A stretch of 46,528 bases of DNA from a virus (taxonomy: Duplodnaviria > Caudoviricetes). Shown here piece after piece: positions 1 to 46,528 of the stretch. Where the stretch lies: the IMG/VR virus record IMGVR_UViG_3300038379_000041, positions 1 through 46,528 of that record. One strand, given 5' to 3'. The notes beneath the pieces were generated by a model. That model was not told the DNA's origin, did no database searches, and was given only the letters and a program-made list of their open reading frames with translations. Position 1 is the first letter of the stretch; every line of letters starts with the position of its first letter. A program made the translations under genes and the position numbers.

Positions 1-3000
1 CTTACGAACAGGTTGGAGAATTTCCATCAGAATTCGCGGCGCAGTCCAGGGCCAGCTTTCTTGGAATCAAGGCGACCGAGGCCCGTATCGTCGATCGGGG
101 AGTGCAGGTTGTACAAGCGTGGGATTTGCGATTCGGCGAGTCGGAGCTATTTGTAGTAGGGGGGTTTGAGTCCCAAGCCGAGGCGGTGGCGGCGCGGGAC
201 GCGCTGAACAAACACGAATTCTGGATCTCTGAGCAGCAAAGCAACAATAAGACCGTGTATCGCCTATATATGTCAGACTGGACGGGGGCGAAAGCGTTCT
301 CAACGCGCGAGGAGGCCGAGCAGGCAGCGACGGCGTGGCGACAGCAGTCGATCCGACAGTCGATCCGCATAACGCCGGCGCTGGCGGATCACGTTCAGGG
401 CGGGCAAACCCTGTTTCAGTCCTACACGGGGCCGATGGTCGTGCAGCACAACATCACCCCGGAGAAGCTCCGCAAGGCCGCGCGGATGGGTGGTTTGGCC
501 GCGCCCTCACTGGCGATCGCGCGGGCGGATGATCCGCTCGTGAACTTCGGCGCGATCACCTTGCTCGGCTCGCCGGCGATGGTCAGGCCGAGCCGCGATA
601 CGAAGGTATTTGCCGCGGACGCCTACACGCCGCGGTATCCAACCGTCCACTACAAGATCAGCCGGGAGGCCCAACAGCAGCTCAGTGTTCAACTCGAGCC
701 GTTCAACGAGTTGATGGAAGTGAAGTATTTCGATCTCGACTCGCTCGTTAAAGAGGGGCCGAACTATCTCAGAACAGAGCCGCGCGTCATGGCCGCATTT
801 CTCGAGGGCCGCGCGCAGCTCGATCGCCAGGCCGTCAACACGGAGAAGGGCAAAGCGGCCCAGGATCACACACGCCACTTCTACGCCGAACGGGAGCTTC
901 AGCGGGTCATCAGGGAGAAGCGTCTCGATTCGGAATACGAGGCATTCGTCGAGGAGATGTTTGGTCGGCTCGGCGCGACAGAGCAGATTTTCAGAGGCTT
1001 CACTCACCAAGGCAATCGCAGCTACACACCGCACACACTCGAGCACGCGGTCAAAGAGATCAAGAAGGAACTGCGAGGCCGAGAGACGGCCGGCAACATC
1101 TTCGGCGTCGGGCAACTCCGAGCCGCCTTCACGCCACAGTTTCGCACGCTAGAGGGCATCAAGAGGGAGCGGGGTCGGCTCGCCACCGGCGCCGAGTTCG
1201 AGGCCGTCAAGCAAGAGGCCGAGGCCGAGCTATTCGCAGTGGGCGACGCGCTGGCGCCTTACTACTCGCATGAGCGTGGCTTTCGCTATATCGATACCGT
1301 GATCGCGCTCATTGAGGATTCCGCGCGGATCGGTTTCGAGCAAGCCGCGCGCGACTACGACTTTCGAGGCGTGCCGCAGGATGTGCGTGCACAGCTCGCA
1401 GAGTTCGTCACACACCTAAGGAACCTGCCGACGGAGTATTTCGAGGCCAAGCTCATTCGCGGCGTGCCGCTCAATGAGTTCAAGGGCGCCGTGGTACCCA
1501 AAGGCACGCCGGCCGATGTGCGGCGTCTACTGACTGAGGCCGGCGTGCCGATCACGACCTACGATCCAGCCGTTGCTGGTGATCGTGAGCGCGTCATCCG
1601 CGAGACGGCCGAGACGACGGGAGGGTTGTTCCAGGACAAGCAGCAGACCGGCAAGCGTGGGGCGATCACGTTTACCACCACGGGGAGCGGCGAACAGCAG
1701 ACGTTGATCCGTTTGTTCGAAAACGCAGATCTCAGCACGTTCCTGCATGAGTCGGCGCATCTCTACCTGAAGCTGCTTGAGGATCTCGCGGAGGCCGGCG
1801 ACGCCGAGAGCCAGCGGGATCTGGCTGCGCTCAGGCAGGCGTGGGGGTGGGGCGACACCATTGGCGTCGCGGAGCACGAGCAGTTCGCCGAGGCGTACGA
1901 GGCGTATCTGCTTGAGGGCCGTGCGCCGAGCGTGGAACTGCGATCGGCGTTCGCGCAGTTCCGGGCATGGCTGATCAGCATCTATCAGGCGCTGACCACG
2001 CTCAACGTGCGCCTGAGCGACGACGTGCGAAACGTCTTCAATCGCCTGCTCGCCACAGACGCGCAGCTCGCCCAAGCCCAGCAGGTAGGGCCGCGGCCAC
2101 TGTTCGCCACACCTGAGCAGGCTGGCATGACGCCGACCGCGTTCGACGCCTACGCGCGATCAACGGCCGCGGCTGGCGAAGCGGCTCGCCGGGCGCTTGA
2201 GCAGCGACTCCTCGATGACGTAGCCCGCGAACAACGGCGGATCTATCGAGAGGCTCAGGCGCGCATCCGCAAGGAAGTCACCGACGAAGCCAATGCTATG
2301 CCGGTCTATCAGGCGTGGTCAGTGATGTCGCGCGGCAGGTATCCCGATGGCGAGACGGCCGGCAGCGGCGCGCCGATGCGCCTGAATCGTCGCGCGGCTG
2401 TGGAGCAGTACGGGATCGAGCGCGTGCGAGCCTTGCCGAAGGGCGTCGTCTCGGACACCGGCGAGCAGTCGGCCGACGAAATGGCGGATATGTTCGGCTT
2501 TGGTTCCGGTGACGCGCTTCTCACGGCGCTGAGCACGGCTGAAACTAAACAGGCATACATCCGTCGCGAAACACAGGCGCGCACGCTTGAGCAGGCTGGG
2601 AGCCCATTGCTCGACGGCACCGCCTACGACAACGCGCGGGAGGCACTCGCCACGCGGGAACACGCATCCGTGGTCGAGGCCGAACTGCGGCACCTGGCGC
2701 GCATCAAGCGGCAGGCGGGGCCGCTCGTGCGCGAGGCCCGAGCCCAGGGCGATGCCCGGATTGCGGCGCTCAGGGTGGCATCACGCGCCGGCGCCGCTCG
2801 CACACGCGCGGCCGTGCCGTCACGCGAGGCGCTCCGGCAGGTCGCTGCGGCGCAGATCGCCAGGACGCGCATCCGGGCGCTGAAACCGCATCACTACCTC
2901 TCGGCGGCGACACAGGCATCGCAGCAGGCGTATGAAGCCGTAGGCCGGCAGGAATGGGACGCAGCGATCGCGGCCAAGCAGCAAGAGTTGCTCAACCTGG

Positions 3001-5441
3001 CGCTGTTCAACGAGGCGCGGCGCGTACTCGAGGACGTCGAACGGCGCGTTCGGGCGGCGCAAGCCTTGAATCAACCGGCGTCGCGCCGGCGGCTCGGCCT
3101 CGCGGGGCAGTCATATCTCGATCAGGTGGATGGCATTCTGGATCGCTACAGTTTTGCGCGCGTCAGCGATGCGGCGCTCGAACGTCGCGAGGCGCTGGCT
3201 GACTGGATCGGGCAGCAGGAGGCCGAGGGGCAATTTGTCGATCTGCCGCCCGTGCTGTTGGCCGAGCAGCGTCGGACGCCGTACCGCGATCTGTCGGTCG
3301 AGGAACTGATCGGCGTCACGGATGGCCTACAACAGATCGCTCGGCTCGCCCGACTCAAGAACCGCCTGCTGACCGCAGCGAAGTCGCGCGAGCTGGCCCA
3401 GGTCGTGAGCGACCTGGCGAAATCGATCCGGGAGCACTTCAAAGGTCGCCGGCGTGACACCTCGATCGAGACGCGGCTGCCGGAGAATAACGCGCGCCGC
3501 GCACTGAGCGGGTTCTTTGCCAGTCATCGGAAGATGGCGAGCCTGGCACGCGAGATGGACGGCTTTCAGGAGGGCGGGCCAATGTGGGACGCCGTGATCC
3601 GGCGCCTGAACGTCGCCGGCGATCGCGAAGCCGAAATGAACGCCATCGCCATCACGGCGCTCGACGGCCTGATCAAGCAGACATTCCCAGGTCGTGCCGC
3701 CGCGGATCTCTACACGCGGAGCACGGTCGCGGGTCGCCCGCTGACGAAGATGGCCCGAATCATGGTGGCGCTTAATTGGGGCAACGAGGGTAACCGGCAG
3801 CGGATCCGAGACGGCTACGACTGGACAGATGCCCAGGTGCAGCAGGTGCTCGACTCGCTCGACTCCCGCGATTGGACGTTCGTCAATGGCGTGTTCGCGT
3901 TGATTAACAGCTACTGGTCTGATATCGAGGCAAAGCAGCGGCGAGTCACGGGCTTGGCGCCGGAGAAGGTCGAGGCCGCGCCCATCACGGCCGCACACGG
4001 CTCGTCTCCGGGCGGCTACTTCCCACTGAAGTACGACGATCGCCAGTCGGCGCGCGCCGCGGGATACGTCGAACTTGAGACGAGCAAGCTGCAAGGGCTC
4101 GCCGCATACACGCACGCCACGACGAAACGCGGACACACCAAGGCCCGTCAGGCGCGAGTAAAGGAACCCGTGCGGCTAGACTTCGGCGTGATCACCGAAC
4201 ATCTGCAACAGGTCATCCACGACCTGAGCCATCACGAAGCCCTGATCGACGTCGGCAAGGTGCTCGGCGCGCGCGAGGTGCAGAACGCGATCTATGAGAC
4301 GTATGGCGATATCGTCTACCGGCAATTCAAGGACGGTGTAAAGGATGTCGCCTTCGGTACCATGCCGGCGACGAATTGGTGGGAAGCGTCGCTGAACCAT
4401 GTCCGCGCCGGCGCGACGATCGCGGGGCTCGGCTGGAATCTTACAACATCATTCCTGCAACCGCTTGGACTCACACAGTCGATTGTGCGGATCGGGCCGT
4501 GGGCCGTGGGCCGTGGGCTGTATCGGTGGCTGCGATCGCCGAGGGCGTTCATCGAGACGCCGACGTGGATCAACGAGCAATCGACATTCATGCGAACACG
4601 GAGCCGTACACAGCAGCGAGAGATTAACGAGATCCGCAACCAAGTCGGCCTGAACACCGGCCGCGTGCAGGGGTGGGTTGACGAGGTGCTTCGCACGACC
4701 ACGCTGGATCGGGTGAACTACGTGGACGTGGCGGATTCGTATTTTTGGCTCATCCAGCAGATGCAACGAGTCGCCGACGTGCCGACGTGGCTCGGCGCCT
4801 ACGAGGCGGCCATGACGCGCGGCGAGGACGAGTCGCGCGCGGTGGCGCTGGCAGATCAAGCCGTCATCGACGCGCAGGGCTCAGGGCAGATCAAGGATCT
4901 CGCGGCCGTGCAACGCGGCGGGCCGGCGCTTCGTGTGTGGACGACGTTCTATAGTTTCTTCTCGACGACGTACAACCAAGCGGCCGAGACGCGGCGCAGC
5001 GGGAAGTCGGTCGGCCGCAAGGCCGCGGACTATCTGATGCTCTGGACGGTGCCGGCCACGCTCGGGTATCTGATGCGTGAGGCGCTTCGGCCTGGGGACG
5101 ACGATGAGCAAGATCTCGTCGTCCGCTTGCTCCGCGAAAACCTCGCGTACATGAGCGGTATGCTGCTCGGGTTCCGCGAATTGACCGGCGCGATCCAAGG
5201 GTACAGCGGCTACGAAGGGCCGGCGGGCGCTCGAGGCTTCGCGAACGCCGGCCGACTGGTGAAGCAAGTGCAACAAGGTGAGGCCGACGCGGCATTCTGG
5301 CGCGCGCTGAACGACACGGCTGGCGTGCTACTTCACTACCCGGCCGGCCAAGTGCGCCGGACGATCGAGGGTGCTGCGGCGCTGATCGAGGGAAAGACGG
5401 CGAACCCTTTGGCGCTCGTCACCGGCGCGCCCCAGGAGTAA
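1..5441 (+). CDS. Giant internal virion / DNA-ejection polyvalent protein, C-terminal part (5'-truncated), with a zincin-like metallopeptidase motif
   Basis: Frame is open from position 3 ([14 protein letters not shown]...), so the 102 start is an artefact; [12 protein letters not shown] (HExxH, 1746-1760) followed by [19 protein letters not shown]; long helical C-terminal region typical of podovirus gp16-like proteins. Confidence 0.85.
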
Positions 5442-5449
5442 AGACACAG

Positions 5450-6343
5450 GTGGCACGAGACAAGCGACGCGACGTCACGGCTCGCCAACCATTCCGCCGA
5501 CAGGATGGTAGCGGTGTCGTCGATCGTGTCGGCGGAGGCGGCGCAGGTATTCCGGGCGAGCCAGGTATTCCCGGCGAGGACGGCGAGCCCGGCCCGCCAG
5601 GGCCGGCAGGCCCGGCCGGCGCGGCTGGCGCGACCGGGGCGGCGGGGCCACAAGGCCCGCCGGGGGTCGATGGGAGCGACGGCGAGGACGGCGAGCCAGG
5701 TTTACCGGGGCCGGTCGGCCCGGCCGGCGCCACTGGCGCCACTGGCGCCACTGGCCCGCAAGGCCCGCCAGGCGTGCAGGGCGACGACGGGGCTGACGGC
5801 GAGCCCGGCCCGCCAGGGCCAACTGGCGCGACCGGCCCGCAAGGCGCCACAGGGCCACAGGGCGAGCCCGGCCCGCCATCATTCTTCTGGGAGCCGGATC
5901 TGCCCGAGGAGCCGATCCTGATCCCAGGCCCGCAGGGGCCGGCTGGTGTTGGCGGGGGTGGCGGCACGACGGGAACGGCAACGCTGGACTTCGGCAGCTT
6001 CCCCGGCAAGTCTGACGCCAGCGTCGCCGTCGCTGCGCCGAGCATTGGCGCCGGCGACCGCCCACAGGCGTGGGTCTTCCCGCTTGCCACAGCCGATCAT
6101 TCCGCGGATGAACACATGCTTGAGACCATCAAGGTGTTCGCGCATTCGGTCGTGGCGGGAGTTGGGTTTACAATATCCGGCGTGAACACATCGGAACTGT
6201 TCGAGCCCCTGGAGCCGCTGAACGGTGCGAACAATCGCACGCTCGCCGGGCAACTGGTCAACAAGCCGATCATCGGGCAACCGACGCGCGGCGGCAAGGG
6301 CACGCGAGTGTACGGATCATGGTCAATCGCGTGGAGGTTCTAA
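5450..6343 (+). CDS. Collagen-like (Gly-X-Y) fibre/whisker protein
   Basis: 37 uninterrupted G-X-Y triplets followed by a beta-rich C-terminal domain; lies directly after the virion genes. Confidence 0.85.
5546..5878 (+). repeat. Collagen Gly-X-Y repeat, 37 triplets with a 12-triplet super-period
   Basis: GIP-GEP...GEP-GPP read directly; G(E/A)D-GEP recurs at triplets 4, 16 and 28. Confidence 0.9.
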
Positions 6344-6344
6344 A

Positions 6345-6596
6345 ATGGGAGCAAACCAAGACGCACAGCGGCGCGAAGTGGAGCGACGTATTCAGTCACG
6401 GGCCAGCTTCGATGCGTACCCGGACGGGCCACTGCTTGATCGCTTTGATCCGCTGACGCTCGCGGAGGCGCTAGAGCGCGAAGCGACGAGGGCGCTGATC
6501 GCGTTTCACGCTCCCAAGGTGGATCTCCGCATGGACGCGCAGGACGCGCTTGATCTCGCCGCCTGGCTACGACAGGCGCCGGGGCGGAAAGCCTGA
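6345..6596 (+). CDS. Hypothetical protein (83 aa)
   Basis: ATG at 6345 immediately after the collagen stop, with GGAGG upstream; fills the operon gap. Confidence 0.6.
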   Translation: MGANQDAQRREVERRIQSRASFDAYPDGPLLDRFDPLTLAEALEREATRALIAFHAPKVDLRMDAQDALDLAAWLRQAPGRKA

Positions 6597-6602
6597 GGAG
6601 CG

Positions 6603-7277
6603 ATGGCGGTTCAGATCCAGGGGAACGGCGGCACGCTGGCCGAGGTAGACGGCACGACATTCCGCGCGCTGCGAGTGTGTATCAGGCCGGCGGACTACGG
6701 CAGCTTGGGGTCGTATGCGATCTCGGCGGTGACGGGCACGCTGGCCGCGGCGATCGCCGCTAACTCTGAGCTGGCTCAATTTCGCTGGACGGATGCGACG
6801 CGGCTGGCCGCGGTGCGGCGCGTGCGCGTGTCGGCGGGCATGAACGTCGCGGCGACGGCCGCGGCCCTGCTCTCGCTTGAAGCGGTGATCGCGCGAGCGT
6901 TCACTGCCGCCGGGAGTGGCGGCACGGCGCTCACCATCACGGGCAATGCCGGCAAGCTCCGCACGTCGATGGGCACCACGCTGCTCGGCGAGTTGCGCGT
7001 CGCGACGACAGCGGCGCTCGGCGCCGGCACAAAAACACTGGACGCCAATGGCATCGGCATTCTCGCCTACGGGATCCTGACCGGGGCGATCACGGTCACA
7101 CCGCAGGGCACCATCGTGCCGCTCAGCGATCTCTACGATTGCGACAACGCGGACGGCCACCCGGTCGTGCTGGCGCAGAACGAGGGCGTCGTCGTCAAGA
7201 CGGGCATCATCAACCCGGCCGCAATGACGTGGAATCTCGGCGTGACGTTCCGATGGTCGGAACTGGCCGCTTACTAG
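6603..7277 (+). CDS. Putative virion structural protein (beta-rich)
   Basis: GAGGAG RBS; Ala/Gly/Thr/Val-rich beta composition; late-gene context. Confidence 0.6.
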   Translation: MAVQIQGNGGTLAEVDGTTFRALRVCIRPADYGSLGSYAISAVTGTLAAAIAANSELAQFRWTDATRLAAVRRVRVSAGMNVAATAAALLSLEAVIARAFTAAGSGGTALTITGNAGKLRTSMGTTLLGELRVATTAALGAGTKTLDANGIGILAYGILTGAITVTPQGTIVPLSDLYDCDNADGHPVVLAQNEGVVVKTGIINPAAMTWNLGVTFRWSELAAY

Positions 7278-7286
7278 GAGACACTC

Positions 7287-7664
7287 ATGCCAGCGAACAA
7301 GGTCGTCACCTTCGGGCCGATCGCGCTCTCGACCGCCTACAACACGGATCTCATCGCGCCGGCGGCGGCGGGTGCGGGTGCGGTCGGCTATACCCCCACC
7401 GCAGACGTGGTCTTCATCAAGAAGATCCGCATCCTCAACGAGACGGCAACACCGCGCACCGCGCGGCTCTTTAAGGGCGCCACAGGCGCCAACGTCGCCG
7501 GCACGCGATTGATACCCGAAGACACCAATGTGCCGGCGAACAGCTACGTTGATTTCTATTTCCAGAATCTCCGGCTCGAGGGCGCCAACGGGTTCATCGT
7601 CGGCGGCGCATCGGCCGCGGCGGCGCTGACGCTGATCGCAGACGGCGAAGTCGGCAAGGCGTAG
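7287..7664 (+). CDS. Putative small virion structural protein (jelly-roll-like)
   Basis: AGGAG RBS; beta-strand pattern (VVFIKKIRILN, LTLIADGE); late context. Confidence 0.6.
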   Translation: MPANKVVTFGPIALSTAYNTDLIAPAAAGAGAVGYTPTADVVFIKKIRILNETATPRTARLFKGATGANVAGTRLIPEDTNVPANSYVDFYFQNLRLEGANGFIVGGASAAAALTLIADGEVGKA

Positions 7665-7686
7665 AGAACACAGACCGGATCCCCCT

Positions 7687-8031
7687 ATGGCACCCTTACC
7701 CTCAGACGACGCGCTGGCGGGCGCGCCGGAGTCTGATACCAGTTATCTACTCAGGCGCGTCATGAAGTTGGCCGACGAGAGCAAGGCCCAGGCAATCGAG
7801 TACGTCAAGCACGCCAGTCGCATCGAGCAGCTCGAGAAGATCGTCGCCGATCTGCAAGCCGAAATGGCGACACGCGAGCAGCTCGAAGCGTCGATGGCGC
7901 TAGTCGCCGTCAAGATGGACAATCTACACGCTGACCTGACCATCATCAAGAATGCCATCTATGCGGTGGTCGGCCTGCTCGTCTCGACGACGATCTTGGC
8001 CGTGCTGGCGCTGGTGTTCCGGCAAGGCTGA
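7687..8031 (+). CDS. Coiled-coil protein with C-terminal transmembrane helix (lysis-associated, holin/antiholin-like)
   Basis: Heptad region followed by AIYAVVGLLVSTTILAVLALVF; abuts the endolysin gene. Confidence 0.6.
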   Translation: MAPLPSDDALAGAPESDTSYLLRRVMKLADESKAQAIEYVKHASRIEQLEKIVADLQAEMATREQLEASMALVAVKMDNLHADLTIIKNAIYAVVGLLVSTTILAVLALVFRQG

Positions 8032-8420
8032 TGGTGCCTCACGTCCGGTTGAAGCCCGGCGCGGAGGTGCGAGTCTTGGCGCCGGCGGGGGTGCGGATTC
8101 TGGCGGCGATCGATCGCGCGGCGCAGCACCTTGAGACGGTAGCCATCGTCACGAGCGGCAGCGAGGAGCGTGGCCGCAAACCCACGGATCCCCACATGAC
8201 CGGCGAGGCGTTCGACGTGAGCGTCGCCGAGTGGGATGAGGCGATGGTGCGAGCCGTCTATCGATCCCTACGGAGCACGCTCGGCGCCGGGTTCACGGTG
8301 CTGCTCGAGGCGCCGGCGCTGGTGGACGTCGGTGGACTCAGGGATCTGGTGTACCGGAGCGCCAACGCGACCGGCGTGCATTTTCACATTCAGCGAAAGA
8401 AGGGAACACGATGGCCGTGA
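8031..8420 (+). CDS. Endolysin, peptidase M15-like Zn peptidase
   Basis: VTSG...DPHMTGEAFDV...HFHIQ matches the H-x6-D...HxH Zn-ligand pattern of M15 (T5 endolysin-type) peptidases. Confidence 0.75.
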   Translation: MVPHVRLKPGAEVRVLAPAGVRILAAIDRAAQHLETVAIVTSGSEERGRKPTDPHMTGEAFDVSVAEWDEAMVRAVYRSLRSTLGAGFTVLLEAPALVDVGGLRDLVYRSANATGVHFHIQRKKGTRWP

Positions 8421-9196
8421 GACCGATCGGGACAGTGGTGCGTGAGCGGGCGGTGACGGCGCTGGCGGCTGCGGCGCTGACCGCCGGTTCAATGGCGGGG
8501 TACTCATATGTGTCGGCGCCGGCGCCCCGCGTCGCATCGGCCCAAGCGACGTTCTCGAGCCTTGTGTCGTTCTACTCGGTCGAGATGACGCGCACAGGCT
8601 TCCGGCCGGATCAGACGAGCACGCGCGACTCGCGGGTGTTGTTCCTGCAAGGCGTCGTGCAGCGGTTCTGCTCGCCCCATGTCGCCATGAAGCGCGCCGA
8701 TCCGACACGACCGATCAGCGACGAGGTAGTCGTCATCGTCGCGCCAGGGCCGGAGTATCGATCATTCGGCGACTTCCTCGGCAACGGCGGCACGGCGGAC
8801 TGGCGGCTCAATGATCACATCGAGGGCATACTGCCGACGTCGCAACCGCTCGTGAACCCCATGATGGACTTGCAGGGCTCGGCGATGACACTGGGTCAAC
8901 TCACCGAGCCGCTGGTCAGCGGCGTCGTGCCAACGGTGCCAGGGTGCTCGCCGCCCACGGTGCCAGAGCCGCCACCGAGCAGCGGCGGGGCGCCGCCCTA
9001 TCCGGGCGATGAGGTATTTGACACGGTTGGCGAGGCGCTGTTCGCGGACTACGCACGCGCCGGCCAGCCGCCGAATCCGCAGATGGGGCGATGGTTCGGG
9101 CGGACGATGTACGATTGGCTGGCGGGCGTGACGCCAACGCTCGAGACGTCAATCGAGAAACATCAACGCGAGTGGCGCGAGGCGCTCGGACAATGA
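8411..9196 (+). CDS. Membrane-anchored/exported protein of unknown function in the lysis cassette
   Basis: N-terminal hydrophobic stretch AVTALAAAALTAGSMAGY; Pro-rich linker then a small C-terminal domain. Confidence 0.6.
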   Translation: MAVRPIGTVVRERAVTALAAAALTAGSMAGYSYVSAPAPRVASAQATFSSLVSFYSVEMTRTGFRPDQTSTRDSRVLFLQGVVQRFCSPHVAMKRADPTRPISDEVVVIVAPGPEYRSFGDFLGNGGTADWRLNDHIEGILPTSQPLVNPMMDLQGSAMTLGQLTEPLVSGVVPTVPGCSPPTVPEPPPSSGGAPPYPGDEVFDTVGEALFADYARAGQPPNPQMGRWFGRTMYDWLAGVTPTLETSIEKHQREWREALGQ

Positions 9197-9375
9197 GACG
9201 CGATCACATCACCACGTTGATCAACGCGGCCGTCGTCGGCGTGTTTTGGCTGATCGCGCGAGTTGGCGGTAAAAAGGAGAACAGACATGGATCCGAATCT
9301 ACTTCGTCCGATCGTATCGTCCCTGATCCGGTACGCGCTGGTCACACTCGGAGTGACCGAAGCAGCCGGCGGTGA
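9193..9375 (+). CDS. Possible small membrane peptide
   Basis: ATGA overlap with the upstream stop; LINAAVVGVFWLIA hydrophobic; overlaps the next gene by 89 nt. Confidence 0.3.
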   Translation: MRRDHITTLINAAVVGVFWLIARVGGKKENRHGSESTSSDRIVPDPVRAGHTRSDRSSRR

Positions 9376-9472
9376 CGGCGTCGAGCAGCTCGCCGGCGCC
9401 CTGTTGACGATGGGGTTGGTCGGGTACTCGATCGTAAAAGGCGTCCGGCAGGCCAAGACGGAGCGGGAGTGA
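9287..9472 (+). CDS. Putative holin (two hydrophobic helices, basic C-tail)
   Basis: AAGGAG RBS; IVSSLIRYALVTLG and LAGALLTMGLVGYSIV segments; lysis context. Confidence 0.65.
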   Translation: MDPNLLRPIVSSLIRYALVTLGVTEAAGGDGVEQLAGALLTMGLVGYSIVKGVRQAKTERE

Positions 9473-9639
9473 TGGGGTTCTGGTCAAAACTCCGCAAGGG
9501 CATCGGCATCGCCAAGATCGCCGCCGCCTTTATTCCAGCGACGGGCAAGGCCGGCAAAGTGAAGACGGTCATTACAAAGACGGCTGACGCGGCCGACCAG
9601 GTCGAGGCCGTCGTCAAACCAATTGTTGACAAGAATTAG
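9472..9639 (+). CDS. 55-aa cationic amphipathic peptide (not in ORF track)
   Basis: TGATG coupling to the holin stop; MGFWSKLRKGIGIAKIAAAFIPATGKAGKVKTVITKTADAADQVEAVVKPIVDKN. Confidence 0.7.
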   Translation: MGFWSKLRKGIGIAKIAAAFIPATGKAGKVKTVITKTADAADQVEAVVKPIVDKN

Positions 9640-9655
9640 TCCCTCCTGCTAGCCT
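9621..9655 (+). promoter_or_regulatory. Sigma70-type early promoter with overlapping palindromic operator
   Basis: TTGACA 9626-9631, 18-bp spacer, TGc-TAGCCT 9647-9655; AATTGTTGACAAGAATT at 9621-9637. Confidence 0.75.
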
Positions 9656-9674
9656 CTCAGCAAGAGGCGAGGCT

Positions 9675-10031
9675 ATGGATGAGCTGATCGAGCTGGCGCC
9701 GGTGGAGAGCAGTAATCTCGCCGGCATCGGGTATTCCGTCGCCCGCCAAGTGCTCGCCGTGGAGTTCAAGCCGCGCCAGGGCCACGGCCGCGGGCCGGTG
9801 TTCCATTACGCCGGCGTCGATGTCGGCGTCTACGATGAACTACTCGGCGCCGCGAGTAAAGGCCGGTTTTACACCCAGCGGATCAAGGGCAAGTTCACCG
9901 CGTCGCGCGTGACGGGGCCGTGTGCGGCCTGTGGCGCCGAGGGGCCGGTCGGGACGACGTGCGAGCAGTGTGGTGACGCCACGCATCGGGCGATCGAGAC
10001 GCGGTACGGCAAGGAAGGGGATCAAGGATGA
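9675..10031 (+). CDS. KTSC-domain protein with C-terminal Zn ribbon
   Basis: VESSNLAGIGY...LAVEF...YAGV...YDELLGAASKGRFY..RIKG is the KTSC pattern; CAAC...CEQC tail. Confidence 0.85.
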   Translation: MDELIELAPVESSNLAGIGYSVARQVLAVEFKPRQGHGRGPVFHYAGVDVGVYDELLGAASKGRFYTQRIKGKFTASRVTGPCAACGAEGPVGTTCEQCGDATHRAIETRYGKEGDQG

Positions 10032-10252
10032 CGCTACGCGGGCGGGTCTCACTATTCCGACACAAGACAACGCGAGTCCAAGGCATGATCACAAAGATCG
10101 GTGCGCAGAAGATGAAGATGGCAAAGGCGCGCATCGGCGAACTGACCGGACGGGCACAGCGGAGCATCAGCGAGGGCGACGTGATTGAGTTCCTGTCCCG
10201 CGGCGAGGCCGAAGCCATTGAGTACTGGCGCGAGCGAGGGCTGCTGGAATAA
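10028..10252 (+). CDS. Small basic protein, possible ribbon-helix-helix regulator
   Basis: ATGA coupling; strand (RVQGMIT)-helix-SISEGDVIEFLSR pattern resembles RHH; inference only. Confidence 0.5.
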   Translation: MTLRGRVSLFRHKTTRVQGMITKIGAQKMKMAKARIGELTGRAQRSISEGDVIEFLSRGEAEAIEYWRERGLLE

Positions 10253-10289
10253 AACGCGCCGGCCGCAGGGGTGAGACTGCGACCGGCGC
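10250..10289 (-). terminator. Rho-independent terminator on the minus strand
   Basis: 13-bp stem 10256-10268/10277-10289 whose single C.A mismatch becomes a G.U pair on the minus strand, followed by GUUUUAUU. Confidence 0.65.
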
Positions 10290-10308
10290 TCAGGGGTGGA
10301 ACGGACGA
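10250..10308 (-). ncRNA. Candidate ~55-60 nt antisense small RNA ending in an intrinsic terminator
   Basis: Minus-strand promoter at 10315-10342 upstream and a terminator hairpin plus U-tract downstream; boundaries approximate. Confidence 0.5.
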
Positions 10309-10314
10309 GTCACT

Positions 10315-10342
10315 AGTATAGCAGGGGGATCGGATATGTCGA
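10315..10342 (-). promoter_or_regulatory. Antisense extended -10 promoter
   Basis: Minus strand TCGACA (10342-10337), 16 bp, TATACT (10320-10315) preceded by TGc. Confidence 0.55.
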
Positions 10343-11256
10343 AAACAGGACGGCGAAAGCCTGTTAAACGGGTTCAGGCCGAAGCGTTAGCCGTGGCTCG
10401 TCGCCCGACGCGGCTCGTCGTGCGGGATCCATCGCGATTGCTGCCGGCGAAGACGGTAGATGACACCGAGGTCGGCAATGACGGCATGCTGATCGGTGCG
10501 CTCGGTAGAGCCACGTTCAAGCTCACGGCCGCGCAAGAGCGCATCCTGAATCGCCCGGTGCCAATCGCCGAAGTACTGATCAAGCCGACAGGGCAGGTCT
10601 ATCTGTCGCACCCGTCGTACACGAAATGGTTTAACGAGGCGTTCGGTCGCGGTCAGTGGGCGCTGGTGCCGAGTGGCAAGCCCGTGGCGAGCGGCAATTC
10701 GGTCAATGTGCCGTACATGCTCTACATCAACGGCACGCCGGCCGCGTTCGCGATGGGCGAGCAGGAATATCACGAGGGCAACAAACAGCAGACGCTCGGC
10801 GACGCCATCGAGGCCACGGCGGCGAGTGGGCTACGGCGATGCGCGAAGCGGCTGGGCGTCGGGCTCGAGCTGTGGGATCGTGCCTGGGCGACGCGGTTCG
10901 TGGCCGAGCACGGCGTCGCCGTGCGCGTGAGCGATGGAAAAGGCACGCGCGTCTGCTGGCGACTCAAGACGGATCCCGCCTTGCGTGGAGAGGTGTCAGT
11001 CCGAGGCACCGCGGTCGCTGACGTGATTGAGGGCCAAGTCGAGCCAGAGCCGGCGTATACCGATCGGACGCGCCAGGACACCATCACGCCCAAGCAAGAG
11101 GGTCGGCTGTTCGCGATCGCGAAGTCGGTCGGGCGGACGCGGAGCGAGATCGAACTGTGGCTGAATCGGACGAGGGGCTATGAACATGCCGGTCAGATTA
11201 AGCGCGCCGAGTATGACAGCATCATCACGCGCATCGAGCAGAAAGGGGCACTGTGA
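10336..11256 (+). CDS. Rad52/Mgm101-like single-strand annealing protein
   Basis: IKPTGQVYLSHPSYTKWFNEAFGRGQWALVP and ASGLRRCAKRLGVGLELWD resemble the Mgm101/Rad52 core. Confidence 0.8.
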   Translation: MSKTGRRKPVKRVQAEALAVARRPTRLVVRDPSRLLPAKTVDDTEVGNDGMLIGALGRATFKLTAAQERILNRPVPIAEVLIKPTGQVYLSHPSYTKWFNEAFGRGQWALVPSGKPVASGNSVNVPYMLYINGTPAAFAMGEQEYHEGNKQQTLGDAIEATAASGLRRCAKRLGVGLELWDRAWATRFVAEHGVAVRVSDGKGTRVCWRLKTDPALRGEVSVRGTAVADVIEGQVEPEPAYTDRTRQDTITPKQEGRLFAIAKSVGRTRSEIELWLNRTRGYEHAGQIKRAEYDSIITRIEQKGAL

Positions 11257-11504
11257 TATTCGATTACAACGATCAGGCGCGCGTCCGCGAGATGGAAGAG
11301 GCGATCGAGCAGGCCATCGAGCGGTTCGCCAGCACGACCGAGGCCGGGCTTGGCGCGATCGCCTGTGCGCGCGTCGCGAAGCGCCTGCTCGCGAAGTATC
11401 GCCGTAAGGACACCCGGAGCCAGCTCGCGCAGGTCATTGTTGACTACCTCGAGGATCGCGAAGCACCGCGATTTGCGAAACTGATGCGGGGCATCTTTAA
11501 TTGA
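11253..11504 (+). CDS. Hypothetical protein
   Basis: GTGA coupling, RBS, helical 83 aa. Confidence 0.6.
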   Translation: MIFDYNDQARVREMEEAIEQAIERFASTTEAGLGAIACARVAKRLLAKYRRKDTRSQLAQVIVDYLEDREAPRFAKLMRGIFN

Positions 11505-12103
11505 AGGCGCCGGCGTCATTCAGGTTCGAGGCCGAAACGCATACGTACTATGATGCGGCCGGGCTTGTCGTGCCGCATATTACGGGCCTGCTCGAGCGCG
11601 GCGGGTGGATCGACGATCGCTGGTACACCGAGGAGAGCAGTGCGCGAGGCCGTCTCGTGCATACCCTGACGGCCGACTACGACCTGGGCGCGGTGGACGT
11701 CGCGACGTGCGTGAGCCGGGGCCGGCCATACTTATTGGCTCACATCGAATGCTTGCGACTCGAGCCACCAACGTTCGAGGAGATCGAGGAACCGTGGGTG
11801 CATCCGGGGCTGAGGTTCGGCGGGCGTCCTGATCGGGCTGGTCGGTTGCGATCCGGCGCGCGGGTTGTATGGGAGATCAAGAGCGGCGCCAAAGCGAAAG
11901 CCCACAGCATCCAGACGGCGCTCCAAGCCATCTTGCTCGAGCAGAAGCACGGACTCCCGGCCGAGATGTGGGTGCGGCTCTGTGAGTACCTCGATCACCG
12001 TGGTCGGTGCAAACTGGTCGATCACAAGGAGACGCAAGCGGCCGACTTCGCGGAAGCGCGCCGCCTGCTGTACCAAGCACGGAGGCAACAATGGGCGAGA
12101 TGA
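11501..12103 (+). CDS. PD-(D/E)XK exonuclease (lambda-exo/Cas4-like family)
   Basis: HTYY...VPHITGLL, RGRLVH, GRPDR, WEIKSG, Q-x3-Q motifs; next to the annealase. Confidence 0.75.
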   Translation: MKAPASFRFEAETHTYYDAAGLVVPHITGLLERGGWIDDRWYTEESSARGRLVHTLTADYDLGAVDVATCVSRGRPYLLAHIECLRLEPPTFEEIEEPWVHPGLRFGGRPDRAGRLRSGARVVWEIKSGAKAKAHSIQTALQAILLEQKHGLPAEMWVRLCEYLDHRGRCKLVDHKETQAADFAEARRLLYQARRQQWAR

Positions 12104-12252
12104 CAGACTTCGTAGCGGTGGCGCTCGTAGCGGTGTGTCTCTTCGTCGGGCTGGGCCTACTGGAAGCCACGTTTCAGCACCTCGATCGCCGCATCGGTGA
12201 AGACGTCGATCGGATGCGGCGATCAGCGAAGCGTGCCGAAGAGGAGGAGTGA
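12091..12252 (+). CDS. Small single-pass membrane protein
   Basis: GGAGG RBS; FVAVALVAVCLFVGLGLL. Confidence 0.5.
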   Translation: MGEMTDFVAVALVAVCLFVGLGLLEATFQHLDRRIGEDVDRMRRSAKRAEEEE

Positions 12253-12254
12253 CC

Positions 12255-12728
12255 ATGAACCCGCAACCCAAGAGCGGCCTGACGCCGAGCCGATTGCGGC
12301 GCCGACGCAGCGGCCGACTGGCTCGGCAGGAGCGCGCGAACAAGGCGCGCGCCCGCCGACGCGATCGACGTTGCCGGTTCCCGCTTTGCCCGTGTGCGGG
12401 CTACGGCTTGGCGCTCGAGGTGAGCCATCTCGTGCACAAAGGTATGGGAGGCGATCCAACCGGCGAGCGATCACAGCCCGAGGGCATGGTGCTGCTCTGC
12501 CACTGGCGGCATAAAGAGAGCCGGTGGTCAATCGACAAAGGGACGCTGCGGTGGCGCCCGCTCACTGACCGCGGCGCCGATGGCCTAATCGCCTGGGATA
12601 TTAAAGCGATGGGTCACTGGCTTGAGTTGGCGAAAGAGGTGCCGCCTTGCGGTATCGATCGTACCGACTTAGCCGGCGGCGCGGTTCTGGATTTCCTGAC
12701 TGAGGAGTTGACCCGTCATTGGGGGTAA
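12255..12728 (+). CDS. HNH-like Zn-binding endonuclease
   Basis: RDRRCRFPLC...LEVSHLVHKGMGG...MVLLCHWRH; GAGGAG RBS. Confidence 0.7.
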   Translation: MNPQPKSGLTPSRLRRRRSGRLARQERANKARARRRDRRCRFPLCPCAGYGLALEVSHLVHKGMGGDPTGERSQPEGMVLLCHWRHKESRWSIDKGTLRWRPLTDRGADGLIAWDIKAMGHWLELAKEVPPCGIDRTDLAGGAVLDFLTEELTRHWG

Positions 12729-12760
12729 TTGTTGACAACAATTCAGGGCCGTGCTACGAT
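12727..12760 (+). promoter_or_regulatory. Sigma70-type promoter with a perfect palindromic operator
   Basis: TTGACA 12732-12737, 17 bp, TGc-TACGAT 12752-12760; AATTGTTG-A-CAACAATT at 12727-12743. Confidence 0.8.
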
Positions 12761-12782
12761 CTCGGCAAGGAGGGTAAGACCA

Positions 12783-13019
12783 ATGGCGTTCGCAATCGCG
12801 TACACCAAGCCGGGGACAACGCTCACATTCTGGCTCAACAGGCATTGGAGTGGCTGGGTCATTTGGAGCCTTGTTCGAACACAGGAGAAGGATCGGTGCA
12901 GTGATCAGAGGTGGACTCAGCCGGCGCTGAGATTCGGCTCGGAGGCCGAGGCCCAGGCATTCATCGCCAAAGAGTTGGCAAACAACAAGGACGCGCGAGT
13001 GATGCAGGTAGACGATTAA
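12783..13019 (+). CDS. Hypothetical protein (Trp-rich, 78 aa)
   Basis: AAGGAGG RBS before ATG 12783, just after the promoter. Confidence 0.65.
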   Translation: MAFAIAYTKPGTTLTFWLNRHWSGWVIWSLVRTQEKDRCSDQRWTQPALRFGSEAEAQAFIAKELANNKDARVMQVDD

Positions 13020-13028
13020 AAACAAGGG

Positions 13029-13427
13029 GTGGCTAGAATGACCGAGATTAAGACACAGGATTTTTTCGATCGGGCAATGGCGGCGATGACGCTGAGGCCC
13101 GATATTGTTCGCACGGAGGTCAGTGTGCTTCGAGATATCGACGCCTATGGCAACACACAAACCTTCACTGTGCAGACGTTCCGAGCGGAGGGCGGAACCG
13201 ACGCGAAGGGGCGACGGTCGCCTGCGCAGGACACGGTCTTTATTGAGCACACGAGCGCAGAGCACGGGTTCCGGCGGTTCGTGTTGCTCCCAAAGGTGGC
13301 CGATATCGTCGCGCGGCAACGCGAGACGACGGCGACGAAGATGCGGAGGCGCGGCGCCGCAAAGGCGAAAGAGACAAAGGCGGCGAAGCTGGGCTTCGCG
13401 CCGGCCGAGCCAGATCCACGCGACTAA
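13029..13427 (+). CDS. Hypothetical protein with basic C-terminus
   Basis: Open frame in the operon; start 13029 (GTG) or 13038 (ATG). Confidence 0.6.
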   Translation: MARMTEIKTQDFFDRAMAAMTLRPDIVRTEVSVLRDIDAYGNTQTFTVQTFRAEGGTDAKGRRSPAQDTVFIEHTSAEHGFRRFVLLPKVADIVARQRETTATKMRRRGAAKAKETKAAKLGFAPAEPDPRD

Positions 13428-13442
13428 CCAAAGGGGTGAGGA

Positions 13443-14396
13443 ATGGCAAAGACAAAGACGGTTCCGGTATCGGCGGGTGACACGTTCGAGCTGACGATCA
13501 CGCCGAGCGAGGAGGGCCGGCAGGCGCCGGCGCTGATCAAACAGGCACAGACCATTGCGATCGTCGATAAGGCATCGCACGAGCGCGGGCTCGAGTTACT
13601 CAGCGGGTGGAAGGGGCTCAAGCGGCTCGCCGCCGAGCACTGGAAAAAAATCAAACAACCCGTGGATCAGCTCAAGAAGAACCTACTCGAGCAGGAGCGA
13701 CGGGATATCGGGCCGATGGACGAGGCCATCGCCGTGCTCGAGCGCAAGTGTCTCGACTTCGCCGCAGCCGAACGGCAACGGGCTGAGCGCCAGGCGCGCG
13801 AGGAGCAGCAGGCACGCGAGCGCGCGGCATTGCGCGAACGTGAACGCCAGCAGCAGGAGGCCGAGGCCAAGGCGACCGAGCTGGAAAGTCAATCCGAGAA
13901 CCTGAGTGCTCGAGAGCTATGGTTCGTGACGAAGTGGGTGGAGCGGCTTCCGGCGGTGACGGCGCCAGTGAACGCCGGCGCGAAGCAGGTGCTCGGGAAC
14001 ATCTGCCGAGAAGCGGGCTATAAGGATCCCGAGGCCGCAGTCGAGCGGCTCCTTAACTCGGTCAAGATCATGAACGCGGTCGCCGCGAGACGGCAGGCGA
14101 TCGAGATCAGGCAGCAAGCCGCGGCCAGGGCAACCGAACCGATCGATACGGGCGAGCCTGCCGAGGTGTTACCGCAGTTGGGCTATCGGGCGGGCATGAG
14201 CACGCGCACGTACGTCAGTGCAGAGATCATTGACGCCGGCGCCGTGGTCGCGGCGCTGGTCGCGCGGGGTGAGTTGGACGGGCTTGAACCCGTGCAGAGG
14301 TACCTCACCGACAAGGCCAAGTCCATGCCACGGGATCGGTTCGAGTCCGCGTATCCGGGGGCTCGCTACCGCGTGCGGGAGGGGATCGCCGGATGA
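13443..14396 (+). CDS. Coiled-coil early protein with an embedded TerS-like helix-turn-helix segment
   Basis: Long E/R/Q/A coiled coil; segment LSARELWFV...EAGYKDPEAAVERLLNSVKI resembles this phage's TerS N-terminus. Confidence 0.65.
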   Translation: MAKTKTVPVSAGDTFELTITPSEEGRQAPALIKQAQTIAIVDKASHERGLELLSGWKGLKRLAAEHWKKIKQPVDQLKKNLLEQERRDIGPMDEAIAVLERKCLDFAAAERQRAERQAREEQQARERAALRERERQQQEAEAKATELESQSENLSARELWFVTKWVERLPAVTAPVNAGAKQVLGNICREAGYKDPEAAVERLLNSVKIMNAVAARRQAIEIRQQAAARATEPIDTGEPAEVLPQLGYRAGMSTRTYVSAEIIDAGAVVAALVARGELDGLEPVQRYLTDKAKSMPRDRFESAYPGARYRVREGIAG

Positions 14397-16270
14397 GCGC
14401 GCCGACCCTGCGGCCGTATCAGACGGCCACACTCGACGCGATCGCGCAGTCCGTGGCGGCTGGGCGCCGGCGCCTGTTGATCAAGAAGCCGACAGGCACC
14501 GGCAAGACGGTGACGTTTGCCGAGTTGTTGAAGACGCCGGCGCTCGCCGAGTGGCTCAGCCAATTCCCGCCGGGTGAACGCAAGATGCTCGTGATCGCCC
14601 ATCGGCAGGAGTTGCTCGAGCAGGCGCGCGAGAAGATCGAGCGGGCCAACCGCGGCGCCGTCGTCATGATCGAGCAAGCGGGTTCGCACGCGAGTCGCTA
14701 CAGTGATGTCGTCGTCGCGTCTATCCAGACGCTCCAAGCGGGCAACTTCAAGCGCCTGAAGCGGCTGATGACGTGGCATCGCTTCCGCGTGGTCGTGATT
14801 GACGAGGCTCATCATGCGGCGGCACCGACATACCGGACGGCTCTCGCGCTGCTCGGGTTCCTGCCACCGGCCGCGGCGGCGGACGAGCACGATATCGAGG
14901 CAGCGACCGAGGCCGACGTCGAGAAGATGGAGGCGGCACTTCGCACCTGGGATCAGGTGTCGCCCAAAGATCGCCTACTCGTCGGTGTGACGGCGACGCC
15001 GAACCGATCCGACGCGATCGGGCTCGGGTGTGTGTTCCAAGAGCTGACATACAACTACGCACTCAAACAGGCCATTGATGACGGGTGGCTCGTGCCGATC
15101 GTGCCGTGGGTGGTCGAGACAGAGGTGTCGCTCGACGCGGTGCGATTACAGCGCGGCGACTTCAATCAGAAGCAGCTCGGCGAGGCCGTCAACGTGGACG
15201 CGCGCAACCGGCTCGCCGTCGAGGCCTGGCACCAGTATGGCGCCGGCATGCCAACAATCGCGTTCACGGTCAACGTTGAGCACGCGCATGCGCTCGCCGG
15301 GGAGTTTCGCGGCGCCGGCATCCGCGCGATGGCGCTGAGTGGCGAGACGCCCAAGGAAGAGCGCCGCGAGATTTTGCGCGCGTTCGGCGAGGGCCAACTC
15401 GAGGTGTTGACCAACTGCATGGTGCTCACCGAAGGGACAGACCTGCCAATGGCGGCGTGTATCCTCCACGCCAAGCCGACAAAGAGCGCGACGCTCTACG
15501 AGCAGATGACCGGCCGCGGACTGCGGCCGTTACCGGGCGATCCAGTCGGGCCCGATCGGGCGACGGCACCGATGGCTGCGTTCCGTAAGCCGCATTGCAT
15601 TGTCATCGATCTGGTCGATATCGCGCGCAAACACTCGCTCGCCACGGCGCCGATGCTCTACGGGCTCCCACCAGGACTCGCGGTGAACGGCATGGATCTC
15701 CGCGAGGCCGACGAACGGCTCGAGAAACTTAAAGCGGAGTATCCCAACATCAACATCGACGGCGCTCTGGCGCAGCAGCGGTATTCGCTTGAGCAGCTCG
15801 AGGTGCGGGCCAGCACATTCGACATCTGGAAGATGGAGGATCTCGGCGACCTGACTGCCGGGTTGCGGATGCGTTGGATAAAGGTCGGCGTGGATCGCTA
15901 TGCCCTCCAATACCCCTGGGCGGACGGCTACGAAACGCTGTGCGTGGAGGCGGATCTCCTGGGTAAGTACTCCATCAGCACGACGCTGCGGCCGGGCAAT
16001 CGGATCGAGCGGCACAGCGTCCGTCAGCACACGATCGGGCATGATCTCCCCACGGCGCGCGCCGCACTGACGATGGCCGAAGTCTGGATGTTCACGAACC
16101 GGCATTCAATGACCAAACTCAAGGACTCCGGGGCGGCGTGGCGCCAGAAGCCGATGTCGCCGGGGCAACTCGCATATCTCCGCAAACTCGGCGCGCCCAT
16201 CAAGGCGGGGCTCACGGCGGGCGAGGCGTCCGACCTGATCGAGTTAGGCAAGCAACGCCGCGGCCGTTGA
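14393..16270 (+). CDS. Superfamily II DExH helicase (Irc3/ResIII-like)
   Basis: LRPYQ Q-motif, PTGTGKT, DEAHHA, TATP, LTEGTD, EQMTGRGLR. Confidence 0.9.
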   Translation: MSAPTLRPYQTATLDAIAQSVAAGRRRLLIKKPTGTGKTVTFAELLKTPALAEWLSQFPPGERKMLVIAHRQELLEQAREKIERANRGAVVMIEQAGSHASRYSDVVVASIQTLQAGNFKRLKRLMTWHRFRVVVIDEAHHAAAPTYRTALALLGFLPPAAAADEHDIEAATEADVEKMEAALRTWDQVSPKDRLLVGVTATPNRSDAIGLGCVFQELTYNYALKQAIDDGWLVPIVPWVVETEVSLDAVRLQRGDFNQKQLGEAVNVDARNRLAVEAWHQYGAGMPTIAFTVNVEHAHALAGEFRGAGIRAMALSGETPKEERREILRAFGEGQLEVLTNCMVLTEGTDLPMAACILHAKPTKSATLYEQMTGRGLRPLPGDPVGPDRATAPMAAFRKPHCIVIDLVDIARKHSLATAPMLYGLPPGLAVNGMDLREADERLEKLKAEYPNINIDGALAQQRYSLEQLEVRASTFDIWKMEDLGDLTAGLRMRWIKVGVDRYALQYPWADGYETLCVEADLLGKYSISTTLRPGNRIERHSVRQHTIGHDLPTARAALTMAEVWMFTNRHSMTKLKDSGAAWRQKPMSPGQLAYLRKLGAPIKAGLTAGEASDLIELGKQRRGR

Positions 16271-16296
16271 TTTTTATGGAGGGCGTACTGTAGACT
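16267..16296 (+). promoter_or_regulatory. Possible sigma70 promoter
   Basis: TTGATT 16267-16272, 18 bp, TAGACT 16291-16296. Confidence 0.4.
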
Positions 16297-16305
16297 CGCG
16301 CACGC

Positions 16306-16337
16306 GGCTCGGCGACTGTTCAACCAGTCGCCGAGCC
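16306..16337. repeat. Perfect 13-bp inverted repeat (hairpin)
   Basis: GGCTCGGCGACTG-ttcaac-CAGTCGCCGAGCC. Confidence 0.85.
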
Positions 16338-16780
16338 AGCAAGGCCGTGGTGGCTCACGGACAACTTGCGACGACTATTCTAGCCGTCCCGACACGTCCC
16401 AAACAAGCCGCGGCCGTTCCGTCCTGTGTCTCACATAGGGGCACTTGCCAGGTCTTTGGGCCTTTTTCAAAGGCCCGCAACCTGGGCGGATGCGTGGCCG
16501 GGGTGGGGGTGGGGCTGGTCGGCCAGGAGGCCAGCGAGAAGGCCACACAGACGCGCGGCGGCGCTTAACTCGACCGACGACGACCGAGACCCTATACGGC
16601 ATCGTCACCGCTCCTAGAGCCTCTAATAAGGGCCGGAAGGGTGATGCCGGCAGGGGGGAGGGAGGCCCGAAGGGAGGGGGGAGGAGCCTGTAGCCGGAGG
16701 CACGGATTGGCTACTCGGAACACAGCATGACCGACGCCGGACGGGTTCATTCGGCACCACAACCAACAGGAGGTAGATCA

Positions 16781-17185
16781 ATGAGCACCGACACGACCGC
16801 CAAACGCCGCATCATCACCCTGACCAACCATTCGCCCGTCACGATCCGCGAGGCTGAGTGGCCCATCATCGCATCCGCAGCCGGAGATAGTTGGCTCGGC
16901 GGGGATCACGGGCGCCACCATCAAGCGAAGCTGCAAGGCGAGATCGATGAGTACACCCTGATCGTCCGTCAGCACGCAGATGGCCGGGCGCTCGTCTATG
17001 GCGTCGTGGATGCCGCCCTTGCCGCGTGGGGCGCCCCCGCTCGTGGCGAGTCGTGGCGCGGCGGGGAACTGCTCGACGCGGACTCAGATCGCGCCCGAGC
17101 GATTCGCCGCGTAGGCGAGGCCGGCGGACTACCCGATGCCATCATCCGTGCGTGCATCGCAGATCTGCCAGCGGTTGAGATCTAG
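16781..17185 (+). CDS. Hypothetical protein
   Basis: AGGAGGT RBS before ATG 16781. Confidence 0.7.
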   Translation: MSTDTTAKRRIITLTNHSPVTIREAEWPIIASAAGDSWLGGDHGRHHQAKLQGEIDEYTLIVRQHADGRALVYGVVDAALAAWGAPARGESWRGGELLDADSDRARAIRRVGEAGGLPDAIIRACIADLPAVEI

Positions 17186-17221
17186 GCGACAACTGTTAAA
17201 CAAATCACAAAAAAGGGTGGG

Positions 17222-17677
17222 GTGATGAGCGACGTCAAGGGCCAGGTCACGCGCATCGTCAGGAGGATGGCTGACGAATGGGCCGCGTTCAAGGCGAAAC
17301 AGGACGCCGGGCTCGCTGAGTTGGACAACCTACTCAGCGGCGGCATCGGCATCGGCGAGAAACTGAAACATATCGAAGGCGAGTTTGCGGCGGCGCATGC
17401 CTCTCGGTACCGGGGCGCCTACGTCTTCGACTTCAAGGTCGATCGGGCGCAGATGAAACGGCTGCTCAACGAGGGGCTGACCCACGAGGAGATCGGGCGT
17501 CGCGCGTGGCGTTATGTGCGGAGCGACGAACCGGGGCTCGTACGGAGTCGGCATCCGTTCCAGTGGTTCGTGAGGGCCATCAACCAGTACGCCGGGGACG
17601 ATCAGGCACCACATGACTGCCGGCACACGCCGGCCTGTGCGACGGAGGCGGAATGCACGGCACGGCGAGCGCGGTAA
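17222..17677 (+). CDS. Hypothetical replication-module protein (possible initiator/loader) with Cys/His tail
   Basis: Directly upstream of and overlapping dnaB; HDCRHTPACATEAEC tail; function inferred from position only. Confidence 0.5.
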   Translation: MMSDVKGQVTRIVRRMADEWAAFKAKQDAGLAELDNLLSGGIGIGEKLKHIEGEFAAAHASRYRGAYVFDFKVDRAQMKRLLNEGLTHEEIGRRAWRYVRSDEPGLVRSRHPFQWFVRAINQYAGDDQAPHDCRHTPACATEAECTARRAR

Positions 17678-19050
17678 TCGAGCGGCGCCTGCCGCATAAC
17701 CTCGAGGCTGAGCGGGCGGTGCTGGGCGCGATCATGATCGAGAATAGTGCGCTCTACGTGGCGGCGACGCGGCTCACGCCGGCGGATTTCTTTCGCGCGG
17801 CGCACCGGGAACTGTTTGCGCTCTTTCTCAAGATGGCCGAAGGACACCAAGAGATCGACCTTGTGACAGTCCACAATCACCTAGCCGCACAGGGCAGGCT
17901 TGACGAGATCGGCGGGCCGGCGTACGTGGCGTCACTGGTCGATGGCGTACCGCGATCGTCCAACATCGATCACTACGCGGACATCGTGCGCGAGAAGTCG
18001 GCGCTGCGGCAGATCATCATGGTCGGCAATCGGGCGATCGGCCTGGCCTATGAGGGTGATCAGTCGGCTGAGGACGTGCTACAGGCGATCGAGGAGGCAC
18101 TATTTGAAGTGCGGGGGCGGCGCGCCGGCGAACTGATTGCGGTATGCGAGGGCATCGCGGAGTTATATCGCGATCTCGAGTGGCTCGATCAACATCCGGG
18201 GGAACTGACCGGGATCAGCACGGGGCACGAGAACCTCGATCAGATCACACATGGCTTGCAACGCGGCGACATGATCATCGTGGCGGCGCGGCCGTCAGTG
18301 GGCAAGACGGCGCTCGCGCTTGAGTGGGCGAAGTCGATCGGCCAGGCCGGCAAGGGGCGTGTCGCGTTTTTCTCGCTCGAGATGCGGCGGAAGCAACTCG
18401 AGCGACGCTTGCTCGCGAACATCAGCGGCGTCGATCTGGCACGGATTCTCAAGGGCGGTACCGCGCTCGGGGCAATGGACTGGAAGGCGATCGCACAAGC
18501 CCAGGAGATCATCGCGGAATTGCCGATCTGGATTGACGACACGGCCACGCGAACCGTGTGGGACATCCGCGCGGCGTGCCGGCGGCTGCAAAGCGGGCCG
18601 GGCGGGCTAGCCGCCGTGATCGTCGATTATATTCAACTGATGGGTGCCGAGGGCCAGCGGCGCCGTGGCGAGAACCGCACACAGGAACTCTCGGATGTGT
18701 CACGGCGGCTCAAGGTGTTGGCCGGCGAGCTGCATGTGCCGATGGTGGTGTTGTCGCAACTGGTGCGGCTCGAGACCAACGAACGGCCGCGCATGCACCA
18801 TCTACGCGAGTCGGGTTCGCTCGAGCAGGATGCGGACATCGTTGCCCTGCTGTACGCGCCGAAAGGACACCAAGCGTCGGGGCTGCGAGAGGTCATCATC
18901 GACAAACAGAGAAACGGGCCGACCGGGGTGGTCTATCTCAACATGGAGCGGGAAACGGGCCGCTTCGTCGAGGTGGTGCCGGATCCAGTGAAGGAGGCGC
19001 CAGTCGAAGGGGCCAAGCCGCGCCGGCGACGGTCGCCGGCGCGCTGGTAA
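17653..19050 (+). CDS. dnaB: Replicative DNA helicase DnaB
   Basis: LPHNLEAERAVLG N-domain, AARPSVGKT Walker A, FFSLEM, IVDYIQLM, LSQL, LRESGSLEQDADIV, KQRNGPTG. Confidence 0.95.
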   Translation: MHGTASAVIERRLPHNLEAERAVLGAIMIENSALYVAATRLTPADFFRAAHRELFALFLKMAEGHQEIDLVTVHNHLAAQGRLDEIGGPAYVASLVDGVPRSSNIDHYADIVREKSALRQIIMVGNRAIGLAYEGDQSAEDVLQAIEEALFEVRGRRAGELIAVCEGIAELYRDLEWLDQHPGELTGISTGHENLDQITHGLQRGDMIIVAARPSVGKTALALEWAKSIGQAGKGRVAFFSLEMRRKQLERRLLANISGVDLARILKGGTALGAMDWKAIAQAQEIIAELPIWIDDTATRTVWDIRAACRRLQSGPGGLAAVIVDYIQLMGAEGQRRRGENRTQELSDVSRRLKVLAGELHVPMVVLSQLVRLETNERPRMHHLRESGSLEQDADIVALLYAPKGHQASGLREVIIDKQRNGPTGVVYLNMERETGRFVEVVPDPVKEAPVEGAKPRRRRSPARW

Positions 19051-19057
19051 ACGAGAC

Positions 19058-19074
19058 GATTGTTGGCTACAATT
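19058..19074. promoter_or_regulatory. Third, degenerate copy of the palindromic operator
   Basis: GATTGTTGGCTACAATT, 14/17 identical to the 12727 palindrome; intergenic; contains a TACAAT -10-like hexamer. Confidence 0.55.
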
Positions 19075-19082
19075 CGACGGGG

Positions 19083-19562
19083 GTGAGGGTGCGGACATAC
19101 ATCGGCATCGATCCGGGCGTCAACGGCGGGGTGGCCGTGATCACCGGCGCGCGGGTGGTGCTGTTTGCCAAACGCATGCCAGCGACCGGGCGCGATCTCT
19201 TAGACGCGCTCGAGCGCTACGGCGTCCGATCGCCCTACACGAGTACTGCGATCCTTGAGCGCGTCGGGCCGAGCCCGGTCATGAGCCGCGCGTCGGCGTT
19301 CGTCTTCGGCCGCATGGTGGAACAGGCTCGCATGGCGCTTCTCGGGAACCGCATCTCATTCGACGAAGTGACCGCGCAGAAGTGGCAGGCTGCGATCGGC
19401 GCGCGCACCGGCGGCGTCATCGGCCGGCGACGGCCGGACAAGAACGTCACCAAGCGCAAGGCGCAAGCGTTATTTCCAGGCATCGCAGTGACGCACGCGA
19501 TCGCGGACGCCCTGCTGTTGGCCGAATACTGTCGGCGCGTTAACGGAGGCACAACCAGGTGA
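19083..19562 (+). CDS. RuvC-like Holliday junction resolvase
   Basis: YIGIDPG, ILERVG, AFVFG, QKWQ, DK...K, ADALLLAEY; true start near 19083, not 18558. Confidence 0.85.
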   Translation: MRVRTYIGIDPGVNGGVAVITGARVVLFAKRMPATGRDLLDALERYGVRSPYTSTAILERVGPSPVMSRASAFVFGRMVEQARMALLGNRISFDEVTAQKWQAAIGARTGGVIGRRRPDKNVTKRKAQALFPGIAVTHAIADALLLAEYCRRVNGGTTR

Positions 19563-19573
19563 AGGAGGGGGTA

Positions 19574-19945
19574 ATGGTGAAGAAGGCGACCAAGAAGAAA
19601 GCAACGAAGACACTGCCGGCGAAAGCACGGCAGGCGAAGCAACAGCAGCGTAAGCCGCGCGCCCAGGAATTACCTGGCGTCGGCGTGCGGCACACGGATC
19701 TCGATCGCCTGTGCGAGTCGATCGGCGAGGCACGCGATAGCGTGAACGCGCTCCGCGGCGAGGAGAAAGGGCTCTGCCAGAACGCGCTCAAGCAGATGCG
19801 GATCCACAACGTCATGTCGTACCGACACGCCGGCGTCGAGCTGATGCGGGTGATCGGCGAGGACAAGTTGCGCGTACGGACGTCTCGAGACGACGAGGCC
19901 ACGGCGGGCGCCGGCGTCGCCGAGGCGAACGAGGCCGCGGAGTAG
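19574..19945 (+). CDS. Hypothetical basic protein
   Basis: AAGGAGG RBS; Lys-rich N-terminus. Confidence 0.65.
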   Translation: MVKKATKKKATKTLPAKARQAKQQQRKPRAQELPGVGVRHTDLDRLCESIGEARDSVNALRGEEKGLCQNALKQMRIHNVMSYRHAGVELMRVIGEDKLRVRTSRDDEATAGAGVAEANEAAE

Positions 19946-19951
19946 GGCCAA

Positions 19952-21019
19952 GTGGCGAAGCGGGCATTGAGCAAACCGGCGAAGAAAGAGATCCCGTTCC
20001 GCCCGATCGAGATGTTCGGGCGCTTCCGCCTGACGGCGACGGGGCTCGAGGTGACAGGCCGACCCACGCTCGCCGAATACCAAGCGGTCGGTGAGTTCAT
20101 CAGCAAGGTGCAAAAGGGCGCCGGCTGGTGGCTCGCCGACTGGCTCGCCTACGGCGAAACACGCGACGACTGGAAAGAGAAGCTCAGCCAGGTCGTCGAT
20201 GCCGGGCTCGTGAGAGAGCGGACGGCGCGAAACCATAAATACATTGGGGAAAATGTGCCACCATCCCGACGTCGGGAAGATGTTGATTTTTCCCTACATG
20301 CCGAGGTCGCGTCGCTGTCCCCGAAGGAGCAAACCGAGTGGCTCGCCCGCGCCGCCGACCACGATTGGTCGGTGCGGGATCTCCGCGCAGAGATTCGGGC
20401 CGCAGCACGACCAAGGACGATTACCGGCCAGGCCGCGCTCGAGGGCATGTATCGCGTCATCTACGCCGATCCCCCGTGGCTCTATCGGGACAGTGGCGCG
20501 ACGGCTGATGGGTCGCTCGGCAAGGCCGAACGGCACTACGCCGGCATGACGATCGAGCAACTGAGCGCCCTGCCCGTGCAGGCTCATGCGATGCCTGACT
20601 CGATCCTGTTCCTGTGGGTCACGGCCCCGGTGCTGCTCGCGAACCCAGGCCCGCGCGACGTGCTCGAGGCATGGGGGTTTACGTACAAGACCAATTTCAC
20701 CTGGGACAAGGTGCTTGGCATGCGCGGGCACTATTCGCACGTCACCCATGAGCACCTGGTCGTGGCCGTGCGCGGATCGTGTCTGCCGGATCGGCCGACG
20801 CCCCAGCCGAAGAGTTCGCAGACGATCCGCCGCTCCGGGGAACACTCCGAGAAGCCAGAGGATTTCCGGCGCATGATCATGGCGCATTGGGATGGCCCAT
20901 ACCTCGAGCTGTTCGGCCGCAAGCGTGTCGAGGGCTGGACGGTCTTCGGCAACGATGCGAGACTATGGGCGAAGGGTGGCGGCGGCGCCGACATCAAAGA
21001 CGAGGAGATCCCGTTTTGA
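19952..21019 (+). CDS. MT-A70-family N6-adenine methyltransferase fused to an LmbU-like DNA-binding domain
   Basis: YRVIYADPPW, LFLWVT, WGFTYK, HSEKPE, YLELFGR; N-terminal WWLADWLAYG...SRRR...FSLHAEVASL..EQTEWL..A...WSVRDLR. Confidence 0.85.
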   Translation: MAKRALSKPAKKEIPFRPIEMFGRFRLTATGLEVTGRPTLAEYQAVGEFISKVQKGAGWWLADWLAYGETRDDWKEKLSQVVDAGLVRERTARNHKYIGENVPPSRRREDVDFSLHAEVASLSPKEQTEWLARAADHDWSVRDLRAEIRAAARPRTITGQAALEGMYRVIYADPPWLYRDSGATADGSLGKAERHYAGMTIEQLSALPVQAHAMPDSILFLWVTAPVLLANPGPRDVLEAWGFTYKTNFTWDKVLGMRGHYSHVTHEHLVVAVRGSCLPDRPTPQPKSSQTIRRSGEHSEKPEDFRRMIMAHWDGPYLELFGRKRVEGWTVFGNDARLWAKGGGGADIKDEEIPF

Positions 21020-21348
21020 AGTGCGAAGAATTACTCACGCGGATCATCACGATGCTCCGCGCCGATCCCGCCGCCGACGTCGGCGAGCCGGCCGGTGAGT
21101 TGCTCACGGCGCTGATCGAGTGCGATCGGCTGTGCGCCGTGGTGTTGTTCACCCAAGGCACGCCAATCGTACAGCTCGAGCGGGCGGATCTCGCCGAGGC
21201 CGAGGCCGCGCTGGGGCCAATGCCGGGCATCAAGGTCGAGCGGTGGCCGCAGGGCTACATCGCGCCGAACCGACCGCCAGGCGCCAAGCCGATCGTCATG
21301 CAGTTGACCGTCCTCAACACGGCCGAACGAGCGGAGGCGGGCAAGTGA
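21016..21348 (+). CDS. Hypothetical protein
   Basis: TTGA coupling to the methyltransferase stop; start uncertain. Confidence 0.5.
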   Translation: MKCEELLTRIITMLRADPAADVGEPAGELLTALIECDRLCAVVLFTQGTPIVQLERADLAEAEAALGPMPGIKVERWPQGYIAPNRPPGAKPIVMQLTVLNTAERAEAGK

Positions 21349-21400
21349 GGCGACACGGGTGGCGCCGGCGGTGCCACAAAGCGATGAGAAGGGGACGACA

Positions 21401-21595
21401 ATGACACAGATCGAGGTGACGCGGACAATGCCGAGCGGCGCCCAGTACGGCATGCGGCTTGACGCCGTAGTCTCGCGGGTGTTCGTGTATTGGCGGCACC
21501 AAAGTGGAGCATTATGGGCGCGGGTGGGCAGGGAGACATTCGCGTCACGAGCCGAGGCCCAGGCGTGGATTGATCAGCGGGTTGAGCCGGCATGA
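21401..21595 (+). CDS. Hypothetical protein (64 aa)
   Basis: AAGGGG RBS; shares an F-x-S-x-AEAQAW-type motif with the 12783 ORF. Confidence 0.55.
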   Translation: MTQIEVTRTMPSGAQYGMRLDAVVSRVFVYWRHQSGALWARVGRETFASRAEAQAWIDQRVEPA

Positions 21596-21741
21596 TTCGA
21601 TGGGCCTTGCCGGCATGCGTGATGGTGTGGACGTGGGTGATGACGGCAGCGTCACCGTGGCAGGACTGGTACGCGCTGGCGTTCGGCGCCGCGGCGATCC
21701 CGGTCAGCAGGCAACTACACCGTGACCACGAAGCGGGGTAA
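21592..21741 (+). CDS. Small hydrophobic membrane protein (49 aa, not in ORF track)
   Basis: ATGA coupling; MIRWALPACVMVWTWVMTAASPWQDWYALAFGAAAIPV. Confidence 0.45.
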   Translation: MIRWALPACVMVWTWVMTAASPWQDWYALAFGAAAIPVSRQLHRDHEAG

Positions 21742-22237
21742 GCCACTGAGCGGCAGACATCGGCTCTTCGCGCTCGAGTATCTTGCGAACGGGCGCGTCG
21801 GGTATGCCGCGTACGACGCCGTCTATCCGGGCAAGCGACGAATGGAGGTCAGCTCTGCGGCCGCGACGCGACTGTTAAAGTCGGTTAAAGTCGCGGCCTT
21901 CATCGAGGCGCGGACGCAGAAGGTGGTCGAGCAGCTCGAGTACAACGGCGAGCAAGCCCTGGCTGATATCGCGCGCCAGGCGCGGGTGGACGTGCGGAAG
22001 CTCTTCGACGAGCACGGGCAGATTCTACCGCCGAAGCTGTGGCCGGACGACATTGCTGACGCCATCAAGACCATCACACCGACAGAGTTCGGATTCAAAG
22101 TAGGGTTCTACGACAAACTGGTCGCGCGTATCACGATCGCGAAGGCGGCGGGCAAGTTCGTGAAACACGTCGATCAGCGCGTACGGGTGACTTATGGGGA
22201 TCTGCTCGGCGACGGGCCGTTACCGGAGAGCGAGTGA
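21722..22237 (+). CDS. terS: Terminase small subunit
   Basis: LSGRHRLFALEYLAN...AAATRLLKSVKV HTH pattern; DVRKLFDEHG..LP; upstream of TerL. Confidence 0.85.
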   Translation: MTTKRGKPLSGRHRLFALEYLANGRVGYAAYDAVYPGKRRMEVSSAAATRLLKSVKVAAFIEARTQKVVEQLEYNGEQALADIARQARVDVRKLFDEHGQILPPKLWPDDIADAIKTITPTEFGFKVGFYDKLVARITIAKAAGKFVKHVDQRVRVTYGDLLGDGPLPESE

Positions 22238-22238
22238 G

Positions 22239-22448
22239 ATGAACGAGCGGTGCCGCAAGTTCGAGTACGACTCCGAGGCCGCCGCGCGCAAGGCCATGAA
22301 GACGTTGAAAGCCAGTAGCCATGAAAACAAGAAACTCCTCGCACGGCTCTCGGTGTACTTGTGTCACCTCCATCAGGCCGAGGTATGGCACGTCGGGCAT
22401 AACCCGTTCGCGACGGCCCGCGCTCGGCGCTATCAACGCCGGCGATGA
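22239..22448 (+). CDS. Small Zn-finger-like protein
   Basis: C-x-K..Y.SE..A...VYLC..H..WHVGH pattern. Confidence 0.55.
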   Translation: MNERCRKFEYDSEAAARKAMKTLKASSHENKKLLARLSVYLCHLHQAEVWHVGHNPFATARARRYQRRR

Positions 22449-22484
22449 TCTAGGGTCGCCTGGGCAGTGTCCGGCGGTGACACC

Positions 22485-23222
22485 GTGATCCATTATCACG
22501 GCCTCCCTATCACGCCGGCCACTGCGGCCGAAGTTGCCGTCAGAGCCGGGCATGCCTTCGTCTCGTTTGCTTATCCTGGTCAGATGGGATTGGCTGTTGC
22601 TGCCTGCCAGTCCTTCGCGCTGGACAACGGCGCTTTCTCGGCGTGGCGCAAGGGTCAGCCCATTACCGATTGGGAGCCGTATTATGCCTTCGCTGAGGCC
22701 GGGAAGCGGCAACCGGCCTGCGACTTTGCCGTCATTCCAGACGTGATTGACGGCACCGAAAGCGACAACGATGATCTCGTGGCCGACTGGCCCCTGCCGC
22801 ATTGGTTCGGTGCTCCCGTCTGGCATCTGCACGAGTCGTTTGAGCGGCTTGAGCGGCTGGCGGAGCGGTTTCCGCGTGTTTGCCTCGGCAGCTCGGGAGC
22901 CTACGCCCAGATCGGCACCGAACAATGGTGGCGACGGATGCACCAAGCCATGCGGACTATTTGCGACGATGCTGGGCACCCCCGTTGCCGCTTGCACGGA
23001 TTGCGGATGCTTAACCCCGCGGTGTTCTCGCGGTTTCCGTTTGCGTCTGCCGACAGCACAAACATCGGCCAAAACATCGGCATCGATTTGGCGTGGCGTG
23101 GCACCTACGCCCCGCCGACCAAGGAGAGCCGCGTGCAGTTGATGCGTAGCCGTATTGAGTCGATTAATGCGCCAGATCATTACGATTTCCAGAACTTGCC
23201 ACCGGAGTTTGAGTTGCGATGA
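22485..23222 (+). CDS. TGT/DpdA-like (tRNA-guanine transglycosylase fold) protein
   Basis: FALDNGAFS, IPDVIDG, PVWH, VCLGSSG, LHGLRM, SADST motifs; start 22485 (or 22467). Confidence 0.7.
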   Translation: MIHYHGLPITPATAAEVAVRAGHAFVSFAYPGQMGLAVAACQSFALDNGAFSAWRKGQPITDWEPYYAFAEAGKRQPACDFAVIPDVIDGTESDNDDLVADWPLPHWFGAPVWHLHESFERLERLAERFPRVCLGSSGAYAQIGTEQWWRRMHQAMRTICDDAGHPRCRLHGLRMLNPAVFSRFPFASADSTNIGQNIGIDLAWRGTYAPPTKESRVQLMRSRIESINAPDHYDFQNLPPEFELR

Positions 23223-23305
23223 GCCAGAAGGCGCGATGAATACGTGGCAGATTTCTGGCGCCGGGCCCACGGCACAGACGGCCACCTGTTCGATGAGAAC
23301 CCGCA

Positions 23306-24787
23306 GTGGGTCCGACTGAAGTACGCGAGAAGCTACGGAGTTATTACCGGCCGGGGCAGATCACCCGAGGCGGCTCGGCGCGGTTTGTACGCGAGCGGTT
23401 CCGGGTCGAGCCGGACGCTTGGCAACTCGACGGACTGAACGCGTTCGACGACCCCGCCAATCAGCGGATAGCCTTTAAGGCGTGCAAGGGGCCGGGCAAG
23501 ACGGCACTCTTGGCGTGGCTGATCTGGATCTTCCTCGCAACGCGGCCCTACGCGAAGATTGGGGCCACGTCGATCACCGAGGACAACCTCAACGACAACC
23601 TGTGGCCGGAGTTGTCGAAATGGCAGGCGCGGGATCCGTTCCTCTCGCGCGCGTTCACCTGGACGAAGACGCGGATCGCAAACACTGATCACCCGGCCAA
23701 CTGGTTCGCCACGGCGCGCACCTGGCCAAAGAGCGCCGATCCGGTGAAGCAGGCCGACACCCTAGCCGGACTCCACGCGGACTATTGCATGTTCGTGCTC
23801 GATGAGAGCGGCGGCATTCCCCAGGCCGTGATGGCGACGGCCGAGGCCGTGCTCGCAAGCGGCATCGAGACACGCATCGTGCAGGCCGGCAATCCCACGC
23901 ACCTGGTCGGCCCGTTGTTCCGCGCGTGTACCGCGGACAAGGCGCTGTGGTTCGTCATCATCATCACGGGCGATCCTGACAACCCGAAGAGGTCGCCACG
24001 TATCAAACTGGAATGGGCCAAGCAACAGATCGCGACATACGGGCGAGATAACCCGTGGGTCATGGTCAACGTGCTCGGCGAGTTTCCGCCCGCGGCCATC
24101 AACGCCTTGCTCAGCGTGGAGGAGGTCGAGCGGTCAATGAGCCGGAAGATCCGCGCGGACGTCTACGACTGGTCGCAGAAGCGGCTCGGCGTGGACGTGG
24201 CGCGGTTCGGCGACGATCGAACGGTGATCTTCCCGCGGCAGGGGCTTCAAGCATTTCAGCCGGTCGTGATGCGAAACCGACGCACCACCGATATCGCGGC
24301 GCGCGTCGCTCGAGGAATCGCGCAGTGGCGCGCGGAGCAGACCTTTGTCGATGACACGGGGCATTGGGGCCACGGCGTCATCGATAACCTGATCGCCGGC
24401 GGCTACCCCGCGATCCCCGTGGTCTACTCCGAGAAGGCCATCAACCCGCGCTATAAGAATCGCCGCGCGGAGATGTGGCTCGAGATGGCCGAGTGGGTTA
24501 AAAATGGCGGCGGACTACCGAACATCCCCGAACTGGTCGGCGAGTTGATCACGCCCACGTACTCGTTTGTCGGCGGGCAGTTCATGTTACAGGACAAGGA
24601 TCAGGTGAAAGAGGCGCTCGGCCGGTCGCCTGACTTGGCCGACGCACTGGCCCTGACGTTCGCCATGCCGGACATGCCAGGCGAGTTGATGGCGAAACTG
24701 GCGAAGCGAGATAAGGCGGCACGCGATTTTGATCCCAACACGAGCGAGGAGCGTAATGCCGCACGCGAGTTCGACCCCAACGAGTGA
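23306..24787 (+). CDS. terL: Terminase large subunit
   Basis: ACKGPGKT Walker A, FVLDESGG Walker B, GNP, LGVDVARFGDD and SPDLADALALTF nuclease motifs. Confidence 0.95.
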   Translation: MGPTEVREKLRSYYRPGQITRGGSARFVRERFRVEPDAWQLDGLNAFDDPANQRIAFKACKGPGKTALLAWLIWIFLATRPYAKIGATSITEDNLNDNLWPELSKWQARDPFLSRAFTWTKTRIANTDHPANWFATARTWPKSADPVKQADTLAGLHADYCMFVLDESGGIPQAVMATAEAVLASGIETRIVQAGNPTHLVGPLFRACTADKALWFVIIITGDPDNPKRSPRIKLEWAKQQIATYGRDNPWVMVNVLGEFPPAAINALLSVEEVERSMSRKIRADVYDWSQKRLGVDVARFGDDRTVIFPRQGLQAFQPVVMRNRRTTDIAARVARGIAQWRAEQTFVDDTGHWGHGVIDNLIAGGYPAIPVVYSEKAINPRYKNRRAEMWLEMAEWVKNGGGLPNIPELVGELITPTYSFVGGQFMLQDKDQVKEALGRSPDLADALALTFAMPDMPGELMAKLAKRDKAARDFDPNTSEERNAAREFDPNE

Positions 24788-25016
24788 GAGGTATCTGGCA
24801 GCTCAGGTGACGTGCCACGAATGTGGATGGCACGCGATCGCCGTCAGGCTCGCGTCGCTGGCGTGGACGGGGATCGCCGGCCGGCCGCGGCGCTGTGAGA
24901 ATTGCGACTCTCAACTTGTGGAGGCGGCACAATGGTGGCCGCTCGATGATCCTCGACTGATCGCGATTGCAGAGTGGCGGCGTCTCCAAGATCAGATTGA
25001 GTGCAAGGAGGGTTGA
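24756..25016 (+). CDS. Small Zn-ribbon protein
   Basis: CHEC...CENC; GAGGAG RBS inside the terL end. Confidence 0.55.
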   Translation: MPHASSTPTSERYLAAQVTCHECGWHAIAVRLASLAWTGIAGRPRRCENCDSQLVEAAQWWPLDDPRLIAIAEWRRLQDQIECKEG

Positions 25017-25018
25017 TC

Positions 25019-25498
25019 ATGGAATATCGGGTGCGGACGATGGAGCGGGGCGGATCGTTGCAGCAGGCTCGAGACTTCGTGCGGGTGATCGAGATGGCCC
25101 AGGAGTTTTTGGCGACGTCGATGTTTGGCCAGTTCGCGCAGGCCACGGACGAGCAGCTCGGCGCGCTCGCCATTCGCGCGCAAGGGTGCGGCGAGATCTT
25201 TCTACTCGAGGCGATCAGTAAGGCTGGCGTGGAAGTGGTGGGGTTCCTCGCAATGGTCGCGCTCGAGCACGCAATCGACGGTCGGCGGTATGGCGACGAA
25301 CTGGCGTGGTGGGTAGCGCCGGATCATCGCGGGGCGCGGGCGGGCGGCTTTCTGCTGGCGACGGCGGAGTCGTGGGCTAGGGAAAACGGCCTAAGTATGG
25401 TAAAAATGGTCGCGCCGGCCGACTCGACGATCGGCGAGTTCTACGTGCGACACGGGTATGCAGCCGTTGAGACGTCGTACCAGAAGGTGTTGAGCTGA
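25019..25498 (+). CDS. GNAT-family acetyltransferase
   Basis: WWVAPDHRGARAGGFLL motif A, FYVRHGY motif B; AAGGAGG RBS. Confidence 0.85.
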   Translation: MEYRVRTMERGGSLQQARDFVRVIEMAQEFLATSMFGQFAQATDEQLGALAIRAQGCGEIFLLEAISKAGVEVVGFLAMVALEHAIDGRRYGDELAWWVAPDHRGARAGGFLLATAESWARENGLSMVKMVAPADSTIGEFYVRHGYAAVETSYQKVLS

Positions 25499-25806
25499 TG
25501 GGTCTATTCACCGGACTCGCGATCGGCGGGGCGCTCGCAGGCGGATTGTTCGCCGGCAAGAAGCTCGGCCAGCGCAACGCGCAGGCGCAACAGGCGCAAT
25601 CACAGATCCCGCCGACGCCAGGCTCGCAACTGACCGCGCCCGCGCCGCCAACCATCAACCCAGGCGATCAGATGGCTCAAGCTAACCGCGCCGGCGAACG
25701 GCAGCGTAAGCGCGCGGCATCCAGCACGCTCGTCGGCCAGGCTCCCAAGAGCGACAAGACGCCGGCGTCACCGACACTCAGGCCGAAGACGCTGATCGGG
25801 TACTGA
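25498..25806 (+). CDS. Small pre-portal virion protein
   Basis: TGATG coupling on both sides; Gly-rich hydrophobic N-terminus and KTLIG C-terminus, as in podovirus pre-portal genes. Confidence 0.65.
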   Translation: MGLFTGLAIGGALAGGLFAGKKLGQRNAQAQQAQSQIPPTPGSQLTAPAPPTINPGDQMAQANRAGERQRKRAASSTLVGQAPKSDKTPASPTLRPKTLIGY

Positions 25807-27539
25807 TGGCGAACATCTACGAGGGCGCGCCCGTCACCCGCCGCGATCGACTCGAGAAGGTGCGCGGGGCGCTCAAGACCCGTCGCGCATCCTTTGATGG
25901 GCAATGGCGCGACGTGGCTGATTTCATCGCGCCGCGGCGCATTCGCATGCACGCCACGGACGTCAACCGTGGCGACCGACGCGATCAGAAAATCATCGAC
26001 TCGACCGGCAAGATGGCCGAGCGGACGCTCAAGTCGGGGTTACACGCCGGCCTGACGTCGCCGGCGCGGCCGTGGATGAAGCTGACGACACCGGATCCCG
26101 ACTTGGCGCAATCGCCGGCGGTGAAGGAGTGGCTGCATGTCGTCACGAGCCGCATGCTGACGGTCTTCGCGCAGACCAATCTCTACAACGTCCTGCCTAT
26201 TCTCTACGGCGACTTCGGCACGTTCGGCACGGCGGCGATGGCCGTGCTCGAGGATGAGCGCGATCTGTTTCGGTGCTACCCGTACCCAATCGGCAGCTAT
26301 TGTCTGGCGGTCAACAAGCGCGGACTGATTGACACATGGGTGTACGAGTTCCGGTTGACGGTTGATCAACTTGTCCGCGAGTACGCCGTCGTCGAAGGGA
26401 CGCGACGCATCGACTGGTCGCGCATCAGCACACACGCCAAATCGTTATGGGATCGTGGCGACTATTACGAGTTGATCGATGTGTGTTGGGTAGTGATGCC
26501 GAACGAGTTGCACGACGCCAACCGGATCGAGTCAAAATATCTCCCGTTCACGAGTTGCCATTTCGAGGTCGGGGAGAATCGGGACGGACGGTTTCTGCGC
26601 GAGAGCGGGTTCCGCACATTCCCTGTGCTGGCACCGCGTTGGGACGTCACGGCGCTGACCGACACGTACGGCGTCGATTGCTGCGGCATGACGGCGCTCG
26701 GCGACGTGCGGCAACTGCAAACAATGGAGCGACGCAAGGGGCAGGCGATTGCGAAGATGGTCGATCCGCCGCTTGTGGGGCCGTCATCGCTGCGGACGCA
26801 GAAGACGTCCCTCTTGCCGGGCGATATCACGTACCAAGACGTGCGCGAGGGCATGCAAGGGCTCCGAGCGATTCACGAGGTCGGGGTGAATCTCAGCCAC
26901 CTGACGACAGACATGGCCGAGGTGCGGTACCGGATCCAGCGCGCGTACTATGAGGATCTGTTCCTGATGCTCGCGACGATGGATCAGAACCCGGCCCGCG
27001 GCGCGGATGCGCCCACCGCTCGAGAGATTCAGGAGCGGCACGAGGAGAAGCTGCTGGCGCTCGGCCCGACACTCGAGCGCACTAATGACGAGCTGCTCGA
27101 TCCGCTCGTCGATCGTGTGTATGAGATGATGGAGCGCAATGGGCTCATCCCCGAGGCGCCGCCAGAACTGGACAACGTTAAACTGAAAGTCGAATACATC
27201 TCGATTCTCGCCCAGGCGCAAAAACTGGTCGGCGTGGTCGGCCAGGATCGGCTCGTGCAAACCGTGCTCGGTATGGCCGAGCTGATGCCGGAGGCGGTAG
27301 ATAAGATTGACCTAGATCGTTTGATCGATAACTACGGCGACATGCTCGGCGTGGATCCGCGGGTGGTGCGGTCAAACGAGGAAGCCAACGCGAGGCGCCA
27401 GCAGCGGGCACAGCAACAGCAGGCGGCGCTCGATGCCGACAACGCGCAGAAGCTCGCGCAGGCCGGTAAAGCGGCCAGCGAGACGTCGCTCGACGGCGAC
27501 TCAGCACTCACACGGGCGCTTACGGGAGCCGTGGCGTAG
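25806..27539 (+). CDS. Portal (head-to-tail connector) protein
   Basis: GLTSPARPW, FGTAAM, PRW...YG, TAREIQERHEEKLLALGP, VEYISILAQAQK; T7/BPP-1-type portal. Confidence 0.93.
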   Translation: MANIYEGAPVTRRDRLEKVRGALKTRRASFDGQWRDVADFIAPRRIRMHATDVNRGDRRDQKIIDSTGKMAERTLKSGLHAGLTSPARPWMKLTTPDPDLAQSPAVKEWLHVVTSRMLTVFAQTNLYNVLPILYGDFGTFGTAAMAVLEDERDLFRCYPYPIGSYCLAVNKRGLIDTWVYEFRLTVDQLVREYAVVEGTRRIDWSRISTHAKSLWDRGDYYELIDVCWVVMPNELHDANRIESKYLPFTSCHFEVGENRDGRFLRESGFRTFPVLAPRWDVTALTDTYGVDCCGMTALGDVRQLQTMERRKGQAIAKMVDPPLVGPSSLRTQKTSLLPGDITYQDVREGMQGLRAIHEVGVNLSHLTTDMAEVRYRIQRAYYEDLFLMLATMDQNPARGADAPTAREIQERHEEKLLALGPTLERTNDELLDPLVDRVYEMMERNGLIPEAPPELDNVKLKVEYISILAQAQKLVGVVGQDRLVQTVLGMAELMPEAVDKIDLDRLIDNYGDMLGVDPRVVRSNEEANARRQQRAQQQQAALDADNAQKLAQAGKAASETSLDGDSALTRALTGAVA

Positions 27540-27568
27540 CCATGAGATTCGGGGAAAAGGGGGACACG

Positions 27569-27898
27569 ATGACGAGGTACTTGGTGCTCGCGCTGGCTGT
27601 CGTGCTGAGCGCAGCCGTCGCCGAGGCGGCATTTCGAGCCGGGCGGATCACCGTGACCACGACAGCCACGGCGCTCTACACCGCGCCGGCGCGGGGCGGG
27701 TCAGTGTTGCTGTGTAACCGGCACACGGCTAGCGTCTACATCGGCGGCGACGGCACGCTGACGACGGCCAACGGATTCGAGATCGCGGCCGGTGATTGCA
27801 CGACACAGCGGCCGTTTCCCAATGAGTCCATCTGGTTCATCGTCGGCGCAGCGACGGCTCGCGTCGATTTCGCCGAGGGCCAGTACCGGGAGCCATAG
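27569..27898 (+). CDS. Small beta-sandwich structural-type protein with a signal-peptide-like leader
   Basis: MTRYLVLALAVVLSAAVAEA-A leader; TVTTTATAL...NRHTASVYIGG...NGFEIAAG body. Confidence 0.7.
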   Translation: MTRYLVLALAVVLSAAVAEAAFRAGRITVTTTATALYTAPARGGSVLLCNRHTASVYIGGDGTLTTANGFEIAAGDCTTQRPFPNESIWFIVGAATARVDFAEGQYREP

Positions 27899-27900
27899 TC

Positions 27901-29364
27901 ATGCGCCAATTACTGATCGTCGCGATCGCGACGCTATTCACAGCGGCACCTGTATCTGGCCAGGGCAACGTCGGTGCCCAAGGTTACTATCGCGTGCCAC
28001 CCCTAAGCTCGAGCGGCGTGTTGTCGGCGCCGATCTACGGCCCACAGTCCTGCACGACGCCGGCTTTCGCCTTCGTCGCGGCCACCACGAGCGGCGTCGG
28101 CTACACGCCGAGCAAGGTGTGCATCGTCATTGGCGGCACCGAAGTGCTCGGCGTGTCGGCCTCAGCGGTGACGAGCACGGTGCCGGTGGTGGTGCCTGAC
28201 GGCAGTGCAGGGGCCCCAAGCATCAGACGCAGCGCAAGTCAGACAGGCTTTTTCTTTGAAGACCAGTTCTCGGTGCTATTTGGTGAGAACGGCATCCCTG
28301 ATATTCGATTGGGTCGTACGGGTGACGCAGGCTACTTGGGGTTCTATTTCAACTCGTCCATTGCTACATATTTGATCAGTGACGCCGCGAACGTCATCGC
28401 GCAGCGGAATGGGACGAATGCGCAGACCTTCAATGTCTATCAAACCTATACCAGTGCAACCGATTTTTACCGGACGAGTCTCTATTCAAATTATGCCAGT
28501 GCGTCGGGTGGACTGATTCTAGAAAAAGGCGCGGCCACGGCTGACGCCGCACTGCCCTTATACATTCGCAACGCAACAAACGGCAGCATTGACTTTGGCA
28601 CAAATTCGGCTTCTCGTTGGCAGATCGGTGCGTCAGGTCACTTCCTTGCGAACGGTGCCTACAACATCGGTGACGGCGCGGGGAATAGCCCGGTCAACAT
28701 CTACACCGAAGGGCAAATCATTACACCTGATCATACCTATGGTTCGGATAGCACACCGCAGTACGCTGTTAACGGAGACGCGACCACGGGATTTCGCTAT
28801 CGTGGCGGTGGGGAGATCGCCTATGTGTCTGGGTCAACACTCTACTGGCGAATGCGGGGCGCACGACTGATTGCCTCCGACGCAGCAACCCTTGAATGGG
28901 GTGAAAGCCAACGCTCGATCATCAGCAGTCCTGCTGACGGGCAGTTTAATTGGACAAACGCGGCGGCAAGTGCGGGCGTGCTGTTCACTTTTTCCTCTGA
29001 TGGCAAGTACACGATTGGCACTCGCAGCGGCGGTACGGCGGCAACCCAACTCGGCTCATCGCAAAGCACCGATCCGACCTGCACGAGTAATTGCGGGACG
29101 AGTCCCACGGTCATAGGCTCTGACTCCGAGTTCCGCGTGACAATGGGGAGCAGCGGTTCGCCCGCGTCCGGGTGGGTCATCACATACAACGGGACGTGGG
29201 ATGTGGCGCCTGTGTGCTCGGTGACGATGGGCCTAGCGGGCATGGCGGTAGGGAAGATGGCGATTGTTGTGGCCACGACGACCACCACGATGACAGTCAC
29301 GACAAACGGCACCGCGCCAAGTAATTCCGACGTATATCACGTTTTGTGTAGAGCACCACGGTAA
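27901..29364 (+). CDS. Tail-fibre-like protein with a signal-peptide-like leader
   Basis: MRQLLIVAIATLFTAAPVSG-Q leader; three copies of a (D)GS..AP..F...TG fibre-type motif; G/S/T-rich. Confidence 0.7.
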   Translation: MRQLLIVAIATLFTAAPVSGQGNVGAQGYYRVPPLSSSGVLSAPIYGPQSCTTPAFAFVAATTSGVGYTPSKVCIVIGGTEVLGVSASAVTSTVPVVVPDGSAGAPSIRRSASQTGFFFEDQFSVLFGENGIPDIRLGRTGDAGYLGFYFNSSIATYLISDAANVIAQRNGTNAQTFNVYQTYTSATDFYRTSLYSNYASASGGLILEKGAATADAALPLYIRNATNGSIDFGTNSASRWQIGASGHFLANGAYNIGDGAGNSPVNIYTEGQIITPDHTYGSDSTPQYAVNGDATTGFRYRGGGEIAYVSGSTLYWRMRGARLIASDAATLEWGESQRSIISSPADGQFNWTNAAASAGVLFTFSSDGKYTIGTRSGGTAATQLGSSQSTDPTCTSNCGTSPTVIGSDSEFRVTMGSSGSPASGWVITYNGTWDVAPVCSVTMGLAGMAVGKMAIVVATTTTTMTVTTNGTAPSNSDVYHVLCRAPR

Positions 29365-29379
29365 GGAAGGGAAACTAGA

Positions 29380-29781
29380 ATGCGCGTCTTCGTCTTCGTC
29401 TTCGTCTTCGCCTTGTCGCTCGGAGCCCAAGAGAAGGGCTCGTACGTCACGCCACAGGCCCGTGCTGCGATCACGGACATAGAGATCACCGAGGTTCGCA
29501 TCGGTCGGATCCCATGGATGCTGGCGATCCACTATCGCGACAGCGCGGGTACCACCATGATCGACTATCACCGCGGCGTCTTCATCGAGCCCATCGCCGA
29601 CGATCCCGGCACACCGAACGTGAATGAGGCCAACCCCGGCAACCCGCGCGGCGCGGATGTGCTCGTGAAAGCCTTAAACAAGGCCAATCTCAGCACGAAG
29701 TCGCTCGAGTGTCGGGCGGTGGAGCACCTGGTCAGCGAGGGATTGATTCCGGCGGCGAGTTGTAGCGGCGCGCCGCAATAA
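29380..29781 (+). CDS. Fibre-associated protein with a signal-peptide-like leader
   Basis: MRVFVFVFVFALSLGA-Q leader; follows the fibre-like gene. Confidence 0.65.
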   Translation: MRVFVFVFVFALSLGAQEKGSYVTPQARAAITDIEITEVRIGRIPWMLAIHYRDSAGTTMIDYHRGVFIEPIADDPGTPNVNEANPGNPRGADVLVKALNKANLSTKSLECRAVEHLVSEGLIPAASCSGAPQ

Positions 29782-29805
29782 CACAACCCTGCCGGAGATT
29801 TTCTA

Positions 29806-30159
29806 GTGAACACCGCGGATCCAAAACAAGTCGGCGCTCGCGCACGGCGCGCAAAGGACGCCGCGCGCCGAAGACACGACGACACGAAGGCCGTGTTATC
29901 GACGCCGGCCGGGAGGCGCCTGATCTGGTATTTGCTCGAGCGCGCCGGCGTGTTTGAGTCGGTAATGGGGCCGGACGGAGTGATCCAGTATCAGGCTGGA
30001 CGACAGGACTTCGGTCATGAGATCATGGCGCTGGTCGAAGCCTCGGATCCAGAGGCCATATTCGCGCTGATGCGCGAGGCCAGGGACGAGCGGATCAAAG
30101 AGCAGCGAACACAACAGGCCGAACAGACGCCGGCCGTAAAGGACGAGGGTGAGGAGTGA
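29806..30159 (+). CDS. Bbp19-like head-module protein
   Basis: DDTKAVLSTPAGRRLIWYLLERAGVF...AGRQDFG pattern; precedes the scaffold. Confidence 0.75.
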   Translation: MNTADPKQVGARARRAKDAARRRHDDTKAVLSTPAGRRLIWYLLERAGVFESVMGPDGVIQYQAGRQDFGHEIMALVEASDPEAIFALMREARDERIKEQRTQQAEQTPAVKDEGEE

Positions 30160-30815
30160 TGTTCGGCACACCAAGGCACGGGCGCATCGCGCCAGTACTA
30201 TTCGAGGGTGAGGGCGGCGGGCCGGCGGCAGGCGATCAAAAAGCCGGCCAAGAGGACAAGGGCGGGGCGGACGGGAAGCCGGCTGATGCCGGCGGCAAGG
30301 GCGGCTCAGACGCGAAGGGCGGTGCCAAAGACGGCGACGGGAAGCCCGTGGCCGGCGCACCGGAGAAGTATGAGTTGACCGTGCCGGAAGGCCAGGAGTA
30401 TCTCGAGGCGGATGACTTGCAGGCGATCGAGGTGATCGCCCGCGGCAAAGGCTGGACGAACGAACAGGCCCAGGCCGCGGTCAACGAACACGTCGAGGCC
30501 GTCGAGTCGCGCAAAGCGAGGTTCTTGGAGGAGTCGAAACAGGATCCCGTCTACGGCGGCGACAAGCTCGATCAGACGGTGCTGCTCGCGAATAAGGCGC
30601 TCGATCGGTTGCATCCGAAGGGCGATCTCGAAGGCGATCGGTTCCGCAAGTTGCTGTCGCGGTCGGGATACGGCAACAACATCGCCGTGCTCGCTCACCT
30701 GGCGAAGCTCGGCAAAATGATGGGCGAAGACGGCGGACTACCCGGTAGTGGTCACAGCGGCGACAAGAAGACGGCCGAAGAGATCATGTACGGCGGCACG
30801 ACGTCGAAAACCTGA
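30159..30815 (+). CDS. Capsid scaffolding protein
   Basis: Low-complexity G/D/K N-terminus, APEKYEL, GYGNN, KLGKMMGED, EEIMYG C-terminus; directly before the capsid gene. Confidence 0.8.
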   Translation: MFGTPRHGRIAPVLFEGEGGGPAAGDQKAGQEDKGGADGKPADAGGKGGSDAKGGAKDGDGKPVAGAPEKYELTVPEGQEYLEADDLQAIEVIARGKGWTNEQAQAAVNEHVEAVESRKARFLEESKQDPVYGGDKLDQTVLLANKALDRLHPKGDLEGDRFRKLLSRSGYGNNIAVLAHLAKLGKMMGEDGGLPGSGHSGDKKTAEEIMYGGTTSKT

Positions 30816-30829
30816 TCGGAGACAGTTCC

Positions 30830-31996
30830 ATGAAGACCCTTCGCGTATTGACAGGGTTCCTGATGTGCACACTCGTCGCGGCCGCGTTCACGGTGGACGC
30901 GCACGCGGTCAGCGCATCAGCGGGCCTCTTCGACGCGCCGGCCAGCACGGCGATCGATGTGCTCTACTACATCGGCCTGGGCTCCGGCGTCGCCGTGTTC
31001 GGCGCGACGCTGAGCACGAACGCGCTCACCCTACAGGATTGGGCCAAGCGGCTCGAACCCGATGGCAAAATCGCGGTGATCGTCGAGCTGCTCGAGCAGA
31101 CCAACGAGGTGCTGCTTGATATGCTCTGGAAAGAGGGCAATCTGCCCACCGGCCACCGGACGACGGTGCGAACCGGACTCCCGACTGTCGCCTGGCGCCT
31201 GCTGAATCAGGGCGTCACGCCGAGTAAGAGCACCACGGCGCAGATTGACGAGCAGGCGGGTATGCTCGAGGCGTGGAGCGAGGTGGACGTCGATCTCGCC
31301 AAGCTGAACGGGAACGTCTCGGCGTTCCGGTTGAGCGAGGCGAAGGCGTTCATCGAGGCCATGAACCAGGAGATGGCGAGCACGCTGTTCTACGGCAACG
31401 GCGGGCTGGCACCGGAGGAGTTCACGGGCCTGGCGCCGCGGTACTCGAGCACGTCGGCGGGCAACGGCGACCACGTCATCCTGGGCGGGGGCGGGGGTGC
31501 CGACAACACGAGCATCTGGCTCGTGCAGTGGGGCGAGGAAACCATCACCGGGATCTTCCCCAAAGGCAGCAAGGCCGGTTTGCAGCATGACGATTACGGC
31601 GAGGTGACGGTTGAGGTCACGGCCGGCGTCGCCGGGCAGCGGATGCGCGCCTACCAGGAGCGATACCAGTGGAAGGCCGGGCTGGCCGTCAAGGACTGGC
31701 GCCACGCGGTTCGCATCGCGAACATCGACGTCAGCGATCTGTCTGGTGGCAGCGCCGCCGATCTGATCGATCTGATGGAGCGCGCGGAGGAGACGCTCCC
31801 GAACAAGATGGGACGCCGTGCGTTCTACTGCAATCGCACGATCCGGCGCTACCTGCGGAAGCAGGTGCGTACCGACGTCTCGACCGGCGGCGGGCTGACG
31901 TACGACAACTACATGGGCAAGCCGGCGCTGATGTTCGGCGACACCCCCGTTCGGCGCTGCGATGCGCTGCTCAATACAGAGGCCGTCGTCGCCTAG
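30830..31996 (+). CDS. Major capsid protein (Bbp17/epsilon15 gp7-like) with a 58-aa hydrophobic N-terminal extension
   Basis: TLQDWAKR, QTNEVLLD, EGNLPTGH, FYGN...PEEFTGLAPRY, DWRHAVRIANID, DALLNTEA; GGAG RBS before 30830. Confidence 0.93.
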   Translation: MKTLRVLTGFLMCTLVAAAFTVDAHAVSASAGLFDAPASTAIDVLYYIGLGSGVAVFGATLSTNALTLQDWAKRLEPDGKIAVIVELLEQTNEVLLDMLWKEGNLPTGHRTTVRTGLPTVAWRLLNQGVTPSKSTTAQIDEQAGMLEAWSEVDVDLAKLNGNVSAFRLSEAKAFIEAMNQEMASTLFYGNGGLAPEEFTGLAPRYSSTSAGNGDHVILGGGGGADNTSIWLVQWGEETITGIFPKGSKAGLQHDDYGEVTVEVTAGVAGQRMRAYQERYQWKAGLAVKDWRHAVRIANIDVSDLSGGSAADLIDLMERAEETLPNKMGRRAFYCNRTIRRYLRKQVRTDVSTGGGLTYDNYMGKPALMFGDTPVRRCDALLNTEAVVA

Positions 31997-32022
31997 TCGG
32001 GCACGACACACAAGGAGGCAAC

Positions 32023-32466
32023 ATGTTTCTGGATGCTCTCGGAGTGGTGTCCGACGCGCAGGCGGTAGTCGCCGACGCGCCGAGCACCAACACGATCGAT
32101 CTCGGCAACGTCACACCAAAGCGCGAAGTCGGCACGGGCGAGCCCATCGGGTTCGGGTTCTCGGTGGACGTCGCGGCGGACATCGCCAATGCGGACGAGA
32201 CGTATGAATTTCAGGTGATCCAGTCGGCCAACGCCGATCTGTCGTCACCCGACATTCTCGCGGCGCGCTCGATCGCCGGCGCCACGCTGGTGGCGGGCTA
32301 CCAGTTCTTCATGGAGGTGCCGGTTGGCACTCCCACGAAGCGGTACCTCGGCGTGTACTTCAACGTCGGCGGCACGACGCCGTCGATCACGGTCACGGCC
32401 TGGCTCACGCTGCGGTCGCTGTTCTCGATCTTGGCGAAGTCGTACGCCAAGAATTACAGCGTGTGA
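32023..32466 (+). CDS. Bbp16-like capsid cement protein
   Basis: AAGGAGG RBS; MFLDAL..SDAQA...STNTIDLG, RYLGVYFNVGGT, TAWLT; true start 32023. Confidence 0.8.
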   Translation: MFLDALGVVSDAQAVVADAPSTNTIDLGNVTPKREVGTGEPIGFGFSVDVAADIANADETYEFQVIQSANADLSSPDILAARSIAGATLVAGYQFFMEVPVGTPTKRYLGVYFNVGGTTPSITVTAWLTLRSLFSILAKSYAKNYSV

Positions 32467-32470
32467 TCAA

Positions 32471-32510
32471 CAGGGTTGGCCGGAGACGCGGGCTTCTCCG
32501 GCCAACCCTG
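32471..32510. repeat. Perfect 16-bp stem-loop after the capsid/cement genes
   Basis: CAGGGTTGGCCGGAGA-cgcgggct-TCTCCGGCCAACCCTG; no U-tract. Confidence 0.85.
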
Positions 32511-32530
32511 CAAACAGGAGGGGGTAGGAA

Positions 32531-32884
32531 ATGGCAACGGCAAAGACGGCAAAGACGGCAAAGACGGCTCAAAGGCCACACGAGGCGACCAAGGGGAGAC
32601 AGGATCGATCGCCGACGATTCGCGTCATGGCGACAAAAATGGGGTATTACAACCACGAGCGGCGCCGCGAGGGCGACGTGTTCGACCTGAACGTCGCCGA
32701 CTGCAAAGCAGGCCGCTTACCGAGCTGGTGCGTCGAGGTGCCGCCAGGCACACGGCCGAAAACGACGACGCCAAACGAGGCGCTCAAACAACACCACGAC
32801 GTGGTAATGAAGGAGCGATCGCAGCGGGCTGGCGCTGACGACTCTGGCATCACGGACACGGGAATGAACCCCCTCGGCGACTGA
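32531..32884 (+). CDS. Small head-module protein
   Basis: AGGAGG upstream; TAKTAKTAK repeat; GYY...RRREGDVF...PSW motif. Confidence 0.65.
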   Translation: MATAKTAKTAKTAQRPHEATKGRQDRSPTIRVMATKMGYYNHERRREGDVFDLNVADCKAGRLPSWCVEVPPGTRPKTTTPNEALKQHHDVVMKERSQRAGADDSGITDTGMNPLGD

Positions 32885-32929
32885 ACTTCGGGGATTTTGC
32901 CGGCTTCCAGCGGCGAGTGAGATTGAGCG

Positions 32930-35900
32930 ATGGCGACAGCGACCAAGTACCTCGAGTACACGATCAACCTCACGAACAAAGCGCAAACCGAGACGCTACA
33001 GGCGGCATATCCGGGCGGGATCAATATCGCGCCGGATGCCGCCGCATTGGCGTACTTGGCGCCCATTCAGAACGTTGGCGACGATTTCTCCGCGCCGTGC
33101 TGTCGATCGCCGTGGTTCATTCTGAACTCAAACTACCCGCGCAACGTCGCCACGTTTACCAAGAAGGTCGGCGGGTGGTTTGGTTTGTCGTTTCTGTTTG
33201 GCACGACCTACACATATAAGTGGGTCGGGCAGTTCGCGTACGTCGCCAGCGAGACACCGGAGATCAACGGCACGCCAACGGAAGTCGTAACGATCGCGCA
33301 GCGAAAGTTTCTCGTCGCATTCTCCGCGTTCTACGACGGGGACATCGACAACATCGGCGCGGACGCGCAAGGGGTGTGTCGCGAGGCGTCGCGACACGTC
33401 GATGGTTTCGGGTGGGTGTATTGCGCCGACGCCAGCGGACGCTTCGTGACGGCGAGCACGACGCAACTCGGGGCCGCGGCCAACAACAAGACGTGGGAGA
33501 GGGTGTATCTCAAGCCCGTCGCGATGCCCACGGCATCACAGCGGTTCTGGCGGGCGTTCATTTCCGGCGCGGCGCAACGCGGATGCTCCTTAAGTCTCAC
33601 GCCGGACGGCCGCATCGCCGTCAATAACATCAGCGACGCGGGCACGGAGACATTACAGGCGACTTCGACCGACATCCTCGCGCTGAACACATGGTATCGG
33701 CTCGACGTGTTGATCGAGGCCAAGACCCCTGGCGGCAACATTCGCGTGTACGTCAACCGGAAACTCTGGATGACGGTCACAATGCCGGCAGGCACGGGGC
33801 TGTCGAACACCGGCAATCACACCTCGAGCGTGCTCGGTTCGTCGGCGGTGCCTGGCACCGACGAGGTCGAGATTCATTTCTGTGATTGGGTCGGCGCCGA
33901 GTGGCCCACTGCGGACGGGAGCGGCGACTACACCGGGATCGATTGGCTCAACGGCAGCAAGATCGCACGCATCGACGTCGCTGCGGCACACGCGGACAAC
34001 GAATGGAGTGGCGACTATCGCTACGTGAACGCGCTCAACGTGAGCGAGGTGGATTCTGCGGCCACGATGAACACCACGACGAGCGCAGGCATCTTGGCGC
34101 TGTCGATGAATGACGTCAAGATCGAGGATCAGCACGGCGCCTTGGGAGCCGTCGCGTTTACGGCGTGCTGGAACGTCAACCAATTGACGTCGATCGCGGG
34201 CACGCCGGCCTTGTTCGGGTGGGATATCGCCGGCGCCGGCGCCGACCTGACGGCCATCGCACTGGTCGCCAACACACAAATGTGGGTGCGGCGCCTGTAT
34301 CGGCCATCCGGGTTAACCGAGCCGTTCACCATCACACCGTTGCAGTTGCGTCATGTGAAGTACGGCAACACGAGTGAGGCCAGGTGCTACGGCGTGACGG
34401 CGCTGGTCGAACTGGTCGGCACGTTTGGGGAAGAGGACGTGCCGGACGACACGGCTGAGACTGCGTCGCCCACGACGGCGCCGCCCCGGCGTGGGATTCA
34501 CGTCGCGCCGTATCCCGAGACAATTTGGGCGCGCTCGAGACTGGCACCCGTCTCGCCCGTGATCGTGCATTCTGGCACCTACGTCGGCAACGCGACAGTG
34601 ACGGAGTTGCAGTTCCGCGCGCCGGTCACTTGGCTGGTTATCAAGCGCGTGGACGCCACACAGCACGGCTCATTCTGGTGGTCATCGCTGGTCGGTCAGC
34701 ACACCTCTGGCGAGCGGGAGATCGCGCCGCGAATCCACGCGCTGATCGATGCGAGCCTGATTGTCACTGGCGCGGAGGATGCCCAGGAGCAACGCACGAT
34801 CGTGCGGATCACTGGCAACGCCGGCAACGTCAACGCTTCCGGCGTGACCTATAACTACATCGCCTTTCAAGATCCGGGCGCGCGCTTCTCGCTCAATGGT
34901 GCGTTCCTGCACTCGAGCACGGCGTTTGCGAGTTTCGTCAACACGCTCCGCAACGCGAATTTCAATCCAGACGGCATCTTTTTTCACATCGAACGCATCG
35001 GGGCGAGCGACACCTCGTTTAGTCACTACTTCAAGGGGCCGGGGCACTCGGCGAACGCGGGCTCACCACTGAACGCGGCGGAGTCGGTAACGATTGCGTC
35101 GAAGGCGGCGGGCGCGCTGACGTCGCTGGTCACGCTCCACACGAGCGGCGTCGATCCGGTCGGCTATGCGTGTTTCCGCATGGACGACAACAGTTCCGAT
35201 CCAAACAAGCACAAGGTGCTTAAGATCGTGACGTGGACTGGCGACGGTGCTGCCTCGAGAACGATCAGCCTGCCCAACAGCTCGGGACTACGACCGCTCT
35301 ATGCCATCGTCTCGCCGGAGAACGCCGCGGCGTATCACCGATGCCCCGGCGACACCGGATCGAACAGCCATAGCATGAGTTCGGGTACCGTGAGTACCAC
35401 GGCGATTACGTCGGGCGGCATCGATCAAATCACGGTCGGCTCAACACTCAACGCCAACGGCGTTGATTACAACGCCTTTATTATCTTGGGAAGCGCGACC
35501 GCCGGCAACAATGGATGGTCGATCGATGGCGAGTTCGCATACGTCGAGCCTGACGCGCCCGAGGGCGACTACGACGATCCCGACGATGCGATCGATCCGA
35601 TTGATCCCGATCCCGAGGATCCCGATCCTGATCCGGGGCCGGGCGATGGCGACGACTGCGATGCCGGCGACGTCTGCGTCGAGGCCACAACGCGGATGGT
35701 CAACCTGGCGCTGCTCAAGATCGGCGTACAGCATTTCCTGAGTAACTACTGCACGGAAACGGTAAAAGAGGCCCAGGTCGCGCGCAAGGTGTTCGAGGTC
35801 GCCGTGCGGTATACGCTCCGCATGTTCCCCTGGCCCTTCGCCACGAAATACGCGGCGCTGTCGTTGGCCGTGACGCAACCCAACAACGAAGACTGGACGT

Positions 35901-37018
35901 ACAGCTATCGGTTACCGAGCGATTGCATCTACGCGCGCCGGATTGTGGTCGCGCGCAACAAGGCCGTCGATCCCAAAGGCCCCCCGTTTATGCAATCGGC
36001 CGACTCATCAGGAGGGCTTCTGTTCGCGAATCAGGCGAACGCCGTGCTCGAGTATACGTGTCGGCCGACGTGCGTGAGCTACGTCGCGGACGCGCTCTTT
36101 ACGGAGGCATTCGCCTGGAAGCTGGGCGCCGAAATGGCGCCCGGTCTGTCGCGCATGACCGAGGTAGTGACGCACTGTCTCGATCAGTTCAAGTTGGCAA
36201 TCGAGAAGGCCGAGAGCGACATCAAGCCCGGCGTGCCTGGCAAGGTGCCGGCGACCGATCCCGCGGATCTCGACACGACGGCCGCGCAGATCGCGGCCAA
36301 CCTGGGCGTCATCAACCGGGCGCTACTCCGCATCGGCGCACGCACCATCGCTAACTACACCACTGATCAGTCGCGCGAGGCCATCGCCGTGAGGCTGGTG
36401 TTCGAGGATGAGTTGCAGGCCACACTGCGAGATTTCCCCTGGGCGTTCGCGACGAAGTATGTTGAGCCGGCGCTGGTCGGCGGCACGGCCACGGATCCCG
36501 TCAATCTGGATTGGCAATACAGTTATCGTGCGCCCTCGGATTGCGTGATGGTACGGAGACTCGTGACAGCCCGAGGCCGGAGCTACGAGCGCAACCCGGA
36601 TCCGTTCCGCATGGCCGAGGACGCCACTGGCGGGCTGATCTTCGCCATGACCGATGAGGTGACGATCGAGTACACCGCTCGGGAGGCCGGCACGGTGGCA
36701 AAGGCTGACGCGAAGTTCCGCGACGCCTTTGCGTGGCGCATCGCTGCGGCGACGGCGGCGTCGCTGGCTCAGGTGGATCCTGACTACCCGGATCAGCACG
36801 GCCGCGGGCCGGAGATGCCACAGGACGCGCGCCAACGCCACGCCAGGAAGGACATTAAGGCGTCGCAGCGGTTGATGGTGGCACGATGGGCCTGGGCCAA
36901 GTATCAGGAGGCGCTCTCGAGCGCGGCGACGACAGACGCGAACGAAAAACAGGAGGAGAAGCCGGGCGACGCCGATTGGATCCTCGACCGCGGCATCGGC
37001 GAGGACGAGTCACTGTGA
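32930..37018 (+). CDS. Fusion protein: ~900-aa beta-rich domain, Asp/Pro linker, then two tandem tail adaptor (T7 gp11-like, tail tubular A) domains
   Basis: Two copies of N.AL..IG...EA......LR.FPW.FATKY...DW.YSYR.PSDC...RR...EYT.R...D..F..AFAW; directly before the nozzle gene. Confidence 0.85.
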   Translation: MATATKYLEYTINLTNKAQTETLQAAYPGGINIAPDAAALAYLAPIQNVGDDFSAPCCRSPWFILNSNYPRNVATFTKKVGGWFGLSFLFGTTYTYKWVGQFAYVASETPEINGTPTEVVTIAQRKFLVAFSAFYDGDIDNIGADAQGVCREASRHVDGFGWVYCADASGRFVTASTTQLGAAANNKTWERVYLKPVAMPTASQRFWRAFISGAAQRGCSLSLTPDGRIAVNNISDAGTETLQATSTDILALNTWYRLDVLIEAKTPGGNIRVYVNRKLWMTVTMPAGTGLSNTGNHTSSVLGSSAVPGTDEVEIHFCDWVGAEWPTADGSGDYTGIDWLNGSKIARIDVAAAHADNEWSGDYRYVNALNVSEVDSAATMNTTTSAGILALSMNDVKIEDQHGALGAVAFTACWNVNQLTSIAGTPALFGWDIAGAGADLTAIALVANTQMWVRRLYRPSGLTEPFTITPLQLRHVKYGNTSEARCYGVTALVELVGTFGEEDVPDDTAETASPTTAPPRRGIHVAPYPETIWARSRLAPVSPVIVHSGTYVGNATVTELQFRAPVTWLVIKRVDATQHGSFWWSSLVGQHTSGEREIAPRIHALIDASLIVTGAEDAQEQRTIVRITGNAGNVNASGVTYNYIAFQDPGARFSLNGAFLHSSTAFASFVNTLRNANFNPDGIFFHIERIGASDTSFSHYFKGPGHSANAGSPLNAAESVTIASKAAGALTSLVTLHTSGVDPVGYACFRMDDNSSDPNKHKVLKIVTWTGDGAASRTISLPNSSGLRPLYAIVSPENAAAYHRCPGDTGSNSHSMSSGTVSTTAITSGGIDQITVGSTLNANGVDYNAFIILGSATAGNNGWSIDGEFAYVEPDAPEGDYDDPDDAIDPIDPDPEDPDPDPGPGDGDDCDAGDVCVEATTRMVNLALLKIGVQHFLSNYCTETVKEAQVARKVFEVAVRYTLRMFPWPFATKYAALSLAVTQPNNEDWTYSYRLPSDCIYARRIVVARNKAVDPKGPPFMQSADSSGGLLFANQANAVLEYTCRPTCVSYVADALFTEAFAWKLGAEMAPGLSRMTEVVTHCLDQFKLAIEKAESDIKPGVPGKVPATDPADLDTTAAQIAANLGVINRALLRIGARTIANYTTDQSREAIAVRLVFEDELQATLRDFPWAFATKYVEPALVGGTATDPVNLDWQYSYRAPSDCVMVRRLVTARGRSYERNPDPFRMAEDATGGLIFAMTDEVTIEYTAREAGTVAKADAKFRDAFAWRIAAATAASLAQVDPDYPDQHGRGPEMPQDARQRHARKDIKASQRLMVARWAWAKYQEALSSAATTDANEKQEEKPGDADWILDRGIGEDESL

Positions 37019-39195
37019 GCGAGAGCACGTTTCAGCGAGCGTTTGCGGCCGGAGAGCTGGCGCCTGTCTTTCACGCCAGGGGAGACAGCCAGCGGTATCA
37101 GGACGGCTTGCGTCGGTGTCGGAACTTCCAAGTCATGCGGGCCGGGGGCGTGCAGAATCGCGCCGGGCTCCGGTACATCGGCGCGCTCAAGGTCAACAGC
37201 GTCAACGCGAAGCTGATCCCGTACCACTCCGAGGTGGCCGGCGAGAGCATCCTGATCGAGGCGGGGGCGAACTATCTGCGATTCTTCAAGAACGGCGCCG
37301 CCGTCGAGGTCTCAGCCGTGGATGCGTGGAGCAACGCGGTCGCGTACGCGATCGGGGATCTCGTGGAAGACGCCGGCGTCAACTATTACTGCAAACTGGC
37401 CCACACCAATCAGGCGCCGCCGAACGCGACGTACTGGCATCCACTCACGGGCGATATTTTCGAGGTGCCGACGCCATTCTCGGGTTCTGGTCTGTTTCAC
37501 TATCACCAGTCGGGGCGGGTGATTACGCTGACGCACCAAGACGATCCACCACACGAGCTGATCTACGACTCATTGACGCGGTGGATCATTCGCCCCGTCG
37601 AGACAGAACCCTCGATCGCGGCGCCGGAGAACTTGGGCGTCACGATTGGCGTAGCCGGATCGCGGTCGGTCGGCTATTTAGTGACGGCCGCGGCGGACGA
37701 GACGTATGAGGAAAGCGAGCCGAGCAACCAGGTCGTAACGGCCGGCGCCGGCGAGCCGACGCCAGACAACCCTGATGTATTGACGTGGGATCCCGTGGCC
37801 GGCGCATCCGAGTATTACATCTACTACGATCCAAACGGCAACGGCACCTATGGCTACATCGGGACGGCCACCGGCGTCGAGGAGTTCCGCAACACGGGGT
37901 TTATTCCCGACTTTAATCTCACGCCGCCGATCGCGCGACCGGCCTTGTTCGGTGCCACGGGCGACTACCCGGCCACGTCGGCGACGTATCAGCAACGCCG
38001 ATTCTTTGCGAATACGGAGAACGTGCCAGATGGTGTGTGGGGATCACGCACCGGGTTCCCGTCGAATTTTGGCATCGCGAGTCCCCTACAAGACGACGAC
38101 GCCGTCACCTTCCGCGTCGCCGGCAATCAGCACAACCCAGTACGGCACCTCGTCGGGCTTAAGCAGTTGATCCTACTCACCGACTCAGCCGAGTGGACGA
38201 TCGGGCAACCCAAGCAACCGATCACGCCAAGCAATATCCCGGCGGACACCGAGACGTACGCGGGCTCAAGCAGTGTGCAGCCTGTGATCGTCGGCAATGC
38301 GATCATCTTTGCGCAGGCGCGCAATCAGATCATTCGCGATCTGCAATTCGACATCAACGTGAACGGGTTTGCCGGCAGGGATCTCACGGTGTTTTCGTCG
38401 CACCTGTTCGAGGGCAAGCAGATTCGCCGGATCACGTACGCGCAATCACCCGATTCGATCGTGTGGGTGGTGCCGAACGACGGGCGCTTGCTAGGCCTGA
38501 CCTACTTGCGCGAGCTGGATGAATGGGGATGGCACCGGCACGACACCGGCGCGTCGGGCCTGTTCGAGGACGTCTGTGTCGTCCCCGAGGCCGAGGAGGA
38601 CGCGGTGTATGTCATCGTGCGGCGCACGATTGACGGCGGAACAGTGCGCTACATCGAGCGGCTCGAGCGGCGCGTCATCGATGACTTCGACGCGGATGCA
38701 TTCTTTGTTGATTCAGGGCTGAGCTACAGCGGCGCGCCGGCGACCACGTTCGCCGGGCTCGATCACCTCGAAGGTGAAACCGTCTCAATTTGCGCTGATG
38801 GCGCGGACGCCGGACAGGCCGTCGTGAGCGGCGGAGAAGTGACAATCAGCGCCGCAGCCAGCGAGGTGCATGTCGGACTGCCAATCACGGGGCAGATAGA
38901 GACCCTCGATCTCGACGTCGGCGGCGTGATGGTGCGGGACAAGCAAAAACTCGTGAAAGCGGCCACGCTCTTGATCGAGCGTTCGGCCATTGGGTTCGGC
39001 GTCGGGCCATCGTTCTCCCAGCTAGTCCCGTCACGGTTGCATCCGTGGGAGACCGCCAGCGACGAGAACACGTTACAGGTCGAGGTCGTGATTGATGCCA
39101 GATGGGACAAGCCGGGCCGGGTCTGCGTGGAACACACGGCGCCGTTGCCGCTCACAGTGCTTGGCGTCCTACCAAACTTGTCCATCGGCGGGTAG
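37015..39195 (+). CDS. Tail nozzle (T7 gp12-like, tail tubular B)
   Basis: QRAFAAGELAP..RGD..Y..G..C.NF....GG...R.G N-terminus, QQRRFFA, WGWHRH, FFVDSGL, GLDHLEG; GTGA coupling. Confidence 0.88.
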   Translation: MSESTFQRAFAAGELAPVFHARGDSQRYQDGLRRCRNFQVMRAGGVQNRAGLRYIGALKVNSVNAKLIPYHSEVAGESILIEAGANYLRFFKNGAAVEVSAVDAWSNAVAYAIGDLVEDAGVNYYCKLAHTNQAPPNATYWHPLTGDIFEVPTPFSGSGLFHYHQSGRVITLTHQDDPPHELIYDSLTRWIIRPVETEPSIAAPENLGVTIGVAGSRSVGYLVTAAADETYEESEPSNQVVTAGAGEPTPDNPDVLTWDPVAGASEYYIYYDPNGNGTYGYIGTATGVEEFRNTGFIPDFNLTPPIARPALFGATGDYPATSATYQQRRFFANTENVPDGVWGSRTGFPSNFGIASPLQDDDAVTFRVAGNQHNPVRHLVGLKQLILLTDSAEWTIGQPKQPITPSNIPADTETYAGSSSVQPVIVGNAIIFAQARNQIIRDLQFDINVNGFAGRDLTVFSSHLFEGKQIRRITYAQSPDSIVWVVPNDGRLLGLTYLRELDEWGWHRHDTGASGLFEDVCVVPEAEEDAVYVIVRRTIDGGTVRYIERLERRVIDDFDADAFFVDSGLSYSGAPATTFAGLDHLEGETVSICADGADAGQAVVSGGEVTISAAASEVHVGLPITGQIETLDLDVGGVMVRDKQKLVKAATLLIERSAIGFGVGPSFSQLVPSRLHPWETASDENTLQVEVVIDARWDKPGRVCVEHTAPLPLTVLGVLPNLSIGG

Positions 39196-39211
39196 AATAG
39201 GGGCCATTCCG

Positions 39212-39529
39212 ATGAAACTCACGAGCATCAAGATCAACGAAGCGGATCGGGAAAAGACGAAAAGCGCCGAGCTGATCGATGCGCCGGCCTATCCGTATGG
39301 CATGTGTCTGCGGCTTGAAGAGGCAACCATCGCCAAGCTCGAGATAGCGACGCTCCCCAAGGTTGGTGAGAAAATGATGGTGATGGCGCGCGTTGAGGTC
39401 AGCGAGACGTCGCAGCGAGACGTCGTCGGCGGTTCACCGCAGCGGTCAATATCGCTGCAAATCACCGATCTAGCCATCGGCGCGGACGTGAAAGACAAGG
39501 ATCACGCGACCACGCTTTACGGGGGGTAG
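39212..39529 (+). CDS. Capsid staple protein (epsilon15 gp10-like)
   Basis: YPYGMCLRL...LPKVG...SLQITDL...LYGG resembles epsilon15 gp10 as I recall it. Confidence 0.7.
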   Translation: MKLTSIKINEADREKTKSAELIDAPAYPYGMCLRLEEATIAKLEIATLPKVGEKMMVMARVEVSETSQRDVVGGSPQRSISLQITDLAIGADVKDKDHATTLYGG

Positions 39530-39539
39530 TCAGAAAGCA

Positions 39540-40103
39540 ATGGCGGTCACAGCATCCGGCTTGGCTCTGGCGCTCGCGATCGGCGGCACGGCGGCGCAAA
39601 CGGTCGGCACGATTAAGGCCGGCAATGCCGCGCGTCGGGCCGGCCAAGCCGAGCAAAACGCGGCCGAGTCGCAGGCGCAAATTCTGGAATACAACGCCGC
39701 CGTCGAAGAGCTGCGAGCCCAGGACGCCATTACGCGCGGTGCCGAAGACGAGCAGCGGTTTCGGTCGCTGGTGCGCGGAGCCATTGGCGCGCAACGCGCA
39801 GGGTTCGCGGCCGGCAACATCGATGTCGGCTTTGGATCGGCCGTGGATGTGCAGGCGGACGCGGCGAAGCTCGGCGAGTTGGACGCTTTAACCATCAGGA
39901 CGAACGCGGCGCGCGAGGCGTGGGGTTATCAGGTGTCAGCCGAAGACTTACGTCGTGGGGCTGACGTCACACGCAAAGAGGGCCGCGCGGCGGCTGAGGC
40001 CGGACGCGTCGCTCAAGGCAGCTCACGGTGGCGTGCGACGGGCGACGTCCTGGGCACGACGGGGAGCTTACTCGAATCACGGTACGGGTTCGGGAGGGGT
40101 TGA
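39540..40103 (+). CDS. Internal virion protein (T7 gp14-like)
   Basis: Hydrophobic Ala/Gly N-terminus, GAQRAGFAAGNIDV..GSA, DALTIRTNA.REAWG. Confidence 0.75.
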   Translation: MAVTASGLALALAIGGTAAQTVGTIKAGNAARRAGQAEQNAAESQAQILEYNAAVEELRAQDAITRGAEDEQRFRSLVRGAIGAQRAGFAAGNIDVGFGSAVDVQADAAKLGELDALTIRTNAAREAWGYQVSAEDLRRGADVTRKEGRAAAEAGRVAQGSSRWRATGDVLGTTGSLLESRYGFGRG

Positions 40104-41834
40104 GTGCCGATCGTCCAACGATCCGCCCGGCAGATCAGCACAGCGCCGCTTCCATCCGCGCGGAAGCAGTTCGCCGAGACAGCGCGGTCGCAAGGCGCCG
40201 GCGTTGAGGCAGCAAAGGCTGACCGTGGCGAGGCGATCGCCGGCGCCGGCGGTGTCGTCGCGCGGTTTGGCGCGCAACGCTTCGCCGAGGTGCAGGCCGA
40301 AGAACGGCAACGCGCCGATCGCGTCGCGCTCCTCGAGGCCGAAAACAGACTGTCAGCCTGGGAAAACGAGCGGCTCTATCACCCGGAAACGGGAGCCCTG
40401 GCCGTCAAGGGCAAAGCCGCTTTTGAGTTGCCGGAGCAGCTCGCGGCCGAATACAACACCCTCGCCGGAGAGATCGAAACCAGTCTGAGCACGGAACGCC
40501 AGCGCGCGGCGTTCATAACGCTCCGGGCGAATCGAGGGCAGAATCTCGACCTAACGATCCGCCGCCACGTCTTTGGTGAAATGCAAGCGCACGAGCGGCA
40601 AGAGCTTGAGGCGCGCGTCGAAAACTCAGTCAGCACGGCTATAGCAAACGCAAACGATCCGAAGCGCGTCGGCGAGGAGCTGAGCAGCGCCGTGCAGGCC
40701 ATCCGCGCCAGCGCGCCGGCGCTCGGGCTCGGCCCGGAGCAGTTGGAGCAGCGGATTGAGAAGGTGCAATCCGCGACGCACGTCGGCGTCATTGATCGGT
40801 TGCTTGCCCAGGGTCGAGACAAGGCCGCAAAAGTCTATTTCGAGGAGACCCGCGGTCAGATCAGCGGCGAGGCGCAGGCGCGCGTCGAGAAGGCGATCGC
40901 GGAGGGCACCACGCGGGCCGAAGCACAGGCACGAGCGGATCAGATCCTAGCTGAGGGTGGCACCTTGGCGCAGCAACGAGAGAAGGCGCGCGCGATCGAC
41001 GACGCCGAGGTGCGCGACTCCGTCATGCAACGGCTCGAGCACGAGGACGCCGTCCGCGAACGAATCGAGCGCGACCGAGACGAGAAGCTCTTAAGCGACG
41101 CCTATACGATCCTCGATCGCACCGGCGGAAACATCAGCCGGATTCCCGCTGGTATGTGGTCAGGGTTCACCGGCGCGGAACGGTCGGCGATGCGCGCGTA
41201 CGGCGAGCGTGTCGCCAGGGGGGTGCCGGTCGAAACCGATTACGCGACGTACTACGGGCTGATGGATAAGGCGACCACCGATCCGGCCGCATTCGCGAAG
41301 ACCAATCTCCTGACGTACCGCGCCAAGCTCGACGACGCAGAGTTCAAGGAGTTGGTACGGCTACAGGCGGACGTGCGCGCCGGCAACAAGAAGGGGGCCG
41401 AGACGACGATCGGGAATTTCCGCACAAAGACGCAGATCATCGACGACTCCCTCGATCAGTTTGGCGTCACCACCGGCGCCAAGGCGACGAGCACCGACAA
41501 GCACATCGCCGTACAGTTGCGGCGGCAGGTCGATATCGCCGTGCGCGAAGAAGCCGCGCGGCTTGGCAAAGAGCCGGATAATGTCTTTGTGCAGGCCACT
41601 GTCGATCGGCTCCTCTCGAGCCAGGTCACCAAGACCGGCCGGACGTGGTATCTGTCGCCAGCAATTCAGACACAGCGGGCGCTGGAGACAACTGTCGCGG
41701 ATATCCCCCAGGCCGAGCGCGCCGAGATCGAGCTGGCGCTCCGCAAGGTCGGACGCCAAATCAATGATGCGGTCGTGCTCGATCTCTATATCCGCAAGAT
41801 CACACAACCAGCGCGTCCCGACTTCTGGAAGTAG
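40104..41834 (+). CDS. Internal virion protein (T7 gp15-like position)
   Basis: 576-aa helical protein between the gp14-like and giant ejection genes. Confidence 0.7.
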   Translation: MPIVQRSARQISTAPLPSARKQFAETARSQGAGVEAAKADRGEAIAGAGGVVARFGAQRFAEVQAEERQRADRVALLEAENRLSAWENERLYHPETGALAVKGKAAFELPEQLAAEYNTLAGEIETSLSTERQRAAFITLRANRGQNLDLTIRRHVFGEMQAHERQELEARVENSVSTAIANANDPKRVGEELSSAVQAIRASAPALGLGPEQLEQRIEKVQSATHVGVIDRLLAQGRDKAAKVYFEETRGQISGEAQARVEKAIAEGTTRAEAQARADQILAEGGTLAQQREKARAIDDAEVRDSVMQRLEHEDAVRERIERDRDEKLLSDAYTILDRTGGNISRIPAGMWSGFTGAERSAMRAYGERVARGVPVETDYATYYGLMDKATTDPAAFAKTNLLTYRAKLDDAEFKELVRLQADVRAGNKKGAETTIGNFRTKTQIIDDSLDQFGVTTGAKATSTDKHIAVQLRRQVDIAVREEAARLGKEPDNVFVQATVDRLLSSQVTKTGRTWYLSPAIQTQRALETTVADIPQAERAEIELALRKVGRQINDAVVLDLYIRKITQPARPDFWK

Positions 41835-41837
41835 CGG

Positions 41838-44800
41838 ATGAGCGACTACGACGAGCTGCTCCGCGAAGACGAACAGGATCAGCCGAGCCCGCAACGATCG
41901 GTCTATGACGATCTGATCCAACAGGACGCGCAGGCGGACGAGGGTCGGTTGCGCGGGTCGATGAAGGTCGCGCTCGAAACGACACCCGATCGCGCGGCCG
42001 ACGTGCGCCGACTGTCCGCGCGGTTTGGACTCCCCGAGACGGTTGTCGATCGACAGTACGACAGCATCCGCACCAGGGCCGTGAGCGACGATGCCCTGCA
42101 AGCGACACAGGACACGCCGGCCGTCGCGACATGGCTCCGCGAGCCGCGCAATGCCGCGGTCGCATCGGACGACTTGCCGGCCTTGACGACGCTCGAGCAT
42201 GTCGTAGGGTTCGGGCTCGACGCGACGCGAGCACTGATGGCCGGCGGCTACCGCGGCGCGACAACGGGTTTGTGGGGGTTGATCCAAGGCGCGGCCGAAG
42301 CGGTCGGAGCCGAGTCGGCGGCGGTATACGCCGCACGCGTCCGCAAGGCGAGCGAAGCCACAACGGCAGCGGTACGTGGACAGCAACAGCCGCGAGGTTT
42401 TGTTGCTGGCGCCGCCCTGAGTGGCGTCGAGTCGGTCGGGGCCAACATCACCGGGCTGATGGCAAGCCTAGCGACGGGCTCGCCGGCGCCGATGCTCACA
42501 ATCATGGGCGCCCAGGTGGGCGGCGAAGCCTACGGCCAGGCGCGGGATCGAGGTGTCACACCGCGGCAAGCCGCCGTCTTTGCAGTCGGGCAAGGGGGGG
42601 TCGAGGTTGCGACCGAGATGATCCCGGCGTCACGGCTGATTAAAGATCTCGCCGGGAATCAGCAATTCATCAAGATGCTCACGGGTCAGCTCGCGGCGGA
42701 GATTCCAGGCGAGCAGGTCGCGACGCTGTTACAGGACTTGAACGAGTGGGCCGTGCAGTATCCAGCACGGCCGTTTGGGGACTACCTGGCCGAGCGCCCG
42801 AGCGCGATGGCCGAAACCCTCATCGCTACCGTGGTCGCCACGGCGACGCAGGCCAGCGTGGGGCGCGCCACCGAGCGGCTCATGCGTCACGTCGGAGAGG
42901 TCGCCACGGAGTCAAAGACGGCCAAGCGGTCGCCGGAAGCGACGCAGGCGCTCGTCGCTAGTATCGTTGCGGACAGCCCCATCGAGACGGCGCACTTCGA
43001 TACGCCGACATGGGTGAGCTACTGGCAGAGCCAAGGCGTCGATCCGGCGCAGAAGGCCGCAGAACTGACGGGCTCACTCGAGAGTCTACCCAACGCGATC
43101 GCGGCTGGTACGCCCTTGGCGGTGCCAATGGCGGCATATATCGCCCAGGTCGCGCCAACCGAGCACCACGGCGCCCTAAGCCAAGAACTGCGGATCGGGC
43201 CTGATGACTGGAACGCCAAAGAAACGGCAGCGTTCCACGAGAAACATTCAGTCGAGACGCCGGCCGATGAGCAGACCGCGGCCATCCAACAGGCATTGGT
43301 GAGTAAGTTGACCGCGGCCGGCATGACGGCCGGCGCGGCTGAGGCAAGCGCGCAGCAGATGGTACAGGTCTTCGCCACGCGGGCGCAGCGGGCGGGCTTA
43401 GATCCTGTGGAGTTGTTTAATCGCTACGGGCTCGAGATTCAGCGACCAGATCTCGTGGCACCAAGGGGTGAGGGTGATGAAACTGGATCTGGCGAAAGTC
43501 GTCTCGCTGATCGAGCAGGGCGCGACCAAAGGTACCGCGTTCCGAGCCGTCTTGAGGGCGCATCGGAGACAGCACGCGCCGAGCAATTCGAGGCGCTCTA
43601 CAGCGCTACGCTCGAGGCCGCGCGCGCGCTCGATCCAGGCGTCGATGCCGAGCGCATCCGCCAAGAGTTGGACGCTCGCGTAGGGCTCTATCTCGACGCG
43701 ACGGTGCTCGCCGCAGAGGATCGCGCGCGTCCGCACGATCTACTTAGGGCGATCGCTGCGGCTGGCGGACTGAGCGCCGAAGCCGAGGACGCCGGCGGAC
43801 TCGCAGGCGAGCTGAAGGCCATGCAGGGCCGGTTTGGCTCGCTGGGCGGCGTGCCGGGCGTGTTCCGGCGCAAGAAGCGGGCGACCACGGGTAATCAGCG
43901 ATCGAGCGGCTACGGCGTTGATGAGATGCTCGAGCGACTCCATCAAGATCACCGATGGCGATGGATCGAGAACACGGACATGCTGCTCGATCAGCTCGAC
44001 GATCTGAGTCGTCGCACCGAGGCCGAGACGGGCGACGTGCGACTACCGGGCACCGAGGAGCGACGGGATCTCGGCGTGAAGCTCGAGACGCGATGGTGGG
44101 ACGCAGACGCTTACGATCCGTCGCTTTTCCAGCGAGCAGCGGATCCAACGGCAACGCCGGAGTTCCGGGCATGGTTTGGCGAGTCCGTCGTGGCAGATGC
44201 GGGCCGGCCGCGTGTGGTGTACCACTCTGGCGACTTTGATCCGGCCGTGGATCCCGTGATTCAGGTTGGACTCCACGGCATGCACTTCGGCACCCGCGCC
44301 GCGGCCGAGGAGCGACCGTATGGCAAAGCGGTAGATGACTTCATCCGCGAAGCCGAGATCGATCAGGACGCCGGGCGGTGGTATTGGAGTAGCCAAGGGC
44401 AGGAGTCGTACGGCACCAATGAAGAGGGATTTGAGACGCGCGCGGAGGCGGTGAAGGATCTGGAAGCGGCCGCAATCGAGTACGCGAACGGCATAATCCA
44501 GGACAGCGATCCACCCGTCATCGTGCCGGTCTACCTCTCGATCCAGAACCCGAAGCGCCTGACCGATCAGGGCGCGCAATGGGACGCCGCCATTGAGCAG
44601 GCGAAAGCCGAGGGCTACGACGGCATCGTCTACCGCAACGAGTACGAGGACAAAGGGCAGGACAGTTACATCATCTTCGCGCCCTGGCAGGCGAAGCACG
44701 CCGAGGCGAACCGCGGCACATACGATCGGCGCGATCCATCGGTGCTGTTTCAGGAAACGCCGAAGCCGCCGGCGACCGAAGATCGGCTTGACACCGGCGA

Positions 44801-46528
44801 GACACAGCCACGGCTGCCCGGCGCGGAAGAGGTGCGCGAGACGGAGCAGGCCACGCCGCCGCTCGAGGCGCCGTTTTCGCTCACGCCGCCACCGAGCGCG
44901 CCGCCGAACCTGAAGAAACTACAACGCACGCTCTTCCAGGATCTCGTGTCAGGCGGATCCGCGCCGGCTGCGAGCAGCGTGCGACCGACGTTCTATAGCA
45001 GGATTCTAGCGACGGTGCAACAGAGCCCGCAGACCAAGGCCACCGGCGCACAGTGGATTGCGACCATCCGCAACAGCAAGCTCGGCATAAACCTCGACGA
45101 GTTCGCGCTGACACGGGTGAGCGATCTCGCGGCCGGCCATGTCTACACCAAAAATGAAGTACTGCAATATCTTGCAACACACGAGATCCGGCTGACGGAG
45201 CGCGTGCTGGGCGAGAACACAGGTCGCCGCGACAGATGGGTCGAAATACGCGCTGATGAGTTGGCGATGGAGTGGGCCGACGCGCAGATAGACAGGTGGG
45301 ACGACGGCGGCTTTTATGTCGCAGAGGTGGAGGACGACGATGGCGAGCCCGCGTTCGCGGTGAGACACAGCGAAGGGGGCAGCGACGGCGAACTATACGC
45401 GACCGAAGAAGAGGCACAGGCGGAGGCAGACCGGGCCAACGACGCGATGCAAGACGAGCGGCATCGTGAGTTAGTGGACGACTACGCACAGGAGGCCACT
45501 GAGCAGGCCGAGGCCGAGTACGAGGAGAAGTTCGGAAGCGACGAGCCGCAGTTCGACGAGTGGGTGCTCTCGGGGCCGGCCGATGCCTACCGAGAGGCGT
45601 TTGTGTTGGCGCCGCCAACCAAGGGCGACGCGAGCGTGGCCGATGCGTTGACCGAGGCACGAGAAGAAGCCGCCAGTTTTCGCCGGCTAGCGTACGACCT
45701 AGAGGCGAAGATCCACATTACAGAGCCAGGGCCGGAACAGGACTCAGCGATCGAAGCCTACCAGGAGGCGCGCGCGGCGGCGCTGAATGCTGCTGAGCGC
45801 GAGGCGCTGTTACAGCAGCAATATGAAGGCGCATCGTGGGCTGATGGACATGAGCAGTACGACGGCATTGAGAATCCGATCGTGCGACTGCGGTTCAATC
45901 GGCGGCGTCTCCGGTTCGACGACGGCACCGAGACGATGGCGATGTTTCTCGAGGAAGTGCAACCGCCGCGCGAAGACAATCAAGCCGCGATGCCGCCGCT
46001 CTACCGAAAGAATTGGCGTGAGATCGGGTTGAAGTGGGCGCTCAGGTACGCCGCCGATCATGGGCTAGGGGCGGTGGCGTGGACAACAGGGAGCGAACAG
46101 GTCGAACGCTACAGTCTCAAGAAGCACGTACGAGAAATTCGATGGACAACCGACGAGACGGGTGCCGTGCGCCGGGTCGTGATCGATCTGGGTCTCCACG
46201 ACGAGCGGCGGATCGAGGTGGGTGAGGATGCGGTCATCCGTAAAGGGGAATGGGAGGGGGAGAAGATCCACGCCGTCGTCGGGGGCGAGATTGCGGGTCA
46301 GATCGTCGCCGAGCAGCGTGGCGCGCTGAGCGGCGACGGGTTGAGGGTCGGCGGCGAGGGGCTCGAGCGCCTGTACGACAAGGATCTGCCGGCTGTGATC
46401 CAGAAGCTCCCGGCCGTGAAACGCGCCGGCGTCCGCGTGGAACCGGCGCGCCTGATGCCACAACGGGGTACGTATTCGGTAGTCGCTGCCAGTCATACTG
46501 TGGCGCGCGCGGATCGATTTATTCTCGA
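41838..46528 (+). CDS. Giant internal virion / ejection polyvalent protein, N-terminal part (3'-truncated, about 1,563 aa; missing from the ORF track)
   Basis: ATG 41838 (MSDYDELLRED...) and no stop seen to the end; LPD22-like N-terminus (TPDRAA...WLREPRNAAVASDDL..L..LE); ADP-ribosyltransferase-like domain at 44133-44744. Confidence 0.85.
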   Translation, partial: MSDYDELLREDEQDQPSPQRSVYDDLIQQDAQADEGRLRGSMKVALETTPDRAADVRRLSARFGLPETVVDRQYDSIRTRAVSDDALQATQDTPAVATWLREPRNAAVASDDLPALTTLEHVVGFGLDATRALMAGGYRGATTGLWGLIQGAAEAVGAESAAVYAARVRKASEATTAAVRGQQQPRGFVAGAALSGVESVGANITGLMASLATGSPAPMLTIMGAQVGGEAYGQARDRGVTPRQAAVFAVGQGGVEVATEMIPASRLIKDLAGNQQFIKMLTGQLAAEIPGEQVATLLQDLNEWAVQYPARPFGDYLAERPSAMAETLIATVVATATQASVGRATERLMRHVGEVATESKTAKRSPEATQALVASIVADSPIETAHFDTPTWVSYWQSQGVDPAQKAAELTGSLESLPNAIAAGTPLAVPMAAYIAQVAPTEHHGALSQELRIGPDDWNAKETAAFHEKHSVETPADEQTAAIQQALVSKLTAAGMTAGAAEASAQQMVQVFATRAQRAGLDPVELFNRYGLEIQRPDLVAPRGEGDETGSGESRLADRAGRDQRYRVPSRLEGASETARAEQFEALYSATLEAARALDPGVDAERIRQELDARVGLYLDATVLAAEDRARPHDLLRAIAAAGGLSAEAEDAGGLAGELKAMQGRFGSLGGVPGVFRRKKRATTGNQRSSGYGVDEMLERLHQDHRWRWIENTDMLLDQLDDLSRRTEAETGDVRLPGTEERRDLGVKLETRWWDADAYDPSLFQRAADPTATPEFRAWFGESVVADAGRPRVVYHSGDFDPAVDPVIQVGLHGMHFGTRAAAEERPYGKAVDDFIREAEIDQDAGRWYWSSQGQESYGTNEEGFETRAEAVKDLEAAAIEYANGIIQDSDPPVIVPVYLSIQNPKRLTDQGAQWDAAIEQAKAEGYDGIVYRNEYEDKGQDSYIIFAPWQAKHAEANRGTYDRRDPSVLFQETPKPPATEDRLDTGETQPRLPGAEEVRETEQATPPLEAPFSLTPPPSAPPNLKKLQRTLFQDLVSGGSAPAASSVRPTFYSRILATVQQSPQTKATGAQWIATIRNSKLGINLDEFALTRVSDLAAGHVYTKNEVLQYLATHEIRLTERVLGENTGRRDRWVEIRADELAMEWADAQIDRWDDGGFYVAEVEDDDGEPAFAVRHSEGGSDGELYATEEEAQAEADRANDAMQDERHRELVDDYAQEATEQAEAEYEEKFGSDEPQFDEWVLSGPADAYREAFVLAPPTKGDASVADALTEAREEAASFRRLAYDLEAKIHITEPGPEQDSAIEAYQEARAAALNAAEREALLQQQYEGASWADGHEQYDGIENPIVRLRFNRRRLRFDDGTETMAMFLEEVQPPREDNQAAMPPLYRKNWREIGLKWALRYAADHGLGAVAWTTGSEQVERYSLKKHVREIRWTTDETGAVRRVVIDLGLHDERRIEVGEDAVIRKGEWEGEKIHAVVGGEIAGQIVAEQRGALSGDGLRVGGEGLERLYDKDLPAVIQKLPAVKRAGVRVEPARLMPQRGTYSVVAASHTVARADRFIL

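Follow-up and report, generated by a model that had tools for sequence, protein, structure and literature searches.

Why should the major capsid protein of an uncultured short-tailed phage begin like a secreted protein? HK97-fold coat proteins are regarded as soluble and cytoplasmic, and the capsid gene examined here opens with 58 codons whose product resembles a signal peptide followed by a second hydrophobic patch. The original prediction was that this capsid is made as a membrane-targeted precursor, implying either prohead assembly tethered to the membrane with proteolytic release, or export.

The capsid gene and its surroundings

The window, meaning the whole stretch of DNA that was analysed, is an entire virus record of 46,528 bases (CheckV completeness 100%; GC 64%). 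Its virion genes form a block of the BPP-1/epsilon15 type, comprising terminase, portal, Bbp19, scaffold, capsid, Bbp16 cement, T7-like adaptor, nozzle and ejection proteins (Table 1). The capsid protein was placed in the GP7/BPP-1 type by its full-length PF20911 match, its match to the BPP-1 structure (PDB 3J4U; E 6.5e-99, positions 60-387) and the gene order scaffold-capsid-Bbp16; a BFVD search confirmed capsid folds and gave nothing further. The Met start directly before the N-arm, which is the norm of this type, is replaced here by the 58-aa leader, and the mature part then begins A59-TLSTNALTLQDWAKR. Residue 2 of 8CJZ pairs with A59, and residue 3 of BPP-1 Bbp17 (3J4U) with T60; residues 1-58 are therefore extra and stand where the relatives have only Met.

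Table 1. Positions of the capsid leader, its parts and the neighbouring head genes (window coordinates unless a locus or protein handle is given)
Feature	Position	Strand	Basis or remark
Portal protein	25806..27539	+	PF12236; start not signal-like
Scaffolding protein	30156..30815	+	phrog_458; start not signal-like; stop codon 30813-30815
GGAGA, Shine-Dalgarno-like, 7 nt upstream of capsid ATG	30818..30822	+	sequence; just past scaffold stop
Major capsid ORF (leader and mature part)	30830-31996	+	Pfam GP7, PF20911 E 1e-131
Leader, 58 aa, in place of usual initiator Met	30830..31003	+	alignment to solved relatives; GC3 0.88, equal to mature part
n-region MKTLR, basic	30830..30844	+	K/R in first 8 residues, 96/99 leaders
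H1, first hydrophobic segment, residues 6-22, predicted membrane helix	30845..30895	+	19-mer KD 1.91
A24-H25-A26, candidate signal peptidase I site	30899..30907	+	AxA-like pattern after H1
Acidic polar linker, residues 27-43, predicted outward-facing	30908..30958	+	charge of region after H1
H2, weaker Gly-rich hydrophobic segment, residues 44-58 (V44-G58)	30959..31003	+	uncharged run across junction
GTG (Val56), rejected alternative start	30995..30997	+	without SD
Gly58, predicted P1 of releasing cut	31001..31003	+	Gly at -1 in 93/99 leaders
Mature GP7/BPP-1-type HK97-fold major capsid protein, 330 aa	31004..31996	+	PF20911, phrog_212, 3J4U
Bbp16 cement protein, without leader in the window	32023..32466	+	PF21190; some relatives leader-bearing
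Leader-bearing Bbp16 cement proteins	L085:9086-9622, L135, L139, L058, P0291, P0302, P0318, P0340, P0371, P0381

On rereading, the position and sequence of the leader were found to be correct as predicted, including the Shine-Dalgarno (SD) motif before its ATG and the lack of one at the Val56 GTG. The claim that no ATG precedes ATLST was not strictly right, since one in-frame Met12 (30863) exists, but this codon lies too far upstream to matter. The double hydrophobicity held, with a small correction. The best 19-residue Kyte-Doolittle (KD) means are 1.91 for H1 and 1.52 for H2, both above 1.31, the highest value in a set of 539 40-residue fragments taken from six soluble virion proteins encoded in the window; H2, however, is moderate and does not by itself score as a firm membrane helix. 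Together with the uncharged N-arm (residues 59-69) it forms an uncharged run of 26 residues. An AlphaFold2 (AF2) model of the precursor placed helices at 2-32 and 42-49 with a pLDDT of about 75 over residues 1-20, and its pLDDT below 50 at 26-41 and 49-62 leaves the hairpin discussed below unsupported by the model. A search of the ESM Atlas with residues 1-75 returned no usable match. The predicted AxA site is present as A-H-A but is probably less important than the Gly58/Ala59 junction.

Several further features of the record were noted. The PHROG label of the scaffold as a protease was rejected, as no Ser, His or Cys is conserved at 75% in 72 homologues and the AF2 model is all-helical (pLDDT 89.5) with no PDB fold match. 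The scaffold N-terminus (30156-30220) has a short basic-hydrophobic piece followed by the Gly-rich stretch PVLFEGEGGG; starts resembling this type occur in some leader-bearing and leaderless loci alike, and might represent a separate processing or targeting motif. Between portal and Bbp19, three ORFs (27569-27898, 27901-29364 and 29380-29781) have classical signal-peptide-like starts and no Pfam or PHROG match. ESM Atlas places the product of the first in a family of small viral proteins (85-102 aa), and the ORF is encountered in 6 leader loci and 0 leaderless loci; the 487-aa product among the three carries six Cys. All three products may leave the cell and join the virion as accessories once lysis has occurred. 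The 1362-aa product of 32930-37018, unusually large for its gene position, has two matches to phrog_394 (tail adaptor, ~190 aa) behind a 900-aa N-terminal region. A queuine tRNA-ribosyltransferase-like gene (22467-23222) and an MT-A70 methyltransferase gene (19952-21019) suggest DNA modification. A very large ejection-type polyvalent protein (ART-PolyVal, PBECR5; 42618-46528 and 1-5441) is apparently split by the record ends, which have neither a common repeat nor an in-frame join.

Distribution, design and translation of the leader

Of the 120 homologues with the best scores, a ranking biased towards leader-bearers, 99 (counting the query) carry a leader of at least 25 residues, namely 91 of 110 sequences anchored by script and 8 of the remaining 10, which were read by eye. 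The leader was also encountered in 34 of 78 usable IMG/VR viral loci and 14 of 78 usable metagenome loci (80 fetched and 2 truncated in each set), in 2 of 19 GTDB loci, and in 5 of 150 cluster representatives lying further away, the lowest of the five at about 49% identity; this last count makes the leader a minority state family-wide. The leader-bearing matches in GTDB bins sit on phage-like contigs of 7.3 kb and 44.5 kb. In the class around genome G002, 2 of 401 genomes had close matches, both leaderless, and in the family around G003, 21 of 232 genomes matched, with the leader in G003 only and 3 of 24 loci unreadable. Among the 60 listed matches to cultured phages (of 103 records), none covers query residues before 37, judged by alignment extent. 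A profile search of longer proteins for the leader outside GP7, which is weak evidence, gave nine matches, all GP7. No free-standing leader homologue was present in the first 124 loci, and no gene family was convincingly linked to the leader in 97 loci, the best candidates being off-frame ORFs or clade markers. In one locus (L230) a typical leader lies upstream of ~8700, one base out of frame with the capsid gene, probably through an assembly error.

We characterized the anatomy of 99 leaders less than 60% identical to one another, drawn from 125. Their length ranges from 31 to 58 aa and their sequence is variable (mean column identity 27%), but the design is fixed: a basic start, a hydrophobic helix, an acidic loop, a weaker second hydrophobic stretch and Gly immediately before the ancestral N-terminus. 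Lys or Arg occurs in the first eight residues in 96/99, the net charge before H1 is positive in 93/99, the H1 19-mer has a KD of at least 1.6 in 98/99, and an AxA-like site follows within 12 aa of H1 in 86/99 (shuffles: mean 59, max 71), so that by hand rules the n-region, h-region and AxA features of a Sec/SPI signal are present at 96/99, 98/99 and 86/99. At the junction, Gly occupies -1 in 93/99 leaders against a background of 8%, the other six leaders lacking it, with V/A at -3, F/L/I/V at -2 in 91/99 and frequent Gly at -6. The uncharged stretch spanning the junction is 22 residues long in the median and at least 18 in 89/99, and the most hydrophobic 19-mer nearby begins at -8/-9 in 55/99; together these values put the Gly/Ala bond about halfway along the predicted second helix. 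The KD of this best 19-mer is at least 1.6 in 48/99 and at least 1.2 in 92/99, to be read against the soluble maximum of 1.31. In 11/99 leaders at most seven uncharged residues precede the junction, and there is a class of short leaders with one hydrophobic stretch. The N-arms of leader-bearers were not more hydrophobic than those of leaderless relatives (p 0.39). As leaders are conserved and hydrophobic in relatives, the alignment check proposed with the original prediction did not refute it.

The charges follow a regular pattern. The region after H1 is net negative in 84/99 leaders and net positive in 0/99, and mature residues 12-17 carry a net charge of about +1. Under the established positive-inside rule, a positive start, negative loop and positive mature flank are the signature of a hairpin with its N-terminus in, its loop out and the capsid domain in. 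The same succession, with the positive flank after the second helix, matches the charge layout of M13 procoat. Tat and lipoprotein signals were rejected (twin-Arg motif in 1/99, lipobox Cys in 0/99). A class III (prepilin) signal, in which a short basic leader ends in K/R-G before a hydrophobic helix, was likewise rejected, given F/L/I/V at -2 in 91/99 and the absence of an A24 peptidase from five genomes.

Translation was examined in 44 unique leader loci, the window included, with the starts of L067, L068, L139 and L194 corrected by hand. An SD precedes the leader ATG in 38/44. If the leader were an annotation artefact, with translation beginning near the junction and the upstream frame open by chance, a start codon would be expected there; the GTG at 30995 is one, and some ATG, GTG or TTG lies within -6 to +3 codons of the junction in 25/44 loci. 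None of these has an SD, however, and 19/44 loci have no such codon. Against the artefact also stand a leader GC3 of coding type (0.82 across leader loci) and a pooled dN/dS, over nine non-overlapping close pairs of which two are near-duplicates of each other, of 0.41 for the leader (Fisher p 5e-10) and 0.14 for the mature part. We conclude that the leader is translated and under purifying selection as read from these comparisons; the artefact is scarcely credible and has largely been refuted already. The start at the GTG, which the original prediction had named as a refuting outcome, is not supported, as an SD-backed start close to the junction occurs in 0/44 loci.

The leader is scattered over the tree of the mature part. 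Among 149 DNA-verified loci we counted 15 changes of leader state, at least 8 of them forced by well-supported branches, and in another tree of 202 rows (one mislabelled) 28 changes; both trees are unrooted, and changes were counted without telling gain from loss. An AU test on 40 rows, picked after the first trees had been seen, rejected a single leader clade (p 1e-65). The leader is optional, since some leaderless proteins share 85% identity with leader-bearing ones. In L028, L030 and P0029 the leader ends FG-M with the ancestral Met retained after Gly, which indicates that a leader was added before an ordinary start.

Similar extensions were found on the cement protein, which is N-extended in 4/40 leader-capsid loci. 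Two of 72 leaderless-capsid loci were flagged for such an extension, both with an SD-backed ATG at the normal position. In L085, capsid and cement have look-alike leaders, and the cement leader ends ILIVG|A, replacing Met. Extensions occur on 17 of 120 cement homologues. Seven of these extensions, counting the query, are hydrophobic and finish with Gly preceded by two residues that are hydrophobic or small; 4 of the 7 keep the old Met after Gly, so that an internal start is possible there (protein data). Three kinds of cement leader were distinguished: doubly hydrophobic and Gly-ending; a classical signal peptide with a short pro-piece; and amphipathic extensions of 23-24 aa, with the junction Gly in 6/120 (P0301, P0323, P0339, P0373, P0391 and P0395). 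The cement protein of L135 has a classical signal peptide, and judged by this it may really be exported, as may the three head-region ORFs of the window. As the fixed Gly would restore the ancestral N-terminus of two unrelated proteins, a cut site is its most plausible interpretation.

Predicted membrane hairpin and its alternatives

On the sequence patterns described, we give a probability of roughly 0.55 to the reading that the leader is an inner-membrane hairpin which keeps the capsid domain cytoplasmic and is released by a host membrane protease after Gly58. The N-terminus would stay inside, H1 would cross the inner membrane, and the acidic loop would lie outside, where trimming at A26 by signal peptidase would be optional. 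H2 and the uncharged N-arm would pass back across the membrane, leaving DWAKR inside and the Gly/Ala bond within or at the edge of a second, unstable helix. A cut after Gly58 would leave two halves too short for anchoring and the capsid subunit so released would begin with the ancestral A-T-L; such subunits would then enter ordinary scaffold-guided assembly. The purpose of the leader is likely staging or timing, with subunits concentrated on the membrane and the hydrophobic N-arm hidden until assembly. A T=7 shell has ~415 subunits, which cannot all stay on a flat membrane, so that release probably comes before or during incorporation. In BPP-1, the capsid N-terminus is external and paired with the cement protein according to PMC3863775, which allows an outer tether but means that the arm must be freed. 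The original prediction thus divides: its best-supported part is a membrane-targeted precursor freed by proteolysis, which we infer from the charges, the Gly and the cement module, whereas a membrane-tethered prohead is conjectural, since a closed T=7 shell cannot hold all its subunits on a flat membrane.

We also examined which protease could make the cut. Rhomboid, M50, A24, S26 and S78 proteases were found in 0/5 complete leader-bearing genomes (the window and four others) with positive controls recovered; the search covered those five families. Across 258 loci a rhomboid profile found no rhomboid-like ORF (both controls found), and neither the window nor G003:C62 contains a multi-TM ORF resembling a protease. 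Absence of the five families from five genomes means that any cut would be host-made. A pairing of such a capsid with a phage-encoded rhomboid was not confirmed: the sole candidate record (MT835518.1) is bacterial DNA, and a viral scan with one rhomboid gave no match. That record (L302), deposited as a bacteriophage, carries bacterial chromosomal genes by eye (flagellin-like, MurG-like, rhomboid).

About half of our confidence in the hairpin goes to a rhomboid-type intramembrane protease as first candidate enzyme, and the rest to a site-2 or other membrane protease. Rhomboids are described as accepting Gly at P1 and preferring unstable N-out/C-in helices (PMC2941825), and rhombosortase as cutting after Gly within a membrane helix with no need of a bulky P4 (PMC11389362). 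The leaders resemble the substrates in these sources (Providencia TatA/AarA; Vibrio GlyGly-CTERM/rhombosortase) in a small P1 (95/99), a Gly-rich unstable helix and a predicted N-out/C-in course. They differ in that a bulky hydrophobic P4 for a cut after Gly, as in TatA-type substrates, stands in only 36/99, and in that the helix is short after the cut, which would release its product into the cytoplasm and not into the periplasm. A simplified TatA-type rule fitted a cut after Gly in 33/99 leaders and a cut one residue later in 60/99. The (-3,-1) rule of signal peptidase is obeyed at the junction in 84/99.

Other fates of the leader were weighed against the same evidence. The leader could be a propeptide whose contacts are limited to a chaperone (SRP, trigger factor) or to the surface of the membrane, with a host protease, soluble or peripheral, cleaving it behind Gly and no stable hairpin being formed. 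This would suit the marginal H2, the short leaders with one hydrophobic stretch and the amphipathic cement extensions with the junction Gly, and the dispensable capsid cleavage of 80alpha (PMC5744158) fits the patchy distribution. We nevertheless hold it unlikely, because H1 is a full-strength membrane helix in 98/99 and a positive start with a never-positive loop has no evident reason absent insertion. It is distinctly unlikely, though a bolder extension of the hairpin, that an HK97-fold shell is built from membrane-anchored subunits, the inner membrane wrapping the prohead until a host intramembrane protease shaves it free, as an enveloped-like intermediate reinvented repeatedly on capsid and cement. 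A leader left uncut or cut late, giving anchored shells wrapped in membrane or virions that keep hydrophobic anchors with Gly58 as a hinge, seems quite improbable: Gly stands exactly where a cut would restore the ancestral N-terminus, whatever the leader length, likewise on cement proteins, the N-arm has to pair with the cement protein, and leaderless relatives are 85% identical. In its favour, no phage protease gene appeared among the families searched, T4 proheads assemble at the membrane via the portal (PMC9958956), and the external BPP-1 N-terminus (PMC3863775) makes an outer anchor geometrically possible.

Export was the other outcome first predicted. The leader would then be a true Sec signal plus a pro-segment, the capsid or part of it would be exported, and signal peptidase would make both cuts, as the canonical n/h/c layout, the AxA excess over shuffles and the (-3,-1) agreement would permit; H2 could be a weak stop-transfer, and the cement protein of L135 points the same way, as do the three head-region ORFs with signal-peptide starts. 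We regard this as very doubtful and the claim as poorly supported, since signal-like starts occur in 0/81 portal and 0/93 scaffold ORFs, and the residue at -1 is strictly Gly, not Ala. DNA packaging also needs cytoplasmic terminase and ATP, and without an internal start an exporting phage would be left with no cytoplasmic capsid protein. Lastly, the released leader itself could be the point: each subunit would supply one small membrane peptide with a role in timing lysis, in blocking superinfection or in shielding the capsid from host sensors. Purifying selection combined with repeated gain or loss, as in host-interaction traits, would agree with this; it is highly improbable in view of the freely diverging leader sequences, the lack of a free-standing homologue in those first 124 loci and the presence of a holin-like gene at 9287-9472 (PF23987 match weak).

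Implications and known systems

If the hairpin with host release is correct, tailed-phage head assembly gains a membrane-insertion and host-protease step, and its dependence on a host enzyme could limit host range. Bacterial intramembrane proteases, for which few natural substrates have been identified (PMC2941825), would gain an abundant viral substrate. The GP7 family suits testing, having leader-bearing and leaderless pairs up to 85% identical, solved structures and cultured relatives that grow on harmless laboratory hosts, such as the leaderless Caulobacter phage Jess A (56% identical). For annotators, a signal-peptide call on such capsid genes does not equal secretion. No report of a membrane leader on a tailed-phage capsid protein was found in the open literature, and the accessible parts of PMC7911831, bioRxiv 10.1101/2020.10.09.334284 and bioRxiv 10.64898/2026.02.16.706137 contain no such leader.

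The capsid family is shared with BPP-1 Bbp17 and epsilon15 gp7 (PF20911; 3J4U, 3J40, 8CJZ), with 52.7% identity to BPP-1, and so are the scaffold-capsid-Bbp16 order, Bbp19, and the T7-like portal and nozzle; their solved chains, however, start at Met beside the Ala59 position and are leaderless. HK97 gp5 has a removable N-terminal pro-region, the delta domain, a charged internal scaffold of ~100 aa that is cut by the phage prohead protease in a system with no separate scaffold. The window protein is similar in carrying an N-terminal pro-region, predicted to be removed, on an HK97-fold capsid. Assignment to the delta system was rejected, as PF04586 (S78) is absent in 5/5 genomes, the scaffold is separate and all-helical, and the leader is hydrophobic. 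Prp-cleaved phage leaders carry an L27-like motif and are cut after Phe; they were rejected as a model because the junction residue is Gly in 93/99, not Phe (motif compared by eye). In 80alpha, host Prp removes an N-terminal extension of the HK97-fold capsid protein, and the same motif is reused on unrelated virion proteins, as reported in PMC5744158. Extension of such a capsid and reuse of one motif are common to both cases, but the 80alpha leader is short, non-membrane and cut by a soluble Firmicute protease. T4 head assembly is tied to the inner membrane with proteolytic release (PMC9958956). There, unlike what is predicted for the window, the tether is the portal (gp20, gp40, YidC system), the protease is phage gp21 and the capsid has no membrane segment.

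The pVIII procoat of f1/M13 has a basic start, an acidic outer loop and a basic inner flank. The f1 coat leader is cut by host peptidase after membrane insertion, according to PMC3185693. The window's protein is likewise a coat protein with a leader, for which insertion and a host cut are predicted, and the charge layout is alike. Unlike it, pVIII keeps a membrane helix in the mature coat and is extruded, whereas the window's protein is predicted to lose both hydrophobic stretches of its leader, the product being an HK97-fold subunit that is soluble. Each element has a precedent, namely the f1 coat leader, 80alpha with Prp and the T4 membrane prohead. By this analogy, the leader system would combine the workings of a procoat-style membrane precursor with maturation by a host protease, without belonging to either kind.
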